From Syntrophales bacterium (lineage in GTDB: Bacteria; Desulfobacterota; Syntrophia; Syntrophales; PHBD01), in contig OY764159.1 in NCBI GenBank assembly GCA_963668175.1, forward strand, positions 3,392,001 through 3,456,000: DNA of 64,000 nt, written 5' to 3'. The position numbers and the translations under genes are program-made. Positions 1-64,000 of the stretch are shown one piece after another. Below the pieces are notes generated by a model. That model was given only the letters and a program-made list of their open reading frames with translations, was not told the DNA's origin and did not search any database. Every line of letters begins with the position of its first letter. Position 1 is the first letter of the stretch.

Positions 1-1
1 A

Positions 2-82
2 CAAAGACAAAATGGATGCGTTTCTGTCCTCGAGACTGTGAGAGCATATTTTGACGAACACAATGCTGCTAAGAAGCAATAA
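2..82 (+). CDS. Possible 3' end of a CDS entering from the left edge (QRQNGCVSVLETVRAYFDEHNAAKKQ*)
   Basis: Open frame from the window start to TAA at 80-82; too short to assign a function. Confidence 0.3.
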   Translation, partial: QRQNGCVSVLETVRAYFDEHNAAKKQ

Positions 83-214
83 AATCTTCCTACCCCTCCG
101 AATATATAATACGTAAAGTAAGAGCAACGCGGCTCGAAGGTACGCCGTATCGGCTGCACAGGTACGTTAGGTAGCATTACGCTAGAATATAATCGATAAT
201 GCTGATCCATCGTC

Positions 215-1366
215 TTAGAGAGCAAGCACCGAGAATACTACACCGACGAGTATGATCCAGTGAAGCTCGACTCCGAAAAGCAGAGTGGCAAAAGCGCCAC
301 TGGACAAAAATATGCGGGGAAGGTCCCATGAGATGTTCAGGGCAAAGCGTATGGTCACGGACAAGAGCAGCCCTACGAAGGAATATAGCACTCCCCTAAG
401 CGCTCGATTGAAATACGGAGAATGACTCAGCCTGTCATAATAGGGAACCATTGTTACCAACATAAGGAATGACGGGAGAAAGATGAAAATCGTCGCTATG
501 ATCGCACCCGCGATACCGTCGCGGAGATAGCCGATGAACGTTGCTGTGATGACGATAGGCCCAGGGGTGATCTGGCCGAGAGCGATGCCATTCAGAAAAG
601 TGAGTCCATCCATCCAGTCATGCCTGTGAACAACTTCGTTAAACATGAGCGGTAGAGAAGAAAACCCCCCGCCGAAAGCGAACAGGTCAATTCTAGCCAT
701 CAAGAAAGCCAGATCGAACCATTCTCTTCGCATCAGAAATAGCAGAGCGAATGCCGTTGTCAGAGATGACAGAAGGTACACTAGAATCTTAGGGTCGTAC
801 GATTTCCTCTTCGATACAACCGCAACGGCTGCCGGTTGTTGACTGTCGAAACCGAAGCCGCAGAGGGCTGCGATGAGGATAACGAGGATGGGATGGATTC
901 CGAAACCAAACATCGAGGCAGCCAAAAGAGCGATGATCGCACCCTGCCAATTCGTCAGCCAACTCCTGCCGAACGTAAACGTTGCATGAGCTACGATGGC
1001 TACCACTATGGCCTGAAGACCGTTGAAACATGAGACGGTTACAGGTAATGTCCGTGTATGCATATACAGGGCAGAAAGAGCCATCATGATCAGGAAGGCT
1101 GGCAGACCGAAGCCGATGAAACTGGCAGCTGCTCCCCTCAGACCGTTAGATTGCAGCCCCACATAGGCCGTAACTTGCATGGCCGTGGCACCAGGAATCA
1201 TCTGGCAGAGAGTCACACCAGATCTGAAGGTCGAATCCTCCAGCCATTGTTTCTTCTCAACGACCATCGTGCGGATGTGAGCGATCATGGCCGGGCCGCC
1301 GAAAGCCGTCAAGCCGAGCCGGAAGAATGACAGAAAGAGGTTCCTTACCGTTGGCGTTTCGTTCAT
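215..1366 (-). CDS. chrA: Chromate efflux transporter (CHR family, long-chain)
   Basis: Duplicated CHR motifs FGGP...CQMIPGA and AFGGG...GQITPGP; many TM segments. Confidence 0.92.
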   Translation of the reverse strand: MNETPTVRNLFLSFFRLGLTAFGGPAMIAHIRTMVVEKKQWLEDSTFRSGVTLCQMIPGATAMQVTAYVGLQSNGLRGAAASFIGFGLPAFLIMMALSALYMHTRTLPVTVSCFNGLQAIVVAIVAHATFTFGRSWLTNWQGAIIALLAASMFGFGIHPILVILIAALCGFGFDSQQPAAVAVVSKRKSYDPKILVYLLSSLTTAFALLFLMRREWFDLAFLMARIDLFAFGGGFSSLPLMFNEVVHRHDWMDGLTFLNGIALGQITPGPIVITATFIGYLRDGIAGAIIATIFIFLPSFLMLVTMVPYYDRLSHSPYFNRALRGVLYSFVGLLLSVTIRFALNISWDLPRIFLSSGAFATLLFGVELHWIILVGVVFSVLAL

Positions 1367-1376
1367 CGATCGTCGC

Positions 1377-2615
1377 TTACAGTCTCCGGAGAATATCGAC
1401 GGGCTTCATCTTTTCCATCCGCCGGCCCATGAAATAACTTGCCAGCCAGCCCGCAGCAAGCGAAAGAGCCAGAGAAGCGGCCGTGAGACCGGCGGAGAAG
1501 CTGACCGGCAGACGGACTGTCTTCGCCACGGTGCCGGCCTCCTTAGCGAAAGCCGGTGTGAGATTCACCTCCCACGGCGTGGAAACGGGAATGGAAAGAT
1601 AGCCTAAGCTGTAGGAAATCAGATAACCCGCCAGAATGCCGACGATACCCCCGATAATGGATTGCAGGAAGACTTCACCCATGAGCTGTTTTTGAACATC
1701 GGAGCCCGTCCAGCCAACGGCCTTCAGAACGCCGATCTCCTGGGAGCGCTCGACCAAGTTTCCGAGCATGGTCTTGATGATCAGGAAAACCGCGCCGCAA
1801 AGGGCCACGAGAGATACGACCAGGGAAAACTGATCGGATATCCGCGAGACGCCGCCCATAACCTCTAAAAAGGAATCGGAGCTGGTCACGGTGAAACCGG
1901 GAAGCATCCGCAGAATGTCTTTCTTGGTCTGATTCAGAAGCGATGGATTCTTAAGACGCAGATAGACGATATTCACGCTCCCGGCACCATTCTCCAGGAG
2001 CGATTGGGCATCAGCCAGGGATAAATAGACGTTCGATGAAGCAATCTGCGAGCCCTCTTTTATCTCCAACAGGCCCACAATTTTAAATACATGGCCAGCA
2101 ATCGTCAGCGAATCTCCCAGCTGGCTGTTATGGAACTTGGCGTAGTGTTTTTCCAGAACGGCCTCGCCTTCTCTTTCAGGAAAACGCCCCTTGGCAAGCC
2201 AGTCTTTCACTTTGACGGGCCCCAGGCTCGGTTGTGTCAGGTCCACGCCCATGATTGTCCGGAAACCTCCCCGGTCGAACTCCCACAGGAGCAACGATCC
2301 GGCAATTCCCTCTGTGCCGGAAAGGCCTCGCAGCTTATCGATATCCTGGGAAGCCAGAAGCTGGCTGGAGAACGGCACTCTTACCCCGCGCATAGTCGGG
2401 GCGGGCTGGGTGGAGTCTGCCGTGCGCTTTTCCGGCCGCTGGATGACAAGATCGGCTCCCAGATTCTTGAAAGGCAGGCTGACTGCCTCCTGATAGGCGG
2501 TGGAAACAGCGTTAATGGACACGAACAGGGCTATCCCGACCGCGATGCCAAGCACGTTGACCAACGTCCGATGGCGATGATGACGAAGCTCGTTCAGTAT
2601 GTATCGATAATGCAT
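1377..2615 (-). CDS. ABC transporter permease, MacB/FtsX family
   Basis: N-terminal TM, periplasmic domain, C-terminal ERSQEIGVLKAVGW motif and three TMs. Confidence 0.9.
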   Translation of the reverse strand: MHYRYILNELRHHRHRTLVNVLGIAVGIALFVSINAVSTAYQEAVSLPFKNLGADLVIQRPEKRTADSTQPAPTMRGVRVPFSSQLLASQDIDKLRGLSGTEGIAGSLLLWEFDRGGFRTIMGVDLTQPSLGPVKVKDWLAKGRFPEREGEAVLEKHYAKFHNSQLGDSLTIAGHVFKIVGLLEIKEGSQIASSNVYLSLADAQSLLENGAGSVNIVYLRLKNPSLLNQTKKDILRMLPGFTVTSSDSFLEVMGGVSRISDQFSLVVSLVALCGAVFLIIKTMLGNLVERSQEIGVLKAVGWTGSDVQKQLMGEVFLQSIIGGIVGILAGYLISYSLGYLSIPVSTPWEVNLTPAFAKEAGTVAKTVRLPVSFSAGLTAASLALSLAAGWLASYFMGRRMEKMKPVDILRRL

Positions 2616-2622
2616 GGTCTCC

Positions 2623-3030
2623 TCATTTCTTGCGGGTTGCCTGATCCAGGGCTTTTCTAAGATCGGCCATCGTCCACTTGCCCTGGAAGAAAGCAGGGCC
2701 TGAGCCGGACGGGAAACCGGTGAAATTGATTTCCTTTCCCTTCAGGGGAAAGGACGATTTGCCGTCGATCCAGATGACCAGGGGCACGTGCTGACGGATG
2801 CCTTTTCGGGCCATGAAATTCTCCCCCTCGGGCGTATCGAAATCATACCACGATGCATTAACCTTATTTCCATATCCGGCCAAAACGGTCTTAATGTCCT
2901 TGATGGTGGACATAAGCGGACCGTGGTTCATATAGAGAATTTCAACGTTCGTGCCTTGCGCCGCACCGGCTGTTAAGGGCAAGCAAACGACGGCCAGCAT
3001 TAATGCACAGAACAAAACGATCTTCTTCAT
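2623..3030 (-). CDS. Exported hypothetical protein, probable thioredoxin-like fold without CxxC
   Basis: Signal peptide; HVPLVIWIDGK resembles the thioredoxin-fold cis-Pro region; embedded in the ABC operon. Confidence 0.6.
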   Translation of the reverse strand: MKKIVLFCALMLAVVCLPLTAGAAQGTNVEILYMNHGPLMSTIKDIKTVLAGYGNKVNASWYDFDTPEGENFMARKGIRQHVPLVIWIDGKSSFPLKGKEINFTGFPSGSGPAFFQGKWTMADLRKALDQATRKK

Positions 3031-3695
3031 GAGAGCACCTCCCCGTCCTGCATCCGGATGACCCGCTCGGCGGTCGCGGCTAGATCCGGCTCGTGTGTTA
3101 CCATGAGCATCGTCATGCCCTTCTCCTTATGCAGTTTGTTTAGAATTACCATGATGGCATCGCCGGTGGCTGAATCCAGATTGCCCGTCGGCTCGTCGGC
3201 AAAGACGATTTTGGGATTGTTGATGAGAGCCCTGGCGATGGCAACTCTTTGCTTTTCTCCTCCGGAAAGGGCGGCGGGCAGGTGATCCAGACGATGCCCC
3301 ATCTCCATCCGGTCGAGAATTTCCGACGCCCGCCGCTGTCGCTCCTCTTCCGGCATCCGGACGGGAAACAGGGGCAGCGCTACGTTCTCCCAGGCGGAAA
3401 GCGTAGGTATCAGATTGAAGGATTGGAAGATGAAGCCGACGTTCTCCCGGCGAAACAGAGCCAGTTCATCTTCCGTGGCTTCTGTGATCTCTCTGCCGTT
3501 GATGCTCACTTGGCCTTTGGTCGGGCGTTCCAATCCGGACAAGAGGGACAGGAGCGTCGTCTTGCCGCATCCCGACTTTCCCACCAGGGAAACGAACTCG
3601 CCCTCCCCTATCTCGATCGATACGTGCTTGACGACTTCCAGGTCACCGTAAGCCTTGGTCAGATTGGCGCCCGTCAGTATATTGGGTCTATTCAT
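3027..3695 (-). CDS. ABC transporter ATP-binding protein (LolD/MacB-like)
   Basis: Walker A GKSGCGKT, signature LSGGEKQRVAIARA, Walker B FADEPTGNLD, H-loop VTHE. Confidence 0.95.
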   Translation of the reverse strand: MNRPNILTGANLTKAYGDLEVVKHVSIEIGEGEFVSLVGKSGCGKTTLLSLLSGLERPTKGQVSINGREITEATEDELALFRRENVGFIFQSFNLIPTLSAWENVALPLFPVRMPEEERQRRASEILDRMEMGHRLDHLPAALSGGEKQRVAIARALINNPKIVFADEPTGNLDSATGDAIMVILNKLHKEKGMTMLMVTHEPDLAATAERVIRMQDGEVLS

Positions 3696-4938
3696 GCCTT
3701 AAAACCTCCGAGGGTTTGATTTTTGAAATGTGTCCGCCCAGGAGCATTCCCGTAACGCCCCCGATAACGGTTGAGAGCAGGATGGCAAAGGCGGCGAGCA
3801 ATATGGGGATATGGACCGGGAGGCGCAGCGTCTTAAAGAGCGGGTCGCCGCCACCGGGGAGGAAATGAGGTGTTGGACTCATCTCCCAAGGAATGGGGAT
3901 GTTGACCGTCAGAAATCCCAGCCCGAAGGCAGCAACCCAGGCGATCACCAATCCCAGAAAACCGGCGATCATGCACTGGATGACGGACTCCATCAGCAAT
4001 TGAGAAGATACATTGCGGTGAGTCCAGCCGACCGCCTTCAACACACCGATTTCCCTGGCGCGTTCGGTTATATTTCCGGCCATGGTCTTGAACGCGATGA
4101 GTACGGCGATCAGGATGGCGATAATGGATGCAACCAAAGTGAATTTATCCGACAACGCAAAAAGGCTCCCCAGCAGTTTCAGAAAGGATTCCGGTGTCGC
4201 CACGGCAGTCTTTTCCCCCAGAAGCCCTTTCAGAGCCGCTGCCACAACGGCCGTCTTTTCCTGATCCGCCTTTATGAAGAGAAGATTGACGTCTCCCGGT
4301 CCGAAAGGCGATACCGTCTGCAGCGGCCGGGATGCCATCGCCAGGCTCTGTGCTTCCGAGAGAGGCAGATAAAGATTGCCCACGGCGATCTTCGAGGCAT
4401 GGGATGCATCGACGATACCGACAACGGGATATTGTCTGCCGGACACGGTGATGGTGTCGCCCGGTTTGATGCCGAACTGCCGGGCGTAGGCCGCTTCGAC
4501 CATGGCCTCCGTCTTCCCTGCTTCCAGATAGCGCCCTTCTGTTACGAAGTTCTTGAGAATAGACGGCCCGATCGGATTATCCTGCTCGATTCCCAGGATG
4601 ATCCATGCCCTGTTCTTATCGAAAACCCAGAGGAGGACCGCCGTACCCATACCTCTGACGCCGGGAATCTTGCCGATTTCCTCCAGTTCTTTCTTGCGGA
4701 TGGTCACTGCGGAACAGGGAAAGACCGCTCCCGCCAATTCTTCGGGAACGTTGCCCGGCCGCTGGACGGTGATATCCGCCCCGATTTCCTTCAATGGCAC
4801 GCGTGCGGCCTCGTGATAAGCCATGGAAAGGGCATTCAGTATCACCAGAAGAGCAATGCCGATGGAAAGGCCGAGAACGGAAATGACGGTCCTTCTCTTC
4901 TGGTGATATAGTTCTCTGACAACATAAGATAAGTTCAC
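3688..4938 (-). CDS. ABC transporter permease, MacB/FtsX family (paralog of 1377-2615)
   Basis: ERAREIGVLKAVGW motif; same architecture as the other permease. Confidence 0.9.
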   Translation of the reverse strand: MNLSYVVRELYHQKRRTVISVLGLSIGIALLVILNALSMAYHEAARVPLKEIGADITVQRPGNVPEELAGAVFPCSAVTIRKKELEEIGKIPGVRGMGTAVLLWVFDKNRAWIILGIEQDNPIGPSILKNFVTEGRYLEAGKTEAMVEAAYARQFGIKPGDTITVSGRQYPVVGIVDASHASKIAVGNLYLPLSEAQSLAMASRPLQTVSPFGPGDVNLLFIKADQEKTAVVAAALKGLLGEKTAVATPESFLKLLGSLFALSDKFTLVASIIAILIAVLIAFKTMAGNITERAREIGVLKAVGWTHRNVSSQLLMESVIQCMIAGFLGLVIAWVAAFGLGFLTVNIPIPWEMSPTPHFLPGGGDPLFKTLRLPVHIPILLAAFAILLSTVIGGVTGMLLGGHISKIKPSEVLRHE

Positions 4939-5426
4939 CGATTACCTCCATGAATAGGGAATGCCGGATTCGCGGGATCATTATTGATGCTCGTCCGGAG
5001 CAGAGCGAAGAAGCGCTTCTGCTGCTCGGGAGTCAAAATCTCTTTTACCTGGATAAGATGCGCAACGACCTCTTTCTGTATGTCACTCTGGATGGCAGCC
5101 ATCTCCTTTCGCGATGACTCGACGCGGCTATGGTCGATTTCATCTTGCCCCAACAGTTCGACGAATTGATTCCTCTTCGCCTGCATGGACGATCCCAGTT
5201 CATCCAGACGTGCATGAAAAGACTTGGACAGCGGCGATATTTTTGCCAGTTGGTTATCCGACAGGCCGAGAGACTGAAAGATGTGACGGTCGTCTTTATT
5301 CAGGGGGCAATTAGCGGGTGCGGCGAATCCGAAATTACGATAATAGCGATATCCGACGGTCGCTAATACGGATGCATTGACGGCCAGCGACAGTATCAGA
5401 ATAATCAGTAAGGTCTTTATTCTCAT
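4935..5426 (-). CDS. Periplasmic heavy-metal sensor / Spy-CpxP-ZraP family protein
   Basis: N-terminal TM/signal; LGLSDNQ and ILTPEQQ LTxxQ motifs. Confidence 0.8.
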   Translation of the reverse strand: MRIKTLLIILILSLAVNASVLATVGYRYYRNFGFAAPANCPLNKDDRHIFQSLGLSDNQLAKISPLSKSFHARLDELGSSMQAKRNQFVELLGQDEIDHSRVESSRKEMAAIQSDIQKEVVAHLIQVKEILTPEQQKRFFALLRTSINNDPANPAFPIHGGNR

Positions 5427-5929
5427 TTTTGAAAACTCTCCGTAAGACTCGCCATTCGCAGATAACCGTCCCCCATGGTACCGGGAGGGACAGGAGCGAA
5501 CGCGCCGTGCGAATATGTGTCCATTGCCGACTGTGTGTATGCCTGGCTGTTCCGTTCAAATAGAGGCGAATCTGTCATCATGAAATTTCCCATGGCGGCC
5601 CCTAACGTCACGCCAATCAGAAGGAGGGCGAAGGTGGCGGCCGGCGCGGGGAACAGTTGCAGCGTCCATCGGGCCCATTGGAGGAAACGATGCTTGCGTG
5701 ATGCGTCGATCTTTTCGCGAACGCCTCTGTAAAAGCCGGCCGATGTCTCAATCTTCGGAAGTTCATCGAACGACTGCCAGATATCTTCCATCTCAGTATA
5801 AAAAACACGGCAGCGGCTGCACTCCCGCAAATGGGCTTCAACCAGGTTTCGCGCGCGTTCATCGTGTTCGCCGTCCTGGTAGGCTGCAAGCATTTTTTGG
5901 ATTTGATGGCAATTCTTCTTGGCTTCCAA
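5423..5929 (-). CDS. Zinc-finger (zf-HC2) membrane anti-sigma factor
   Basis: HLRECSRC (HxxxCxxC) motif followed by a single TM. Confidence 0.85.
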   Translation of the reverse strand: MEAKKNCHQIQKMLAAYQDGEHDERARNLVEAHLRECSRCRVFYTEMEDIWQSFDELPKIETSAGFYRGVREKIDASRKHRFLQWARWTLQLFPAPAATFALLLIGVTLGAAMGNFMMTDSPLFERNSQAYTQSAMDTYSHGAFAPVPPGTMGDGYLRMASLTESFQK

Positions 5930-5961
5930 TTCTTCCGGTCCTCATGGAGACTTTTACAGAC

Positions 5962-5992
5962 TTAAACGATTCATTTTCAAAAACCCTGCGGT
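5962..5992 (-). promoter_or_regulatory. Putative ECF-sigma promoter ahead of the anti-sigma/ABC/chrA operon
   Basis: Minus strand GCAGGGTTTT...TCGTTTAA resembles ECF -35 and CGT -10 elements; inference. Confidence 0.35.
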
Positions 5993-6076
5993 ATTTTTTC
6001 GTTCATCTTTACATTTCTGTGGCGAGCCGTTAGAGTTGTAGCGTGGCTCGATTCAGGAAGTGCGAAGGAGGCAGGG

Positions 6077-6457
6077 ATGGAGATTGTCACGACAGACCCT
6101 ATCGATCAAGGGAAGATGTTCGATTTGATCGGGAAACGCCTGGTCGGATCGATCCTGTTCCATTATGCCGTTGTTAAAGGCGAAGCCGGCGATAGACCTT
6201 CGGCGGGTATCCTGTTTGAGAGGAACGGGAACATGGAGGCGGAGATGGCTGGGATCAGGCAGGATGTAATGAGCCGATGGAACGTGACCGATCTCCTGCT
6301 CGTTCGCAGAATCGGAAAATTAAGGGTGGGAGATATCATATCCCTGGTCGCCGCCAGTTCACCGGCGAGCAACGATGCCTTTGAGGCCTGCCGTTATGGT
6401 CTGGAGAGGATAAGAAAGATGGTCAGCCTCAAAAAGACTGAGATGTTTCTGGAATAA
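6077..6457 (+). CDS. moaE: MoaE-like molybdopterin synthase large-subunit family protein (atypical)
   Basis: RRIGKLRVGDIISLVAASS...DAFEACRYGLERIRK...KKTE pattern of MoaE; AAGGAGG RBS. Confidence 0.7.
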   Translation: MEIVTTDPIDQGKMFDLIGKRLVGSILFHYAVVKGEAGDRPSAGILFERNGNMEAEMAGIRQDVMSRWNVTDLLLVRRIGKLRVGDIISLVAASSPASNDAFEACRYGLERIRKMVSLKKTEMFLE

Positions 6458-7070
6458 GGGAGTGGGCGGTTATAAAGGGCGAATCCGCGGCCTGGTCACG
6501 GTCAGCAGACAGCAGTTTTTCCCGCAACGTCTTTTTAGCCCGGACGAGGAGAGATTCGACGGCGGAGACGGAACAGCCCATGATTTTTGCGATCTCTTCG
6601 TAGGACAAGCCCTCAAACCTCTTCAAAACCACGGCGAGACGCTGGTTGGCCGGCAGGCTGCGGAGCGCAGCAGATAGCTGCCGGCTTTTTTCGGAAGCCA
6701 GCACGAGATCTTCCGGCGTGTTGAGCTTATCGGCGCAGGAATCGAACGAATCGTCTTCTGCAGAACAAACAAATTTCTGGCGGTGATGGGCCGATTTCAC
6801 AAGATCGAGGCAGAGATTGGCGGTGATGCGATAGGCCCAGGTGGTGAATTTCGCCTTGGGCTGATAGTTGGCGGCGGCCTGCCATATCCGGACAAATACC
6901 TCCTGGGCGAGGTCTTCCGCTTGGACATGGTCTCCGGTAAGGCGGAAGATCAGATTCAGAATGCGCTTACGATGGCGGCGTACGAGAACTTCAAAAGCAT
7001 GGGTGTCGCCTCGGGCGACTTCACCCATGAGTTCCTCATCAGGAAGTAATCTATCGTTGCCGTCCTTCAA
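6429..7070 (-). CDS. ECF RNA polymerase sigma-70 factor
   Basis: AEDLAQEVF and FTTWAYRITANLC (region 2); LSYEEIAKIMG...VESLLVRAKKTL (region 4). Confidence 0.92.
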   Translation of the reverse strand: MKDGNDRLLPDEELMGEVARGDTHAFEVLVRRHRKRILNLIFRLTGDHVQAEDLAQEVFVRIWQAAANYQPKAKFTTWAYRITANLCLDLVKSAHHRQKFVCSAEDDSFDSCADKLNTPEDLVLASEKSRQLSAALRSLPANQRLAVVLKRFEGLSYEEIAKIMGCSVSAVESLLVRAKKTLREKLLSADRDQAADSPFITAHSLIPETSQSF

Positions 7071-7102
7071 AATTCCAATCCCATAAAGTTGCTATTCCCG
7101 CG

Positions 7103-7582
7103 TCAGCTTCCGGTTCTGTTTTCGTTCTGCAGCTCTTTTCCCCAGCGGCAACCCGGGTTGTATTGACGCTTTCGTATGGCCGACTTAACTACGATTTGCT
7201 GTTCAGGGGTCAGAATCCCGAATACAGCGAGGTGGTATTCGTTCAGCCTGTCCCGTAACCGGTCCCGTGCCGCCAGGATTTCACCATAAGCCGTTTCAAT
7301 TGTGTAACGGTCCGGCGACTTCTTAAGCCAAAGAGCCCTCAGTGCCAGACGCCTCGCCCGAATGTCATCCTGAAGAGGTTTGATATTCTTGAAATGGCTT
7401 TCCTTAAGCAGCCTGATTTCGTCAATCTGGGCTGCCGTAAGCTGGAGATCCGTTATTCTCGAAATGTCGCTTTCGCTGCTTCGACTGCGGCGGATATATC
7501 TATCCTGATCGGCAGCATAAGTCAAAGTGGCTAACGCGATCACCAAGATAACAGTGGCAGTCTGTACACTTGTCTTTCTCAT
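7103..7582 (-). CDS. Spy/CpxP/ZraP-like periplasmic protein
   Basis: Signal peptide; LQLTAAQ and ILTPEQQ motifs. Confidence 0.75.
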   Translation of the reverse strand: MRKTSVQTATVILVIALATLTYAADQDRYIRRSRSSESDISRITDLQLTAAQIDEIRLLKESHFKNIKPLQDDIRARRLALRALWLKKSPDRYTIETAYGEILAARDRLRDRLNEYHLAVFGILTPEQQIVVKSAIRKRQYNPGCRWGKELQNENRTGS

Positions 7583-7613
7583 CCTTTTTGTCCGGGATAC
7601 CAGAGAATATCAC

Positions 7614-7629
7614 AGCAAGGTCCGTACCA
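7614..7629 (-). promoter_or_regulatory. Sigma-54 (-24/-12) promoter
   Basis: Minus strand TGGTAC-GGACC-TTGCT matches TGGYAC-N5-TTGCW, about 30 nt upstream of the ZraP-like gene. Confidence 0.75.
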
Positions 7630-7742
7630 GCGCCCGGTGATTACTTAACTTATTTGATTCACGGCCAAATCAGAAATTGCAGAACCTGAATCAATTGACG
7701 CATCTGAGAATTAAATATCCTTTACCGGTATCCAACTGGGTA

Positions 7743-8594
7743 TTAAGTATCCAGGACCAACCCTTCCAGAGTCTTCAGGACATGAACGGCGCAACAGGTA
7801 TTCTCCAGGGTGGAGATGCCGCCGTTAATTGCCCTGGCAAACCCGCCATTTCTGTTCTGACAGGCCATGATGAAATCGACGCAGGCTTCAAGGTATCTCG
7901 GGCGGTATCCGGCGATTTGCGACGCCGTCAGGCCGGCATCCAGAGATTCGAGACAGGATAGAGACGAACCGGGAATATCCGTAAAGCCGAACGCGGCGTC
8001 CTCACACCGGCGACTGAACGTTTCCGCCGCAAGGGATTCCACCGGATAGGCCAGACCTCCGAGCATGCGCAGGGCAAAGGCGGTGTCGGTCAACGTCGAG
8101 CGAGGATGGCCGAACCCGCCGTCACCGTTTCTGTATGCGAGGATCAGCCTGTTCAATCGCTCCCGTTGGCCTTCTTCCACTTCCGATTCGCGATAAAGGA
8201 GAAGGTTGACCAGGCACGCCGCCCGCTGAAACAGCGACGCGACCCCGGCGGGAAACCGGTCCGCATTGAGGCGATAACCGGCGGCGCTTTGGTCGATAAA
8301 GGGACCGGGATCGGCGTCGGGTTTGTGACCGAGGAGCCGCAGGCCGCCGATGGCATAGAATGCCGCATAGATGCCGTCATACGAACCGTCGGCGTTTTGC
8401 AGTCTCTTCAGAAACGCCGCGGTCTTTGCGTCCTGAAAGCCGACGTCAAGGAGATGAAGAACGGTCAGGGCATGGTATGTATCCGCACCGTTCGGCTCGT
8501 CCAGCCGGTAAAAGCAGAACCCGCCGCTTCCGCATTGCCGCGCCATGACGTAATCGACGATCCGGGACTTCAGCTGATGAATGATGTCATTCAA
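7743..8594 (-). CDS. Prenyltransferase/squalene-oxidase repeat protein (COG1689-like)
   Basis: Repeated QxxDGGF motifs (RQCGSGGF, LQNADGSY, YRNGDGGF, CQNRNGGF); likely TTG start at 8594 after a GAGGAG RBS. Confidence 0.75.
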   Translation of the reverse strand: MNDIIHQLKSRIVDYVMARQCGSGGFCFYRLDEPNGADTYHALTVLHLLDVGFQDAKTAAFLKRLQNADGSYDGIYAAFYAIGGLRLLGHKPDADPGPFIDQSAAGYRLNADRFPAGVASLFQRAACLVNLLLYRESEVEEGQRERLNRLILAYRNGDGGFGHPRSTLTDTAFALRMLGGLAYPVESLAAETFSRRCEDAAFGFTDIPGSSLSCLESLDAGLTASQIAGYRPRYLEACVDFIMACQNRNGGFARAINGGISTLENTCCAVHVLKTLEGLVLDT

Positions 8595-8610
8595 CAGCCC
8601 TCTCCTCTCA

Positions 8611-9030
8611 CTATTTAACGACAAGAACCGAACAGGGCGCCAGACGGACCAGGCTCTGGCAGGTGCTCCCCATGACGCGGTCATAGAGCGCCGAACGCCC
8701 CATGAACCCGATCACGAGCAAATCGAATCCGTATTTCTTCACGAACTCCACGATGGTCTTCACCTCATGGCCGACGATGATATGGACTTTAACTTCGACG
8801 CCTTCGCGGGCTGCCATCTCCCGTGCCTGTCTTCCCGTTTCGCGAAACCGATTGTCGGCCTCCGCCGTTTCTTCAATGACCTCGCCGATGGTTCCGGCAT
8901 ACGGGGGAACCTCCTCCACGGAGATAACGTGCAGCTCCGCGCCACACAGCTTCGCGAGGCCGATGGCTTCGTCAAGCGCCTTGAATGCCCCTTCTGATCC
9001 GTCCATACCGTGCAATATCTTCTTATGCAT
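8611..9030 (-). CDS. Universal stress protein (UspA family)
   Basis: KKILHGMDGS...DLLVIGFMGRS...MGSTCQSLVRLAPCSVLVVK. Confidence 0.92.
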   Translation of the reverse strand: MHKKILHGMDGSEGAFKALDEAIGLAKLCGAELHVISVEEVPPYAGTIGEVIEETAEADNRFRETGRQAREMAAREGVEVKVHIIVGHEVKTIVEFVKKYGFDLLVIGFMGRSALYDRVMGSTCQSLVRLAPCSVLVVK

Positions 9031-10168
9031 GACCGTTATCCTCCATGTTGTTCGTCTCCGGGTGATACCATCGCTGGGCGATCATGGTCGGAACGACGGC
9101 GCTGCCTATCACCGCCGCAACCAGTATCGTATACTGATCTTGATCAATGATGTGATTCGTGAGGCCGAAGAGCGCGGCAATCGTACCGAAAGTGAGTCCG
9201 GTGCACATCATAAGCGTCGTGTACATCCCCTCTTTTTTTCCGAAACGGAACAGCCTGGTAAGCGGCCAGATGCCCACAAACTTGGTGATCACCTTGACCC
9301 CCAGGAGGAGCATGATCAGACCGAACGCCGTGGTCATGGCGCCCAGTTTGACCAGCGAGCCGGCCTTCAGAAAATAGAACGGCGTCAGGAAGACAAACGC
9401 TCCCGCCCGCATACGCTGGGCGTGAACCCGCTCAGCAAGGAAAAAAGGCGCCATGACCATACCGATCAGATAAGCGGGAAGAACAGCCTCACATTTCGCC
9501 ATATCCCCCAGTCCTCCCAAAAGAAATAGAATGAGAAACACGGCCTTGATCTTCGGTTCGCTGATGCGGTCTCCCACCTTGCGGAAGAAAAACGGTAGAT
9601 ATCGCGGCAGGAGCCACATCGTCACAGCAGTTGCCACTGCAAAAGCGATCAGCCACAGGTTGTAATTGGCAAAGAGGACGCCCAGAACCAGTACTGTGCC
9701 CAGATCGTTGATGAAGCAGGCGGCCAATAATATTTTTCCCAGCTCGGTGCGATTAAGCCCGCTCTCTACCATCACGGCATAAACGACGGCCACCGATGTT
9801 GTAGAAAGGGCAAGTCCGGCAATCTGCGCCTGCGGCCAGGACCAGCCGGAGACATAGTGGGTGAATAAAAGCACCCCGCAGAAGGGAACGACGAAACCGG
9901 CGATGCCGATACCGGCGCTCGACCAGAAATTCTTCCGGATGACTTCGTGATCCACCTCGGCGCCGGCGAGAAACGTAAGCAGGATGGCGCCGACGCCGGC
10001 CAGATAATTCACCCATCCGTTTGGTGTTAGACCAAAGAAATTGCCGCCAATAAACCCGATGAATATTTCGACCAACGCCACCGAAATGGCAACCCTTATG
10101 GAGATAAGGGACGACAATAGGGCAAAACCCATCCAGATCGCGGATGTAAACCAGACATTTTCCACCAT
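9023..10168 (-). CDS. Cation:proton antiporter (CPA2 / Na+/H+ exchanger family)
   Basis: About 12 TMs; LSTTSVAVV and ACFINDLGT motifs; ATG at 10168 after AAGGAGAG (the ORF-track start at 10219 lies in the riboswitch leader). Confidence 0.88.
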   Translation of the reverse strand: MVENVWFTSAIWMGFALLSSLISIRVAISVALVEIFIGFIGGNFFGLTPNGWVNYLAGVGAILLTFLAGAEVDHEVIRKNFWSSAGIGIAGFVVPFCGVLLFTHYVSGWSWPQAQIAGLALSTTSVAVVYAVMVESGLNRTELGKILLAACFINDLGTVLVLGVLFANYNLWLIAFAVATAVTMWLLPRYLPFFFRKVGDRISEPKIKAVFLILFLLGGLGDMAKCEAVLPAYLIGMVMAPFFLAERVHAQRMRAGAFVFLTPFYFLKAGSLVKLGAMTTAFGLIMLLLGVKVITKFVGIWPLTRLFRFGKKEGMYTTLMMCTGLTFGTIAALFGLTNHIIDQDQYTILVAAVIGSAVVPTMIAQRWYHPETNNMEDNGHA

Positions 10169-10234
10169 AACAACGACTCTCCTTGTGTGATGAACTCCCG
10201 CGCCGTCAATCTGAAACATGACGTCGCGATATAC

Positions 10235-10281
10235 GAAGGAGTCATCAGCTCAAGGAGCAGTTAAGGTGGACCCCATCACCG
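10235..10281 (-). ncRNA. Fluoride riboswitch (crcB motif) aptamer, downstream copy of the tandem pair
   Basis: GGTGATGGGGTCCACC-TTAACT-GCTC-CTT-GAGC-TGATGACTCCTTC: P1 GGTG/CACC, pseudoknot GGGGT/ACTCC, conserved GATGG and CTGATGAC. Confidence 0.9.
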
Positions 10282-10282
10282 G

Positions 10283-10330
10283 TTCAGGCGTCATCAGTCC
10301 CAGGGACATTGCTGGCGGACGCCATCGCCG
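10283..10330 (-). ncRNA. Fluoride riboswitch (crcB motif) aptamer, upstream copy of the tandem pair
   Basis: GGCGATGGCGTCCGCC-AGCAAT-GTCC-CTG-GGAC-TGATGACGCCTG: P1 GGCG/CGCC, pseudoknot GGCGT/ACGCC. Confidence 0.9.
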
Positions 10331-10340
10331 ATCCGAAGCT

Positions 10341-11624
10341 TTACGATCCTTTCTGGAAAGGATTCTCGAAGATGGCCGATTTGCCCAACTCCGCCTCGAT
10401 CTCCAGCAGGCGGTTGTACTTGGCGATACGCTCGCTCCGGCAGCCGGAGCCGGTCTTGATCTGCCCCCCGCCCATGGCGACGGCAAAATCGGCGAGGAAG
10501 GTGTCCTCCGTCTCCCCGGAGCGGTGCGAGACGACGAATCCCCAGCCCGCCTTGCGGCAGAGATTGATCGCCGCCATCGTCTCCGTCACGGTGCCGATCT
10601 GGTTGAGCTTGATCAGCACGGCATTGGCCGCCTTCTCCCGGACGCCCTTCTCGATGTATCGCGCATTCGTCACAAAGAGATCGTCGCCGACGACCTGGAT
10701 TTTGTCGCCCGTTTGGGCCGTCAGTTTCTTAAAGCCTTTCCAGTCGTTTTCCGCGTGGCCGTCTTCGATGGATACGATGGGATACTTTTTGATCCAGCCC
10801 TGGTAGAAGGCGACCATCTCGTCGCTCGTCTTCTTTCCCTGGCCTGACTTGGCGAGATGGTATGCGCCTTTTTGATAAAAGGAGCTGGCTGCCGGGTCCA
10901 GGGCGATGGCGATGTCGCGGCCGGGCTTGTACCCTGCCTTCTCGATGGCCTGGATGATCAGCTCGCACGCCTCGTCGTTGCTCTTCAAGTTGGGCGCAAA
11001 TCCCCCTTCGTCGCCCACGGCGGTGGCGTATCCCTTGCCGCCCAGGATTTTCTTGAGGGCGTGGAAAGTCTCGACGCCGTACCGGAGCGCCTCGGCAAAG
11101 GAAAGGGCGCCTATGGGCATCACCATGAATTCCTGGAAATCGACGCTGTTGTCGGCATGCATCCCGCCGTTCAAGATGTTCATCATGGGGACGGGAAGGC
11201 GCAGGGCGCCGAATCCGCCCAGGTAGGCGTAGAGGGGGATATCTGCCGCGTGGGCGGCCGCCCGGGCGACGGCCATCGAGACGCTGATGATGGCGTTGGC
11301 GCCGAGTTTGCTCTTGTTCGGCGTCTTGTCCAGGAGGATCATCAGGCGGTCGATTTCGGCCTGATGCGTCGGGTCCATGTCGATGAGGACCGGTGCGATG
11401 ACTTCGTTGACATGGGCGACGGCTTTGAGGACGCCCTTTCCGCCGTAACGGGTCCGGCCGCCGTCGCGCAGTTCCATCGCTTCGTTCTCTCCCGTCGAAG
11501 CGCCGGACGGGCAGGACGCAGACGCCCTGATGCCGTTGTCGAGGACGACCGTGGCCTTGACGGTGGGATTACCCCTTGAGTCCAGGATTTCCATGGCCTG
11601 GATGGCTTTGATTTTTCGGATCAT
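10341..11624 (-). CDS. eno: Enolase (phosphopyruvate hydratase)
   Basis: [55 protein letters not shown]. Confidence 0.98.
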
Positions 11625-13309
11625 GAGTCACTCCTTTCCTGATGGCTTGGCAGCTTGGCCAATTGATTTTCGAGATCGGCGATAACCTTTCTTATCTCTT
11701 CCGTCCGGCCGTGGGCGCCGGCGATAAGCGCCTCCATGGTCGCGAACTCTTCCTCCACGTAAAGGACGGCCTGCCGGCGCATGGCGTCGATGGCCCTGTT
11801 GATCCGGGTTTCCCACTGGGAGGCGACGCGCGACAGGTTGACCTCCACCTCCCAGGGGATCTTTTTTACGAAGCTCCTTTCAAAGGCGCCCCGGAAGATA
11901 AACATGGGGATCAGAAACCAGACGAGGTCGAGATGATAGCCGAAGGCCCTGGGAAAGCTCGTGTCCGGATGGTCGGGTTCCGCGACGTCGATCCGCCATT
12001 CCACTTCGCCGAGGCCGACCCCCAGCACCTTACGGAGGTTGTCGTCCAGAAGCCTGCGGAAGAACTCGAGCGAGCGGATCAGGCTGGCGTGCGCCTTCTT
12101 GAGGGTGCCATAGAAGTGCCTGTGCTCCGCCGCGGAGATCTTCCTCATCTCCTCGTCCATGGCCTCCGATACCCATGCCTCGTACCTGCGTGTCAGCGTC
12201 CAGAGGTTGCCCCGCCACGACGGCATCTCCGTGCGTAGGGCATCCGTTATTTTCCTGCACAGGGGTGCCTCGAAGGGCGTCAGGTAATTCGCAATCAGAG
12301 TCCGCGTCTGGCCCTGGATATCCCGCGTGACGATCGACATCTCCTCCCGGACGATACCGGCGTTGACTCGTTCGTCCAGGATCATTTTCTTAAGCGCGTT
12401 GCGGTCCCGGTCGGCCGCAAGGGAGGCCTGCAGGGCGACTTGCAGGTAGGCCAGGCATTCCCGAACCAGGGAGCGCCCCTTGTGCCGGGCGATGTGGCCG
12501 AATTCGGAGGCCCTGTTGGCCACGAGTTTCCGGAACAGCTCCGCCTCCAGGATTTCTCTCCAGGATTCCGCAGCCGTCCGCGTGGAATAGAGATAGATGG
12601 GAAATTCCCTGTTCAGCTCCCGCGCCAGGGTCTTTCGGAAGAACGCCACCACCTCGTCCTGTTGGTCCGGCGTCAGCAGGTCGGCCTTGGTGAGCAGAAG
12701 GACAATCCTGGGCGTATGGGCCGTAAGCTCCCTGATGAGCGAAAGGTCGTGTTCGGAAAGGGGGCGGTCGGCGCTGATGGCGAGGATGGCGGCGCCGACT
12801 TCCGGCAGCCAGTTTTCCGACGTCGCCTTGTGGTACTGGAAGACGCTGCCCAGCCCCGGCGTATCGACGATGCGGAGCCCTTCGAAGGCTGCAAGGGTTG
12901 GAAGCGTGCAGTCGATGACCTCCACGTTTTTCTCATTGGCCGGGTTTTTCGCTTCGGACGTGTAGTCGGCAAGGGCGTCCAGCGGTATCGACGTCTTTTT
13001 CCCGTCAAAATGCGTGACGACCGCCTGTTCCGTTTCCCCGTACTGTAATCTCGTAATGGCCGTGGTGACGGGGATAACGCCCACGGGCAGGATGGGCCTT
13101 CCGATCAGGCTGTTGATGAACGAGCTCTTGCCTGCCTTGAACTGCCCGAGGACGGCCACGTCGATTGGCGCGTCTTCGGCAAGGAGGCTGCGGTAGGCGG
13201 CCAGGGAACGCTTGAGGGAGGCGATCTGAAAATCGTCCGCGGCGGACGCGACGGTCGCGTGTATCTCCTTGAGGAGGGACAGGGATGGATTGTCGGCTGC
13301 GTAAGCCAT
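11621..13309 (-). CDS. Bacterial dynamin-like GTPase
   Basis: G1 GQFKAGKS, G2 PVTT, G3 DTPG, G4 TKAD; helical C-terminus with a hydrophobic paddle ([11 protein letters not shown]); overlaps the eno start. Confidence 0.85.
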
Positions 13310-13345
13310 AAAAAAAACTCCTTCAGATCGTCTCTGTCAGGAGTT
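13310..13345 (-). terminator. Intrinsic terminator forming the riboswitch expression platform
   Basis: Minus strand AACTCCT-GACAGAGACGATCTGA-AGGAGTT followed by a U-run directly before the dynamin ATG; the 5' arm overlaps the aptamer pseudoknot strand and the 3' arm contains the RBS. Confidence 0.75.
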
Positions 13346-13413
13346 ATCATCCCTTGATGTAGGCCTTAATGCAGGCCTTGCTGCGGGCGGTTATTAGGTG
13401 AACTCCATCACCT
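13336..13413 (-). ncRNA. Fluoride riboswitch (crcB motif) with an extended variable stem
   Basis: GGTGATGGAGTTCACC-TAATAACCG-CCC[insert with AGGCCT hairpin]GGG-ATGATAACTCCTG: P1 GGTGA/TCACC, pseudoknot GGAGT/ACTCC. Confidence 0.88.
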
Positions 13414-13419
13414 TGTTTT

Positions 13420-13448
13420 TTTATATTTATCTTAATCCTTTTTGTCAA
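13420..13448 (-). promoter_or_regulatory. Sigma-70 promoter for the riboswitch-dynamin-eno operon
   Basis: TTGACA-17 nt-TATAAA, placing +1 at about the first base of the aptamer. Confidence 0.7.
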
Positions 13449-13957
13449 TTCATATTATTTTGTGCGAACTTTCTTTAAGTTATCATTAACCTAATTCATA
13501 CATAAAAATCGCCAACTCGCAGGTGCTGTAAATGCTCGCAAAGTTTTTTCAGCGAGAGCTTCTGTTGATTTACTTAAATAATCAACGGCGTAAATGATTA
13601 TAATGCCCGGAGACAAATGGCATCCTGCCTGAACGAATATGGGTTTATCCTTATACATGTCTTACTTCGATCTAAGCAAACCAATGTAAGTATCCTGATT
13701 TAGGCGGGAAGGCCGGACAGAAAATCGGTCAACGAATCTCGTTTCGGACCATCGAGCCAGGTTCAGGGATAAAACCTGTAACGAGTTGCAGGTTCCGGCG
13801 GAGGCAGTGGCCAGCGTCTCCTTCCCTCCCCTCTCCCCTCCCTCACTACGGCGCCGGCTAGCACGGCTGTAAGGCGCCCCTGGGGCGTGCTTCACCTCCA
13901 CCGAAATGAATTGTCCCCCAGAAAGTTCAAACTTTGAACAATTCACTGAAGAGAAGC

Positions 13958-14009
13958 TGAAGAGTGCGCAGCGATTCGAGAACCGAGGTGCAGGGGCTCG
14001 CCCCGGAAC
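13958..14009 (+). repeat. Dispersed repeat A, copy 1 (52 bp)
   Basis: TGAAGAGTGCGCAGCGATTCGAGAACCGAGGTGCAGGGGCTCGCCCCGGAAC; 51/52 identical to 35707-35758. Confidence 0.85.
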
Positions 14010-14188
14010 TGTCCCCACATTCATCTTGGAATATCTACGAAGCCGAGGGTGCAGAAGTTTTTCATTCCGACAAGCCGAAGGAAGGCAAGAAGAGACTTTC
14101 CCACTCAAGACAGGCATGGGAGAAGAACGCTTTCCTGCTCACCACAAACCCCAATCTATATTTCTCATAACCATTCACGATGATTTTC

Positions 14189-14815
14189 TCAGTCAGTCGT
14201 TTTAATTTTTCGCAACCATGCGGAAACATCGCTTTGTGCGTTTTTAGCGTCCCTTCCCCAGACTGCAAGTCCGTCCTGAATCGTTGATTTCGGGCAGAGT
14301 TTTCTAATATCCGCAACGCTTCCGCTCAGGCCACTGCCACCATGTGTACAAAATGGTACGATGATTTTTCCCGAGAAATCGTATTCCGACAGAAAGGTTC
14401 TTATCGGAGTAGGAAGCCTGCCCCACCAAATGGGGTAACCTATGAAGACTACATCATACGTCTTCATGTTCCTTATTTTTGTTTTCAATGCCGGTTTGTA
14501 ACCTGATACCTGTTCCTGCATCGCTACTTTCTTTACCTCTTCATAATCCTCCGGATATGGCTCTACGACCTGAATTTCAACCATATCACCGCCTACGCCT
14601 CTGTGAATTTGATTGGCAATTTCACGCGTATTGCCGGTGCGAGAAAAATAAGCCACCAGAATCTTCTTGGTTCCTGGCGATTGTTGAGCTTCCGCTTCGT
14701 TTATCTTTCCCATATTCACAAGCCCGGGGCCTTCTGCGACAGAATCCATGTGAATCCGGACGCCCATAAATACGAGGATCGCAACGATTGGCAGAACATA
14801 ATATATCTTTTTCAT
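14189..14815 (-). CDS. Flavodoxin (Flavodoxin_4-like) with an N-terminal membrane anchor
   Basis: VAYFSRTGNT, IGYPIWWG, PFCTHGGSG. Confidence 0.88.
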   Translation of the reverse strand: MKKIYYVLPIVAILVFMGVRIHMDSVAEGPGLVNMGKINEAEAQQSPGTKKILVAYFSRTGNTREIANQIHRGVGGDMVEIQVVEPYPEDYEEVKKVAMQEQVSGYKPALKTKIRNMKTYDVVFIGYPIWWGRLPTPIRTFLSEYDFSGKIIVPFCTHGGSGLSGSVADIRKLCPKSTIQDGLAVWGRDAKNAQSDVSAWLRKIKTTD

Positions 14816-14836
14816 GACTCACCTCATTTCTTACTG

Positions 14837-15373
14837 TTAATTTGAATGCCGCTCAGGCTCCTTACCTCTCCTGCCAACGAGTACGTGATAAACGACGCTG
14901 TCCCAGGCATTGCGAATACCGATGAAGAGTAGCATAAGCGCAGCAGCCCCAACGCCAAATAAGGCCTCACGGGCGTAGCAAGGAGCCGCCAATGCAGACA
15001 GTACGATTATTATGTATGTAGCAAGAGGCAGCACTGCATAAAACAACCAGTCCTCAAACTCGGGCCTGTAAAAAGTCTGTGTTCGCATGTGCCGAGTTAC
15101 AATTACGGAATAAATTATTCCGCTTAGACCGATAAATCCCCAAAAAGTTGCGGTAATGCCGATCGTTTGCCATGGAGCACACAGAAGTGCAGACAAAAGC
15201 AAAGCAGCGCCAAAATGAACGATCGTGGGCGTAGCGAATGCAGCACTGGCAGCAGCTGTCGGGGGCCTGTCGACAATGAGCGTCATGACGACGAACTGCA
15301 ATCCTATCAATGCTCCCGCAGCCGGTCCGACGATCACATAGAAGCTGTTCCATTCAGCGAGCAGTTCTGCCAT
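14837..15373 (-). CDS. Conserved hypothetical membrane protein
   Basis: About 5 TMs; W..FY...G.AAGALIGLQFV N-terminus. Confidence 0.7.
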   Translation of the reverse strand: MAELLAEWNSFYVIVGPAAGALIGLQFVVMTLIVDRPPTAAASAAFATPTIVHFGAALLLSALLCAPWQTIGITATFWGFIGLSGIIYSVIVTRHMRTQTFYRPEFEDWLFYAVLPLATYIIIVLSALAAPCYAREALFGVGAAALMLLFIGIRNAWDSVVYHVLVGRRGKEPERHSN

Positions 15374-15394
15374 ATTTTCACCTCTATCCGGCTT

Positions 15395-17529
<2,135 letters not shown>

Positions 17530-17541
17530 AGAACTATCTCC

Positions 17542-17680
17542 TTAATGCAATGCGTCGCCGAAGAATTCTTTCAGCTTCGCGACCACCGCAATGGTGACGA
17601 TACTCTTCTTTTTAGCGTTCAGTTCTGCGTTTTTCATGGTCTGTGCCTCCGAAATGGCTGCGATGCCAAACGCCGGGAGA
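17542..17680 (-). pseudogene. Gene-fragment scar: CMD-protein N-terminus joined to a hydrolase-like C-terminus
   Basis: ISEAQTMKNAELNAKKKSIVTIA matches ISEARTMKNNGLNIKQEKIVTIA of 22371-23525, then switches to VAKLKEFFGDALH*. Confidence 0.55.
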
Positions 17681-17808
17681 TGCCTGCCAGACTGACAGCG
17701 AGTGTCTTTTTCAAGATATGACCCTTTGATCTGCAATTCTACTTGATCTTAAAACTCATGGCCCGCGGGGCACGTATAGTCGCGCACCGGTCGCCGGTTT
17801 CCGATAAA

Positions 17809-19611
17809 TTAGATCGAATCCAGGCCGAGATCCTTTAGCTTGGACTCGCCCGGCTTCGTGGTGTCCGGATTCCATCCTCGATCTTGATAGTACTGGGTGA
17901 GCATGGCGTCGAACTTGGCCCGGTCAAGCACCGAGCCCTTCTTCGGGCCGACGGTGAAAGCGTCTTCAAAAAAGCGGCCGGGAAGCCGGTCATCTTCACG
18001 GCGGAAGCCCTCACGATAATTGAACATCTTCTCCAGGTTGAAAATCCTTTCACCGGCTTTCGAGAAGCTGGCCTTATCGAACTCCCGGCCGGTTATCGCA
18101 CTGAGAAGAGAAAGAACAGGCTCCTCCAGCGCCGGCTCTAATGTGGGGAAAACGCACAAGCCTATCGAATCGATCATGGCCCGCTTGTTCTGCGTTTCAA
18201 TATCGTCTCCGTTCAGATGGCATGCTCCCCTTTCGGCGGTTACGTAAGAAAGTCCCCGGGGCTGATTCGCCTGGATATTGTGCGCGGCCAGTTCGAGCCC
18301 CTTCACGTGGATGGCAAACTTCTCGGAACCTTTTCCTATCCGCCGAGACAGCGCCCTCACACCTTTCGCGGCGAGGTCGCCCACACCGTCCCGGTAGGCG
18401 ATCTTATTGATCATCGCCAGGGTCGCATCGACGCTTCCCCATTTGAGATCGATCCCGTCCAGGAATTTCCGGTCAATTAAACCCTTCTCGTAGGCTTCCA
18501 TGAGGAACCCTATGACGTTGCCCGTCGAGATTTGATCCAGCCCGACATCGTCGAGGTTATAGATCGCTTTCAGGAGCCCGGACATATCGGATATTAAAAG
18601 GTTTGAGCCCAGCATCACGCCGGTTTCATATTCGGGGCCGTCATGAACGATACCGCCGTATCTGCCTCGCGTAATTCCGCTTTTCTTGCAAGCCAGTGGG
18701 CAGCAGTAACAGGCAATGTCTTTTACCCAGACATCGCGCCTTGCAGCGTCGCCGCCGATTTTATGGGCTTCCGTAAACGTGCCCTCGCGATAATTTCGGA
18801 CGGCCTCGGTCCCGGCATTACTGTTTGCCACGATGCCCCTCGCAGTTCCTTGCTCCGCCCACGCCTTCGTGCGCGGGGAGTTCTTGAGAGCCAGCCTGGC
18901 TTTTTCCAGGGCGTCAAGAAATCTCTTATGGTCTGCAACGCCCGGCTGCCCGGTTCCCTTCACGGCGATGGCCTTCAAGTTCTTGGAGCCCATCACGCAG
19001 CCGACGCCGCCTCTGCCCGCCGCCCGCGCCGCGGTATGGAGTATGCTAGAATAAGGGACGAGATTTTCCCCGGCCGGTCCTATATAGGCCGTTTTGAATC
19101 TCCGGTCATTCAGTTCGCTTAAGAGTGCTTTGTCGAAAGCATCGGTCGGCATTCCCTTGAACTTTTTGGCATCGCGAATGGCCACCTTGCCGTCGTCGAT
19201 GACGACATAGCAGAGTTCGGCTGCCTTTCCCGTAATCACGATTCCATCATAGCCGGCAAACCGGACTTCGGGGCCGAAAAATCCGCCCATGTTCGCATAG
19301 GATACTGTCGAAGCGCACGGGTATTCGGATTTCTCGGGCGACGTGATGGGGGATTTCGTCACCACACATGTCCTGGACGAGGATGGGATCGGGAATCCGG
19401 AAAACGGCCCGGGCATAAACATGAGCGGGTTTTCCGCCGAGAGGGGGTCTACACCCGGCTTCTTCAGCCGGTCCCAAAGGATCTTCATTCCGAGGCCTCG
19501 TCCGCCGACGAACTTATCGAGGTCATCGGGGGCGACGGCCTTCTTTTCAATCTTTCCGCTGGAAAGGTCTATATCGAGTATTGCGCCGTGGTATCCGGGT
19601 TTAACGTTCAT
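17809..19611 (-). CDS. Aldehyde:ferredoxin oxidoreductase family protein (W/Mo bis-pterin)
   Basis: VGGRGLG, TKSP, AGRGGVGCVMGSKNLKAI, CYCCPLAC, GPEYET, RGACH; ATG overlaps the upstream stop. Confidence 0.93.
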   Translation of the reverse strand: MNVKPGYHGAILDIDLSSGKIEKKAVAPDDLDKFVGGRGLGMKILWDRLKKPGVDPLSAENPLMFMPGPFSGFPIPSSSRTCVVTKSPITSPEKSEYPCASTVSYANMGGFFGPEVRFAGYDGIVITGKAAELCYVVIDDGKVAIRDAKKFKGMPTDAFDKALLSELNDRRFKTAYIGPAGENLVPYSSILHTAARAAGRGGVGCVMGSKNLKAIAVKGTGQPGVADHKRFLDALEKARLALKNSPRTKAWAEQGTARGIVANSNAGTEAVRNYREGTFTEAHKIGGDAARRDVWVKDIACYCCPLACKKSGITRGRYGGIVHDGPEYETGVMLGSNLLISDMSGLLKAIYNLDDVGLDQISTGNVIGFLMEAYEKGLIDRKFLDGIDLKWGSVDATLAMINKIAYRDGVGDLAAKGVRALSRRIGKGSEKFAIHVKGLELAAHNIQANQPRGLSYVTAERGACHLNGDDIETQNKRAMIDSIGLCVFPTLEPALEEPVLSLLSAITGREFDKASFSKAGERIFNLEKMFNYREGFRREDDRLPGRFFEDAFTVGPKKGSVLDRAKFDAMLTQYYQDRGWNPDTTKPGESKLKDLGLDSI

Positions 19612-20333
19612 CTTACACCTCCGAAATCGGCCGTGCCGTACCATTTCATGGCCAGCTCGGCGGCAATCTTTTCCGGTCCGAGGCCGTAATATTTCCTGTT
19701 GGCCCGAACCTCAACATACGATAGTGCCCCGAAAGGGCAGCGTTTTACGCATTGCGGATCGCCTCCGCAAAGCGTGCACATGTGTTCCGGCTTGCCTGTT
19801 TCGGAATTGGGGATAATCACTCCGGTCCTTTGCGAGGCGCAGGCTCCGGCGCAGCTCCGGCATCCGATGCACCGGCCCGCATCGTTGCGAATCGTGCGAG
19901 TCGCTTCATCCCGGTAGAGGGCTCGCCTGCCTGTCTTGGGGTCGGGCTTGACCGGGCAGGCCTTCACGCATGGCGTGTCGGCGCACATGGCGCACACGTT
20001 CGGGACATCCACTTCGGGGTTGAAGCTTTGGACCCGAATATTGGCATAGCGGGGATTTCCAAGTCCGGGCAGTTCCTCGCTGTATATTTTCACAGGTCTG
20101 TTGCGCGACGAACAAACCGTTTCACAAGTCCGGCATCCGGTGCATTTGCCGTAATCGACAAGAACCATCTTAAGGACAGGATCTCCCGAATCGGCCCATG
20201 CCAGCGCATGGATTCCAAATCGACCGAGCAGCAACAGTGTGCCTCCCCCTATCCCGATGCCTTTTACGAATTCCCGTCGAGTGAGATTTGCCCGTTCGTT
20301 ATGACCATGAGTTTCTCTTTTTCCCCTATTCAT
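19608..20333 (-). CDS. 4Fe-4S dicluster electron-transfer subunit with a Tat signal
   Basis: LTRREFVKG twin-arginine motif; four Cys clusters (CTGCRTCETVC, CAMCADTPC..C, CIGCRSCAGAC, CTLC...C..C). Confidence 0.9.
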   Translation of the reverse strand: MNRGKRETHGHNERANLTRREFVKGIGIGGGTLLLLGRFGIHALAWADSGDPVLKMVLVDYGKCTGCRTCETVCSSRNRPVKIYSEELPGLGNPRYANIRVQSFNPEVDVPNVCAMCADTPCVKACPVKPDPKTGRRALYRDEATRTIRNDAGRCIGCRSCAGACASQRTGVIIPNSETGKPEHMCTLCGGDPQCVKRCPFGALSYVEVRANRKYYGLGPEKIAAELAMKWYGTADFGGVR

Positions 20334-20343
20334 GACCGCCTCC

Positions 20344-20838
20344 TTATTTGCCGTTGTATTGCTCGTCGGTGACCTTTTCCATCCATTCCACGTTTTTGCC
20401 GCCCCGCGTTCCCGTAATGGCGATGTGCGTCATGGCGGTGGTGGGCGAGGCCCCGTGCCAATGTTTTACCGTTGGCGAGCACCAGATTACGTCGCCCGTC
20501 CTGATCTCTTCAACCCGGCCGCCCCATGTCCCTGTCCGGCCGACCCCGGCGGTGACGATAAGGTGCTGTCCCGTCGGGTGAGTGTGCCAGGCGGATCTGG
20601 CCCCCGGCTCGAAAGTGACATACGCGCCGGAGTACTGCGCCGAATCCTTGGCGGCAAACAGAGGGTCAACGCGGACGTTGCCGGTAAAATATTCGGCAGA
20701 TCCCTTGACGGAAGGCTGGGAGCCGGCCCGGGCAATCGTCTGCGATGTTTTGTTTCCTTCGTCGGCTGCGGCTTGGTTTGCAAAAGCACCTGCGAATATC
20801 ACTAATAAAAACGATAACAGCATGGCTGTGCGTTTCAT
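20344..20838 (-). CDS. Exported cupin domain protein
   Basis: [18 protein letters not shown] and KHWHGA motifs; signal peptide. Confidence 0.9.
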
Positions 20839-20893
20839 TTTTCCTCCTTAAATTATTGATGTCCGGCTTTGGCCGGAAGTGTAAGCCCTTCAA

Positions 20894-21721
20894 TCACTTC
20901 GGAGCAAGTTCGCCGTACCAGTAGGCGGCTGTGACTCCGCCATCCATGAGGAAGTCGCTGCCGGTGATGAACGCACCGTCCGGCCCCATCAGGAGAGCGC
21001 CGATTGTTCCTACTTCATCCGGCGTACCGGCGCGCCCGGCCGCTGACAATTCGATCATTCGCCGATATCCCGCTCCGCGCGGGCCGGTCAGCTCGTCTTT
21101 GGCGAGAGGCGTGACGATGATGCCGGGGCTGATCGTGTTGAGCCGTGCGCCGCGTTTGCCCCACCGCACCGCCTCGGCCATCACCCGCAACGAGTTCCCG
21201 CGTTTGGAGACTTGGTAGGCATGAAGCGGGTCCGTCATCTGGTCCGGCTGGAGCATGGGAAGAGCGAGCAACTCGTCGGCAGGTGTCGTCGCCAGCGCCT
21301 TGTTTTGTTCGGGTGTCAACGCCGGGAGGCGGTGCCCGGACTGTGAGGCGATAACGACGCCCGCTCCGTCGCGCGAGATGACGTTGCCGAATTCTTCAAG
21401 CACGAGCGCGGTACCGTATAGATCGACCTTTAGGATCGCGGCGGGCGATGCCTGTGTCGGCGAAACACCCGCGGCATGAATGATGCCGATTATGTTGCCG
21501 ATCGCCGTCGCTGTTTCGACGAGCGCGTGGACCGACTTTTGCAATGAAACATCGACTGCCGCTGTGCTCACCTCAAATCCGGCGTCACCAAGGATCTTCG
21601 CAGCCATTTCGGCGTTTTCCTGTCGCAGATCGGCCAGCAGAACGTGTTTGCCCGCACTGACTCGCCTTGCGATTGCCTGACCGATCGATCCGGCACCGAT
21701 CACTACGATAACATTCTTCAT
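20894..21721 (-). CDS. Short-chain dehydrogenase/reductase
   Basis: GAGSIG, HAAG, YQVSK, NTISPG, ITGSDFLMDGG. Confidence 0.92.
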   Translation of the reverse strand: MKNVIVVIGAGSIGQAIARRVSAGKHVLLADLRQENAEMAAKILGDAGFEVSTAAVDVSLQKSVHALVETATAIGNIIGIIHAAGVSPTQASPAAILKVDLYGTALVLEEFGNVISRDGAGVVIASQSGHRLPALTPEQNKALATTPADELLALPMLQPDQMTDPLHAYQVSKRGNSLRVMAEAVRWGKRGARLNTISPGIIVTPLAKDELTGPRGAGYRRMIELSAAGRAGTPDEVGTIGALLMGPDGAFITGSDFLMDGGVTAAYWYGELAPK

Positions 21722-21770
21722 GACAATCTCCTTCCCTGGAAATAGACTGCCCCTGCCTATTTCTTCGGCT

Positions 21771-22301
21771 TCAGGGCATCATCCCGAGTTTTTTCAGCCA
21801 ATTTTCGACGTCCTTGTCTGCCCTATCAACGTCGCCGCCTCTTATGGCCAAACCGGACAGCACTTTGGAATGCGGACAAGCTTTCCTGATGTCCCGCTCG
21901 CTGCTTCCCATTCCGCTGCCTTCATGCGTGCAATAGGGAACAACGGTCTTTCCCGAAAAATCGTAGGCCTCCAAAAACGTCAGCACCGCCATCGGCATGG
22001 TCCCCCACCAGTTCGGATACCCGATGTAGATCACATCGTAAGAATCCATGTTTTTCACTTTTTCCTGAAGCTCGGGTCTGGCATTCTTCTTCTTTTCTTC
22101 CTGTGCGACATTCGTTGCTTCCGTATAGTCCAGCGGGTAAGATTTGACCGTTCTGATCTGGAACAGGTCGCTTCCCGTTAATTTCTGCATTTTCTTTGCT
22201 ATTACTTCCGTGTTTCCAATGGGCAGGTTTACAATGCTCCCACCCACATAATTATTTCCTTTGCGTGAAAAATAAGCGATAAGGCTCTTTGACTTCGGCA
22301 T
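21771..22301 (-). CDS. Flavodoxin
   Basis: AYFSRKG, GNT, IGYPNWWG, PYCTHEGSG. Confidence 0.9.
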   Translation of the reverse strand: MPKSKSLIAYFSRKGNNYVGGSIVNLPIGNTEVIAKKMQKLTGSDLFQIRTVKSYPLDYTEATNVAQEEKKKNARPELQEKVKNMDSYDVIYIGYPNWWGTMPMAVLTFLEAYDFSGKTVVPYCTHEGSGMGSSERDIRKACPHSKVLSGLAIRGGDVDRADKDVENWLKKLGMMP

Positions 22302-22370
22302 TTATGATTCCTTTCTATGCTTCCCCATGGTCTCTGCAGGCACAACGCAAGGTACCTTTGCTTTAAGAAA

Positions 22371-23525
22371 TTATTTTAACTTGTTATATTCTTCATCGGT
22401 CACCGGCTCCAGCCATTCAGGCGATCCCGCGTGAACATTTGTCTCAATTGCCAGATGCGAAAACCAGCTGTCGGGCGCCGCACCATGCCAGTGCTTTATA
22501 TTCGGAGCGATTTGTACGACGTCACCCGGATGAAGTTCCCGGGCGGGATTTCCTTCCTCCTGATAATAACCCCGTCCACCCGTCACCAATAAAATCTGTC
22601 CGCCGGGGTGCTTATGCCAGTTGTTTCTTGCTTTCGGTTCAAATGTGACATTGCCGATCGGGCAATTGAATTGATTGTCGCGTGCAACAAGCCTGCTTAA
22701 ATATGCCGTTCCGATGAAATATTTGCTGTACTGCTCCGGAAGTCTCTCTCCTCTTGGGAAGATCGTACTCTCAGCCAGATTGTTCATGCTGAGTTCTCCT
22801 TTGATGTCCTCGCGGCCTAAAACCTTGCTCAATACCGAACTGGCATTAACGGCCTCCTTTTGGCCTACTTTAACTTCGAGAATGGCTATCAGGCTCCTCA
22901 TCTGCGCCTCTGTCAGACCTGTATTAAGCCCTACGTTGAAGTGGGACTGCAGCTGGGGATTGACTCCCTTCATATTGGCCAGGGCCGAAATGGTTGCGAT
23001 CTCTCTTTGCTGGAAATCCAGGTTATCTCGCCCGAAGATGTCTCCGAACAGGTGGCCTTTGAGGAATCGGTCGATGACGGGGGCAAACGTATAAATAGGA
23101 CCTGTTACCGGTCGTCCCACAAGGCGCGTCTGGATTTCCGTACCAAGTTCGATGCTGCTTTTTCCGGTGGGCAGGGGGTCCGATTCCCTGCCGGGATTGT
23201 CCTTGAGGCCCTGTTTCTGCCGTTCGTTAAGGACGCCCATGAAGGTGTCGATGGCATTTAAGCTGCGGGGAAACCCCGCATAGGCGTAAAGCTGCACGAG
23301 GATTTCCTTGATCTCGCTGATGGTCAAACCGGCGTCCAATCCTTCACTCAAGGCCGTTTTCAGTTTCGCAAGATCGCCATTGGCGGTGAAGGCTGCGATC
23401 GTGACGATCTTTTCCTGTTTGATGTTCAAGCCGTTGTTTTTCATAGTCCGTGCCTCCGAAATATTTGCCATGCTGAATAGTGTGAGCAATACACCAGCCA
23501 GAATTATGTAGAGCTTATTCTTCAT
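22371..23525 (-). CDS. Carboxymuconolactone decarboxylase-family / cupin fusion protein
   Basis: YAYAGFPRSLNA and HLFGDIFGRDNL (CMD repeats) plus C-terminal VTFEPKARNNWHKHPGGQ cupin. Confidence 0.88.
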   Translation of the reverse strand: MKNKLYIILAGVLLTLFSMANISEARTMKNNGLNIKQEKIVTIAAFTANGDLAKLKTALSEGLDAGLTISEIKEILVQLYAYAGFPRSLNAIDTFMGVLNERQKQGLKDNPGRESDPLPTGKSSIELGTEIQTRLVGRPVTGPIYTFAPVIDRFLKGHLFGDIFGRDNLDFQQREIATISALANMKGVNPQLQSHFNVGLNTGLTEAQMRSLIAILEVKVGQKEAVNASSVLSKVLGREDIKGELSMNNLAESTIFPRGERLPEQYSKYFIGTAYLSRLVARDNQFNCPIGNVTFEPKARNNWHKHPGGQILLVTGGRGYYQEEGNPARELHPGDVVQIAPNIKHWHGAAPDSWFSHLAIETNVHAGSPEWLEPVTDEEYNKLK

Positions 23526-23571
23526 GATATGTCCTCCCTTAAATGAATTTCCACCGGTCTTTGAGACTCCT

Positions 23572-24912
23572 TTAAGGTTGCTGCAGCTCAGGTTCTTCGA
23601 GTTTCAGATCGGCCAGACGAACAAGCTTCTGCCGGACCATCTCGATATTTTGCTTCAGGCTGAAGACCTCGTCATAGAACGCGACAGGCACGTGCAACCC
23701 GGAAATCCCCTTTTCGATTCTATCCAGCCTCGAATGATAGTCGTCGACGTCTTCCGGACGCCGATACTCCTTCAAGTCCTCTTCGAGCGACCGAAGATCC
23801 CGGTACCATCGATAATACTTCGATCGATTCTTCCAGGTATAGAGCCAGGGAAGGATGCTGATGAGTGGGATCAGCACTACGCCGGACGAGATCAGGACGA
23901 GCAGCATCCGGTCGATGAAGGTCGCCGCCCAGAAAGGCAGATAGCCATGCAGCCAGGAACCTCCCGTTCGGTAGTACCGTTGCGCTTGCTCGCTTATGGG
24001 GAAATCCTGCGTCTTCGGCATAGGGAATTCCCCTGCCCTGTGATCCCATCCGACCCCTCCGTGAATCTCGGTGGCGGCCCTCAGTAGAAGGTAAACCAAG
24101 GCCGGATGCATGTCCTTGCGCGCAAGCAGGTTCGCCGCGGGGGCTAGTAGGTGGATATCGGCGGCCGGGTAGCGCTTCGCCGGGTCAAACACCCCTTTTG
24201 GAATGACTACGTGGGAAAGGTGGGGGAAGAATCTCGTATAGGCCTCGGCCTGGGAGAGGCTCATGAGTTTTACTCCCGGCGTTGCGAGAAGATCCTGAAC
24301 AAGTTCACTGTCCGCAGCGCTGGAGGTTAGGACCGCGTCCACTTTACCTGCCTTTAATGCCTTCGCCGCCTCGGGATTTGGGTACTCGTGCAGGATCGTC
24401 GGCGGTATTGAAACACCCGCTGCCTTAAGCAAATCTAACGAAATTTTACGTACACCGCTCCCTTCCGGACCGATGCTGATACGTTTGCCCCGAAGCTGTG
24501 ACAGGTCGTCCAAGGTCTCTTTATCGCGATAGAAGATCCACACGGGCGTATAGAAGACGCTGCCTAAAGAGACGAGGTTTGAAGGAGTTTCCACCTTCCC
24601 CATGCCGTCCTGCACGAAACCCGCATCTATGGCCTGCGATGTGTCAAGGAGGCGCTGAAGATTCTCCATGGAACCCGTCGAAGGAAGCGGTTTCAGATCA
24701 ACCCCATATCGTGCAAAAAACTGCCGGTATCGTTCTCCGAATACGACGGTTGACCCTCCGGTCATTCCTGTGGACAACGTAAGCGTCTTCGGCGGCATGG
24801 GCTGAAGGAAATTATACCGTGCCCAGCCGATGAGAAGGATAACAAGTATTACCGTCAGCAATATCAGGATGGCGGTTTTCGGGGTCAGCTCCCGTATCTT
24901 GTTTTGGCGCAT
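23572..24912 (-). CDS. TAXI-family TRAP solute-binding protein, membrane-anchored at both ends
   Basis: STGSMENL, DAGFVQDG, LRGKRISIGPEGSG; C-terminal TM and coiled region. Confidence 0.8.
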   Translation of the reverse strand: MRQNKIRELTPKTAILILLTVILVILLIGWARYNFLQPMPPKTLTLSTGMTGGSTVVFGERYRQFFARYGVDLKPLPSTGSMENLQRLLDTSQAIDAGFVQDGMGKVETPSNLVSLGSVFYTPVWIFYRDKETLDDLSQLRGKRISIGPEGSGVRKISLDLLKAAGVSIPPTILHEYPNPEAAKALKAGKVDAVLTSSAADSELVQDLLATPGVKLMSLSQAEAYTRFFPHLSHVVIPKGVFDPAKRYPAADIHLLAPAANLLARKDMHPALVYLLLRAATEIHGGVGWDHRAGEFPMPKTQDFPISEQAQRYYRTGGSWLHGYLPFWAATFIDRMLLVLISSGVVLIPLISILPWLYTWKNRSKYYRWYRDLRSLEEDLKEYRRPEDVDDYHSRLDRIEKGISGLHVPVAFYDEVFSLKQNIEMVRQKLVRLADLKLEEPELQQP

Positions 24913-24943
24913 AACAGAACCTCGACTAAAGACCTTCTCTCAA

Positions 24944-25564
24944 TTAACGCAATTCCACAGAGAGTTTAGGGTAAGGAGAAGTATCCAAAATTGACGCTAT
25001 GGCTTTTCCCAGCCAGGCAATCGTTTGCCCAAGGTGGCTCATATTCCGCATACCTTCGTCGTCGTTAAGCACTTCTCCTTTTAAACATCCTATTCCCATG
25101 TTCCAGTACAAAGAACCGGGGACAATCATCGAAGATATCTGAAACATGTGATTGATTGTGTCAAAAGCATGCGTTGCGCCACCACGTCGGGCCGCCACGA
25201 CTGCGGCGCCGATCTTCCCGCTGAATGCACCGCGGTTCGCCAGTGCCACAAATCCTGCCCGATCGATCAGCGCCTTCATCTCAGGGGTTACATCAGCGAA
25301 ATAAGTCGGTGAGCCGAGGATAATGGCATCGGCAGCGAACATCTGTTCAAGATAATCGTTGATAAAATCATCCTCGATAGCGCAACGCCCGTTCTGCTTT
25401 TCGACACACTTCAGGCAGGCAATACAACCCCGTACATTTTTGCCACCAATTCGTCGGTACTCGGTGTGCCAGCTGGCAGATTCGAGCGGCTCAAGTACTT
25501 TTTTGAGCAGGATTTCCGTATTACCGCCTGATCTGGGGCTTCCGTTTATCGCTATTGCTTTCAA
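24944..25564 (-). CDS. Iron-sulfur flavoprotein / NADPH-dependent FMN reductase family
   Basis: INGSPRSGGNT, CIACLKC...C, GSPTYFADVT, RRGG. Confidence 0.9.
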   Translation of the reverse strand: MKAIAINGSPRSGGNTEILLKKVLEPLESASWHTEYRRIGGKNVRGCIACLKCVEKQNGRCAIEDDFINDYLEQMFAADAIILGSPTYFADVTPEMKALIDRAGFVALANRGAFSGKIGAAVVAARRGGATHAFDTINHMFQISSMIVPGSLYWNMGIGCLKGEVLNDDEGMRNMSHLGQTIAWLGKAIASILDTSPYPKLSVELR

Positions 25565-25657
25565 ATTACTTTCCTCTATTATCTTTGTAAGTGATAGACC
25601 TGATTATGGATTCGGTTAATTCCCGTCCTTTGAAGGCGCTTCGTGTATGGTCGCTGC

Positions 25658-26896
25658 TTAAAGCGCCATGCGCAGCACTTCAATGATATCCGTCTCACTC
25701 ATGGGTGGTCGCCCGGGGAGGCGTCCCTCATTGTCGTGGACGATGCGAATCGTGTCCTGGGCATATCGCTCGAACATCGCATCGTCGATGCCGAGTTGAG
25801 ATAGGCGAGTCGGACAGCCGATGGAGCGCAGAAATTTCTCGAAACGATCTATACCTTCCCGGGCACAATCGGAATCCTCGGGTTCCATAGCCGACTGCCC
25901 GAAGATTCGCCGCGAGAACTGCGCAAAACGGTCTGGCCTTACCTTGGCGGCAAAGCGCATCCAGGCCGGGTTGAGTACTGCCAGCCCTGCCCCGTGCGTG
26001 ACATCGTGGTGGGCCGATAATACATGCTCAATCATGTGTACCGGGTACGATGCGGCTATTCCGACCTGTACCCATCCGTTAAGAGCCACTACGGAAGCCC
26101 ACTGAACCTGGGCGCGTGCTTCGAGATTGCTTCCGTCTGCCACAGCTTTTGGACCCCATTCCAAAGCGGTTTGGATGACGCCTTCGGCGAAGCGGTCTTG
26201 TAACGGTGTTCCATTGATACCGTTGAAGTAGCCCTCTGTCACGTGGGTAATCAGATCGCAAACGCCATACGCCGTTTGATCCCGTGGAACGCTCAATGTC
26301 AGCTCGGGATCCACCAGTGCGACGCGCGGGTAGAGGCATTCAGCGATTACAAATGACTTTTCGCTCGTATGCTCGTTGGTAATAACGGCGCCATTGTTCA
26401 TCTCCGAGCCGGTAGCGGCCAGCGTTGGCACAGTGATGATGGGAAGAGCTCTCGTCGGGGGGTGCGGCGTATCCTGACCGTGGTGGATCATATCCCATGG
26501 ATCGCCCTCGTGGAATACGGCCGCCGCCATTGCTTTGGCCGCGTCCATTGTACTGCCGCCGCCCAGACCGATAACCACATCGCAATTCTCGTTGCGGGCG
26601 ATCTGAGCGCCGCGAATGACAGATGACAGTCGTGGATTGGGTTCGACGCCTGAACATTCTACAATTGAGACACCTGCAGCCGTCAGACTCGATACCGCTT
26701 GCTCAAAAGTTCCGCTGCGTTTTACGCTGCCGCCGCCCGTAACAATCAAGGCGCGCATGCCATATGTTTGCGCAACTTCGCCAAGACGAGATAACCCACC
26801 GGCAGCGAAAATAAGGCGGGTCGGATTCTGGAATTCAAACTGCATGATTTCCGCGTTCGGAAGTGTTCCTTCATGAAGTTTATTTCTTTCTGCCAT
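25658..26896 (-). CDS. Iron-containing alcohol dehydrogenase (YqhD/butanol dehydrogenase-like)
   Basis: NPTRLIF, GVEPNP, GGGSTMD, TLAATGSEMN, HMIEH...HGAGL. Confidence 0.92.
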   Translation of the reverse strand: MAERNKLHEGTLPNAEIMQFEFQNPTRLIFAAGGLSRLGEVAQTYGMRALIVTGGGSVKRSGTFEQAVSSLTAAGVSIVECSGVEPNPRLSSVIRGAQIARNENCDVVIGLGGGSTMDAAKAMAAAVFHEGDPWDMIHHGQDTPHPPTRALPIITVPTLAATGSEMNNGAVITNEHTSEKSFVIAECLYPRVALVDPELTLSVPRDQTAYGVCDLITHVTEGYFNGINGTPLQDRFAEGVIQTALEWGPKAVADGSNLEARAQVQWASVVALNGWVQVGIAASYPVHMIEHVLSAHHDVTHGAGLAVLNPAWMRFAAKVRPDRFAQFSRRIFGQSAMEPEDSDCAREGIDRFEKFLRSIGCPTRLSQLGIDDAMFERYAQDTIRIVHDNEGRLPGRPPMSETDIIEVLRMAL

Positions 26897-27162
26897 CTTT
26901 TATTTCTCCTTCCGTCGATAAGAGACTCTTTAGAACCACCCTTCGTATCCATTGGCGGTATGATCGACGAGTGGCCTCTATAAACCGCCCGAAGCTCAAA
27001 TATGTCCTGAGCCTCTTTTATTTGTATCCTACTCTTGAAAAAATGAATGGGGTAGACCGATTCTGCTTAATTCTTGCCTAATCGTCCAATATGTAAAAAA
27101 TGTGTTGTGAAATGGAATTAAGTTCGGGTAAGATCAGTGAAACTAGAAAAGAGGAAAATACC

Positions 27163-28098
27163 ATGAATAAAAAGAAGATTATTGCGGCGCATGAAGTCGA
27201 TGATCTCCATAGTGCACGAGCGGCCCTGGCAGAGAGGATTGCCCGATGGACCAAGGGGAAAGACCAACCGGATACTGCGATTCCGGATCTTACGCTTCGC
27301 CAGTGGGAAGGACCCACAGAACCGACAAGCTATATGCACGAGTCAAGCATCTGCTTGATCGCGCAGGGAGCCAAACGCGTACTGCTTGGAGAGGAAACAT
27401 ACGTTTATGACGCACACCACTTTCTGATCACGTCCGTGGATCTGCCTGTAATGGCGCAGGTCATCGAAGCGAGTAAGGAAAAACCTTACCTGGGATTGAA
27501 GTTGAAGCTTGATCAGCGTGCTATCGCGCAATTGATGGTAGACAGCAATCTTCCTTTACCCCGTATGCAGCAGGCGGGCCGGGGACTGGCCGTCAGCGAG
27601 GTTTCGTTGCCCCTGCTTAGCGCTTTCAAGCGGTTGATTGATTTACTGGACGCGCCGGATGACATCCCCATCCTTGCACCGTTAATTCAGCGGGAAATCC
27701 TATACCGTTTACTGATGGGCGAACAGGGGCCGCGTCTCCGGCAAATCGGCGCCACGGGTAGCCGTAGTCATCAAGTCGCGAGGGCGATCGACTGGCTGAA
27801 AGTCAATTATTCCGAGCCGCTTCGTGTCGATGATCTGGCGGCTTATGCAAGGATGAGCACATCCAGTTTCCATCACCATTTCCGTGAATTGACGGCCATG
27901 AGCCCGTTGCAGTTCCAGAAATGGCTGCGGCTGCACGAAGCCAGGCTTATGATGCTGACGGATCATGTGGATGCGGCGACTGCGGCATTCAATGTCGGCT
28001 ATGAGAGTCCCTCCCAGTTTAGCAGGGAGTACAGCCGTCTGTTTGGGGCGCCTCCTTTGCGCGACATTAAGAGCTTGAACGAAATGGCTGCCGGCTGA
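27163..28098 (+). CDS. AraC-family regulator (YqhC-like), divergent from the oxidoreductase cluster
   Basis: AraC N-terminal domain CLIAQGAK; SPLQFQKWLRL and VGYESPSQFSREYSRLFG; likely ATG at 27163. Confidence 0.92.
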   Translation: MNKKKIIAAHEVDDLHSARAALAERIARWTKGKDQPDTAIPDLTLRQWEGPTEPTSYMHESSICLIAQGAKRVLLGEETYVYDAHHFLITSVDLPVMAQVIEASKEKPYLGLKLKLDQRAIAQLMVDSNLPLPRMQQAGRGLAVSEVSLPLLSAFKRLIDLLDAPDDIPILAPLIQREILYRLLMGEQGPRLRQIGATGSRSHQVARAIDWLKVNYSEPLRVDDLAAYARMSTSSFHHHFRELTAMSPLQFQKWLRLHEARLMMLTDHVDAATAAFNVGYESPSQFSREYSRLFGAPPLRDIKSLNEMAAG

Positions 28099-28474
28099 CG
28101 GATCATATTTACTTATAAATCATCAATAGCTCCACAGAAGCTTGAACGTTTGGGAACTTTGGCGTGAGAAGAACCTTTCTTGTCCGATTATCCAAACCTT
28201 CGGGCATGCGAGCGCGCAATAATCACTCACTGAATAATATCGTAAAGTAAAGGCAACAGAACGCGTCCTGATGGTACTTAGTAGCGGACTGACAAGTCTG
28301 TTCAGTAGTGTTGTGTCTTAGCATCGCTTTGACGATTTTTGTGGCTGGGATACAAATATATACTGATATAATCAGAATTTGTGCTATATTAAATAAGTTA
28401 TTCCTTCAAATACCTTGAAGACAAAGAATTTGTCACTCTTACGCTGAATATCAACTTTATCCGATGATAAGAGG

Positions 28475-30178
28475 TTGAAAATGGACCAGGGAATTTCAGA
28501 GAAAATAAGAGCAAACGGCATGAGTCCCGAAAATATGTCCGGTTTAAAAGATGACGACTCTTTTTACGGAACTATAACGAATAACATGCAAATCGGGGTA
28601 TACATTGTCCAGAGCAGAAAAATCAAGTTTGCCAACCAGCACATTTCAAAATATTCCTCCTATTCGGAAGCTGAATTGCTCGGTTCCGATATCAGTAAAT
28701 TTATTCATCCCGAAGATAGGCCGGATGTTCGTCTGACGGCTATAGCGATGCTTAAAGGTCATCACAAAGCGCCATATGAATTTAGAATCATCGATAAACA
28801 CGGAAAAGTGAAATGGTTGATGGAATCCGTATCTTCCATAATCTACAAAGGCAAAAGAGCGGTCCTTGGTAATACAATGGAAGTTACAGAGGTTAAAGAG
28901 GCGAGATACAAATTGCAGCAGCAAAAGAGCCTCGAAGCAACGATCCTTAAATCGGTGCCGCATGCTTTATTCGGAGTCGAAAACAGGCAGATATTTTTTG
29001 CCAATGAATCGATGGAAAGGATGTTCGGTTGGAACCAGGATGAATTGATTGGAAAAAGTACAAGAATCTTATTCCGGTCCGATACGGAATGGCTCGATTA
29101 CGGGAGGCTTCTGTATTCCGCATTGGAAAAGCAGGACTGCTACATATTCGAGTGGCAGATGCCGTTTGTACGCAAGGACGGAAAAGAGATGATTTGCCGC
29201 ATGAGCGTCGCCAGGATCGGGGAAAGATTGAGCGAAAATAAGAGAATTGTGGCGACGTTTGAAGATATCACGGAAATCAAGAGAGCTGAACAGGCGCTAC
29301 GGGATTCTCAGCAGCGCTTGGCCGAAATTATCGAGTTCCTGCCGGACGCCACTTTCGCAATCAATGTGGAAGGAAGACTGATCGCCTGGAATCGGGCTGC
29401 CGAAGACCTTACGGGAGTTAAAGCTCAAGATGTACTCGGAAAGGGTAATTATGAATACTCGCTGCCGTTCTGGAAACAGAGAAGACCCATGGCGATTAAT
29501 TTGGTCATGGAGTCGAATGAAAAATATGAAAACGTCTATTCCATGGTGCGAAGATCGGAGAACCTTTTAATCGTCGAGGCAGAAATTCCCCACTTCGGCA
29601 GGATGAGCGCGAATGCCTATCTTTGGTGCAAAGCGAGCCCGCTCTACGACAGCAACGGCGTCGTCACGGGCGCAATTGAGGTGATTCGGGACATTACTGA
29701 CAGGAAAATATCCGAAGATGCATTGAAAAAAAGAGAGCAGGACCTAGCGATTAAATCGCATGAACTGGAAGAGCTCAATACGGCATTGAAAGTGCTTTTG
29801 AAAAGGGGAGACGAAGACAAGAGAGAGATTGAGAACAGTATTTTGAAGAATGTCAGGGAACTCGTTCTTCCCTATATCGAAGAGCTGAAGGACAGAAAAC
29901 TGGACAATATCAGTACCGTGAATCTCTCCATCCTGGAATCGAATCTGAGAAATATCGTTTCGCCTTTCGGCCATAAGTTGTCCGCCAAATTTGCCGATCT
30001 CACCAATAGAGAAGTGAAGGTTGCCAACTTAATAAAAGAGGGAAAATCATCGAAGGAAATGGCGCAAATGCTTAATATCACCGAAAGTGCCATCAATATT
30101 TACCGATATCGGTTAAGGAAAAAGCTCGGCCTGAAAAGAACGGATAATCTTAAATTATTTCTCTCCTCAATCGACTGA
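28475..30178 (+). CDS. Triple-PAS LuxR-type HTH regulator
   Basis: Three PAS/PAC repeats ending in EVTE, DITE and DITD; C-terminal LTNREVKVANLIKEGKSSKEMA HTH. Confidence 0.88.
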   Translation: MKMDQGISEKIRANGMSPENMSGLKDDDSFYGTITNNMQIGVYIVQSRKIKFANQHISKYSSYSEAELLGSDISKFIHPEDRPDVRLTAIAMLKGHHKAPYEFRIIDKHGKVKWLMESVSSIIYKGKRAVLGNTMEVTEVKEARYKLQQQKSLEATILKSVPHALFGVENRQIFFANESMERMFGWNQDELIGKSTRILFRSDTEWLDYGRLLYSALEKQDCYIFEWQMPFVRKDGKEMICRMSVARIGERLSENKRIVATFEDITEIKRAEQALRDSQQRLAEIIEFLPDATFAINVEGRLIAWNRAAEDLTGVKAQDVLGKGNYEYSLPFWKQRRPMAINLVMESNEKYENVYSMVRRSENLLIVEAEIPHFGRMSANAYLWCKASPLYDSNGVVTGAIEVIRDITDRKISEDALKKREQDLAIKSHELEELNTALKVLLKRGDEDKREIENSILKNVRELVLPYIEELKDRKLDNISTVNLSILESNLRNIVSPFGHKLSAKFADLTNREVKVANLIKEGKSSKEMAQMLNITESAINIYRYRLRKKLGLKRTDNLKLFLSSID

Positions 30179-30391
30179 TCTTTTGGTAAACAGAGTTTCT
30201 TGACACAGGTGTAAAGACTGTCGGAAGTTACGACTTTCTTCCTGTAAGCTGTGCTTTACACGCCCTGCCGAAGGGTGAATCTTTTTAAGCGTAATCCACA
30301 AAAAACACCCCGGCATGGAAAACGATTTTCCGCGTATTACGACGATTGGTCTAGATATTGTTAGGCAGCACACATAAATAAGGGGGAAAGC

Positions 30392-30742
30392 ATGTCGGAA
30401 GAACGTTTTGCACACACGCCAGAGCCGCCTTATTACTCAGTAATCTTTGCTTCACAGCGGACGGATAAGGAGAATGGCTACGTTGAGATGGCTAACATGC
30501 TCGTTCAGCTTGCCAAAGAACAACCAGGCTTTCTTGGGGTTGAATTCGCACGCGATGCATCCGGCTTCGGCATCACTGTCTCATATTGGAAGAACCTCGA
30601 TTCAATTTCCCAGTGGAAGGTACAAGCCAACCATGCTCAAGCGCAGAGGCTCGGCAAGTGCGACTGGTATCAAGGCTTTGAGTTGCGCATTGCCAAAGTC
30701 GAGCGTGCCTACAACTTCCGGGTCGAGGCAAGTAATGCATAG
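30392..30742 (+). CDS. Antibiotic biosynthesis monooxygenase (ABM) family protein
   Basis: TPEPPYYSVIF, QPGFLG, GITVSYW...W....H..AQ..G...WY. Confidence 0.88.
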   Translation: MSEERFAHTPEPPYYSVIFASQRTDKENGYVEMANMLVQLAKEQPGFLGVEFARDASGFGITVSYWKNLDSISQWKVQANHAQAQRLGKCDWYQGFELRIAKVERAYNFRVEASNA

Positions 30743-30762
30743 CAGCGTTCACAAGCCTCGTT

Positions 30763-30831
30763 GCCTAACTGGACGTTCAACCCGGACATCACATGCTGCG
30801 CACGTTGCGCCAGCTAACTAAGGCGTTATGC
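30763..30831 (+). repeat. attC recombination site
   Basis: R'' GCCTAAC, L'' GTTCAAC, imperfect central hairpin, L' GCTAAC, R' GTTATGC. Confidence 0.75.
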
Positions 30832-30965
30832 TCTATTTCAATCGAAAACAATCAATCGCTGATCAAAAATAAAAATATCTTAATCCTTATAGGTGTTCTC
30901 AATGACCTTAACCAAGCTTAGTTGGACACGGTATATCAAGTCAAGTATAGGTCAGGACAACGGAT

Positions 30966-32807
30966 CTACAGAAAAGAAAAACTATAGGATTGCAGGCCTT
31001 CGTCCGCCATCAGCGAATGGGGGGGCGCGGCTTTTTCCATGACCTTGATCATGGCTCTGTTTGTGTTCAGTATGGTCGCGTTGAAACCCTCGATTCCGTC
31101 TTTTTCGGCAATCTCCCTAAGCATGCGGATCATGAAGGATGCGATGCCGATTCCCCGGTATTTCTCGTCCACGATGAACGATACATCCGCAAAGATGCCG
31201 CGCCCGAGACGTACGTATCGTCCTTCGGCGACGATCTTTTCAAATCCCCTCTCTGCTATTATCCCGACTATGGACATAGTTTGTCGGTAATCGACATTGG
31301 TGTATTCCTGCATTCTCGAATGCGGCATAGCCTGCACCTGGCTGAAATACCTGTAAAAAACCCCTTGATCGGAAAACCGGTAAAAAAGACGCCTCATGCC
31401 GTCCTCGTCGGATGGTTTTATCGGGCGGAAGTGAACGGTGACATGGTCATCGAATATTTGCGATCGCGAGACATCGTATCGATACGCCCGCCCGGCATCC
31501 GAACGGTAGATCTGCGTGGGGTAGAGCAGTTTCAGGTTTTTCGCTACACCGATCAAGTGATCGCGATCGTTGGGATGCGCGATATCGATAAGGGCGAGCG
31601 TCCTTTCCCGAAGCGATCTTCCGCCGAGCCGTGCTATGCCGTATTCCGTCACGACGATGTCGACTAGTTCCGTTGAAAACTGGTTCGTGAATTTATCGAC
31701 CGAAGACAATATGTTCGCTTCACCGCTGCGATCGCGGCTGGGAAGAGCGAAAATATTGTATCCGCCGCTCGATTGCGCCGCGCCGTCGAGAAATTCGTAG
31801 TAATCGCTCGGTCCGGCGCTGAGGCTCTTTCTGCTCGCAGGAAGGGCAACGGCTCCGGTGAGATCGACTTTATAAGCCGGTATGATAACCACACACCGGT
31901 CATTCTGCGAAACGGTCTTCGGGTTTACGACCGTATCGATTTTCCGAAATTCCACAAGGCGATTGCCGTTCAACCATCGCATCAATTCGGGCGTTCCCTG
32001 TGCATAAGCGGCAAGACTCTTGCCCTTGAATATCCTCTTTTTGTTATTGGAGATTACACCGACTTTCATCAGGTCCATGACTGGATCCGTAAAGACGAGC
32101 GAATGAATCCCCAACTCCCGCTTTGGAGAGAGATGTTTTACGAGTGCCTCATAAATCGGACCGAGGAAGAATGCGAGGCAACTCCCGTCCTCAATGACGG
32201 ACGCGACATTCTCGGCCACCTTGTCAAAAACCTCGTCAACGGGCCAGCGCGGCACATAAAGAGGGGGGACCGTCGCCGTGACCAGGTGATGAAAATCGTT
32301 CACGTGGATAAGCGTGTCTCCGTACGTATACGGCGTCTCCTCGCTTATCTCCCCAACAATGAGAGATGCCTTCTCAATCGCATATTTCGCCACATCGGCG
32401 GACGCCCCAAGGCTGCAATAACCCTTGCCGTCCGGAGGCGTAATCCGGACAAAGGCGGCATCTATTTTCAATGAATCCGTTTGAAATAAATAGGGGACCT
32501 GAGACATCTTGCAGGGGATCCCGTCGATCCGTCCGGATCTAATAGCGGCATAACCCTTCGCCGCCGAAAAAAAAGTCTTCAGGCGGTATTTTTCCGCGTA
32601 ACGCTCGTCGGGCGGAATTGCATCGCCCAGGCTCAGGAGCTGAATGATATCGAGATCCGCGAGATTCTTTTGATCGGAATCCATGAGGTGCTTGATCAAT
32701 GTACGCGGCTCGGCAACCCCGGTGCCGACGAAAATACTCATCCCCGGTTTGATCTCAGCGAGCACGACCGCGGGAGGTACGATCTTCTTTGCCCATCCGT
32801 TTATCAT
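30966..32807 (-). CDS. Acetyl-CoA hydrolase/transferase fused to a C-terminal GNAT acetyltransferase
   Basis: GTGVAEP, CSLGAS, DIVVTEYG, LIDIAHP; GNAT part FRPIKPSDE...YRGIGIAS...N.AMI. Confidence 0.88.
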   Translation of the reverse strand: MINGWAKKIVPPAVVLAEIKPGMSIFVGTGVAEPRTLIKHLMDSDQKNLADLDIIQLLSLGDAIPPDERYAEKYRLKTFFSAAKGYAAIRSGRIDGIPCKMSQVPYLFQTDSLKIDAAFVRITPPDGKGYCSLGASADVAKYAIEKASLIVGEISEETPYTYGDTLIHVNDFHHLVTATVPPLYVPRWPVDEVFDKVAENVASVIEDGSCLAFFLGPIYEALVKHLSPKRELGIHSLVFTDPVMDLMKVGVISNNKKRIFKGKSLAAYAQGTPELMRWLNGNRLVEFRKIDTVVNPKTVSQNDRCVVIIPAYKVDLTGAVALPASRKSLSAGPSDYYEFLDGAAQSSGGYNIFALPSRDRSGEANILSSVDKFTNQFSTELVDIVVTEYGIARLGGRSLRERTLALIDIAHPNDRDHLIGVAKNLKLLYPTQIYRSDAGRAYRYDVSRSQIFDDHVTVHFRPIKPSDEDGMRRLFYRFSDQGVFYRYFSQVQAMPHSRMQEYTNVDYRQTMSIVGIIAERGFEKIVAEGRYVRLGRGIFADVSFIVDEKYRGIGIASFMIRMLREIAEKDGIEGFNATILNTNRAMIKVMEKAAPPHSLMADEGLQSYSFSFL

Positions 32808-32990
32808 GGGGATGAGTATTATCCATCTTATGGCAAGCAGTCAAGGAGGTCGTGTGGAATATTATGACAGCCGTTGTGAAGGAATAACCATATTCAGGAT
32901 CGAAGGCTGGGAAGCCGGTGTCCCAGTCCGGCTTCCCGCCTTCGTCGGATATTTTAAGAGGTGCTTTGTTATGCCGCTGAAAGCGCCTGG

Positions 32991-34373
32991 CTATTTCCAG
33001 CCGGACAGCGGTTCCACGACGGGATCGGCAAAAGGCTCCGTGCGATGAATAATACCTGTGGAGTAATAAGTAGAAACGTCCTTTTCGGAAAATCCTAGTA
33101 ACCCGTTCATGATATTCGTGGTGTCCTCCCCAATCGCGGGTGCACCTCTGAAGATCTGCCCCGGTGTCAATGACATCTTGGGAACGGCGCCGCCGACGCG
33201 AATGGGCACGCCCGATTGCCGGTCCACAACGGGAACATGGGATTCCCTGAGTCGATAATGCTCCTCGCTGAGCATGTCGGAGGCATTCATAATCCTGCAA
33301 CAGCCGATCTGGGCATTGTTGAGTTCTTTTTCAACTTCCAGGCGGGTTCGGGTCGAGCAGTACTCCCTCATCTTGCGGTCCAATTCCAGGCCTTTCGGCG
33401 AACTGACAGCCGCAGCATCCTTGGAGCAATTGTCGTAGCAGAATTCCTCGGGATCCAGTTTTAGGAATTTCGGCACCCTCTCATAAATGATCGGCCCGAG
33501 GGCCCCGATAAAGACATAGCCATCCTTACATTGGAAGGTGTCATAGGGTTGGAAAGTAGGTGCCTTATTGCCGGAATGGCCGCTCACTTTACCCTCTCCC
33601 GATACCCACGGCATCTGGAAACCCTGCGTGGCATGGACAGCCTCGTATTGACTGCAATCGATTACCTGTCCCCTCCCCGTCTTCTGTGCTTCCCATAAAC
33701 CCATCATGACTGCGGCCCAGCCATGGAGAGCCGTGAGGTAATCGGCTGTATATACCTTTGCACGCTGGGGCGGACCTGCCGGATCGCCCGTCACCGCTAT
33801 CATTCCACCGAAAGCCTGACCAAGGGCATCATACCCCGGTCGGCCCAGCATTTCCTCGGACCCATATTGACCATAAGTACTGACTCGCAAGATGACTAAT
33901 TTGGGATTGACTGCCAACGCCAATTCGGGAGTTATGCCGGATCTCTCGAGCGTGCCGGGTGCAGAGGACTCCATCCACACATCGGATATTTTCCAAAGGG
34001 CCATCAGGAGCTCCAGCCCCTTTGGGTCCTTGAAATTGAGGCCGAAAGACAACCTGTTTACGGCCTCATTGGCCCAGTCGCAGCCGTGGGGTCTTTTGCC
34101 TCTCGTCAGATGAGGCCCCGTTTTGCGATGGATATCACCGCCGGGTCGCTCGACGTGTATGACTTCCGCCCCAAATGAAGCCAATTTGGTCCCCGCAAAA
34201 GGCTGGGCAATGACGATACCGGAACTGACGACCCGGATGCCCTGTAAGGGGCCGAATTTAGGTATGAGCATGGGTGTCTCAGGCCTCTTTATGTTCTTGA
34301 TCCAGTCCGGGATAGTCTGTTTTATCTCTTCGATCTGATCCTCATACTTAACGAGACGTTTGTCGTGATTCAT
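32991..34373 (-). CDS. CaiB/BaiF family III CoA transferase
   Basis: GPLQGIRV, FGAEVIHVERPG, STYGQYG, PGYDALGQAFGG, AD, APAIGEDT. Confidence 0.92.
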   Translation of the reverse strand: MNHDKRLVKYEDQIEEIKQTIPDWIKNIKRPETPMLIPKFGPLQGIRVVSSGIVIAQPFAGTKLASFGAEVIHVERPGGDIHRKTGPHLTRGKRPHGCDWANEAVNRLSFGLNFKDPKGLELLMALWKISDVWMESSAPGTLERSGITPELALAVNPKLVILRVSTYGQYGSEEMLGRPGYDALGQAFGGMIAVTGDPAGPPQRAKVYTADYLTALHGWAAVMMGLWEAQKTGRGQVIDCSQYEAVHATQGFQMPWVSGEGKVSGHSGNKAPTFQPYDTFQCKDGYVFIGALGPIIYERVPKFLKLDPEEFCYDNCSKDAAAVSSPKGLELDRKMREYCSTRTRLEVEKELNNAQIGCCRIMNASDMLSEEHYRLRESHVPVVDRQSGVPIRVGGAVPKMSLTPGQIFRGAPAIGEDTTNIMNGLLGFSEKDVSTYYSTGIIHRTEPFADPVVEPLSGWK

Positions 34374-34497
34374 TACTGTTATCCTCCTTTTAAAAGTAAG
34401 TTTTGTCCCCTGTTTTTAATTGCCAATAGTTCGTCTATCTAAAATGTTCTCACCTCCTTATTTTGAACTTTGGGTCGGCATGCTGAATCGCGGGGCA

Positions 34498-34598
34498 ATA
34501 AAAAAAGGGACGGCAGTAGAGTGGTGGCTCCACCAAACCGTCCCTTAATTATTCTTGCGTCCCTTACAGATTGGCCAATCTGCTCAGGAACCCCGCTA
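34498..34598 (-). ncRNA. Attenuator-like structured leader upstream of the CoA-transferase (possibly the caiA RNA motif)
   Basis: Hairpin GCG.GGTTCCT..CAGATTGGCCAATCTG..AGGGACGC, then terminator AAGGGACGG...CCGTCCCTT plus U-run; AAGGGACG is repeated. Confidence 0.6.
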
Positions 34599-34599
34599 T

Positions 34600-35343
34600 T
34601 TATCCTTCTGTTACACCCTGTATAAATTCCATGACATTCCGTCCCAGTACCTTTTGATTGTAGCCGCCTTCCATAACCGCAAAACAGCCTGCTCTATTTT
34701 TCTTACTTGCCTTTTTGATTAATTTTCCGATCTCCCCGTAATGCTCCGTGGAAAGAACTCCACCCCAGTCGTCCTTATGGCTGTCAAATCCCGCCGAGAT
34801 GCCGATAATATCGAAATGATATGAAAGCGCTTCTTTCAGCACGCCAAGATAGGAATCGGGATCTCGTTCGCTCGGATTGTATATTGTCGTGTAACCTTTT
34901 GTTCCAAGAATATTTATCGTTCCATCACCGTCGTGATGATCGATATCCAGTACAAAAGCTCTCCTGATTTTTCTTTGCTCCTTGAGTTTCGCGATCGCTA
35001 TGGCGATGTTGTTAAAATAACAATAACCCCAGGAGAAGTCGGATGATGCATGGTGGCCTGGTGGTCTCACAAGTGCGAAACACGGCTCTTCCAAACCGAC
35101 GTTTGCAGCCTGAATAGAAGCCCCTGCTGCCAACGCGGCGATATCGTAATGCCCCATCCGAGAGACGTTTTGTATATGTTCAGCCGTATGGCAGGCCGCG
35201 ATATCGCTGTATTCTGCGGATTCTGCTTCAATAAATTCCACCTTGTCTCTGATAGCTTCCAGGACACAATCCATGCGGCGCTCTTCGGCAGCGGGTTCAA
35301 GGCTGTACGATTTCCTGAAGTCCCGATGAAATATTACCTTCAT
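34600..35343 (-). CDS. Zn-dependent histone deacetylase-family protein
   Basis: RPPGHHA, GYCYFNN, DIDHHDGDGT, SAGFD, EGGY. Confidence 0.92.
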   Translation of the reverse strand: MKVIFHRDFRKSYSLEPAAEERRMDCVLEAIRDKVEFIEAESAEYSDIAACHTAEHIQNVSRMGHYDIAALAAGASIQAANVGLEEPCFALVRPPGHHASSDFSWGYCYFNNIAIAIAKLKEQRKIRRAFVLDIDHHDGDGTINILGTKGYTTIYNPSERDPDSYLGVLKEALSYHFDIIGISAGFDSHKDDWGGVLSTEHYGEIGKLIKKASKKNRAGCFAVMEGGYNQKVLGRNVMEFIQGVTEG

Positions 35344-35706
35344 AGATCTCCTGCAAATCTCACTTTCGTATTTCGATTTGTCGTTAGGTAATAAGGGTTT
35401 ATTGATCGTTAATCAATATTAAAAGATATTTACATTTATTTGTTAATACGGATTAATATTAATATTTAAGAATGTTATAATTTTAGATATAAGATAAGTA
35501 TAATTATTTAGAATATAGATATAAATGCGGTCACTTACAGAATCGGCAATTGGGTGGACTACGTGGAATCTCAACAGGTAAGAAATTATCCAGCATGAAA
35601 CTGTCGTCCGAACATCAGGTCGGCACGGCTGGGTTAGCTATGCCCGAAACAGGAAAGGTGCATTGATAAATCTCAATTGAAGATTGAACAGTTCTTACGG
35701 GGGCGT

Positions 35707-35758
35707 TGAAGAGTGCGCAGCGATTCGGGAACCGAGGTGCAGGGGCTCGCCCCGGAAC
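35707..35758 (+). repeat. Dispersed repeat A, copy 2
   Basis: 51/52 identical to 13958-14009, same orientation. Confidence 0.85.
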
Positions 35759-36349
35759 CGCGGTGAAGGAATGGCGAAGAACTCGCTTCCCGGATACGCT
35801 TCAGACCGCAGAGATCCACCCTGATTGCCCTTACCCTCTACCACTTGGATTACGGGCCCGGGCTGACCAACGTCATGCGAGCAGTGCGAGGCTGACGGGC
35901 GTCATGACGGACAATGCAACAAGACCGTGACAAAAGAGACGCCGGGTCTTGAAACGCCCCGTCTTGAGACCCAGAGGCACTTCAGGAGAAGGGCGAGCTG
36001 CAGCGAACCGGGGTAAAGCCCGGTAGAGACTGCGAGCCATTATTGCTTCAGCAAGAATTCGATGACGCAGTTGAGACGCAGGAGCTTGTGACGAAGGAGC
36101 AATGCGGCTTCGACTTTGCACCGAAGTGACCCGCAGGCCTCCACCAGAGGCCAGTCTTCGGCGCGGCCTGCTATCCTGGGATTCGACCCGCCTAGCCTGG
36201 CTGCGCAGGGGTGAAGCGTACCCGCGGTCCCCACCGAAGGGCAGCGAGCCCCGGAGCAATGACCCAGTGCGTCGCCTTCAGGCGTATGAGCTGGAGAAGC
36301 GCCGGGCGGGCGGGAAGCCCTGCAGGGGATGATCCCGGCCTCTGAGTTA

Positions 36350-36405
36350 GTCCAGCGAGAATCGAAGGTTCGAGCATGGCCGTGCTCAGAGGATCAGAAG
36401 GGCCG
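36350..36405 (+). repeat. Dispersed repeat B, copy 1
   Basis: 28-bp core GTTCGAGCATGGCCGTGCTCAGAGGATC identical to 40783-40810, with similar flanks. Confidence 0.8.
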
Positions 36406-36649
36406 ATAGGCCGGTGAACCTCTTGCAAAGAAGAGGGAGACGGCCGGTTCAGGTCATACTTCAGGTCGGATATGAGTCGGATTGAAGCTGAATCCATGTC
36501 TGACCTGAGTGAAAGGGAAACTTAGGCAAATAAATAACATCCTGAAAGGTTTTATTGAGAATATTACATTTCTATGCGAGATTATGACTTGTAATGATTC
36601 ACGATAATTAACGCAATCAGTGGTTTAATACAGGTGTTATGATTATTGT

Positions 36650-39424
36650 TTGCTGCCGCAAGGACAGCAAAAAGGAACATTCTTGAAGCCTTCAAGCCAC
36701 TCTGAGGAACAGCCTTGGACGCCCGACCGCTGGAGCCGGCTGGCCTGGTTGCCGATCCCCGTGCTATTGGCTGCGATCATTGCCGCGTGGATGACGGGGC
36801 TGCGCGAGACCTATGAATCTCACCTGCTGCTCCTCTTCTTGAGTTTTACATTCTACACGTTGGTCTCGTTGGGCACCCTCTATATTATCGGACGTAGTTT
36901 CCTTGGGTTGGGCTCACCGGGACTTTTGTTCCTGGAGTGCGGGGTGATCCTATGGAGCCTGGCCGGCACGATTGGAGACTTTGTCTCCCATGGTGACGCG
37001 AATATCAACGTTACCATCTTCAATGCCAGCATTTTGCTCGCAGGGCTATGCCATCTGGCGGGCACTATCCTTTCACTCAGGCCTAGGCAAGTTATCCGTG
37101 CAAAGACTCTGTGGCTGGTGGTAGGGTGGGCGGTCTCCCTGGTTGCGCTGTGGCTGGTCTCCCAAGCGGCACTGATGGGGTGGCTGCCAGTCTTTTTCAT
37201 CCCCGGCCAGGGAGGCACACCAGTACGTTACATCGTGTTAACTGCGGCCATCGCCATGTTCGTGCTTTCCGCCGGCCTGCTGAAGGCTAACCAGCGCACG
37301 GCACTCCTCCCATTCACCTCATGGTACGCTCTTGCCCTCCTGATGCTTGCGGTGGGGCTGTTCGGCGTGATGATCCAACTGTCCCTGGGCAGCGTCGTGA
37401 ATTGGCTCTCCCGGACTGCGCAGTGGCTGGGCGGGGTCTATCTGCTTTTAGCCGCCTTTTTTTCGCTTCGTACATCCCGGCTCCCGCTTCTTCCACTGCA
37501 GAGCGAGTCCAAGCCTGCGTACTACCGGGACGCCGTGGCTATGGCCATCGTGATCGCCGCGGCTGCCATCCGCCTGACCTTCCTTCCGGCACTGGGAACG
37601 CATGCCCCTTTTGTGACATTCTACCCTGCCGTGATCTTCGCCTCCATATATGGCGGCCTGCGCGCGGGCCTTCTGGCAACAGCCCTATCGGCGCTATTCG
37701 TCTGCTACTTCTGGATGGACCCGGCGGGCCCGCTCTCCATCAGGCAGACTCCCGACTGGCTGGCGATGGCTGTCTTCCTGTTGACCGGCGCGATGATCGC
37801 CGGCGTCTCGGATGCCATGAACCGCGCCCAAGCCCGCGCCTTTGCGGCGGAAAAGCAGGCCCTGCTCGCCGGCGAACGCGCCGCGGCGGCGGAGGCTCTG
37901 CAGGCAAGCCGCGCCAAGCTGGAGGCGGCCCTGGCCAGCATGACGGATGCCGTCTCCATCTATGATGTGGAGGGGCGCATGATCGAATTCAACGACGCCT
38001 TTACGGCTTTCTACCGCTTCAGGAGCCGGGATGATTGTGCCCGGACACTGGCCGAGCATCCGGACATTATTGAAGTATGCATGGCCGACGGGACATTGGA
38101 GCCGCAGGATCAACGGGCGGTTCTCAGGGCACTGCGAGGCGAGACGGCAACGAACGCTGAGTACACCCTGCGCCGTAAGGACACAGGCGAAACCTGGGTC
38201 GGGAGCTGCAGCTTCTCCCCCATTCGCGGCCAGGACGGCGCGATCGCCGGAGCGGTTATGGCTTGCCGCGACATAACCGAGCGTAAGAGGATCGCTAAGG
38301 AGCTCCAGCGACAGCGTGAATGGCTGCGCGTTACACTGGGAAGTATCGGTGACGCCATCATCGCCACCGACACGGAAGGCAAGGTCACGTTTCTGAATAC
38401 CGTCGCCGAGGCCCTGACCGGTTGGCCGCTCCCGGAGGCTAAGGCACGGCCCGTGACGGAGGTATTCAACATCGTCAATGAACACACCCGACAAACCGTC
38501 GAGAGCCCTGTCGCCAGGGTCCTTAAGGAAGGCATGATCGTCGGCCTCGCCAACCATACCATCCTGATAAGAAGAGACGGAACCGAAGTCCCCATCGACG
38601 ACAGCGGCGCTCCCATCCGGGACGCAGGCGGTAATACCCTGGGCGTTGTCCTTGTCTTCCGCGATATAACTGAACGCAAACGGGTGGAAAAGGCCATTCA
38701 GGAACATGCGGCCCAGCTGGAAGATGCCAACAAGGAACTGGAGAGCTTCAGCTACACCATCTCCCACGATCTGCGCTCGCCGCTCCGTGCCATTGACGGA
38801 TATTCGCGGATCATCCTTAAGAACCATGGGGAGGAGTTTAATGAAGCTACGTTAAGGAATTTCAATGCAATCAGGGCGAACGCCCAGAGGATGGGCCAGC
38901 TCATCGACGACCTTTTGAACTTCTCGCGGTTGAGCAGGGCAAACCTTTCGCTTACGGAACTGGACATGGAGAACCTTTTTCAGGAAGCATGGAAAGAGGT
39001 GTTGGATCATAGCGGCGATCGCCGGGGGGACTGGCGGTTTACGGACATTCCCCGAGGTCTGGGCGACCGGGCGCTTATCAAACAGGTGGTCGGGAACCTC
39101 CTGGCCAACGCCCTCAAGTTCTCTTCGGTGCGCCCTGAAGTGGTCATCGAAACGGGTGGCTACCGGAACTGCAACGAGTGTGTCTACTATGTGAAGGACA
39201 ACGGGGTCGGTTTTGACATGCAGTACCACGACAAGATCTTCGGCGTTTTCCAGCGGCTGCACACGGAGGAGGAATTTGAAGGCACCGGAGTGGGCCTCGC
39301 CATCGTCCAGCGGATCGTCCACCGCCACGGTGGTCGAGTTTGGGCGGAAGGAAAGGAAGGAGAAGGAGCGACTTTTTATTTTACCCTGCCGTTATCAGAC
39401 AGCCAGGACGTTGAACTCACATGA
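36650..39424 (+). CDS. Membrane sensor histidine kinase (multi-TM, DUF4118-like, two PAS, HisKA, HATPase)
   Basis: About 12 TMs; PAS domains; SHDLRSPL H-box; NLLANALKF, DNGVGF and GTGVGL boxes; start may be TTG at 36683. Confidence 0.92.
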   Translation: MLPQGQQKGTFLKPSSHSEEQPWTPDRWSRLAWLPIPVLLAAIIAAWMTGLRETYESHLLLLFLSFTFYTLVSLGTLYIIGRSFLGLGSPGLLFLECGVILWSLAGTIGDFVSHGDANINVTIFNASILLAGLCHLAGTILSLRPRQVIRAKTLWLVVGWAVSLVALWLVSQAALMGWLPVFFIPGQGGTPVRYIVLTAAIAMFVLSAGLLKANQRTALLPFTSWYALALLMLAVGLFGVMIQLSLGSVVNWLSRTAQWLGGVYLLLAAFFSLRTSRLPLLPLQSESKPAYYRDAVAMAIVIAAAAIRLTFLPALGTHAPFVTFYPAVIFASIYGGLRAGLLATALSALFVCYFWMDPAGPLSIRQTPDWLAMAVFLLTGAMIAGVSDAMNRAQARAFAAEKQALLAGERAAAAEALQASRAKLEAALASMTDAVSIYDVEGRMIEFNDAFTAFYRFRSRDDCARTLAEHPDIIEVCMADGTLEPQDQRAVLRALRGETATNAEYTLRRKDTGETWVGSCSFSPIRGQDGAIAGAVMACRDITERKRIAKELQRQREWLRVTLGSIGDAIIATDTEGKVTFLNTVAEALTGWPLPEAKARPVTEVFNIVNEHTRQTVESPVARVLKEGMIVGLANHTILIRRDGTEVPIDDSGAPIRDAGGNTLGVVLVFRDITERKRVEKAIQEHAAQLEDANKELESFSYTISHDLRSPLRAIDGYSRIILKNHGEEFNEATLRNFNAIRANAQRMGQLIDDLLNFSRLSRANLSLTELDMENLFQEAWKEVLDHSGDRRGDWRFTDIPRGLGDRALIKQVVGNLLANALKFSSVRPEVVIETGGYRNCNECVYYVKDNGVGFDMQYHDKIFGVFQRLHTEEEFEGTGVGLAIVQRIVHRHGGRVWAEGKEGEGATFYFTLPLSDSQDVELT

Positions 39425-39745
39425 CCGCCGATGAAACAGTGTGGGCCTTACGCGAAGCGTTATATGTTATGTTGTATCTTGAGTTCCCTGTTTCTTCCGA
39501 CAGAAAGGATTTTATATAACTAAGATATGCTTTCCTTTGCCCAGTATGACATCGGATCAGGCAGGGGCTGACCGATGGCATAGAGGGCTTTCATCAAGGC
39601 CTCAAAGTTCTCGCTTCCACTCTTGCCCTTGTCGGTCTGCAGCAGTAACACCCGTGCGAGTTTTCCGTCCCACCCTAATCATTGGGAATGAGCTTATCCC
39701 CGGAGGACTTTCATGAGAAGGCGGCCGTCGCCGAGGGCACCTCGA

Positions 39746-40438
39746 CTATTCAGGTCTGGCTTTCCTGCCGGCTTTCTTCACCTCCCGATCGCTTTCTTCC
39801 TTCTCTTCCGTTTTCGTCACGGCATTGGACGGCACGTAGGCTTTCAGGAGCCGGAAACCGGCATCGGCCTGCTTCCTGGAGAAGGAAAGATTGGCAGTAA
39901 CGAACGCATCGCGAAGTTCCCCACAAGCGTCAATCAAGGTTTCCAAAGCCTGCATTCGGTCTCCCCGGGCGGTAATGAATTCTTGATACGCCTTGATCAT
40001 ATTCTGCAGGCAATCATGACAATCGCGATAAAGATCCTGTGCATCCTTTCTCCAGCTATCAAAGAAAGACTTCATTTCCGCCGTGACCCGGGATGGATAT
40101 CCTTTCGGATAGAAATCCTCGATTTTGAGCTGCGGCCAATTCTTGAACACATTCTCGGCGAAGGACGTTTCATCGAACGTCGACGTACCAGTCTTTTGAT
40201 AAGGTTTGAAGAATGCTTCCAGGATTTCCTGTCCGCCGTTCCCGAAGCCCTTCTGCCAAGTCTTCGCGATATCATCATAGTTGCCGTATATGACTTTATG
40301 GGCTGTATCCGAGATCCATTGCATAGTATTTCTGTAAAGGGCGAAACCGTCCACTGTATTACCGATGCCTTCACTCGTTAAATAGGTGAACGGCCATAAT
40401 ACCTGAGATGTGTTCGACTGTGCTTCTTTTTCATTCAT
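39746..40438 (-). CDS. Hypothetical helical protein
   Basis: Long ORF; likely ATG at 40438 after GAAAGGA; no recognised motif. Confidence 0.6.
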   Translation of the reverse strand: MNEKEAQSNTSQVLWPFTYLTSEGIGNTVDGFALYRNTMQWISDTAHKVIYGNYDDIAKTWQKGFGNGGQEILEAFFKPYQKTGTSTFDETSFAENVFKNWPQLKIEDFYPKGYPSRVTAEMKSFFDSWRKDAQDLYRDCHDCLQNMIKAYQEFITARGDRMQALETLIDACGELRDAFVTANLSFSRKQADAGFRLLKAYVPSNAVTKTEEKEESDREVKKAGRKARPE

Positions 40439-40764
40439 TGCGGATCGTCCTTTCATTCCTGAAATGTTTGGGATTGGAAGCGATAATATCCGGCCTCTTC
40501 CTGCACCAGTTTCCAACTGCCGCCGGACAAGTAATATGATCAATCTGGAGAAAAAGCAGACCGTGTCCCGGCGGTTCTTTTCTTTAAATATTATTACAAT
40601 AAAGACGGAAAACAATGGTTACAAATTGATGAAAGAATGGGAGGTGAAAGCACCATATACAAATTTGATACAGCAGGAAAAGAAAGATCCCTTTGAATTT
40701 CTAATAGGCAAAAGCGTGTGAGCAAATTGGCGGCTGCGCTCTCGACGTCCTGCCTGCTGAGCCC

Positions 40765-40820
40765 GTCCAGTGAGAATTGGACGTTCGAGCATGGCCGTGC
40801 TCAGAGGATCCGCAGGGCCG
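40765..40820 (+). repeat. Dispersed repeat B, copy 2
   Basis: Matches 36350-36405, same orientation. Confidence 0.8.
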
Positions 40821-40851
40821 GTGATGCATGTCTTAATAATATGGGTCTTCG

Positions 40852-43296
40852 TTAGCTTGCAGGTATTGAAGGCAGTGAAAAAAAGAACTTTGCCCCTTCG
40901 TTTTCCTTACCTTCCGCCCAAACACGACCACCGTGGCGGTGGACGATCCGCTGAACTATTGCCAAACCTACACCCGTGCCCTCAAAATCATCCATACCAT
41001 GAAGACGCTGGAAGACACAGAATAATTTGTCATAGAATTGCATGTCAAAACCGACGCCGTTGTCTTTTACAGAATATATGATTTCATCGTCGTTCTGGCA
41101 TCCACTCACATGAATTTGAGCATCGTCACGAAGCGACGAGAATTTAACAGCATTTGACAGGAGATTACAGATCACCTGTTTGATAAGCGCCCTGTCTCCC
41201 CAACCAGGGGGAATCTCGCTGATCTGGAAATCGGGGCGGCTGCCATCGCAATCGGCCGCCACTTCTTCCCATGCTTCCCTGATGAGTTCATCCATGTCGA
41301 GTTGCATCATGGAAAGGCGTGCCCTGCCTAACCGGGAGAAGGACAATAAGTCGTCAATAAGTTGGCCCATCATTAGGGTGCTGCTTTTGATAACATTGAA
41401 TCTCTTTACAACCTCTTCGTCGAATGCGTCGGCATGTTTTCTGAGGATCATGTGAACATATCCATTAATAGTTCTCAGAGGGGCGCGTAGATCATGAGAA
41501 ACAGAGTAAGTGAAGGCTTCCAGGTCGTTGTTGGCGGCTTCCAGATGATCAGACTTCTCGCGCAATTTCTCTTCCATCTGTTTGCGTTCGGAAATGTCTC
41601 GCGCCACATGGATCGCGCCTATAAGCTCTGACTTCTCATCAAGCAACGGCGTCGTGCTCACCAGGAAATCCCCCCCGAGGATGGGCTCATGCACTTCAGC
41701 GATATGTTCTTGACCATCTTGGCAAGTCATGGCATGCGGGCAAAACGCAGGTGGGTAAGGCAAACCGTGCACCGCTTCGTGACATTTGACACCGATGCAC
41801 TTTTCGGGTGCCAGTCCGAGCCGAGTCGCCATCGCCTGATTAACCCGGACAACGCGGTGCTCTTTGTCCAGAATCGCAATGAGGTCGGGGATCGATTTAA
41901 AGGTCCGTTCCCATTCCTCTTTGGCTCTCAGTGTAGCCTCCTCAGCGCGGAACTTGGATAGGGCTATGGCCAGATAGCCCGACATTCTCTCCCACAAGGA
42001 AATAGCATGTGGCGTGAAGACACCGCGAGACCGGTCATTTAATTGCAGGAGTCCCAGCCGTTCCCTGCCCTGACAGAGCGGGAACAGCGCAACAGATTCA
42101 TATCCCTCACCATTACATCGATTGCGTGTACGGCTTTGTCGATCAGCTTCCGATGTGCTGGCGAGCAGTTCGGTTGTGCTGTTTGTCCAGAAACTTCCTC
42201 CTTGTGTGAAGAAGGGCTTTGCGTCATCAAACCGGCCGCAGATGACATTTCCGCACATACATTCAATTACCGGACTGCCCTCGCTGTCGCGGACAAGAGC
42301 GCCTGCGGCATCCTTTTGGCAGAGCTCGTTCTCCAGCAGGACAAACTCCTGGGGAAAACCCCGCACTTCGTAATACGGATAGTCTTCGCCTTCCCGCAAC
42401 CGGATGCCTACCGCCTCGCATCCGGACTTTCTTTGGAAGAAGTCGACGGCCGACTGGATCAAGTCCGCAAAGCCCGTACTTTGGTTAATCAGATGGAGGA
42501 ATTCAACCGTCATTTCATTTTCCCGATCGAGTCTGTCACGCTCCTCGATATTGCGAAAGACTAGAATCACCCCGAGCACGTTTCCCTGATCGTCCTTGAT
42601 CGGGGCGGCGCTGTCGTCGATCGGTATTTCCTTCCCATTACGGGCGATCAGCAAAGTATGGTTTGCCAACCCGACAACGGAACCCAGCAGCAAGACTTTG
42701 ACTACGGGATTCTCCGCGGGCCGGCGCGTGTCCCGGTTAATAATGTTAAAGAAATCAACTAATTTTCGGCCCTGAACTTCCTTCAACGTCCAGCCCGTTA
42801 GATCTTCCGCGACAGCATTCATGAACGTGATCGTCCCATCTTGATCGGTGGTAATCACGGCGTCTCCGATGCTCTTGAGGGTTGTGGAGAACCATTTTTC
42901 ACTTTCTTTGATCTTTCTTTCCATTTTGTGTTTATACAGGGCCATATCGATACTGATATGAAGGTCCCGTTCTTTGAATGGTTTAACAAGGTAGCCGTAA
43001 GGCTCGGTAACCCTGGCGCGGGTCAGCGTCTCCTCGTCCGCAAAAGCGGTGATATAGATAATTGGAATTTCGTAATCGGCGCGTAGCCGCTCGGCAGCCG
43101 TTATTCCATCGATTTCTCCCGGAAGCATGATATCCATCAATACAAGATCAGGTCGCACTTCTTTAGCTCTTGCAATCGCTTCTTCAGCGGATGATGCGAC
43201 TGCAGGATAAGGGTATCCCAGAGCAACCAGTCTGTGCTGCATGTCCAGGGCTTGAATACCCTCGTCTTCAACTATAAGAATTCTGGCTTCAGGCAT
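40852..43296 (-). CDS. Hybrid REC-PAS-GAF-PAS histidine kinase
   Basis: ILIVEDE...DLVLMDI receiver; PAS; Cys-rich GAF; SHDLRAPL H-box; HATPase boxes. Confidence 0.92.
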   Translation of the reverse strand: MPEARILIVEDEGIQALDMQHRLVALGYPYPAVASSAEEAIARAKEVRPDLVLMDIMLPGEIDGITAAERLRADYEIPIIYITAFADEETLTRARVTEPYGYLVKPFKERDLHISIDMALYKHKMERKIKESEKWFSTTLKSIGDAVITTDQDGTITFMNAVAEDLTGWTLKEVQGRKLVDFFNIINRDTRRPAENPVVKVLLLGSVVGLANHTLLIARNGKEIPIDDSAAPIKDDQGNVLGVILVFRNIEERDRLDRENEMTVEFLHLINQSTGFADLIQSAVDFFQRKSGCEAVGIRLREGEDYPYYEVRGFPQEFVLLENELCQKDAAGALVRDSEGSPVIECMCGNVICGRFDDAKPFFTQGGSFWTNSTTELLASTSEADRQSRTRNRCNGEGYESVALFPLCQGRERLGLLQLNDRSRGVFTPHAISLWERMSGYLAIALSKFRAEEATLRAKEEWERTFKSIPDLIAILDKEHRVVRVNQAMATRLGLAPEKCIGVKCHEAVHGLPYPPAFCPHAMTCQDGQEHIAEVHEPILGGDFLVSTTPLLDEKSELIGAIHVARDISERKQMEEKLREKSDHLEAANNDLEAFTYSVSHDLRAPLRTINGYVHMILRKHADAFDEEVVKRFNVIKSSTLMMGQLIDDLLSFSRLGRARLSMMQLDMDELIREAWEEVAADCDGSRPDFQISEIPPGWGDRALIKQVICNLLSNAVKFSSLRDDAQIHVSGCQNDDEIIYSVKDNGVGFDMQFYDKLFCVFQRLHGMDDFEGTGVGLAIVQRIVHRHGGRVWAEGKENEGAKFFFSLPSIPAS

Positions 43297-43313
43297 TGCT
43301 TCTGACTCCTTCT

Positions 43314-46300
43314 TTATCTATTCACGAAAGAAATGACGAAACTAGTGCCGGCACGAGTTTCCATGCGGAGCGACCCCCGAAGTTGCTTTATCAGCGCACC
43401 TACTAATTTGAGCCCTAGCGAATCGCATCTTTCCACGGCAAAGTCTTCATCTAGACCCACGCCGTTATCGCTAACGGCCAAAACGAAGTTATTTCCCGTA
43501 TCCGGGCGCAGGTCAATGCAGATTTCACCCGATCCATGGACTTGTCTCCATGAATCTGTAAAGGCATGCTTCAAAGAATTGGAGACGAGCTCATTAATGA
43601 TAAGAGCACAGGGGATCACGGTATCGATGTCGAGGTCGACATTCTCGACAGTGATCTTCATTTTGACGTTTCCTTCCGTCACACCATACGAAAGAAAAAG
43701 GTTGGCTGTCAGGCTGTGAATGTACTCGGCAAGATCGATCTTTGCCAACGACTCGGACTGATAGAGTTTCTCATGGATGAGTGACATTGAGTATATACGA
43801 TTCTGACTTTCACGGAACAGATCGGCGGCAGGTCCGTCCTGAATATACGACGTCTGCAGGTTGAGCAGGCTACTGATAATTTGAAGATTGTTCTTGACCC
43901 TGTGATGAATTTCCCTCAGCAGGACTTCTTTTTCCTTCAGCGACCTTCTGATCTGCTCTTCGGCCTTAGTCATTTCTAAGACAAGCCCCGCATTCTCCAG
44001 CGAAATAGCCGCCTGAGCCATCAAGAGTTCCGTCATCTGTGTCTTCTCCCGGGTAAAGGCGGCCTCGAAGAGACGGTTTTCCAGATACAAGATGCCGATC
44101 ATGCGGGACTGTTTGACAATTGGCAGACAGAGGACGGACCGCAGCTGCATTTCCTGAACTTCCGGATTGTCTTTAAACAGTTCCTCCCGGCAGGCATCGG
44201 CAAGTACTACCCTCTCCCCGGTTCGTTGCACATAGCGAACGATGGCCCCGCATATTTCAGGAGCTTCATCAAGGTTCCTGTCTACGGTTACCGTCTGTTT
44301 CTTTGTGACGTGGCTTTCCGACCTGACGAGCAGATTACCAACGTCTTCAATCAGCAGGTAGCCATGCTGGGCGCCCGAACTCTCGATGACGACGTTCATA
44401 ATCTTCTTCAGCAGGGCTTCCTGCTCGATTTCTGCGGAGATAGCAAGCGATGATTTCATCAGATAATCGACATCGAGGTCAGGAAGAGTGAAGGACTTAA
44501 CGGCAGCACCCAACTCTGTAAGCGAACCCTTATCTTCCTTGAAATAGCCCGGGTATTTTTCCGTTACGATTATTTCTTTTCGTCGGGCGCGGCATTTCCT
44601 GTACAGGCGCGCCGCCTCTTTGAAATACAAGCCTTCCGAATTCCGGCCAGTGTTCAGAAGAAGTTCTGCGAGGCATTCATGAAGATGCCCCTCCAAAAAA
44701 ACATAATTCTGCCGGCGGGCGGCGTCGATGGCATCGAGGTAGAGACTTCGAGCTTCCCGGAAATCGGCCGTCACTCTGGCCAGCTCCGCGTAAAGCAAGG
44801 CCAGATAGGGCTTCAGCAGCGGACCCAACGCCGCCCACGTTTCAATCTTATTGATAAGCGGATCGATCTCCGCATGCAGGTCGGCCCTGTTCCGGCCATC
44901 AGAATTCTTTTCGTGGAGCTTAATTGCATTTAGTACCCGAAAGACATGCCACTGCCTCTTTAAGACATTATCGGTCAGGCCGGACAGATATCTCTTGACG
45001 GCGGCGAGGCATTCTCCGGCCTCTTCATATTCTCCGCAATAATAATGAGCGAGTGCCCTGTGGACGAAGTAGCTTCCCGCGGAGGCAATGTGATTGCTCT
45101 GGTCCCAGGTCTGAATCTTCAGCGCCATATCTATTGGCGTATATTCCCCTTTCATGGGTTCGATCCAGCCCGCCTGCATCGCTTCGGCCAGCCCAACTGA
45201 GAAGGAGAGATGGTATCTCTGCGAGAACTGCAGGCATTCCGCCGCATAGTCTTCGATCAGGGAAAAGTCCGCCCCCTGCACCTGCAGATTCCACATCAGG
45301 GGACCATAGGAAAGGCCCGCGTTATAGAGATCACCGCAGTTCTTACCGCACTGGATCGCCTTGAGACTATAGTCGGCAATATCGCGGGGGTGGCTTCGCG
45401 AATGCATGTTGCACCACACGATTCCGTTCATGCCGCGAGTAGCTCCGAAAGTATTTGGATATTTCGCCGACAGATCGCGAGCCAAGTCTTCGTAGCGGAA
45501 TGCAGGCGGGAAATTCCCTTCTTCTCCAAGCTGAAGCCCCATGATACTGAACGAATAGATGACCGATTCGTCCATGCCGCCGGCCAGGCAATGCTGTGTC
45601 GACTGGGCAGCGGAAAGATAGAGCTGCGGCACAAGTCCGGACATGTATAAATCGGGGATAAGCTCACTGTAGAAGGCAAGTTCTATCTTACTTCGCCTGT
45701 CCGTGGTGAAGGGCATATTTAGTATCGTGTCCCAGATGTCGATGTCTTTCGCCGAAACATCAGTCATCAGCGCCAGCCTTCTTTCGTCCGCTTCCCTGGA
45801 ATCGTCTGGAATAGCCTTGCCGAAATAGGCCAGCCCCCGGTTGGCGGTTTCAATGGCCTTGATGAAGTTGCCGATGGAGGACAGTGACGTGGTCTGTTCC
45901 GCGAGGCATTCCGCCTTGTCCATATCGGACCTGGCGTGATCGAGCAGCTGGTTGAGCAGATTCTCTGAATTCCCATAGTGGCCGCACATCAGCTCCGTCT
46001 TTGCCGCCTTCTGGTACGTCCTGAAGGTACTTTCGTAATACGAATCCTCCCAACAGTCATCCGGCAGTAGGTTTCTAGCGAGCCTGAAGTACTCGTTTGC
46101 GGCCTCAGTCGCCAGGGAATCCAGGGCCTTAATGCCCGCGTGGTAATTGATGTCCGAAAGGAAATAGGCATACACTTTATCGGGACGTTCTTCCCGTCCG
46201 AGATTGAGGTGCGAAACGATCGTGAAAAGATTATCCACTTTCTCTATTTTCGCACCTTCAGAAATCGACGCAAGGAGGTGGTCGCCCACCTGACGGTGAA

Positions 46301-48359
46301 TCAAGCGGCGACGCTCCTCCGGGATAGCCGACAAGGCGGCTTCCTGTATCTTGTCGTGAATGAATTGCAGCTGATTCTTGCTTTCGATAAGAAGACCCTG
46401 ACCAAGGGCAGGTTTCAGCAGCTCAAAGGTTTCGAGCAGGGTTATCCCCCGGACCGCCGCCAACTCGGACGGAGAGAAGGTATTTCCCATGCAGGCGCAA
46501 TACTCAAGCATCGTTATCAGTTCCGGGGGCAATTTACTTATTTTTGAGCTGAAAAGGGCAACCACGGAAGTCGGCATGCGGGATCCCCGGATCCTGTCCA
46601 GATCCCACCGCCAATGCCACTGATCGTCCAAGTAGAGCAATTCTTCATTATGAAGATACGACAAGCTCTCGCTGACGAAAAGCGGATTTCCCTCAGTAAG
46701 CAAACTCAAAAAATCGGATAGTGCTTTAGTATGTGGTTGTGGAGAATCAAGAATGTACGAGACCATTTCGTGGCAATGTTCGGGCCGCAGCGGTCCCAGT
46801 CTGATTTCCTTCAACGGATGTCCATTCTCCCCGACCGTCCGGATAAGTTTTGTCAGGGGATGGCTGGCATCCACTTCGTTATGCCGATACGCGCCCAACA
46901 GCAGCAGATACGGATGGTTACGATAATTGGCAAAGATATTCATAAGAAAATCGAAAGAAGCTACATCACACCACTGGAGGTCGTCGATGAATAGGGTCAG
47001 TGGATTCTCCTCGGTTGCCAATGCACGGAGGAAACGGTCGAAGAGGTCGTGAAACCTATTGAGGGATTCCACAGGAGGAAGAGATCTCACCTCAGGCTGG
47101 ACGCCGATCAAGATCTCTAGTTCCGGAACGACGTCGGTCAGGACTTTTCCGTTTTCTCCTACCGCGTCCGCTATCCGTCTCCTCCACGCCGTCACCCGTT
47201 CGTTGCTTTCCGTCAGAAATGTCCGCATTAAGTTTCTGAGCGCCTGGATAAGGGAGCTGTAAGGAATGTTTTTCTGATAGACATCGAATTTCCCCGACGT
47301 AAAATATCCCCTGTGCTTCACGATGGGCTTCTGCAACTCCTGGATCAGACGAGTCTTCCCAATACCGGACAATCCGGAGATGAAGAGAGATCGAAATTCT
47401 CCCCGAGCTGCATGTTCGTATTCTTCGAGAATCATCTCCGCTTCTCTGTCACGACCAACCATTTTTGAGATGAAGGTGACGCGACGGGTGAAAGAACGCC
47501 CGCCCAGTGGAAATTCACTTATCGTTCCCTGTTCTTTGTACTCGTCCCTGCATCGAATCAAATCCGCTCGGAGGCCGCCGCTGTTTTGGTAACGTTTTTC
47601 CGGTTCCTTGAGCATCAATTTAGCGATGATCCGGCTCAAAACGGTGGGAATACTGATATTCTTTTCGTGCGCCGACACTGCCTCCTCGGCCAGGTGGGAA
47701 TGTATCAATTCGAGGGGATCATCGGATGAGAAAGGGACAAATCCCGTCAGCATTTCATAGAAAACGATCCCCAGCGAATAGAGATCGGAAGAAAAGACAA
47801 CCCGGTGACTGATGCGTCCAGTCTGTTCCGGCGACGTATAAGCCAGGGTTTCCCGGACAAAGGAACGGTCGTAAATGAAGTGGCTGACATCCCTCACATC
47901 GATCATGCTTACAAAATCGATCAGCCGGATATCGAGAGTTGCCTCGTTAATCAGGATATTATGAGGTTTTATACCACCATGTATAATGCCCGCATCGTGC
48001 ACCTTTTCGAGCGCGGAAGCCAGGCTGATCGCGATGGAGAAAAAATGCTGTAGTGAAAATCCTGAACTTGCCGCCATCAACTTGTCAAGGGTGACACCGG
48101 CAAAATAGTCTTGGGTTATGAAGCAGGTCTCATCCCGGTCGCTGAAAGAAATGGGTGTAATCAGGAGGGGGTCGTCCAAAACCCGCAGATGTTCTATCTT
48201 CTGTCTGAATTGAGCCTTCTTATATTCGGGAAGACTGTTTCCCTTCAAAGCTTTAAGGACTAGTCGACGCTCCGGATCCCTTTTGTGGCGGGCCTTGAAA
48301 ACAGTTATAAGTGGTGTTTTAGCAAGAATTTCTGTCAATTCATAATTAGAGAGTAGCAT
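43314..48359 (-). CDS. Multidomain Ser/Thr-kinase-like + AAA/STAND ATPase + GAF + HisKA_2 histidine kinase
   Basis: YTSPEQTGR and SDLYSLG; Walker A GLSGIGKT and LFIDDLQW; GAF; EIHHRVKNNLQ H-box; NELVSN and DNGVG. Confidence 0.92.
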   Translation of the reverse strand: MLLSNYELTEILAKTPLITVFKARHKRDPERRLVLKALKGNSLPEYKKAQFRQKIEHLRVLDDPLLITPISFSDRDETCFITQDYFAGVTLDKLMAASSGFSLQHFFSIAISLASALEKVHDAGIIHGGIKPHNILINEATLDIRLIDFVSMIDVRDVSHFIYDRSFVRETLAYTSPEQTGRISHRVVFSSDLYSLGIVFYEMLTGFVPFSSDDPLELIHSHLAEEAVSAHEKNISIPTVLSRIIAKLMLKEPEKRYQNSGGLRADLIRCRDEYKEQGTISEFPLGGRSFTRRVTFISKMVGRDREAEMILEEYEHAARGEFRSLFISGLSGIGKTRLIQELQKPIVKHRGYFTSGKFDVYQKNIPYSSLIQALRNLMRTFLTESNERVTAWRRRIADAVGENGKVLTDVVPELEILIGVQPEVRSLPPVESLNRFHDLFDRFLRALATEENPLTLFIDDLQWCDVASFDFLMNIFANYRNHPYLLLLGAYRHNEVDASHPLTKLIRTVGENGHPLKEIRLGPLRPEHCHEMVSYILDSPQPHTKALSDFLSLLTEGNPLFVSESLSYLHNEELLYLDDQWHWRWDLDRIRGSRMPTSVVALFSSKISKLPPELITMLEYCACMGNTFSPSELAAVRGITLLETFELLKPALGQGLLIESKNQLQFIHDKIQEAALSAIPEERRRLIHRQVGDHLLASISEGAKIEKVDNLFTIVSHLNLGREERPDKVYAYFLSDINYHAGIKALDSLATEAANEYFRLARNLLPDDCWEDSYYESTFRTYQKAAKTELMCGHYGNSENLLNQLLDHARSDMDKAECLAEQTTSLSSIGNFIKAIETANRGLAYFGKAIPDDSREADERRLALMTDVSAKDIDIWDTILNMPFTTDRRSKIELAFYSELIPDLYMSGLVPQLYLSAAQSTQHCLAGGMDESVIYSFSIMGLQLGEEGNFPPAFRYEDLARDLSAKYPNTFGATRGMNGIVWCNMHSRSHPRDIADYSLKAIQCGKNCGDLYNAGLSYGPLMWNLQVQGADFSLIEDYAAECLQFSQRYHLSFSVGLAEAMQAGWIEPMKGEYTPIDMALKIQTWDQSNHIASAGSYFVHRALAHYYCGEYEEAGECLAAVKRYLSGLTDNVLKRQWHVFRVLNAIKLHEKNSDGRNRADLHAEIDPLINKIETWAALGPLLKPYLALLYAELARVTADFREARSLYLDAIDAARRQNYVFLEGHLHECLAELLLNTGRNSEGLYFKEAARLYRKCRARRKEIIVTEKYPGYFKEDKGSLTELGAAVKSFTLPDLDVDYLMKSSLAISAEIEQEALLKKIMNVVIESSGAQHGYLLIEDVGNLLVRSESHVTKKQTVTVDRNLDEAPEICGAIVRYVQRTGERVVLADACREELFKDNPEVQEMQLRSVLCLPIVKQSRMIGILYLENRLFEAAFTREKTQMTELLMAQAAISLENAGLVLEMTKAEEQIRRSLKEKEVLLREIHHRVKNNLQIISSLLNLQTSYIQDGPAADLFRESQNRIYSMSLIHEKLYQSESLAKIDLAEYIHSLTANLFLSYGVTEGNVKMKITVENVDLDIDTVIPCALIINELVSNSLKHAFTDSWRQVHGSGEICIDLRPDTGNNFVLAVSDNGVGLDEDFAVERCDSLGLKLVGALIKQLRGSLRMETRAGTSFVISFVNR

Positions 48360-48790
48360 TTCAATTCCGGCTCATAATGTGTGAGAATTTGATAAAAAAG
48401 TATAAGTTCGCGAATGATAGAAAAGCAAGCATAATAGTGAAGTCGGTAAAATAGGATGTCGAATAAATAGATTAAGATATCCATTAGATAAGACGTATAC
48501 TGGGGGTTTATTCCTCACATATATTTTATTCCTTAGTGAAAATATCTTGTTTGCAGTGGCTGCTACTTAAACCGTAGAAGCATTCAGAATAAGGTCGTTA
48601 TCATGATATTTTGGGGATTACACTATTGAAAACACCCCTCACCCTCCCATGCGGTTAATATTTTTAGCCCGCACTAGGTCAGGAATAGTATTCAGGGCCC
48701 TCCTTTGTTTACAGCTGAATCGCTATTATGAACTTGAATTTTGAACGATTGTCTGTATCATTAAGAAACACCTTCACTCTCGAGGATTAA

Positions 48791-48924
48791 ATGACCCCGG
48801 AATCACTTGTCGAAATTCTAAAGAAACTTTTAAAGACCGACAGGGATATCAGCTTCTTGCTGAAATTAGATGAGAAATCAAGTCTCTTGTAGCTTGCGTA
48901 AGGGATAGAATAGATAACACTTGA
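48791..48924 (+). pseudogene. Small protein gene with an apparent frameshift (MTPESLVEILKKLLKTDRDISFLLKLDEK / IKSLVACVRDRIDNT*)
   Basis: GAGG RBS plus ATG; the frame stops at TAG but a protein-like continuation runs in another frame to TGA at 48924. Confidence 0.45.
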
Positions 48925-48943
48925 AAATCATAGAGATAAGAGG

Positions 48944-49228
48944 ATGTTGCTCGTGAAAAAATCCGATCTTATAGCAATGTTAGCAGAAAGAAAGAACCTT
49001 ACAGAGGAAATAGCAGCTGACGCTGTTAATCTGATCTTTAAAGAGTTTACTGATGCCTTGAAGAATGGGGGGAGGATTGAACTCAGAGGGTTTGGATCTT
49101 TTACTGTGAAAGATTTCAAAGCTTATATCGGACGAAACCCGAAGTCAGGAAAGAAAATCCAAGTGAAACCCAAAAAATCCGCAGTCTTCAAAGTAGGAAA
49201 GCAACTTAAGGAAAGAGTGGATAATTGA
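48944..49228 (+). CDS. ihfB: Integration host factor beta / HU family DNA-binding protein
   Basis: KSDLI...RIELRGFGSF...GRNPKSG...FKVGKQLKERV. Confidence 0.85.
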   Translation: MLLVKKSDLIAMLAERKNLTEEIAADAVNLIFKEFTDALKNGGRIELRGFGSFTVKDFKAYIGRNPKSGKKIQVKPKKSAVFKVGKQLKERVDN

Positions 49229-49716
49229 TCGTTCTTATTGTTCTATCATAATTACCATGTCTAGCTTAACTGTTTGAATCAAGTCTTCATATCTCCACGC
49301 GACTATCCAGGATCGAGACCCTTTAACGACGTGGGATCCCTATACTCTCATGCCTGAACCTCCGGAATCCAACAAGACGGCATGGATCATCCGAGCCTAA
49401 GAGCTGGGAGTGGCCGGGCTGCGGGACGGTTCTGCGACGGGATGGCACTGACCGATCAGCACGATCAGTGAGCCGGAGGTTCGCGCAGGGTATGTCCGGA
49501 GGATTTGGATGGCTGCGATTAGGGAGGTCCTCAGGTTAGATTCAGTATTCAGGGGGCGGAAAAAGATCCCTGTCATGCTCAAAGTATTTGCTTTTTTCCT
49601 CGTTATAACGATAATGATTATAAAAGAGACTCGCCCATCTCTGGCGCATCCGTTTTTTCTTGACAGGGGCATTAAGCATAGGATAGATACTCGCCCTCCA
49701 AAAAGTGCGAATTATT

Positions 49717-50283
49717 ATGATCCCCTATCAGAAGGAAAAGATCGAAAACGCAATCTGTTTCTTTGCGCAAGAACACAAGAAACATTCTCGTAATCTATTA
49801 CACCAGACATTCTTATATAAATACCTCGCCTTATTCGATTTCGGCTATTTAAAAGAATATGGGAAAGCCCCCCTTGGTTTGAAATACCTGGCGATGCAGC
49901 GAGGGCCTGTACCAACGGAAATTTATAACCATCGAGATGACCCACGTTGGTCCGATCTATTTTCCTTTCAAAAAGATCCCGACGGTCACTATATGATCAA
50001 TTCCAAACTGAAGCCCGATCTGAGTTATTTCAGCAAACGGGAACTTAAATTTATGAATCGATTAATAGAAATCTATGCCAGAAACTACGTGACATCAAAA
50101 CTGATGAGCGATGTCAGCCATCAAGAAATTCTGGCTTGGAAACGGACATGGACACAAAAACCCAATAGCATCATAGACTATTCCCTCGAATTCAAGGGCA
50201 ATGTCTTTGCGAAATCGGACGACGAACTGACTTTTTCTGAGGAAGTATATCTTATTCAGCAAGGCATTGAACATTGCATCTAA
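49717..50283 (+). CDS. Panacea-domain (SocA/DUF4065-like) antitoxin
   Basis: KYLALFDF...Y.AMQRGPVP..IY and SHQE.AW motifs; likely ATG at 49717 (ORF-track start 49705). Confidence 0.75.
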   Translation: MIPYQKEKIENAICFFAQEHKKHSRNLLHQTFLYKYLALFDFGYLKEYGKAPLGLKYLAMQRGPVPTEIYNHRDDPRWSDLFSFQKDPDGHYMINSKLKPDLSYFSKRELKFMNRLIEIYARNYVTSKLMSDVSHQEILAWKRTWTQKPNSIIDYSLEFKGNVFAKSDDELTFSEEVYLIQQGIEHCI

Positions 50284-50729
50284 CCGTCGGTGACGTGATC
50301 AGATGGGACGGCTTCAAATACCCGAGGGATGGCGATATTAAAGCCAGATGGTTTATATACTTGGGACGGTCATCGTTATTGTCCTCACCCATTTTCTCAT
50401 ATCTTTGCACCACCACAACACAACTTCAGCATTTCGGACAGGGCAATTCCCGGGCGAATCACGTTTTTAGAAGATTCACCTGCCAACAACACCCTGTTTT
50501 TGATCAAGATTGTATCCTTGATTTTACGGAAGAGCTTTATGATATCCCAACTGAAAAGCTTGATGAATGCCAACGCCTTATCGAAATCAAAGGCAGATTA
50601 GGTGAAGAGGACATGAGAAATGCATATAATCAATTTCTCAAAGTCGGCACGGTGTCTCCGCGTGTCATGCTGGATATCCATGAAAGCTTTAACCTTGCCG
50701 GAATCACTGGTCTAAAGAAGCCCAAATAA
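50274..50729 (+). CDS. Putative toxin with a PemK/MazF-like N-terminus, cognate to the Panacea antitoxin
   Basis: Overlaps the antitoxin stop; GDVI...F.......KARWFIYLG...TTTT pattern and IKGRL. Confidence 0.55.
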   Translation: MHLTVGDVIRWDGFKYPRDGDIKARWFIYLGRSSLLSSPIFSYLCTTTTQLQHFGQGNSRANHVFRRFTCQQHPVFDQDCILDFTEELYDIPTEKLDECQRLIEIKGRLGEEDMRNAYNQFLKVGTVSPRVMLDIHESFNLAGITGLKKPK

Positions 50730-50751
50730 CCCTCCTTTGCCGACAATTGAT

Positions 50752-51966
50752 TCATTGGAGCAGGTATTTGGCGGCCTTCTGCCTTATCTGCTTGAGCGCC
50801 TTGGAAATCGGGCTGTGATTGGCATACCCCAGCAACTTCCCAATTTCAGCCATCTTCGTAATCCCATTCCTCAGACAGATGACCACCCGCCGCTCCTTGG
50901 GGTCAAGGATCGAAATGAAGTCCTCCCACAGCAGATTCTCATGGAGCTCGCTCCATCTCCCGTGAACCGGTACCGTATCGTCCAGCTCGACGAACGACAC
51001 CTTCACCTTCGATCGCTTGCTGTATAGCTTCCTCTCGAAGTCTTCCTTCTCGTTAGACCAGAGGCTCGAAAAATCATCTTCAACCCTGTTGGACTTTATG
51101 GCATCGATGATAGATCTCAGCTTGCCGTCGCGATCAGCCAAGGCGAGCATTTCGTTGGCCACCTCCCAGGCTCCTTCTTCGCCTTCCCACAGAGTGCCAC
51201 CACAACGCGGGGTGTTGGCTTTGACGGACTTCGGGTATTTTCTTCTGAGTTTCTCTAAATCCTTCACATCTTTTTCATTTTCTGGATCCGTCCGGCTGAA
51301 CGCTTTCATTCTTTGCTCAGCTGCCGAATATATGAAAGGGAGCCAGTAATCCAGGTTATGTGATAACGTTACAAGGGGATCATCTTTTGAAAAAGCTCGT
51401 CTTTTAGATGACGAATTTAACAGCGGCCAAATGTAACACGAAAATGCTTTTGACAGCCGGTCCTCGAAATTGGATTTGAGAAAAGGATCCCTTAAATGCT
51501 GATGCATTCCAGGTGGCCATAACGCAGATTTAAAAAGTGGAAGGTTGAATCGGTTCAAGATTTCTTGCGGAAGCAAATGGTACAATGGAACATATGCTTC
51601 ATATCGTGGCATTCCCGTATCGGGGAGAAGATAAATATTCTTATTTCTATATTTCTCAACCCAGGATGACCCTGCAGGAATCTTACATTGAAAGAAATCA
51701 GGCCTCAGATGGCCTGCTTCCCATAACATATTCCATTGGCTAATAAAGACTTCCTTCTCAATTGTCGTATCATGGGTTTCTTTTTCAAAATCTATTGGTA
51801 TATATACGAATTCGGGCTGTTTTTTCTTTGCCGGACACGGAACGAATCTAAAAAAGTGTGCGGCAGACAAATGCCACACACTCGGGAATATCTCAGGATC
51901 AAGCTTATCCCCCTTAGCAATTTCCTCCTGAGCAAACCTGAGGGTATCGACGTCGTACTCCTTCAT
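50752..51966 (-). CDS. Hypothetical protein with a C-terminal sigma-70 region-4-like HTH
   Basis: LDPKERRVVICLRNGITKMAEIGKLLGYANHSPISKALKQIRQK. Confidence 0.65.
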   Translation of the reverse strand: MKEYDVDTLRFAQEEIAKGDKLDPEIFPSVWHLSAAHFFRFVPCPAKKKQPEFVYIPIDFEKETHDTTIEKEVFISQWNMLWEAGHLRPDFFQCKIPAGSSWVEKYRNKNIYLLPDTGMPRYEAYVPLYHLLPQEILNRFNLPLFKSALWPPGMHQHLRDPFLKSNFEDRLSKAFSCYIWPLLNSSSKRRAFSKDDPLVTLSHNLDYWLPFIYSAAEQRMKAFSRTDPENEKDVKDLEKLRRKYPKSVKANTPRCGGTLWEGEEGAWEVANEMLALADRDGKLRSIIDAIKSNRVEDDFSSLWSNEKEDFERKLYSKRSKVKVSFVELDDTVPVHGRWSELHENLLWEDFISILDPKERRVVICLRNGITKMAEIGKLLGYANHSPISKALKQIRQKAAKYLLQ

Positions 51967-52148
51967 AGTGGCTATTTATCACCTCCACTGTTTTCTATAT
52001 ATACGACAATTCCCCTGCATTTTGTTCCAAGAATTTTAATTCTAAATTCATTCCTCTTGATAACTTTCGCCAAATATGCAAGAAAACAGCGGATTAACGA
52101 TATTCGTCTCGATAACGAAAAATCAACTCAACCATTCGAGGGTGATTT

Positions 52149-54887
52149 ATGCCTCTGTCCTGGAATGAGATCAAAGATCGCGCTCTGAAGTTTTCTCACG
52201 AATGGGAACACGAATCCTCAGAAAAAAGTGAAGCCCAGACCTTCTGGAACGAATTTTTCGAGGTCTTTGGTATCCACCGGCGGCGAGTGGCAACTTTCGA
52301 GAAGCCGATCAAGAAATCCGATGGCGCCGGCGGGTTCGTGGATCTGCTATGGAAGGGGATCCTTGTCGCGGAACATAAGTCTCGCGGGAAGGATTTAACC
52401 CGTGCATATAAGCAAGCTACAGACTATTTCCCCGGCATCAAGGAAAATGATTTACCTCGATATATCCTCGTTTCCGATTTTGCCCGTTTTCGCCTTTATG
52501 ACCTTGAGGAAAACAAGCAGCACGAATTCCCGCTCAGAGATTTATATAAGAACGTCCGACGTTTCGGCTTTATCGCAGGTTATCAAACCACGTCCTACAA
52601 GGAACAGGATCCGGTAAATATCGATGCTGCGGAACGGATGGGCAAGCTTCACGACAAGCTGAAAGAGTGCGGATATTGTGGTCACGAACTTGAAGTGTAC
52701 TTGGTTCGTCTGTTGTTCTGCCTTTTCGCCGAAGACACCAGCATATTCGAGCGTCGTCAGTTTCAGGATCTCATTGAACAGCGAACCGCTGAAGATGGGC
52801 AAGACCTTGCCCACTGGCTGGCTGACCTGTTTCAGATACTCGATACCCCGCCTGATAAACGCCTCAAGAAGACTGACGAGCAATTATCGGCTTTTCCTTA
52901 TGTGAACGGCAGTCTGTTTGTGGAACGCCTGTCAATCGCAGCTTTCGATAGTTGTATGCGCCAGCTTCTGCTGGACTGCTGTGTTCTTGATTGGAGCAGG
53001 ATTTCACCGGCCATATTTGGCAGCCTGTTCCAATCCGTTATGGATGAGGGGAAACGACGGAACTTAGGTGCGCATTATACAACAGAGAAGAACATTCTTA
53101 AGCTCATCGGACCTCTATTTCTTGATGAGTTACGAGCCGAATTTGAACGTCTGAAAACCCAGCCTCGGCGCCTCGCTGAGTTTCATCACCGAATTGCTGA
53201 ACTGAAATTTATGGACCCAGCATGTGGCTGTGGGAACTTCCTCGTAATCGCATACAGGGAACTGCGTGAGCTGGAACTTGATATTCTCCGGATTCTGGCT
53301 AAGGGAAAAGATACGCGATCTCTGGAAGTGTCGATGTTTGAGATTTTGTGCGATGTCGACCAGTTCTATGGGATCGAAATAGAGGAATTTCCTGTTCAGA
53401 TAGCTCGCACGGCCTTGTGGCTGATGGACCATCAGATGAACATGAAAGTCTCGGAAGAATTCGGGACGTACTTTGTAAGGTTGCCCCTTCGCAAATCAGC
53501 GACCATCGTGCACGGCAATGCATTGCGCATAGACTGGCGCGAGATCGTTAGGCCGGAAGATCTCAACTATATCCTTGGCAATCCGCCCTTCGGCGGGAAA
53601 CAGTATCAAACAGAAGAACAGAAAGCAGATATGGCATCTGTTTTGAAGGATGTTCCGGGCGCAGGGGTACTGGATTTTGTTTCACCATGGTACCGAAAAG
53701 CGGCGGACTATATGAAGAAAAATCCAGCGATGAAGACTGCCTTTGTTTCCACCAATTCAATTACACAGGGTGAACAAGTCGCTGTATTATGGGCAGATTT
53801 ACTCGGACGAAACGTCAAAATTCATTTTGCACATCGTACCTTTCAGTGGTCAAGTGAAGCACGCGGCAGAGCTGCCGTGCATTGTGTTATCATCGGGTTT
53901 GCCCTGTATGATATTCCGGAAAAACGCCTTTTTGATTATGAGACTTTAAAGGCGGAACCTCATGAAATAAAAGTAAAAAACATTAATCCTTATCTTGTAG
54001 ATACAACGGACATATTGGTTGGAAAACGCCGCAAAACCCTTCAGCCTGTACCACAATTAGTTTTTGGCAGCATGCCGAATGACGGAGGTAATTTGCTCCT
54101 CACCAAAGAAGAGCGATCTAATATGATTAAGAATGCGCCAGCTGTTGCGCTTTATATTAAACGATTCATGGGTAGTGAAGAATTCATCAATGAGCAAGAA
54201 CGATACTGCCTTTGGTTAAAAGGAATCTCTCCAGCCGTCCTGAAGAATTTGCCAGAAGTACTGGAACGAGTCGAGAACGTCAGGAAATGCCGTTTATCGA
54301 GTCGCCGATCAACAACAAACGCGCTTGCTAATATTCCAATGCTTTTTGGAGAGATCAGGCAACCAGAGACTGATTATTTAGCAATTCCGGAAGTATCATC
54401 AGAGCGCCGGCGTTATATTCCAATAGGATTCGTGAGTAAAGATGTTATAGCCAGCAATAAAATTTATACTATGAGAGATTCAACACTATACCACTTCGGT
54501 GTTTTATCATCGGCAATGCACATGGCTTGGACACGAGCCGTATGTGGGAGATTAAAGAGTGATTACCAATATTCCTCAGGAATCGTTTATAATAACTTCC
54601 CATGGCCCGAGTCAGTCTCTGACAGACAAAAGAAGACTATCGAAGTTGCGGCGCAACTTGTCCTTGCCACGCGGGCAAAATATCCGGATTCGTCTCTAGC
54701 CGACCTTTATGATCCCCTAGCTACACCAATTGATTTAACCAAGGCTCATAACAAGCTTGATGACGCCGTAGATGAAGCCTATACGAAGCGGAGGTTTGCC
54801 GGAGACAGGGAGCGAGTGGCGTTTTTACTCGATCTCTACCAACAGACCACAAGCTCTCTGCTTTCCATGAAGCTAAAGCGCCGGTAA
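52149..54887 (+). CDS. Type IIL restriction-modification enzyme, MmeI family (nuclease + N6-adenine MTase + TRD)
   Basis: FVDLLWKG...EHKS (PD-ExK), GAHYT, DPACGCGNF (motif I), NPPF (motif IV), YNNFPWP, SLADLYDP. Confidence 0.92.
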   Translation: MPLSWNEIKDRALKFSHEWEHESSEKSEAQTFWNEFFEVFGIHRRRVATFEKPIKKSDGAGGFVDLLWKGILVAEHKSRGKDLTRAYKQATDYFPGIKENDLPRYILVSDFARFRLYDLEENKQHEFPLRDLYKNVRRFGFIAGYQTTSYKEQDPVNIDAAERMGKLHDKLKECGYCGHELEVYLVRLLFCLFAEDTSIFERRQFQDLIEQRTAEDGQDLAHWLADLFQILDTPPDKRLKKTDEQLSAFPYVNGSLFVERLSIAAFDSCMRQLLLDCCVLDWSRISPAIFGSLFQSVMDEGKRRNLGAHYTTEKNILKLIGPLFLDELRAEFERLKTQPRRLAEFHHRIAELKFMDPACGCGNFLVIAYRELRELELDILRILAKGKDTRSLEVSMFEILCDVDQFYGIEIEEFPVQIARTALWLMDHQMNMKVSEEFGTYFVRLPLRKSATIVHGNALRIDWREIVRPEDLNYILGNPPFGGKQYQTEEQKADMASVLKDVPGAGVLDFVSPWYRKAADYMKKNPAMKTAFVSTNSITQGEQVAVLWADLLGRNVKIHFAHRTFQWSSEARGRAAVHCVIIGFALYDIPEKRLFDYETLKAEPHEIKVKNINPYLVDTTDILVGKRRKTLQPVPQLVFGSMPNDGGNLLLTKEERSNMIKNAPAVALYIKRFMGSEEFINEQERYCLWLKGISPAVLKNLPEVLERVENVRKCRLSSRRSTTNALANIPMLFGEIRQPETDYLAIPEVSSERRRYIPIGFVSKDVIASNKIYTMRDSTLYHFGVLSSAMHMAWTRAVCGRLKSDYQYSSGIVYNNFPWPESVSDRQKKTIEVAAQLVLATRAKYPDSSLADLYDPLATPIDLTKAHNKLDDAVDEAYTKRRFAGDRERVAFLLDLYQQTTSSLLSMKLKRR

Positions 54888-54910
54888 TTTTTAAAATACC
54901 TGAAAATTTC

Positions 54911-54937
54911 TTGACTTTTTCTGAGCCAGCCTATAAT
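54911..54937 (+). promoter_or_regulatory. Putative sigma-70 promoter
   Basis: TTGACT...TATAAT, but the spacer is only 15 nt. Confidence 0.45.
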
Positions 54938-55009
54938 CCTCACACATTCGTAATATTATCTCTATCAACATCCGGACCCTTGAAAGGGGAACTATGGCGT
55001 TGATTCAAA

Positions 55010-55060
55010 AGACCCCGTAATCGAAAGAAAGTGGGGTTTTGTGTTTTAGGCCGAGCTGAA
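55010..55060 (+). repeat. Hairpin repeat C, copy 1 (GAAA-loop, terminator-like)
   Basis: AGACCCCGTAATCGAAAGAAAGTGGGGTTTTGTGTTTT; 43/51 identical to 55840-55890. Confidence 0.8.
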
Positions 55061-55097
55061 ATGTTGAACAAAAAGCGGGGGCATAAAAGGGGAGGAT

Positions 55098-55841
55098 ATG
55101 GCTCTTCAAAAATGTCACGAATGCGGAAAAGACGTAAGTTCAGAAGCGGCAACCTGTCCAAACTGCGGCGTCAAAGTTGTTAAGAAAGGCTATAATAAGT
55201 CTGTTGGGTGCATCATTGTTATCGCTGCAATGGTCGTCGTTTCCATGATGATCGGAGTGGTCAGTCAATGCTCTGAAGAAAGAAACCGGGCCGCCGTCAA
55301 TCAGGACTCTGTGAAAAAAGCCACCGAAGCACGGGAAAAACGGAAGGCCGAGTTTCTCGCCAATACTGAGAAATATTACCAGGATCTCGTCGCCGCTCAA
55401 GAAAGCAAGAATTATCCTAAAGCCAATAACGTCTTATCATTATTCAGAATGTACAAAAAAACCGACTTTAAGGACATTGTGGACCGGGGAAAAATCATAG
55501 ATGCCGAAATGGGGAAAGTTGCGGCGGAGCAAGAGAGGATAAAAGAAGAAAAGGCCAAGAATGCGGCCATTGTCCTTAAAGCGAACATGCAATCGCAACG
55601 CGAACAGATGGCAGATAGAATGGAAACCAATCTTCTCAGCCAAGGCATGGACGTTAGAATCAAGCTCAGCGGCCCGGGAAAAACGGTCATGAAAATGACC
55701 TACGTTCTCATGTCGAGGCCCCTAGTATATAAGCTGACGAACGAATCCGACTTCCTCGACAATCTTAAGAAGGCAGGATTCAAAAAGGTTATTTTTCACG
55801 ACGGCTATAATTATTCTTGGACTTACGATCTGAAAAAATAG
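55098..55841 (+). CDS. Zinc-ribbon membrane-anchored protein
   Basis: CHECG...CPNCG zinc ribbon, one TM, coiled region; GGAGG RBS. Confidence 0.8.
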   Translation: MALQKCHECGKDVSSEAATCPNCGVKVVKKGYNKSVGCIIVIAAMVVVSMMIGVVSQCSEERNRAAVNQDSVKKATEAREKRKAEFLANTEKYYQDLVAAQESKNYPKANNVLSLFRMYKKTDFKDIVDRGKIIDAEMGKVAAEQERIKEEKAKNAAIVLKANMQSQREQMADRMETNLLSQGMDVRIKLSGPGKTVMKMTYVLMSRPLVYKLTNESDFLDNLKKAGFKKVIFHDGYNYSWTYDLKK

Positions 55842-55890
55842 ACCCCGTAATCGAAAGAATGCGGGGTCTTGCGTTTTTGGCCGTGTTAAA
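55840..55890 (+). repeat. Hairpin repeat C, copy 2
   Basis: AGACCCCGTAATCGAAAGAATGCGGGGTCTTGCGTTTTT, overlapping the stop of the zinc-ribbon gene. Confidence 0.8.
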
Positions 55891-55971
55891 TCTTAGGACT
55901 TATAAAAAAAAGGGGGGCCATGAAAAAGTTTTTCTTTGCAGTTGTCTTCTCAATTCATGTTGACTACAGAT

Positions 55972-56817
55972 ATGAGTACAACTCTCATGAATGCGAGTGA
56001 TCCTTGCGAGGAGAATCACCGCGCGCGATCAAGCTTCGTACGGGGACTTGTGCAACGTTCCGGTGGCCCCGCCGTCGCATCCTCCGTATTCGCCACGAAG
56101 ATCCCAAAGAGGATTATACAGTTTTGGGATGATCTGGATCGACTGCCTGGAGATGTGGGTGAGTGCATTGAGACATGGAGGAAGATAGAAGAACAGGGTG
56201 TTGAGAGAATACTTTTCGACAAACGCCAGGCAAGAGATTTTATTTGGCGAAGACTCGGTGCACGATACAAACGGGCCTATGACAAGTGCTATCATCCGGC
56301 AATGCAGTCAGACTACTTTCGACTCTGTTATATTCTCGTGGAGGGTGGTTGCTACATAGACGCTGACGATATTTACAATGGTTCTCAAATCCAACACCTA
56401 TTCAGCGATGGTCGATTAAAAATTCAACCTCTATGCTATGACATGGCGACGAATATGATGGTGCCAACATCACTTTTTACTAAACCAGGAGCAAACGCCG
56501 TGAGTTGGATTTTCTATTTTAACAACAATCCGCTAATTGCTGGCGACGGGCACCCCCTAATTGAGCGCGCACTTACTCAAGCCACCTTATCCCTTGAGGA
56601 GGATATGACTAACGGCTTGCCAGAAATCCAATCGACAACTGGTCCCGGAAATCTTACCAAATCGATATTTGACGCTGTGACTGAGAGCGTCGAGATCGAA
56701 CAAACCCTGCTTGTGCTGTGCGATTGGGAAAACGTTGCGGAAAGCAGGTGGGATCTCAGCTATAGGAACGACCCAAGGAACTGGAGACTTTCAAACTGCC
56801 GAGGTTATCAAGAATGA
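55972..56817 (+). CDS. Glycosyltransferase, GT32 / DXD sugar-binding (OCH1/TcdA-catalytic-like)
   Basis: IPKRIIQFW, QSDYFRLC...GGCYIDADD, TGPG; start uncertain (55957, 55972 or 55987). Confidence 0.82.
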   Translation: MSTTLMNASDPCEENHRARSSFVRGLVQRSGGPAVASSVFATKIPKRIIQFWDDLDRLPGDVGECIETWRKIEEQGVERILFDKRQARDFIWRRLGARYKRAYDKCYHPAMQSDYFRLCYILVEGGCYIDADDIYNGSQIQHLFSDGRLKIQPLCYDMATNMMVPTSLFTKPGANAVSWIFYFNNNPLIAGDGHPLIERALTQATLSLEEDMTNGLPEIQSTTGPGNLTKSIFDAVTESVEIEQTLLVLCDWENVAESRWDLSYRNDPRNWRLSNCRGYQE

Positions 56818-56845
56818 TATGCCAGGAACATGTGGAGGGGGATGA

Positions 56846-59032
56846 ATGAATCTCACCTCCCCCTGGAACGCACCTTCGAAGTTCTTGTTTCGCCTTGCGA
56901 TGAAATGTCGGAGGTTGCTACCGAGAAAAAAATGTCAAGCATTTGGACTCTTGAATAAACAAGAGCGTCCGAGGATAGGGCGCATTTACGTCATCAATCT
57001 GGATCGCCAACCAGTTCGATGGGCCGAGATGGAACAGGAACTCAGACGCGTGTTGGATTGGTCTGGAGTTGAACTTTGGAATCTTACTGAGCGATATCCT
57101 GCTGTCGATGCTAATCACTTCTTACAAGAACCGCTAAAAGATGCCGACATTGATCCAATTTATACACTCGGAGATCAGCTCTACGTAGAGCCCCAACCAC
57201 TAGCGCTACCCACTCGGATAGAACTCAATTCTCCGATCCAAATGAGTCGACCTGAGATTGCAATTGCTCGCTCACACATCGACGTCTGGCGACAGGTCGC
57301 GGAGAGTAATCATGAGTACGTACTCATTCTTGAAGACGACGTGTGGTTTCGATCCGGGTTTGCCCAACATATGAACCAAGCATGGGCCGAAATAGAAACC
57401 GAAGGCAATAAGAAAGGCATTTTCGACATTCTCTATCTGTCCTATGAAGAGGTGAAGCACGGTGCCCCGAAGACCTTCCTTTCAAGCAATGTGTTCCGCC
57501 CAGTACGTGGGCTCTGGTTTCTGTCTGGATACGTTGTATCGCGCGAAGGTGCTGCGAAGCTTCTTCGACTCCTTCCTTGTCGAGGACCTGTGGATCTGTG
57601 GATAAATCACCAGTTCGGATTTCTGGATGTACGGGCGATTAGACGGCCTATCATCAACCAGCGACGCGATATTAGCTCCACTAACTCATATTCAATACTT
57701 CCCACGCTCACGAAAATCGGCGCTATCACCAGTGAAGGTGCATCCTTGTTTCATGTTCGCCCGAGTGAACGCCCTGTGTTTGCATTTGGGCCTATAGGTT
57801 CTGGCCTTTCATCACTGGCAATGGCTCTGTCCATGCTCGGATACAGATGCTGCAGCGATCTCCAAGCGCTCCCAGGTCCTGAACTTGAAATGCTCCTTGC
57901 AGGAGGCGGTGATCGAGTTTTTGACGCATATGTGAACATCAAGTCTTTGGCGGATGAAGCCCGTGCCCTTATAGAGCATTATCCTCAGGCAAAATTCATT
58001 ATCACCGCTAGCAAAACTGGAATTGCAGGTGATAATGATTTAAGAATTCTAGATGATATCAATGGAGCTGATATTGCCTTTCTTCATGTAGAAGCATCCA
58101 ACAAATGGCAGGTCGTTTGCGAACACCTCAGATGCGCACCGCCCGCTTGTTCCTTCCCTGAGTTAGCCGACCTTGGACAAAGACAGCTCCTCTGCGGAAC
58201 CATTGAAGCGGACTCAGTCCTGAGCTGCGAGACTCCTAAACGTGATATGTCGCCATGGGTTGTTGAGCCACGTCAGTGGTGGCAAGGCATTCATTCAACC
58301 CCGATAGAAAGGGGATCATCGATCGTCAAAACTCCCGTTAGAGTCAGCGACTGTCTGGAAATTCTCGACGCAAGACGTTGGTTTCCACGAGACGATACCT
58401 TCTCCGGCAACCTGGCGTTGTTTCGTCCCTCAAATATTGAGTTCCGGTCTGGTCTCGGGGCTGCGCTCAGTATCAAAAGGGAATCCCTGGGTGTTCGAGA
58501 ATATAGCGCTGCATCGTTAACCAGTCATGACCGATACTTATTCGGACGATTTGAGGCAATCATTAAGGCGTCGAACGTGCCTGGTGTGGTTACCGGATTT
58601 TTTCTCCATCGCGATTCACCGAGGCAGGAAATTGATATCGAAATTGCGGGAAATAGAACGGATCGTCTCTTGGTCAATGTCTTTTACAATCCTGGCGGCG
58701 AGGGCGCGAAGTTTGACTACGGATATAGAGGTGCAGCAAGTTATATCAACCTTGGTTTTGACGCATCAGAATCCGACCATCGGTTCGCAATTGAATGGAA
58801 GCCGAGCGAGATTCTATGGTTCGTTGACAATCGCCTAGTTCATAGGCGCGCTGAGTGGGAACCCACGCCGATTCCTCACCTCCCGATGGCCCTCCATGTA
58901 AACGCTTGGCCATCTCGCTCCAAAGAGCTTGCCGGTCGTCTAACCAACCGACGACTCCCAACCGCAACTTTCATAAGATCAATTGCACTGAAAGCAAACT
59001 TAGTTGACGGCAATGGCGTAGCTGTATCTTAA
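56846..59032 (+). CDS. Fusion protein: GT25 glycosyltransferase + P-loop sulfotransferase/kinase-like domain + GH16 glycoside hydrolase
   Basis: IYVINLDRQPVRW, SH...W, LILEDD (GT25); FGPIGSGLSSLAMALSMLGYR...YPQAKFI...WQVVCEHL (sulfotransferase-like); GVVTGFF...QEIDIE (GH16). Confidence 0.8.
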   Translation: MNLTSPWNAPSKFLFRLAMKCRRLLPRKKCQAFGLLNKQERPRIGRIYVINLDRQPVRWAEMEQELRRVLDWSGVELWNLTERYPAVDANHFLQEPLKDADIDPIYTLGDQLYVEPQPLALPTRIELNSPIQMSRPEIAIARSHIDVWRQVAESNHEYVLILEDDVWFRSGFAQHMNQAWAEIETEGNKKGIFDILYLSYEEVKHGAPKTFLSSNVFRPVRGLWFLSGYVVSREGAAKLLRLLPCRGPVDLWINHQFGFLDVRAIRRPIINQRRDISSTNSYSILPTLTKIGAITSEGASLFHVRPSERPVFAFGPIGSGLSSLAMALSMLGYRCCSDLQALPGPELEMLLAGGGDRVFDAYVNIKSLADEARALIEHYPQAKFIITASKTGIAGDNDLRILDDINGADIAFLHVEASNKWQVVCEHLRCAPPACSFPELADLGQRQLLCGTIEADSVLSCETPKRDMSPWVVEPRQWWQGIHSTPIERGSSIVKTPVRVSDCLEILDARRWFPRDDTFSGNLALFRPSNIEFRSGLGAALSIKRESLGVREYSAASLTSHDRYLFGRFEAIIKASNVPGVVTGFFLHRDSPRQEIDIEIAGNRTDRLLVNVFYNPGGEGAKFDYGYRGAASYINLGFDASESDHRFAIEWKPSEILWFVDNRLVHRRAEWEPTPIPHLPMALHVNAWPSRSKELAGRLTNRRLPTATFIRSIALKANLVDGNGVAVS

Positions 59033-59131
59033 CATCGTGCTCGCTGGAATCTGCTAGATTACGCTGATCGCTTTGCATATAGTTTTTGTGACATAAACTA
59101 TGAAAACCACCAACTGGAGGTCACTAGCATC

Positions 59132-60796
59132 ATGAATATTCTGTCCTATAACCCCGGTCATGATGGTGCGATTGCTTGTCTGGGAGACGCGCAATTGGTG
59201 GTTTCGATTGAATCGGAGAAGAACTCGAATTACCGATACTCCCCTGTATCAAGTCATGACGTGTTCAACGTTCTTGGCGAACTTGACGAAATGCCCGACG
59301 TTATTTGTACCGGCGGTTGGTGGCCACGCGAAGAGCACTTACTCGGGTCGCATGCTCATGTCGGGTACCGTGGTGTGATGAGGAGCGACATCATAATAGA
59401 CAAACGGCGCCTATTAGGAAGACCAGTCCACTATTTCTCTTCTTCTCACGAGCGGTCGCACATACTTTGTGCTTTCGGCATGTCAAGTCTACCGAAAGGC
59501 ACTCCATGCTACGCGTTGGTATGGGAAGGCGCGATCGGCGCTTTCTACGAGATTGATTCTGAGCTGAACATAATGATGCTTGCCGATGTCCTGAATGAAC
59601 CGGGGAATCGCTTTACCTCGATCTACGGCTTGGCCGACCCAACCTTTCCGAAGAATGCGCCCTTTTCTCGCTTCTCAGATGCTGGGAAGCTCATGGCCTT
59701 GGCTTCGTTTTCAAATCGCAGCACCCCTTCAGCAGAAGAGGAAAAGCTGATGGACTTTCTATTGGGCTCCCCACATGTCCAATTGAGTTTGTACGAAGAT
59801 CTTGAGCATTCACGATACTACAACGTGGGGGTGGATGATCCAGAATTTCGCAACTTCGCAGGTATTTTTAGCGACAAGATATTTGATATCTTCTATCAAT
59901 TCGCGAAGGTGAATGTGAAGAAAGGCTTGCCATTACTCATCGCAGGCGGATGTGGTCTAAATTGCGACTGGAATAGTAAGTGGAAGGACTCGGGCCTTTT
60001 TCCCGAAGTCTTCGTGCCACCTGTTGCAAATGATTCAGGTTCTGCGATCGGGACAGCGATTGACGCCCAGTTCCACTATACTGGGGACCCAAAAATTGAT
60101 TGGAATGTATATTCAGGCCTTTGCTTCGACACGACTGGATCTTTCGATATGGCGCGGTATGATCTCTACGAGGCTGATGATGAAATGATTGCCGACATGT
60201 TGGCCAATGATCTCATCCTGGGATGGGTGAGCGGCAAATATGAAATCGGTCCGCGGGCTTTGGGCAACCGTTCAATTCTTGCCGCACCGTTCCGAGAGAG
60301 CACGAGAACGTGGTTGAACGAAATCAAGCAACGCGAGCAATTCCGTCCGATTGCTCCTGTTTGCTTGGAAGAAGAGGCTGCGCAGTGGTTTGGCTGCGAC
60401 CACACGAGTCCGCATATGCTTTATACGTATAGTGCAAAAACGGATGCGCTAGCGGCTGTTACTCACGTGAATAAGACTGCCCGCATTCAGACGGTGTCAT
60501 CTGCATCCAACCGAAGCTTGTACAACCTGCTCATCGCATTCAAGGCGCGTACTGGTTACGGTGTCTTGTGCAATACCTCGCTGAATTTCAAAGGTAGAGG
60601 ATTTATTAACAAGATAGATGATCTTTCAACATATGTCATAAAGCATAATTTGGATGGCTTTGTGGTTGAAGGGCGAAGCTATATTTTGAAGTCGTCGAGG
60701 AGTTATCAGGCATACTTGAAGATTCGGTCGAGTAGCGCGCTGAATAGACAAGTGGCAGGGTATCGCATGTTTCCATTGGCAATGAACAAACTTTAA
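59132..60796 (+). CDS. O-carbamoyltransferase, NodU/CmcH family
   Basis: PGHDG, SHERSH, AGKLMALA, AGGCGLNC, NDSGSAIG, EIGPRALGNRS, IKQREQFRP, ARIQTV, NTSLN. Confidence 0.9.
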   Translation: MNILSYNPGHDGAIACLGDAQLVVSIESEKNSNYRYSPVSSHDVFNVLGELDEMPDVICTGGWWPREEHLLGSHAHVGYRGVMRSDIIIDKRRLLGRPVHYFSSSHERSHILCAFGMSSLPKGTPCYALVWEGAIGAFYEIDSELNIMMLADVLNEPGNRFTSIYGLADPTFPKNAPFSRFSDAGKLMALASFSNRSTPSAEEEKLMDFLLGSPHVQLSLYEDLEHSRYYNVGVDDPEFRNFAGIFSDKIFDIFYQFAKVNVKKGLPLLIAGGCGLNCDWNSKWKDSGLFPEVFVPPVANDSGSAIGTAIDAQFHYTGDPKIDWNVYSGLCFDTTGSFDMARYDLYEADDEMIADMLANDLILGWVSGKYEIGPRALGNRSILAAPFRESTRTWLNEIKQREQFRPIAPVCLEEEAAQWFGCDHTSPHMLYTYSAKTDALAAVTHVNKTARIQTVSSASNRSLYNLLIAFKARTGYGVLCNTSLNFKGRGFINKIDDLSTYVIKHNLDGFVVEGRSYILKSSRSYQAYLKIRSSSALNRQVAGYRMFPLAMNKL

Positions 60797-60827
60797 ACAC
60801 GTTGATTCTCTTTAGTTGAAAGTGTTA

Positions 60828-61229
60828 TCATTGCATATGGTATTTCCGAACAACACCCGTAACGACTCCCGCCAGCTTCATCTCCGTTCTTGGGCTGATG
60901 GCGGGGTACTTCGGGTTGGCGGCCTCCAGGACGATGTTCCGGCCGCGGCGGGTGAAATATTTCATGGTCCAATCCCCGTCGACCTGGGCGACGACGATGT
61001 CACCATTCTTTGGGGTTCTCCCCTTTTCGCAGATCACCAAATCCCCTTCCAGGATGCCGGCGCCGATCATCGAGTCGCCGGTCACTTCCAGGAGGAACGA
61101 CTGGCCGGGCCGCACGCATAGGAATTGATCGATCGAGATGATGTCCCGCAGCGCCTCCTCTTCCGGCGATGGGAACCCGGCGGTAACGCTTCCAACGACA
61201 GGTACTTCAGGCGTACGTTCTCTTTCCAT
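60828..61229 (-). CDS. UmuD/LexA-like S24 autopeptidase lacking an HTH
   Basis: AGFPSP cleavage region, GDSM catalytic Ser, TMK catalytic Lys. Confidence 0.88.
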   Translation of the reverse strand: MERERTPEVPVVGSVTAGFPSPEEEALRDIISIDQFLCVRPGQSFLLEVTGDSMIGAGILEGDLVICEKGRTPKNGDIVVAQVDGDWTMKYFTRRGRNIVLEAANPKYPAISPRTEMKLAGVVTGVVRKYHMQ

Positions 61230-61235
61230 GCCCGA

Positions 61236-61264
61236 AGCTTATAGTACGATCGTACTAAAGTCAA
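61236..61264 (-). promoter_or_regulatory. Sigma-70 promoter with a perfect 16-bp palindromic operator
   Basis: TTGACT-17 nt-TAAGCT; the spacer holds TAGTACGATCGTACTA (61242-61257). Confidence 0.65.
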
Positions 61265-61284
61265 GGGGGTTTGTTCCCTGAACA

Positions 61285-61749
61285 TTATTTCAGTATTCTT
61301 TGGTCGAATGCGTAGGTTACGGGATCGCCATATTTCAATTTGCTGAAATCGGGATGAAGGGGATTGATGATATAGTTGAATTCCGTATCAACGATTACGC
61401 TCGGCACTACCAACACCAGTGAGGCTTTTCTTATTGCCCACATCGTGCCCAGCATCTGGGTTGATGCTGGAACTGGATCTAATTTCCAATCGAGCGGCAG
61501 ATCTTTTTCAGATATTTGAACACACAAGCTGTCGTCAAACGAAACAGGGATGTAGACGTAAAGATCGAGTACCGCAACCGCCTCAATATGAACAAGCATT
61601 TCGAGGGCGGCCAGGGACTTGCTCCCGGCCGTGTAAATCAGTGGTGTCCCTTTTTTATTCCAGCGACCACCGTAGTTTTTCGCGCCTTCCCCATCGAAAG
61701 CTGTTGAAGCGTGTCGCGCCTTCGTCATCCTCCATGACGTAATCATCAT
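61285..61749 (-). CDS. RES-domain toxin (NAD+ phosphorylase / ADP-ribosyltransferase-like)
   Basis: WR...GEGA..YGGRWN..G...IYTA...LAALE, VPS, NYIINPLHPDF. Confidence 0.9.
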   Translation of the reverse strand: MMITSWRMTKARHASTAFDGEGAKNYGGRWNKKGTPLIYTAGSKSLAALEMLVHIEAVAVLDLYVYIPVSFDDSLCVQISEKDLPLDWKLDPVPASTQMLGTMWAIRKASLVLVVPSVIVDTEFNYIINPLHPDFSKLKYGDPVTYAFDQRILK

Positions 61750-62303
61750 GAGAAGACACCATGCTCGATACGACCAAGGAGATCCTCGACTTCACGGGCA
61801 CCAATCTCAGTGTTCGCATACTCTAATGGAATCTCCCCCCCTAGAGCCTTCTTGGGTGTCTTAAGCCACTGCTGTGCCTGGTCTCTGCCCCCGAGCACTC
61901 TTGCAGCATTTTCAAAGAGGATACCTATCCTCAGTAAGCGATCGGATTCGTCTGCATGAAGACGTCCTTCTCTACGGCGCCGGGCGAGTGTCCGATCGGG
62001 AATACACAATACCCTGGCAAGCTCGGACAAGGTAATATTCATGTAATCGCTTAAGTATTTGAAATTCTTTAGGGGTAACCCCTCTTTCACTATTTTAATA
62101 AGCGTAGAACTGTTCCCCGCGGGCAGACCAAGAGAAGACCCTGTATGAGATTCCTTGCCGATAACTTTTTCAAAGATAAGCCAAGCATCTGCCATTCTTT
62201 GGTATCCTTCAGGCACGTCCGGTATTTCACCTTTACTCGCCATAACCACCATAAAATCTTTATTTATCTGAGTTTTATCTCCCTTTACCTTCCTTTCTCG
62301 CAT
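61746..62303 (-). CDS. Xre/MbcA/ParS antitoxin
   Basis: HTH region RTLARRR...L..DESDRLLR; C-terminal WLKTP..ALGG..PL...T..GAREVEDLLGRIEHGVF. Confidence 0.9.
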   Translation of the reverse strand: MRERKVKGDKTQINKDFMVVMASKGEIPDVPEGYQRMADAWLIFEKVIGKESHTGSSLGLPAGNSSTLIKIVKEGLPLKNFKYLSDYMNITLSELARVLCIPDRTLARRRREGRLHADESDRLLRIGILFENAARVLGGRDQAQQWLKTPKKALGGEIPLEYANTEIGAREVEDLLGRIEHGVFS

Positions 62304-62324
62304 TGCTAATACCCTCCTCTCTGT

Positions 62325-62370
62325 ATGCCATTAGGTATAATAATTTATGCCATGTGGCATCCTTTGTCAA
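62325..62370 (-). promoter_or_regulatory. Xre-RES promoter with two operator palindromes
   Basis: TTGACA-17 nt-TAAATT; ATGCCATGTGGCAT (62347-62360) and ATGCCATTAGGTAT (62325-62338). Confidence 0.65.
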
Positions 62371-62451
62371 GAGCTCTTTAACACGCAATGATGAAATATC
62401 AATTCCGAGGCAGGTTAATTGACATATAAGTTTGGCTAGGGCAGGCATTTA

Positions 62452-62560
62452 TTCCCGAACGGGAACTATTTCGCCTGTTTTGCCCTTTACCATGGCTGAT
62501 ATTCCCGAACGGGAATAATATGTCATTTTCACTATTGTTGCCATTTTTACCAAATGGTGA
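62452..62560. repeat. Palindrome TTCCCGAACGGGAA twice, 50 bp apart, plus a degenerate third copy
   Basis: Copies start at 62452 and 62502; TTACCAAATGGTGA at 62547. Confidence 0.7.
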
Positions 62561-62592
62561 AAATGCCTTTGGGAGTGAAAACTCGGCCGCGG

Positions 62593-63510
62593 TTACACTC
62601 CCAGATGGTCTCTCAACTTCTTCACCGCCTGCTGATGCTTTGCCTTGCTCATCCTGGCGATGTTCACGAGCTTCCATTTGACGGCCGGCATATTCTCGAT
62701 GCCTTCCATCTCCAGCAGCTCCCACTGAGGAGCCCCCTCTTTCACCGAGACGATGAACTTCTTCTCCGGGAGGGTCATTTCTCGGTTAATCAACGAAACA
62801 AGCTCCTCCCTGGCCCGCTCAAGGTTCTCTACAGAAACAGCCTCAGGGGTCATTCCGCTGAACTCCATTTCATAAACAGACTGGATATCCTTAAAGCTCG
62901 GATTCAGGAGTTCAACAATCGGCCGGTCATGGCTGATGAGATAGACGATGAAGGCTTTTCTCAGGGTCGGCGTAAACTCCCCGTCCCGCTGGAACACGAG
63001 GATGTCGAACAGATCTCTTGGATGCTGGCGATCGAGGGCTGCGCAGATCTTCCCTGCGTATAACTCATCCTCCGCGAGAGTCCTGCATTTTACCGATAAC
63101 GCAAAGGCCTCCCGTGCTTTTGCAGTCATCGCTCTGAATACAGGAGGATAAATAGTGCCCCGCAAAACCAGATTTGGTTCAATCTTCACGGACACTTCCT
63201 GGTATTGAACGAGCAACCCACTCACCAGACCCGTCCCCTTCGACCTTTTGGGCGTGATCCTGGTCCCGGGAATTCTGTCTTTAATTTTCTGGGTAATCCG
63301 GACGAGCGCTTCGCTGATTTCCTGATGGGACGGCTCCCGCTCCTTGATGGGAAGATACACAAGATCGATGTCTACGGAGATCCGTGGGAGATCCCTGATA
63401 AAGTAATTGATGGCCGTTCCACCCTTCAATGCGAAGACGGATTCTTCGTCAGCAAATGGCAGTATCCGTAGCACCAGCCTTGCTCGTTTAAAATCTATAC
63501 TTTCTTTCAT
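62593..63510 (-). CDS. AbiEii/AbiGii nucleotidyltransferase toxin (type IV TA)
   Basis: ALKGGTAIN...PRISVDIDL and GKICAALDRQHPRDLFD. Confidence 0.92.
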   Translation of the reverse strand: MKESIDFKRARLVLRILPFADEESVFALKGGTAINYFIRDLPRISVDIDLVYLPIKEREPSHQEISEALVRITQKIKDRIPGTRITPKRSKGTGLVSGLLVQYQEVSVKIEPNLVLRGTIYPPVFRAMTAKAREAFALSVKCRTLAEDELYAGKICAALDRQHPRDLFDILVFQRDGEFTPTLRKAFIVYLISHDRPIVELLNPSFKDIQSVYEMEFSGMTPEAVSVENLERAREELVSLINREMTLPEKKFIVSVKEGAPQWELLEMEGIENMPAVKWKLVNIARMSKAKHQQAVKKLRDHLGV

Positions 63511-64000
63511 CCCGGCATTACCTCACTTTCCGCGGGAACGGTTATCTTGTATTTTGCGTTATAGCGGCCCTTTTGTACGATTACATACTTTCCTCTTCCG
63601 AGATCGACTTTCTCCAAAGCAAGCTCTGACAACCAAGCATGTTCGCATCTATCAGCCATGTACAAAAACAGCCTCTTCACCTTGACCGAACGGCATAGTT
63701 CCAACAGGGTCTGCACGACGTCTGGCCTTAGGGAAACGAGGTTCTGCATGATCAGGTAGGCTTCTGAAAACCCGGCATGCTTTGGAACAAGGTGCAGCAT
63801 TTCCATCATGGCCCTCTCCGGCGCTGACATCCTGACCGAGAAGTCCTTCTCGTCATGTTCCACGAATCCCTGAGTCTCCGCCGGGAAAAGATTCGTGCGT
63901 GTTACAAGTATCTCAACACCGAGTTGTTCACTATTAAACCAGGAAGGTTTTTTCATAGCGTATGGACCATAGAGATACACGAGGACCTGTCTTACTCGAA
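63507..64000 (-). CDS. AbiEi antitoxin (type IV TA), 5' end beyond the window
   Basis: SAPERAMME, LRPDVVQTLLELCRSVKVKRLFLYMA, DLGRGK; frame open to the window edge. Confidence 0.88.
   Translation of the reverse strand, partial: RVRQVLVYLYGPYAMKKPSWFNSEQLGVEILVTRTNLFPAETQGFVEHDEKDFSVRMSAPERAMMEMLHLVPKHAGFSEAYLIMQNLVSLRPDVVQTLLELCRSVKVKRLFLYMADRCEHAWLSELALEKVDLGRGKYVIVQKGRYNAKYKITVPAESEVMPG

Follow-up and report, generated by a model that had tools for sequence, protein, structure and literature searches.

Which kind of product could three enzymes make when their genes sit between a restriction enzyme gene and RES, Xre and AbiE genes, and does that position say what they are for? A sequence-only reading of this locus had described a glycosyltransferase, a three-part fusion protein and a carbamoyltransferase, and had proposed an anti-phage module. 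Herein, the window is the whole 64,000-nucleotide stretch of DNA that was analysed.

Architecture of the Three-Gene Cassette

Three intact ORFs lie in the same orientation on the + strand, a GT32 gene, a GT25/GH16 fusion gene and a carbamoyltransferase gene. The close spacing described earlier was confirmed, with gaps of 28 nt (GT32 to fusion) and 99 nt (fusion to carbamoyltransferase). The DxD, EDD and EIDIE motifs named in that description are all present, and are located together with the other features below.

52149..54887, + strand: MmeI-family type IIG restriction-modification enzyme, context (five MmeI Pfam domains; PADLOC REase_MTase_IIG, 1247 bits)
55098..55841, + strand: zinc-ribbon protein with one transmembrane segment, outside the cassette (Pfam Zn_ribbon; Kyte-Doolittle 2.81)
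55976..60723, + strand: mobile cassette block, DNA common to related loci (blastn)
55987..56817, + strand: GT32-type glycosyltransferase, retaining GT-A, DxD, 276 aa (PF04488)
56359..56370, + strand: D-A-D-D, the DxD metal and nucleotide-sugar motif of GT32
56846..59032, + strand: fusion protein, 728 aa, GT25 + decayed sulfotransferase-like + GH16 (Pfam)
56873..56926, + strand: N-terminal cationic amphipathic helix of the fusion, residues 10–27 (hydrophobic moment)
56984..57595, + strand: GT25 domain, inverting GT-A, residues 47–250, with E-D-D at 57332–57340 (PF01755)
57743..58285, + strand: decayed Sulfotransfer_4-like domain, residues ~300–480, with PIGSGLSS at 57791–57814 (weak PF17784)
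58484..58927, + strand: GH16 domain, with catalytic E-I-D-I-E at 58628–58642 (PF00722)
59132..60796, + strand: NodU/NolO-type O-carbamoyltransferase, 554 aa (Pfam)
60828..63980, − strand: S24 peptidase, RES toxin, Xre antitoxin, AbiEii and AbiEi, context (Pfam)

The cassette block was compared by blastn with 34 genome loci, giving 66–91% identity per aligned segment and 82–91% in the closest set. The outermost match limits were 55976 and 60724, with most 3′ ends at 60717–60723, and the tail of the carbamoyltransferase gene from 60724 to its stop is not common to relatives. End alignments showed that the window copy lacks a conserved 5′ leader of ~125 nt and the final ~65 nt that are found in most close relatives. 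An Rfam search of the leader in a relative (L007, 8800–9200) returned one chance-level match only, and a promoter and terminator scan around the cassette gave counts not above those of shuffles. Relatives also carry a candidate 38-codon upstream ORF. Because it is interrupted in several loci and absent from the window, it was not counted as a component.

The GT32 protein matches PF04488 (Gly_transf_sug) at 4e-7, with 31 bits against a cut-off of 23. The family assigned to it earlier therefore holds, while the start placed at 55972 is probably 15 nt too early. A start at 55987 is supported by the recorded protein P0275 (276 aa, 100% identical to the window GT32), and the starts in related loci are the equivalent of 55987. 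The motifs DADD, SDYFR and TTGPGN are present; among aligned copies DxDD is retained in 96/96, SDYFR in 89/96 and TTGPGN in 95/100. PF04488 is found in 95–98% of the members of the nearest ESM Atlas clusters. Profile matches to PDB entries were weak (YeGT, Och1 and PaTox, E 0.03–0.05). The Foldseek matches of the predicted model are leads only because its confidence is low (mean pLDDT 54.8); they include Och1 (4.8e-5), YeGT (1.2e-4) and PaToxG (2e-4), and the top matches are all GT-A enzymes, SetA included, at TM 0.29–0.44. The SDxxR...GGxYxDxD pattern is shared with these nearest structures, namely PaTox, YeGT, SetA, TcdA/B and fungal Och1. Unlike the toxins among them, the cassette GT32 has no delivery domain, and the structural matches to them are weak. 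Since the nearest structures include both protein-glycosylating toxins and Och1, a protein acceptor is as compatible with this enzyme as a glycan.

In the fusion protein, Pfam recognized GT25 (8e-15), GH16 (2e-28) and, weakly, Sulfotransfer_4 (0.0017 over residues 311–387). A total of 2888 homologues were found at E ≤ 0.001, with identities of 72–87% among the best 120 of the 2888, and the three-domain architecture persists to 35% identity among 50%-identity cluster representatives. The GT25 domain scored 55.7 bits against PF01755 (cut-off 24), matched COLGALT1 structures at 1e-5, and retains EDD in 113/114 copies. The middle domain had been read as a P-loop kinase. That candidate was rejected, as residues 300–480 hold no Walker A motif GxxxxGK[ST] and show sulfotransferase homology instead; the GT25 and GH16 assignments stood. 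At 18.7 bits the domain falls under the Sulfotransfer_4 cut-off of 22.8, and its loop does not qualify as a PAPS loop. The K-T-G-T-T-S loop is intact in two distant members of the family, P0153 and P0165, whose matches to Sulfotransfer_4 lie at 1e-24 to 1e-27. In the window fusion, P-I-G-S-G-L-S-S replaces this loop, and ~30 residues further on are deleted relative to P0153 and P0165. The K-T-G-T-T-S form occurs in 0/121 aligned copies (most common variants), and the loop varies between copies. Judged by its sequence, the middle domain is a degenerate, dead sulfotransferase domain that is still constrained.

The GH16 domain scored 99.5 bits against PF00722, carries EIDIE at residues 595–599 without a β-bulge insertion, and retains ExDxE in 124/124 copies. 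Its structural relatives are lichenases (1.8e-16), and this closeness in sequence is what a catabolic or salvage module would predict, with GH16 degrading an imported β-glucan and the transferases incidental. We give such a module hardly any credence. The domain scored only 99.7 bits against the lichenase equivalog NF047856 (BglS; cut-off 300), it is joined to a glycosyltransferase in 93/93 copies scored whole, and the cassette shows no apparent signal peptide, transporter, SusCD pairing or sugar kinase. Moreover, the same GH16 subfamily, 42–47% identical, is joined to multi-TM GT2 synthases in five relatives of 808–929 aa. Because the nearest GH16 relatives are fused to glycan synthases, the domain may act on the enzyme's own product. 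GH16 may be an eraser or release enzyme, as proposed earlier, but these relatives favor own-product processing.

The highest Kyte-Doolittle values over 19 residues were 1.07, 1.42 and 0.93 for the three proteins, all under 1.6, while the upstream zinc-ribbon protein reached 2.81, in line with the earlier remark that a clear membrane anchor is missing. The fusion does have an N-terminal helix (residues 10–27) with the protein's highest hydrophobic moment, 0.62, and a net charge of +10 over residues 1–45. Among 10 diverse fusion members, a charge of at least +4 over residues 1–45 was found in 9/10 and a best moment of at least 0.56 in 7/10. We infer that this helix is an in-plane membrane anchor; it could instead bind nucleic acid. 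Because there is no transmembrane segment and the helix is largely conserved in character, the cassette proteins are probably cytoplasmic and membrane-peripheral.

The third protein is a NodU/CmcH-type carbamoyltransferase, as had been proposed, with Carbam_trans_C (8.5e-54, 182 bits) and Carbam_trans_N (1e-21, 78 bits) both above their cut-offs. The motifs HERSH, GGCGLN, NDSG, GPRALGNRS and FRPIAP are each retained in >96% of copies (HxxxH in 100/101, GPRALGNRS in 91/94). By the functions assigned to these motifs in TobZ, HxxxH would bind metal and the other motifs form the carbamoyl phosphate/ATP site. Structures of GdmN, NovN and TobZ matched at 5e-32 to 1e-25. These enzymes share with the cassette protein the two-domain Kae1-like/YrdC-like architecture, HxxxH, GGxGxN and GPRALG; however, only residues 266–514 align well, the N-terminal half is divergent, and the surrounding antibiotic gene cluster is absent. 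The best matches were to NodU and "Nol-like" models. The score against the NodU equivalog was 246 bits, far under its cut-off of 1000, and no nod genes lie near the carbamoyltransferase gene. The decoration logic resembles that of Nod factors made with NodU/NolO (carbamoyl) and NodH (sulfate), in that an oligosaccharide would be carbamoylated and, in distant cassette relatives, perhaps sulfated. In contrast to Nod systems, the cassette has no NodABC backbone machinery, acyltransferase or NodIJ exporter, and its hosts are mostly non-rhizobia.

Conservation and Horizontal Spread

Of the findings that the earlier reading had named as speaking against it, two can be computed, namely homologues lying mainly in LPS, capsule or EPS loci and the three genes not being conserved together, and neither was seen. 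The locus flanks place the cassette outside such loci in every case. The three genes also form a conserved unit. In loci with room for it, GT32 was upstream of the fusion without exception (genome loci 32/32, metagenome loci 57/57), and the carbamoyltransferase was downstream of the fusion in 31/34 and 60/61, respectively. The order CT-GT32-FUS occurs on two plasmids, and CT is convergent with FUS-GT32 in G303. By scripted classes, the carbamoyltransferase was broken or unmatched in 25/116 loci and the fusion broken in 9/116. For this reason the carbamoyltransferase is a frequent but dispensable add-on, and the core is GT32 plus the fusion. In a variant with no carbamoyltransferase (L022 and L025), a 267-aa gene lies upstream; it has no Pfam or PDB match, and its sole lead, from the Atlas, is to trypsin-like peptidases.

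Purifying selection acts on each of the three genes, with dN/dS of 0.066–0.24 for unsaturated pairs and one outlier. Values of dS were 0.29–0.83 to closer loci and >1 or saturated to the distant clade. Within the fusion, GH16 is the most constrained domain, with a dN/dS of 0.12; GT25 and the sulfotransferase remnant both stand at 0.21, and the linker at 0.41.

The cassette copies are shown to be recent imports. Records of loci with cassette-like DNA name 11 phyla, the fusion was found in 0/40 relatives of the source genome, and the fusion-protein tree has 17 phylum-label changes against a shuffled mean of 18.5. Copies reside on plasmids, on integrative elements and on at least one virus-classified contig, which also bears TerL, DnaB and a Lar-like gene. 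No match to cassette DNA was obtained in the phage collection or in complete E. coli genomes. The cassette is found in ~1% of species sampled in three phyla, its copies are often decayed, and public data hold ~2,300–2,900 protein clusters at 90% identity that match cassette genes. Its flanks differ between loci. Among 905 flanking ORFs of 113 loci there was no recurrent fourth gene, and the commonest flanking gene was an integrase, found in 9 of the 113. A transposon or integron cassette was rejected as a description, since no recombinase lies inside and no terminal repeats bracket the block.

Genomic Context and a Possible Role in Conflict

The neighbors reported earlier (MmeI-type IIG restriction-modification, Panacea, Xre-RES and AbiEi/AbiEii) were all recovered in the window, together with an S24 peptidase, and no flippase, polymerase or nucleotide-sugar gene lies near the cassette, also as reported. 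Among the flanks of 113 other loci, none encodes a homologue of the zinc-ribbon protein. Across loci, the cassette often adjoins RM, BREX, Abi, Wadjet, pAgo or CBASS-like genes. Of 44 assessable loci, 11 had clear defence genes no more than 6 kb away (the window, L005, L007, L011, L023, L026, L030, L076, L100, L102 and L104), compared with 0/12 controls, which were 12 random 12-kb regions from four carrier genomes, so that the control is small (one-sided Fisher p = 0.05). With weaker cases included, the counts were 16/44 and 0/12 (p = 0.01). RM or BREX-type genes adjoin or flank the cassette in seven loci (the window, L026, L072, L092, L030, L076 and L100), and plasmid copies lie beside DUF262/GmrSD-like genes, Abi, AbiE, Shedu and RES-Xre. 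The predicted enrichment next to defence genes is suggestive; for the anti-phage function itself, the results offer guilt by association only.

One reading that fits this setting is defence against phage or mobile elements. Upon infection, the enzymes would modify either a component of the phage or, in the host, a conserved protein or nucleic acid. Rarity and frequent decay are both typical of defence genes, and the protein-glycosylating toxins YeGT, PaTox and SetA are among the weak structural matches of the GT32 model. However, the association is partial, with housekeeping flanks in many loci (among them L006, L009, L018, L029, L031, L095, L097 and L117). Published defence-island screens use majority levels of association, and 11/44 is well below these. 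Any mobile cargo is enriched in such islands. The cassette encodes no sensor, nuclease, NTPase or other typical defence element, and none of its three proteins matched a PADLOC-DB 2.0 family at E ≤ 0.001, which agrees with the earlier view that this is not a named defence system. No description of it was found in the literature searched. Plasmids and the virus-classified contig beside the Lar-like anti-restriction gene fit element-helping cargo equally well. We hold defence to be possible but unlikely.

Doubtful to a like extent is a new conflict system that works by building a glycan. The toxin-like GT32 would attach a sugar to some component of the phage or to a conserved protein, GT25 would extend it, the carbamoyltransferase would cap it and GH16 would edit or reset it, the carbamoyl cap blocking removal or extension of the sugar mark. 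Only universal metabolites would be needed, so such a system would work in any bacterium, which would account for its near-unchanged spread across phyla.

Nucleic-Acid Hypermodification as an Improbable Reading

Glycosylation and carbamoylation of hydroxymethylated DNA or RNA bases was also considered. The carbamoyltransferase matches a phage family, PHROG 1601, "Nol-like carbamoyltransferase", over its whole length at 2e-75. A NodU-family enzyme of phage adds the carbamoyl group to 5hmC of both DNA and RNA (PMC8670742), and phage enzymes of the GT-A and GT-B types glycosylate 5hmC (bioRxiv 10.1101/2023.12.21.572611). The first enzyme, the one characterized 5hmC carbamoyltransferase, is of the same family as the cassette's and is likewise on mobile DNA, but it pairs with a dCMP-hydroxymethylase-type thymidylate-synthase homologue (PMC8670742), whereas the cassette enzyme pairs with two glycosyltransferases and GH16. 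The same paper reports that only modified contigs carry this enzyme together with thymidylate-synthase homologues, and that carbamoyltransferases adjoining glycosyltransferases sat on unmodified contigs. The cassette has no thymidylate-synthase homologue, TET/5mYOX or C5-methyltransferase, and none recurs beside it. The phage GT-A enzymes that glycosylate DNA are similar to JGT and TarP, and the available passages on them make no mention of GT25; "GT32" there denotes the enzyme of contig 32, not the CAZy family (bioRxiv 10.1101/2023.12.21.572611). GH16 has no place in such a pathway. Hypermodification is highly improbable on these grounds. The carbamoylated glycan on DNA that had been proposed finds no support here, as the cassette has no gene that could supply the hydroxymethyl base, and DNA modification by the cassette is unlikely.

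Possible Decoration of an Envelope Precursor

The cassette might instead work at the inner leaflet and decorate a precursor of the envelope, for example the LPS/LOS core or another lipid-linked glycan, with a flippase borrowed from the host, and so convert serotype or phage receptor as lysogenic-conversion genes do. The enzymes that add core sugars are cytoplasmic, either soluble or peripheral, and for that reason need no flippase of their own. The N-terminal amphipathic helix of the fusion fits this picture, as does carriage on plasmids, integrative elements and a viral contig. Acinetobacter LOS outer-core loci reportedly hold both GT25 and GT32 families (PMC10327509 and PMC4172580). Outer-core sets of this kind (GT25 of LgtB/LgtE/Lic2A type, Acinetobacter GT32) likewise combine span-less GT25 and GT32 enzymes at the cytoplasmic face and vary horizontally. 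They differ from the cassette, which lies outside LPS loci, has its GT25 fused to GH16 and a dead sulfotransferase, and is nearly identical across phyla.

LpxC was found in 5/10 carrier genomes tested (G000, G042, G303, G414 and G044), and the one closed LpxC-negative chromosome that carries a copy (G041) has a broken one, both in favor of an envelope role. It was not found in G041 and G511, with broken copies, nor in G043, G449 and G539, which hold intact, full-length open copies; these last lie on MAG contigs of 7–40 kb, so that mis-binning or incompleteness is possible. The phylum of a genome titled "Clostridia" does not serve as an LPS-free test because that genome and two other carriers in its phylum all have LpxC. 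Against an envelope role, the cassette is never in LPS, capsule or EPS loci, a DNA identity of 66–91% across phyla with very different cores would call for a near-universal acceptor, and known core pathways make no use of a GH16 in the cytoplasm. We regard envelope decoration as a credible but rather unlikely use of the cassette.

Proposed Glycan Assembly at the Cytoplasmic Face

Our preferred explanation, held tentatively, is that the cassette is an operon, complete in itself and roaming horizontally, that assembles a glycan at the cytoplasmic side of the membrane. Beyond the family assignments, what is said here of its working is drawn from sequence by inference. The cationic amphipathic helix would hold the fusion at the inner membrane face, where GT25 and GT32 could draw on common UDP- or GDP-sugars and join them into a short β/α-linked glycan. 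GH16 may then act on that product as an endo-transglycosylase or trimmer, following the logic of GT-GH fusions like NdvB, and the carbamoyltransferase would cap a sugar hydroxyl with carbamoyl phosphate and ATP to give a carbamoylated oligosaccharide. No GT25 enzyme is known to be processive, so GH16 may have no polymer as its substrate, and with no exporter a soluble oligosaccharide would remain inside the cell. Judging by where the cassette lands, what the host or the mobile element gains from it probably has to do with conflict.

The cassette is abundant and near-unchanged between phyla, and selection acts on all three of its genes. If its product is a carbamoylated oligosaccharide, a portable set of three genes would be making a bacterial glycan of a new class. 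If the cassette protects from phage or helps mobile elements, sugar chemistry would join the list of conflict mechanisms. The cassette is also small enough to be tested directly in a laboratory strain.

A close known parallel is found in the cyclic β-glucan synthases NdvB, in which GT2 is fused to a GH17 transglycosylase, and Cgs, which joins GT84 to GH94. In these, a glycosyltransferase fused to a retaining GH-fold domain processes its own product on the cytoplasmic side, and the products are then decorated with small substituents. The cassette differs from them in its families (GT25 and GH16), in having neither transmembrane segments nor an exporter, and in its second, separate GT32 enzyme. 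Its decoration would be carbamoyl, and it is small and mobile where they are chromosomal genes for osmoadaptation.

Gene content at the window locus

Three open reading frames in the same orientation were found in the window:

55936/55987–56817, + strand: GT32 gene, with a PF04488 Gly_transf_sug match
56846–59032, + strand: fusion gene, with an N-terminal PF01755 GT25 match, a C-terminal PF00722 GH16 match and a weak Sulfotransfer_4 match between them
59132–60796, + strand: carbamoyltransferase gene, with both carbamoyltransferase domains matched

The best NCBIfam model for the carbamoyltransferase was NodU at 246 bits, far under its 1000-bit cut-off. The observation of this three-gene set in an earlier sequence-only reading is confirmed with two corrections. 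The shared orientation stands, and the GT32 start proposed at 55972 is judged slightly early because the gene on record for the window genome (product 276 aa) and its equivalents in all relatives begin at 55987. That reading had also seen no membrane anchor, and we found no hydrophobic stretch of transmembrane strength in any of the three proteins; the zinc-ribbon protein just upstream has one. The fusion protein begins with a cationic amphipathic helix (hydrophobic moment 0.62, net charge +10 over the first 45 residues). Among ten diverse family members (32–45% identity), nine carried an N-terminal net charge of at least +4 and seven reached a best moment of at least 0.56. We read this as a putative in-plane membrane anchor.

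The cassette as a mobile unit

Searching with the fusion protein gave 2888 homologues at E ≤ 0.001 among the candidates scored. The best 120 of these were 72–87% identical, and the few named ones among them came from different phyla. A scan of one genome per species yielded 34 loci. GT32 lay directly upstream of the fusion gene in all 32 that had upstream sequence, and a carbamoyltransferase match lay downstream in 31 of the 34; it was missing from loci L018, L022 and L025, and several further loci have a truncated or broken copy. The 80 metagenome loci showed the same layout, with GT32 in 57/57 having at least 900 nt upstream and the carbamoyltransferase in 60/61 having at least 1800 nt downstream. 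At the DNA level, window positions 55976–60723 were 82–91% identical to related loci titled delta-proteobacteria, Chloroflexota, Bacteroidales, Planctomycetota, Omnitrophota, Nitrospirota and others, and 66–75% identical to a second clade. The proposal that these genes form a conserved and undescribed system lying outside LPS/EPS loci was borne out, with synteny of the three kept in genome and metagenome loci; a search of the literature found no description of the cassette.

Other arrangements also occur. The order carbamoyltransferase–GT32–fusion was found on one Rhizobium and one Sphingobium plasmid. Genome G303 has a carbamoyltransferase with 79% identity to that of the window; it faces a GT32–fusion pair of 54–55% identity, with insertion sequences between them. 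That the three genes have been joined repeatedly in different arrangements argues for a functional link rather than mere co-transfer. The G303 locus (L136, G303:C1:953500-972500) is flanked by IS3-type transposases in a composite-transposon-like layout, and a type ISP RM gene lies 4.7 kb away.

A two-gene form without the carbamoyltransferase was present on plasmids of Klebsiella and Aliarcobacter as well as in several genomes. In a decay survey, a script assigned each gene of 116 loci to one of four classes. The fusion gene was intact in 93, cut by a contig end in 14 and "broken" in 9, three of which merely have divergent N-termini. The carbamoyltransferase was intact in 77, cut in 14, broken in 15 and without a match in 10; the corresponding GT32 counts were 80, 8, 10 and 18, most of the last being contig ends. 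Therefore, the core is GT32 plus the fusion gene, to which the carbamoyltransferase is often added. No recurrent fourth gene was seen, as no family occurred in more than 9 loci among the 905 flanking ORFs of 113 loci. The commonest families were integrase (9 loci) and IS110 transposase (5), followed by DUF499-type ATPase, Fic and group II intron reverse transcriptase (4 each) and HsdM (3).

No repeats bracketing the cassette were found in the window. The window copy lacks a leader of about 125 nt conserved in most close relatives, and its carbamoyltransferase gene lacks the last ~65 nt seen in most of them, ending in an unrelated 24-residue tail. The leader lies upstream of GT32 in L001 (9020-9160), L004, L006, L003 and L007 and has no Rfam match. 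It can be read as an ORF of 32–38 codons (M-x-K-G-R-C-I-L-K-x-D-G-F-E-V-P-G-V-F-Y...) whose stop overlaps the GT32 start; coding is doubtful because stops interrupt the L007, L011 and L033 copies. At two loci lacking the carbamoyltransferase, a gene for a 267-aa protein abuts GT32 (L022:8324-9124 and L025:2487-3287). This protein had no Pfam or PDB match, just an ESM Atlas lead to trypsin-like peptidases.

Import and selection

The fusion gene was absent from all 40 relatives of the window genome searched (8 at family level, 32 at order level). The phylum labels of 28 fusion proteins, taken with the caveat that they are record titles of MAGs, required 17 changes on the protein tree (minimum 10, shuffled mean 18.5, 33 of 200 shuffles as low). 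The tree does not follow host taxonomy. Two records bear on host assignment. L011 and L012, each a contig of 28,293 nt, agree in match coordinates and identities and come from MAGs titled Gallionella and Methylobacter, respectively; either one mobile contig was binned twice or the element is common to two hosts, which calls for caution in assigning cassettes to hosts. The genome of locus L016 (G042), titled "uncultured Clostridia bacterium", has LpxC and a fusion that differs little from the one in a Pyrinomonadaceae MAG (L017), and the taxonomy in its title is doubtful.

Pairwise dN/dS against the window was 0.066–0.24 for all three genes wherever dS was unsaturated; dS was 0.29–0.83 to closer loci, and for the distant clade it exceeded 1 or was saturated. 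The sole outlier, the L032 carbamoyltransferase (0.55, dN 0.9), is probably a misalignment. By domain, GH16 was lowest (0.12), GT25 and the sulfotransferase remnant were both at 0.21, and the linker was loosest (0.41). Active-site motifs were kept almost throughout: GT32 DxDD in 96/96 copies, GT25 EDD in 113/114, GH16 ExDxE in 124/124 and carbamoyltransferase HxxxH in 100/101. The cassette is a recent import maintained by selection.

Domains and predicted product

P0153 and P0165, which belong to the fusion family as remote members, give Sulfotransfer_4 matches of 1e-24 to 1e-27. The middle domain of the fusion, previously taken for a P-loop, is better described as a sulfotransferase relative. 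Because P0153 and P0165 keep a K-T-G-T-T-S loop and a segment that is deleted in the window fusion, where the loop reads PIGSGLSS and varies freely among close copies, the domain is judged a dead sulfotransferase domain still under constraint. It presumably serves as a scaffold or binding module.

The GH16 domain has an unbulged EIDIE motif and is closest to lichenases. Its relatives, 42–47% identical over residues 458–715, form the C-terminal domains of five proteins of 808–929 aa (P0223, P0227, P0229, P0236 and P0258), which start with a GT2 synthase of the processive type that has several transmembrane segments. This fusion to GT2 synthases links the GH16 subfamily to glycan synthesis. It recalls NdvB, in which a GH17 transglycosylase processes the product of its fused GT2. 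The five proteins themselves look like an uncharacterised beta-glycan synthase family with a built-in glycanase or transglycosylase.

The GT32 profile matched PDB entries weakly (YeGT 0.032, Och1 0.036, PaTox 0.052), and its AlphaFold model was poor (pLDDT 54.8). Foldseek on this model ranked Och1, YeGT, PaToxG and SetA first (TM 0.29–0.44). On these weak matches, GT32 probably belongs to the GT-A group, which includes a glycan mannosyltransferase as well as toxins that glycosylate proteins. Over its whole length, the carbamoyltransferase matched the phage family "Nol-like carbamoyltransferase" (2e-75), and its C-terminal half matched the TobZ, GdmN and NovN structures.

The best-supported reading is that the cassette would be a portable, cytoplasmic and probably membrane-peripheral glycan-assembly line. 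Its product would be a carbamoylated oligosaccharide or glycoconjugate, and mobile elements would carry it as cargo into conflict islands.

A DNA hypermodification module has a low probability. In PMC8670742, the characterised 5hmC carbamoyltransferase co-occurs with thymidylate-synthase homologues, and the carbamoyltransferases adjoining glycosyltransferases there lay on unmodified contigs. No hydroxymethyl-base maker was seen in or near the cassette among the 905 flanking ORFs. The study bioRxiv 10.1101/2023.12.21.572611 likens GT-A-type phage DNA glycosyltransferases to JGT and TarP.

Relation to LPS

In a rival reading, the cassette would decorate the envelope by modifying the LPS/LOS core or another lipid-linked glycan. 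GT25 and GT32 have been reported together from LOS outer-core loci of Acinetobacter, and core sugars are added by cytoplasmic enzymes without a flippase of their own. We consider this role less likely than the main reading. LPS dependence was sampled, seed genomes included, in the window's own phylum and the phyla of the "Clostridia"-titled and a Thermoleophilia-titled genome, where the fusion occurred in 5/401, 3/401 and 4/401 genomes, respectively. The second sample is no test, because LpxC is present in the "Clostridia"-titled genome and both other carriers of its phylum. LpxC was not found in G043 (Chloroflexota title), whose fusion gene is open and full length and whose locus L005 has the full cassette, alongside conjugation genes, on a contig of 40 kb. 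Nor was it found in G449 and G539, with open, full-length GT32–fusion pairs on contigs of 7 and 13 kb, or in G041 and G511, which carry broken cassette copies; of the carriers in which LpxC was not found, G041 alone is a closed chromosome. The relation between LpxC and cassette carriage is mixed.

Defence neighbours

Flanks within 6 kb were searched with Pfam at the 31 genome loci with flanking ORFs (L012, a duplicate, was left out; flanks were lacking at L002 and L010) and at 12 new metagenome loci with at least 6 kb on both sides (L048, L059, L077 and L101 were dropped as repeats of counted loci). Clear defence genes were found at 6/31 and 4/12, respectively.

Loci with clear defence genes in the flanks
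L005 (genome): pAgo, two restriction nucleases, GmrSD
L007 (genome): AbiE
L011 (genome): SIR2-HerA, DrmE
L023 (genome): Wadjet JetC/JetD
L026 (genome): type I RM, OLD-type nuclease + UvrD
L030 (genome): DUF499/DUF1156, Schlafen, Fic, SNF2-PLD, SAVED
L076 (metagenome): BrxL, McrBC
L100 (metagenome): SMODS, type III RM
L102 (metagenome): ResIII, DUF1016 nuclease
L104 (metagenome): type IIG RM, multiubiquitin set

Weaker cases were L013, L032, L033 and L034 among the genome loci and L090 among the metagenome loci; no defence genes were seen in the flanks of L095, L097, L111 and L117. Including the window, 11/44 loci had clear defence neighbours (16/44 with the weaker cases) against 0/12 random 12-kb regions from four carrier genomes (one-sided Fisher p = 0.05 and 0.01, respectively), a control that does not tell a defence gene from any mobile cargo; 4 of the 12 regions had mobile-element markers. 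Plasmid copies adjoin DUF262, Abi, AbiE, Shedu, RES-Xre and a ThiF/multiubiquitin set. The counts suggest a partial enrichment of defence genes near the cassette. PADLOC has no model for any of the three proteins. An anti-phage role, as first proposed for the cassette, draws on these neighbours and is a less probable candidate than the glycan-assembly reading.

The surrounding island

The neighbours listed earlier for the window (MmeI-type IIG RM, Panacea, Xre-RES and AbiEi/AbiEii) were recovered by profile search, together with an S24 peptidase. Because the island extends past the window end with a resolvase, an E1-like/JAB/CEHH set, a SET-domain gene and a Rep3 replication initiator, the whole stretch resembles a mobile element that has integrated and is rich in conflict genes. 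The set just beyond the window end (L043:6424-8716) comprises E1-N/ThiF, Prok-JAB and Metal_CEHH genes, a ubiquitin-like conjugation conflict system. It is also accompanied by a 1370-aa HTH protein, and in this company the island looks plasmid-like. Further ThiF/multiubiquitin sets are found close to the cassette in pSHV1 (L041) and at L104.

Between the Panacea gene and MmeI lie a 404-aa ORF (50752–51966, − strand) and a 151-aa ORF (50274–50729, + strand), neither with a match in Pfam, NCBIfam or PADLOC. The latter overlaps the Panacea gene at its end and is a possible toxin partner for it. The island is bordered by a 1681-aa protein (43314–48359, − strand) with an N-terminal Ser/Thr kinase, AAA-like and GAF-like regions and a C-terminal histidine kinase; its kinase domain matches the PADLOC PD-T4-6 and mad6 models.
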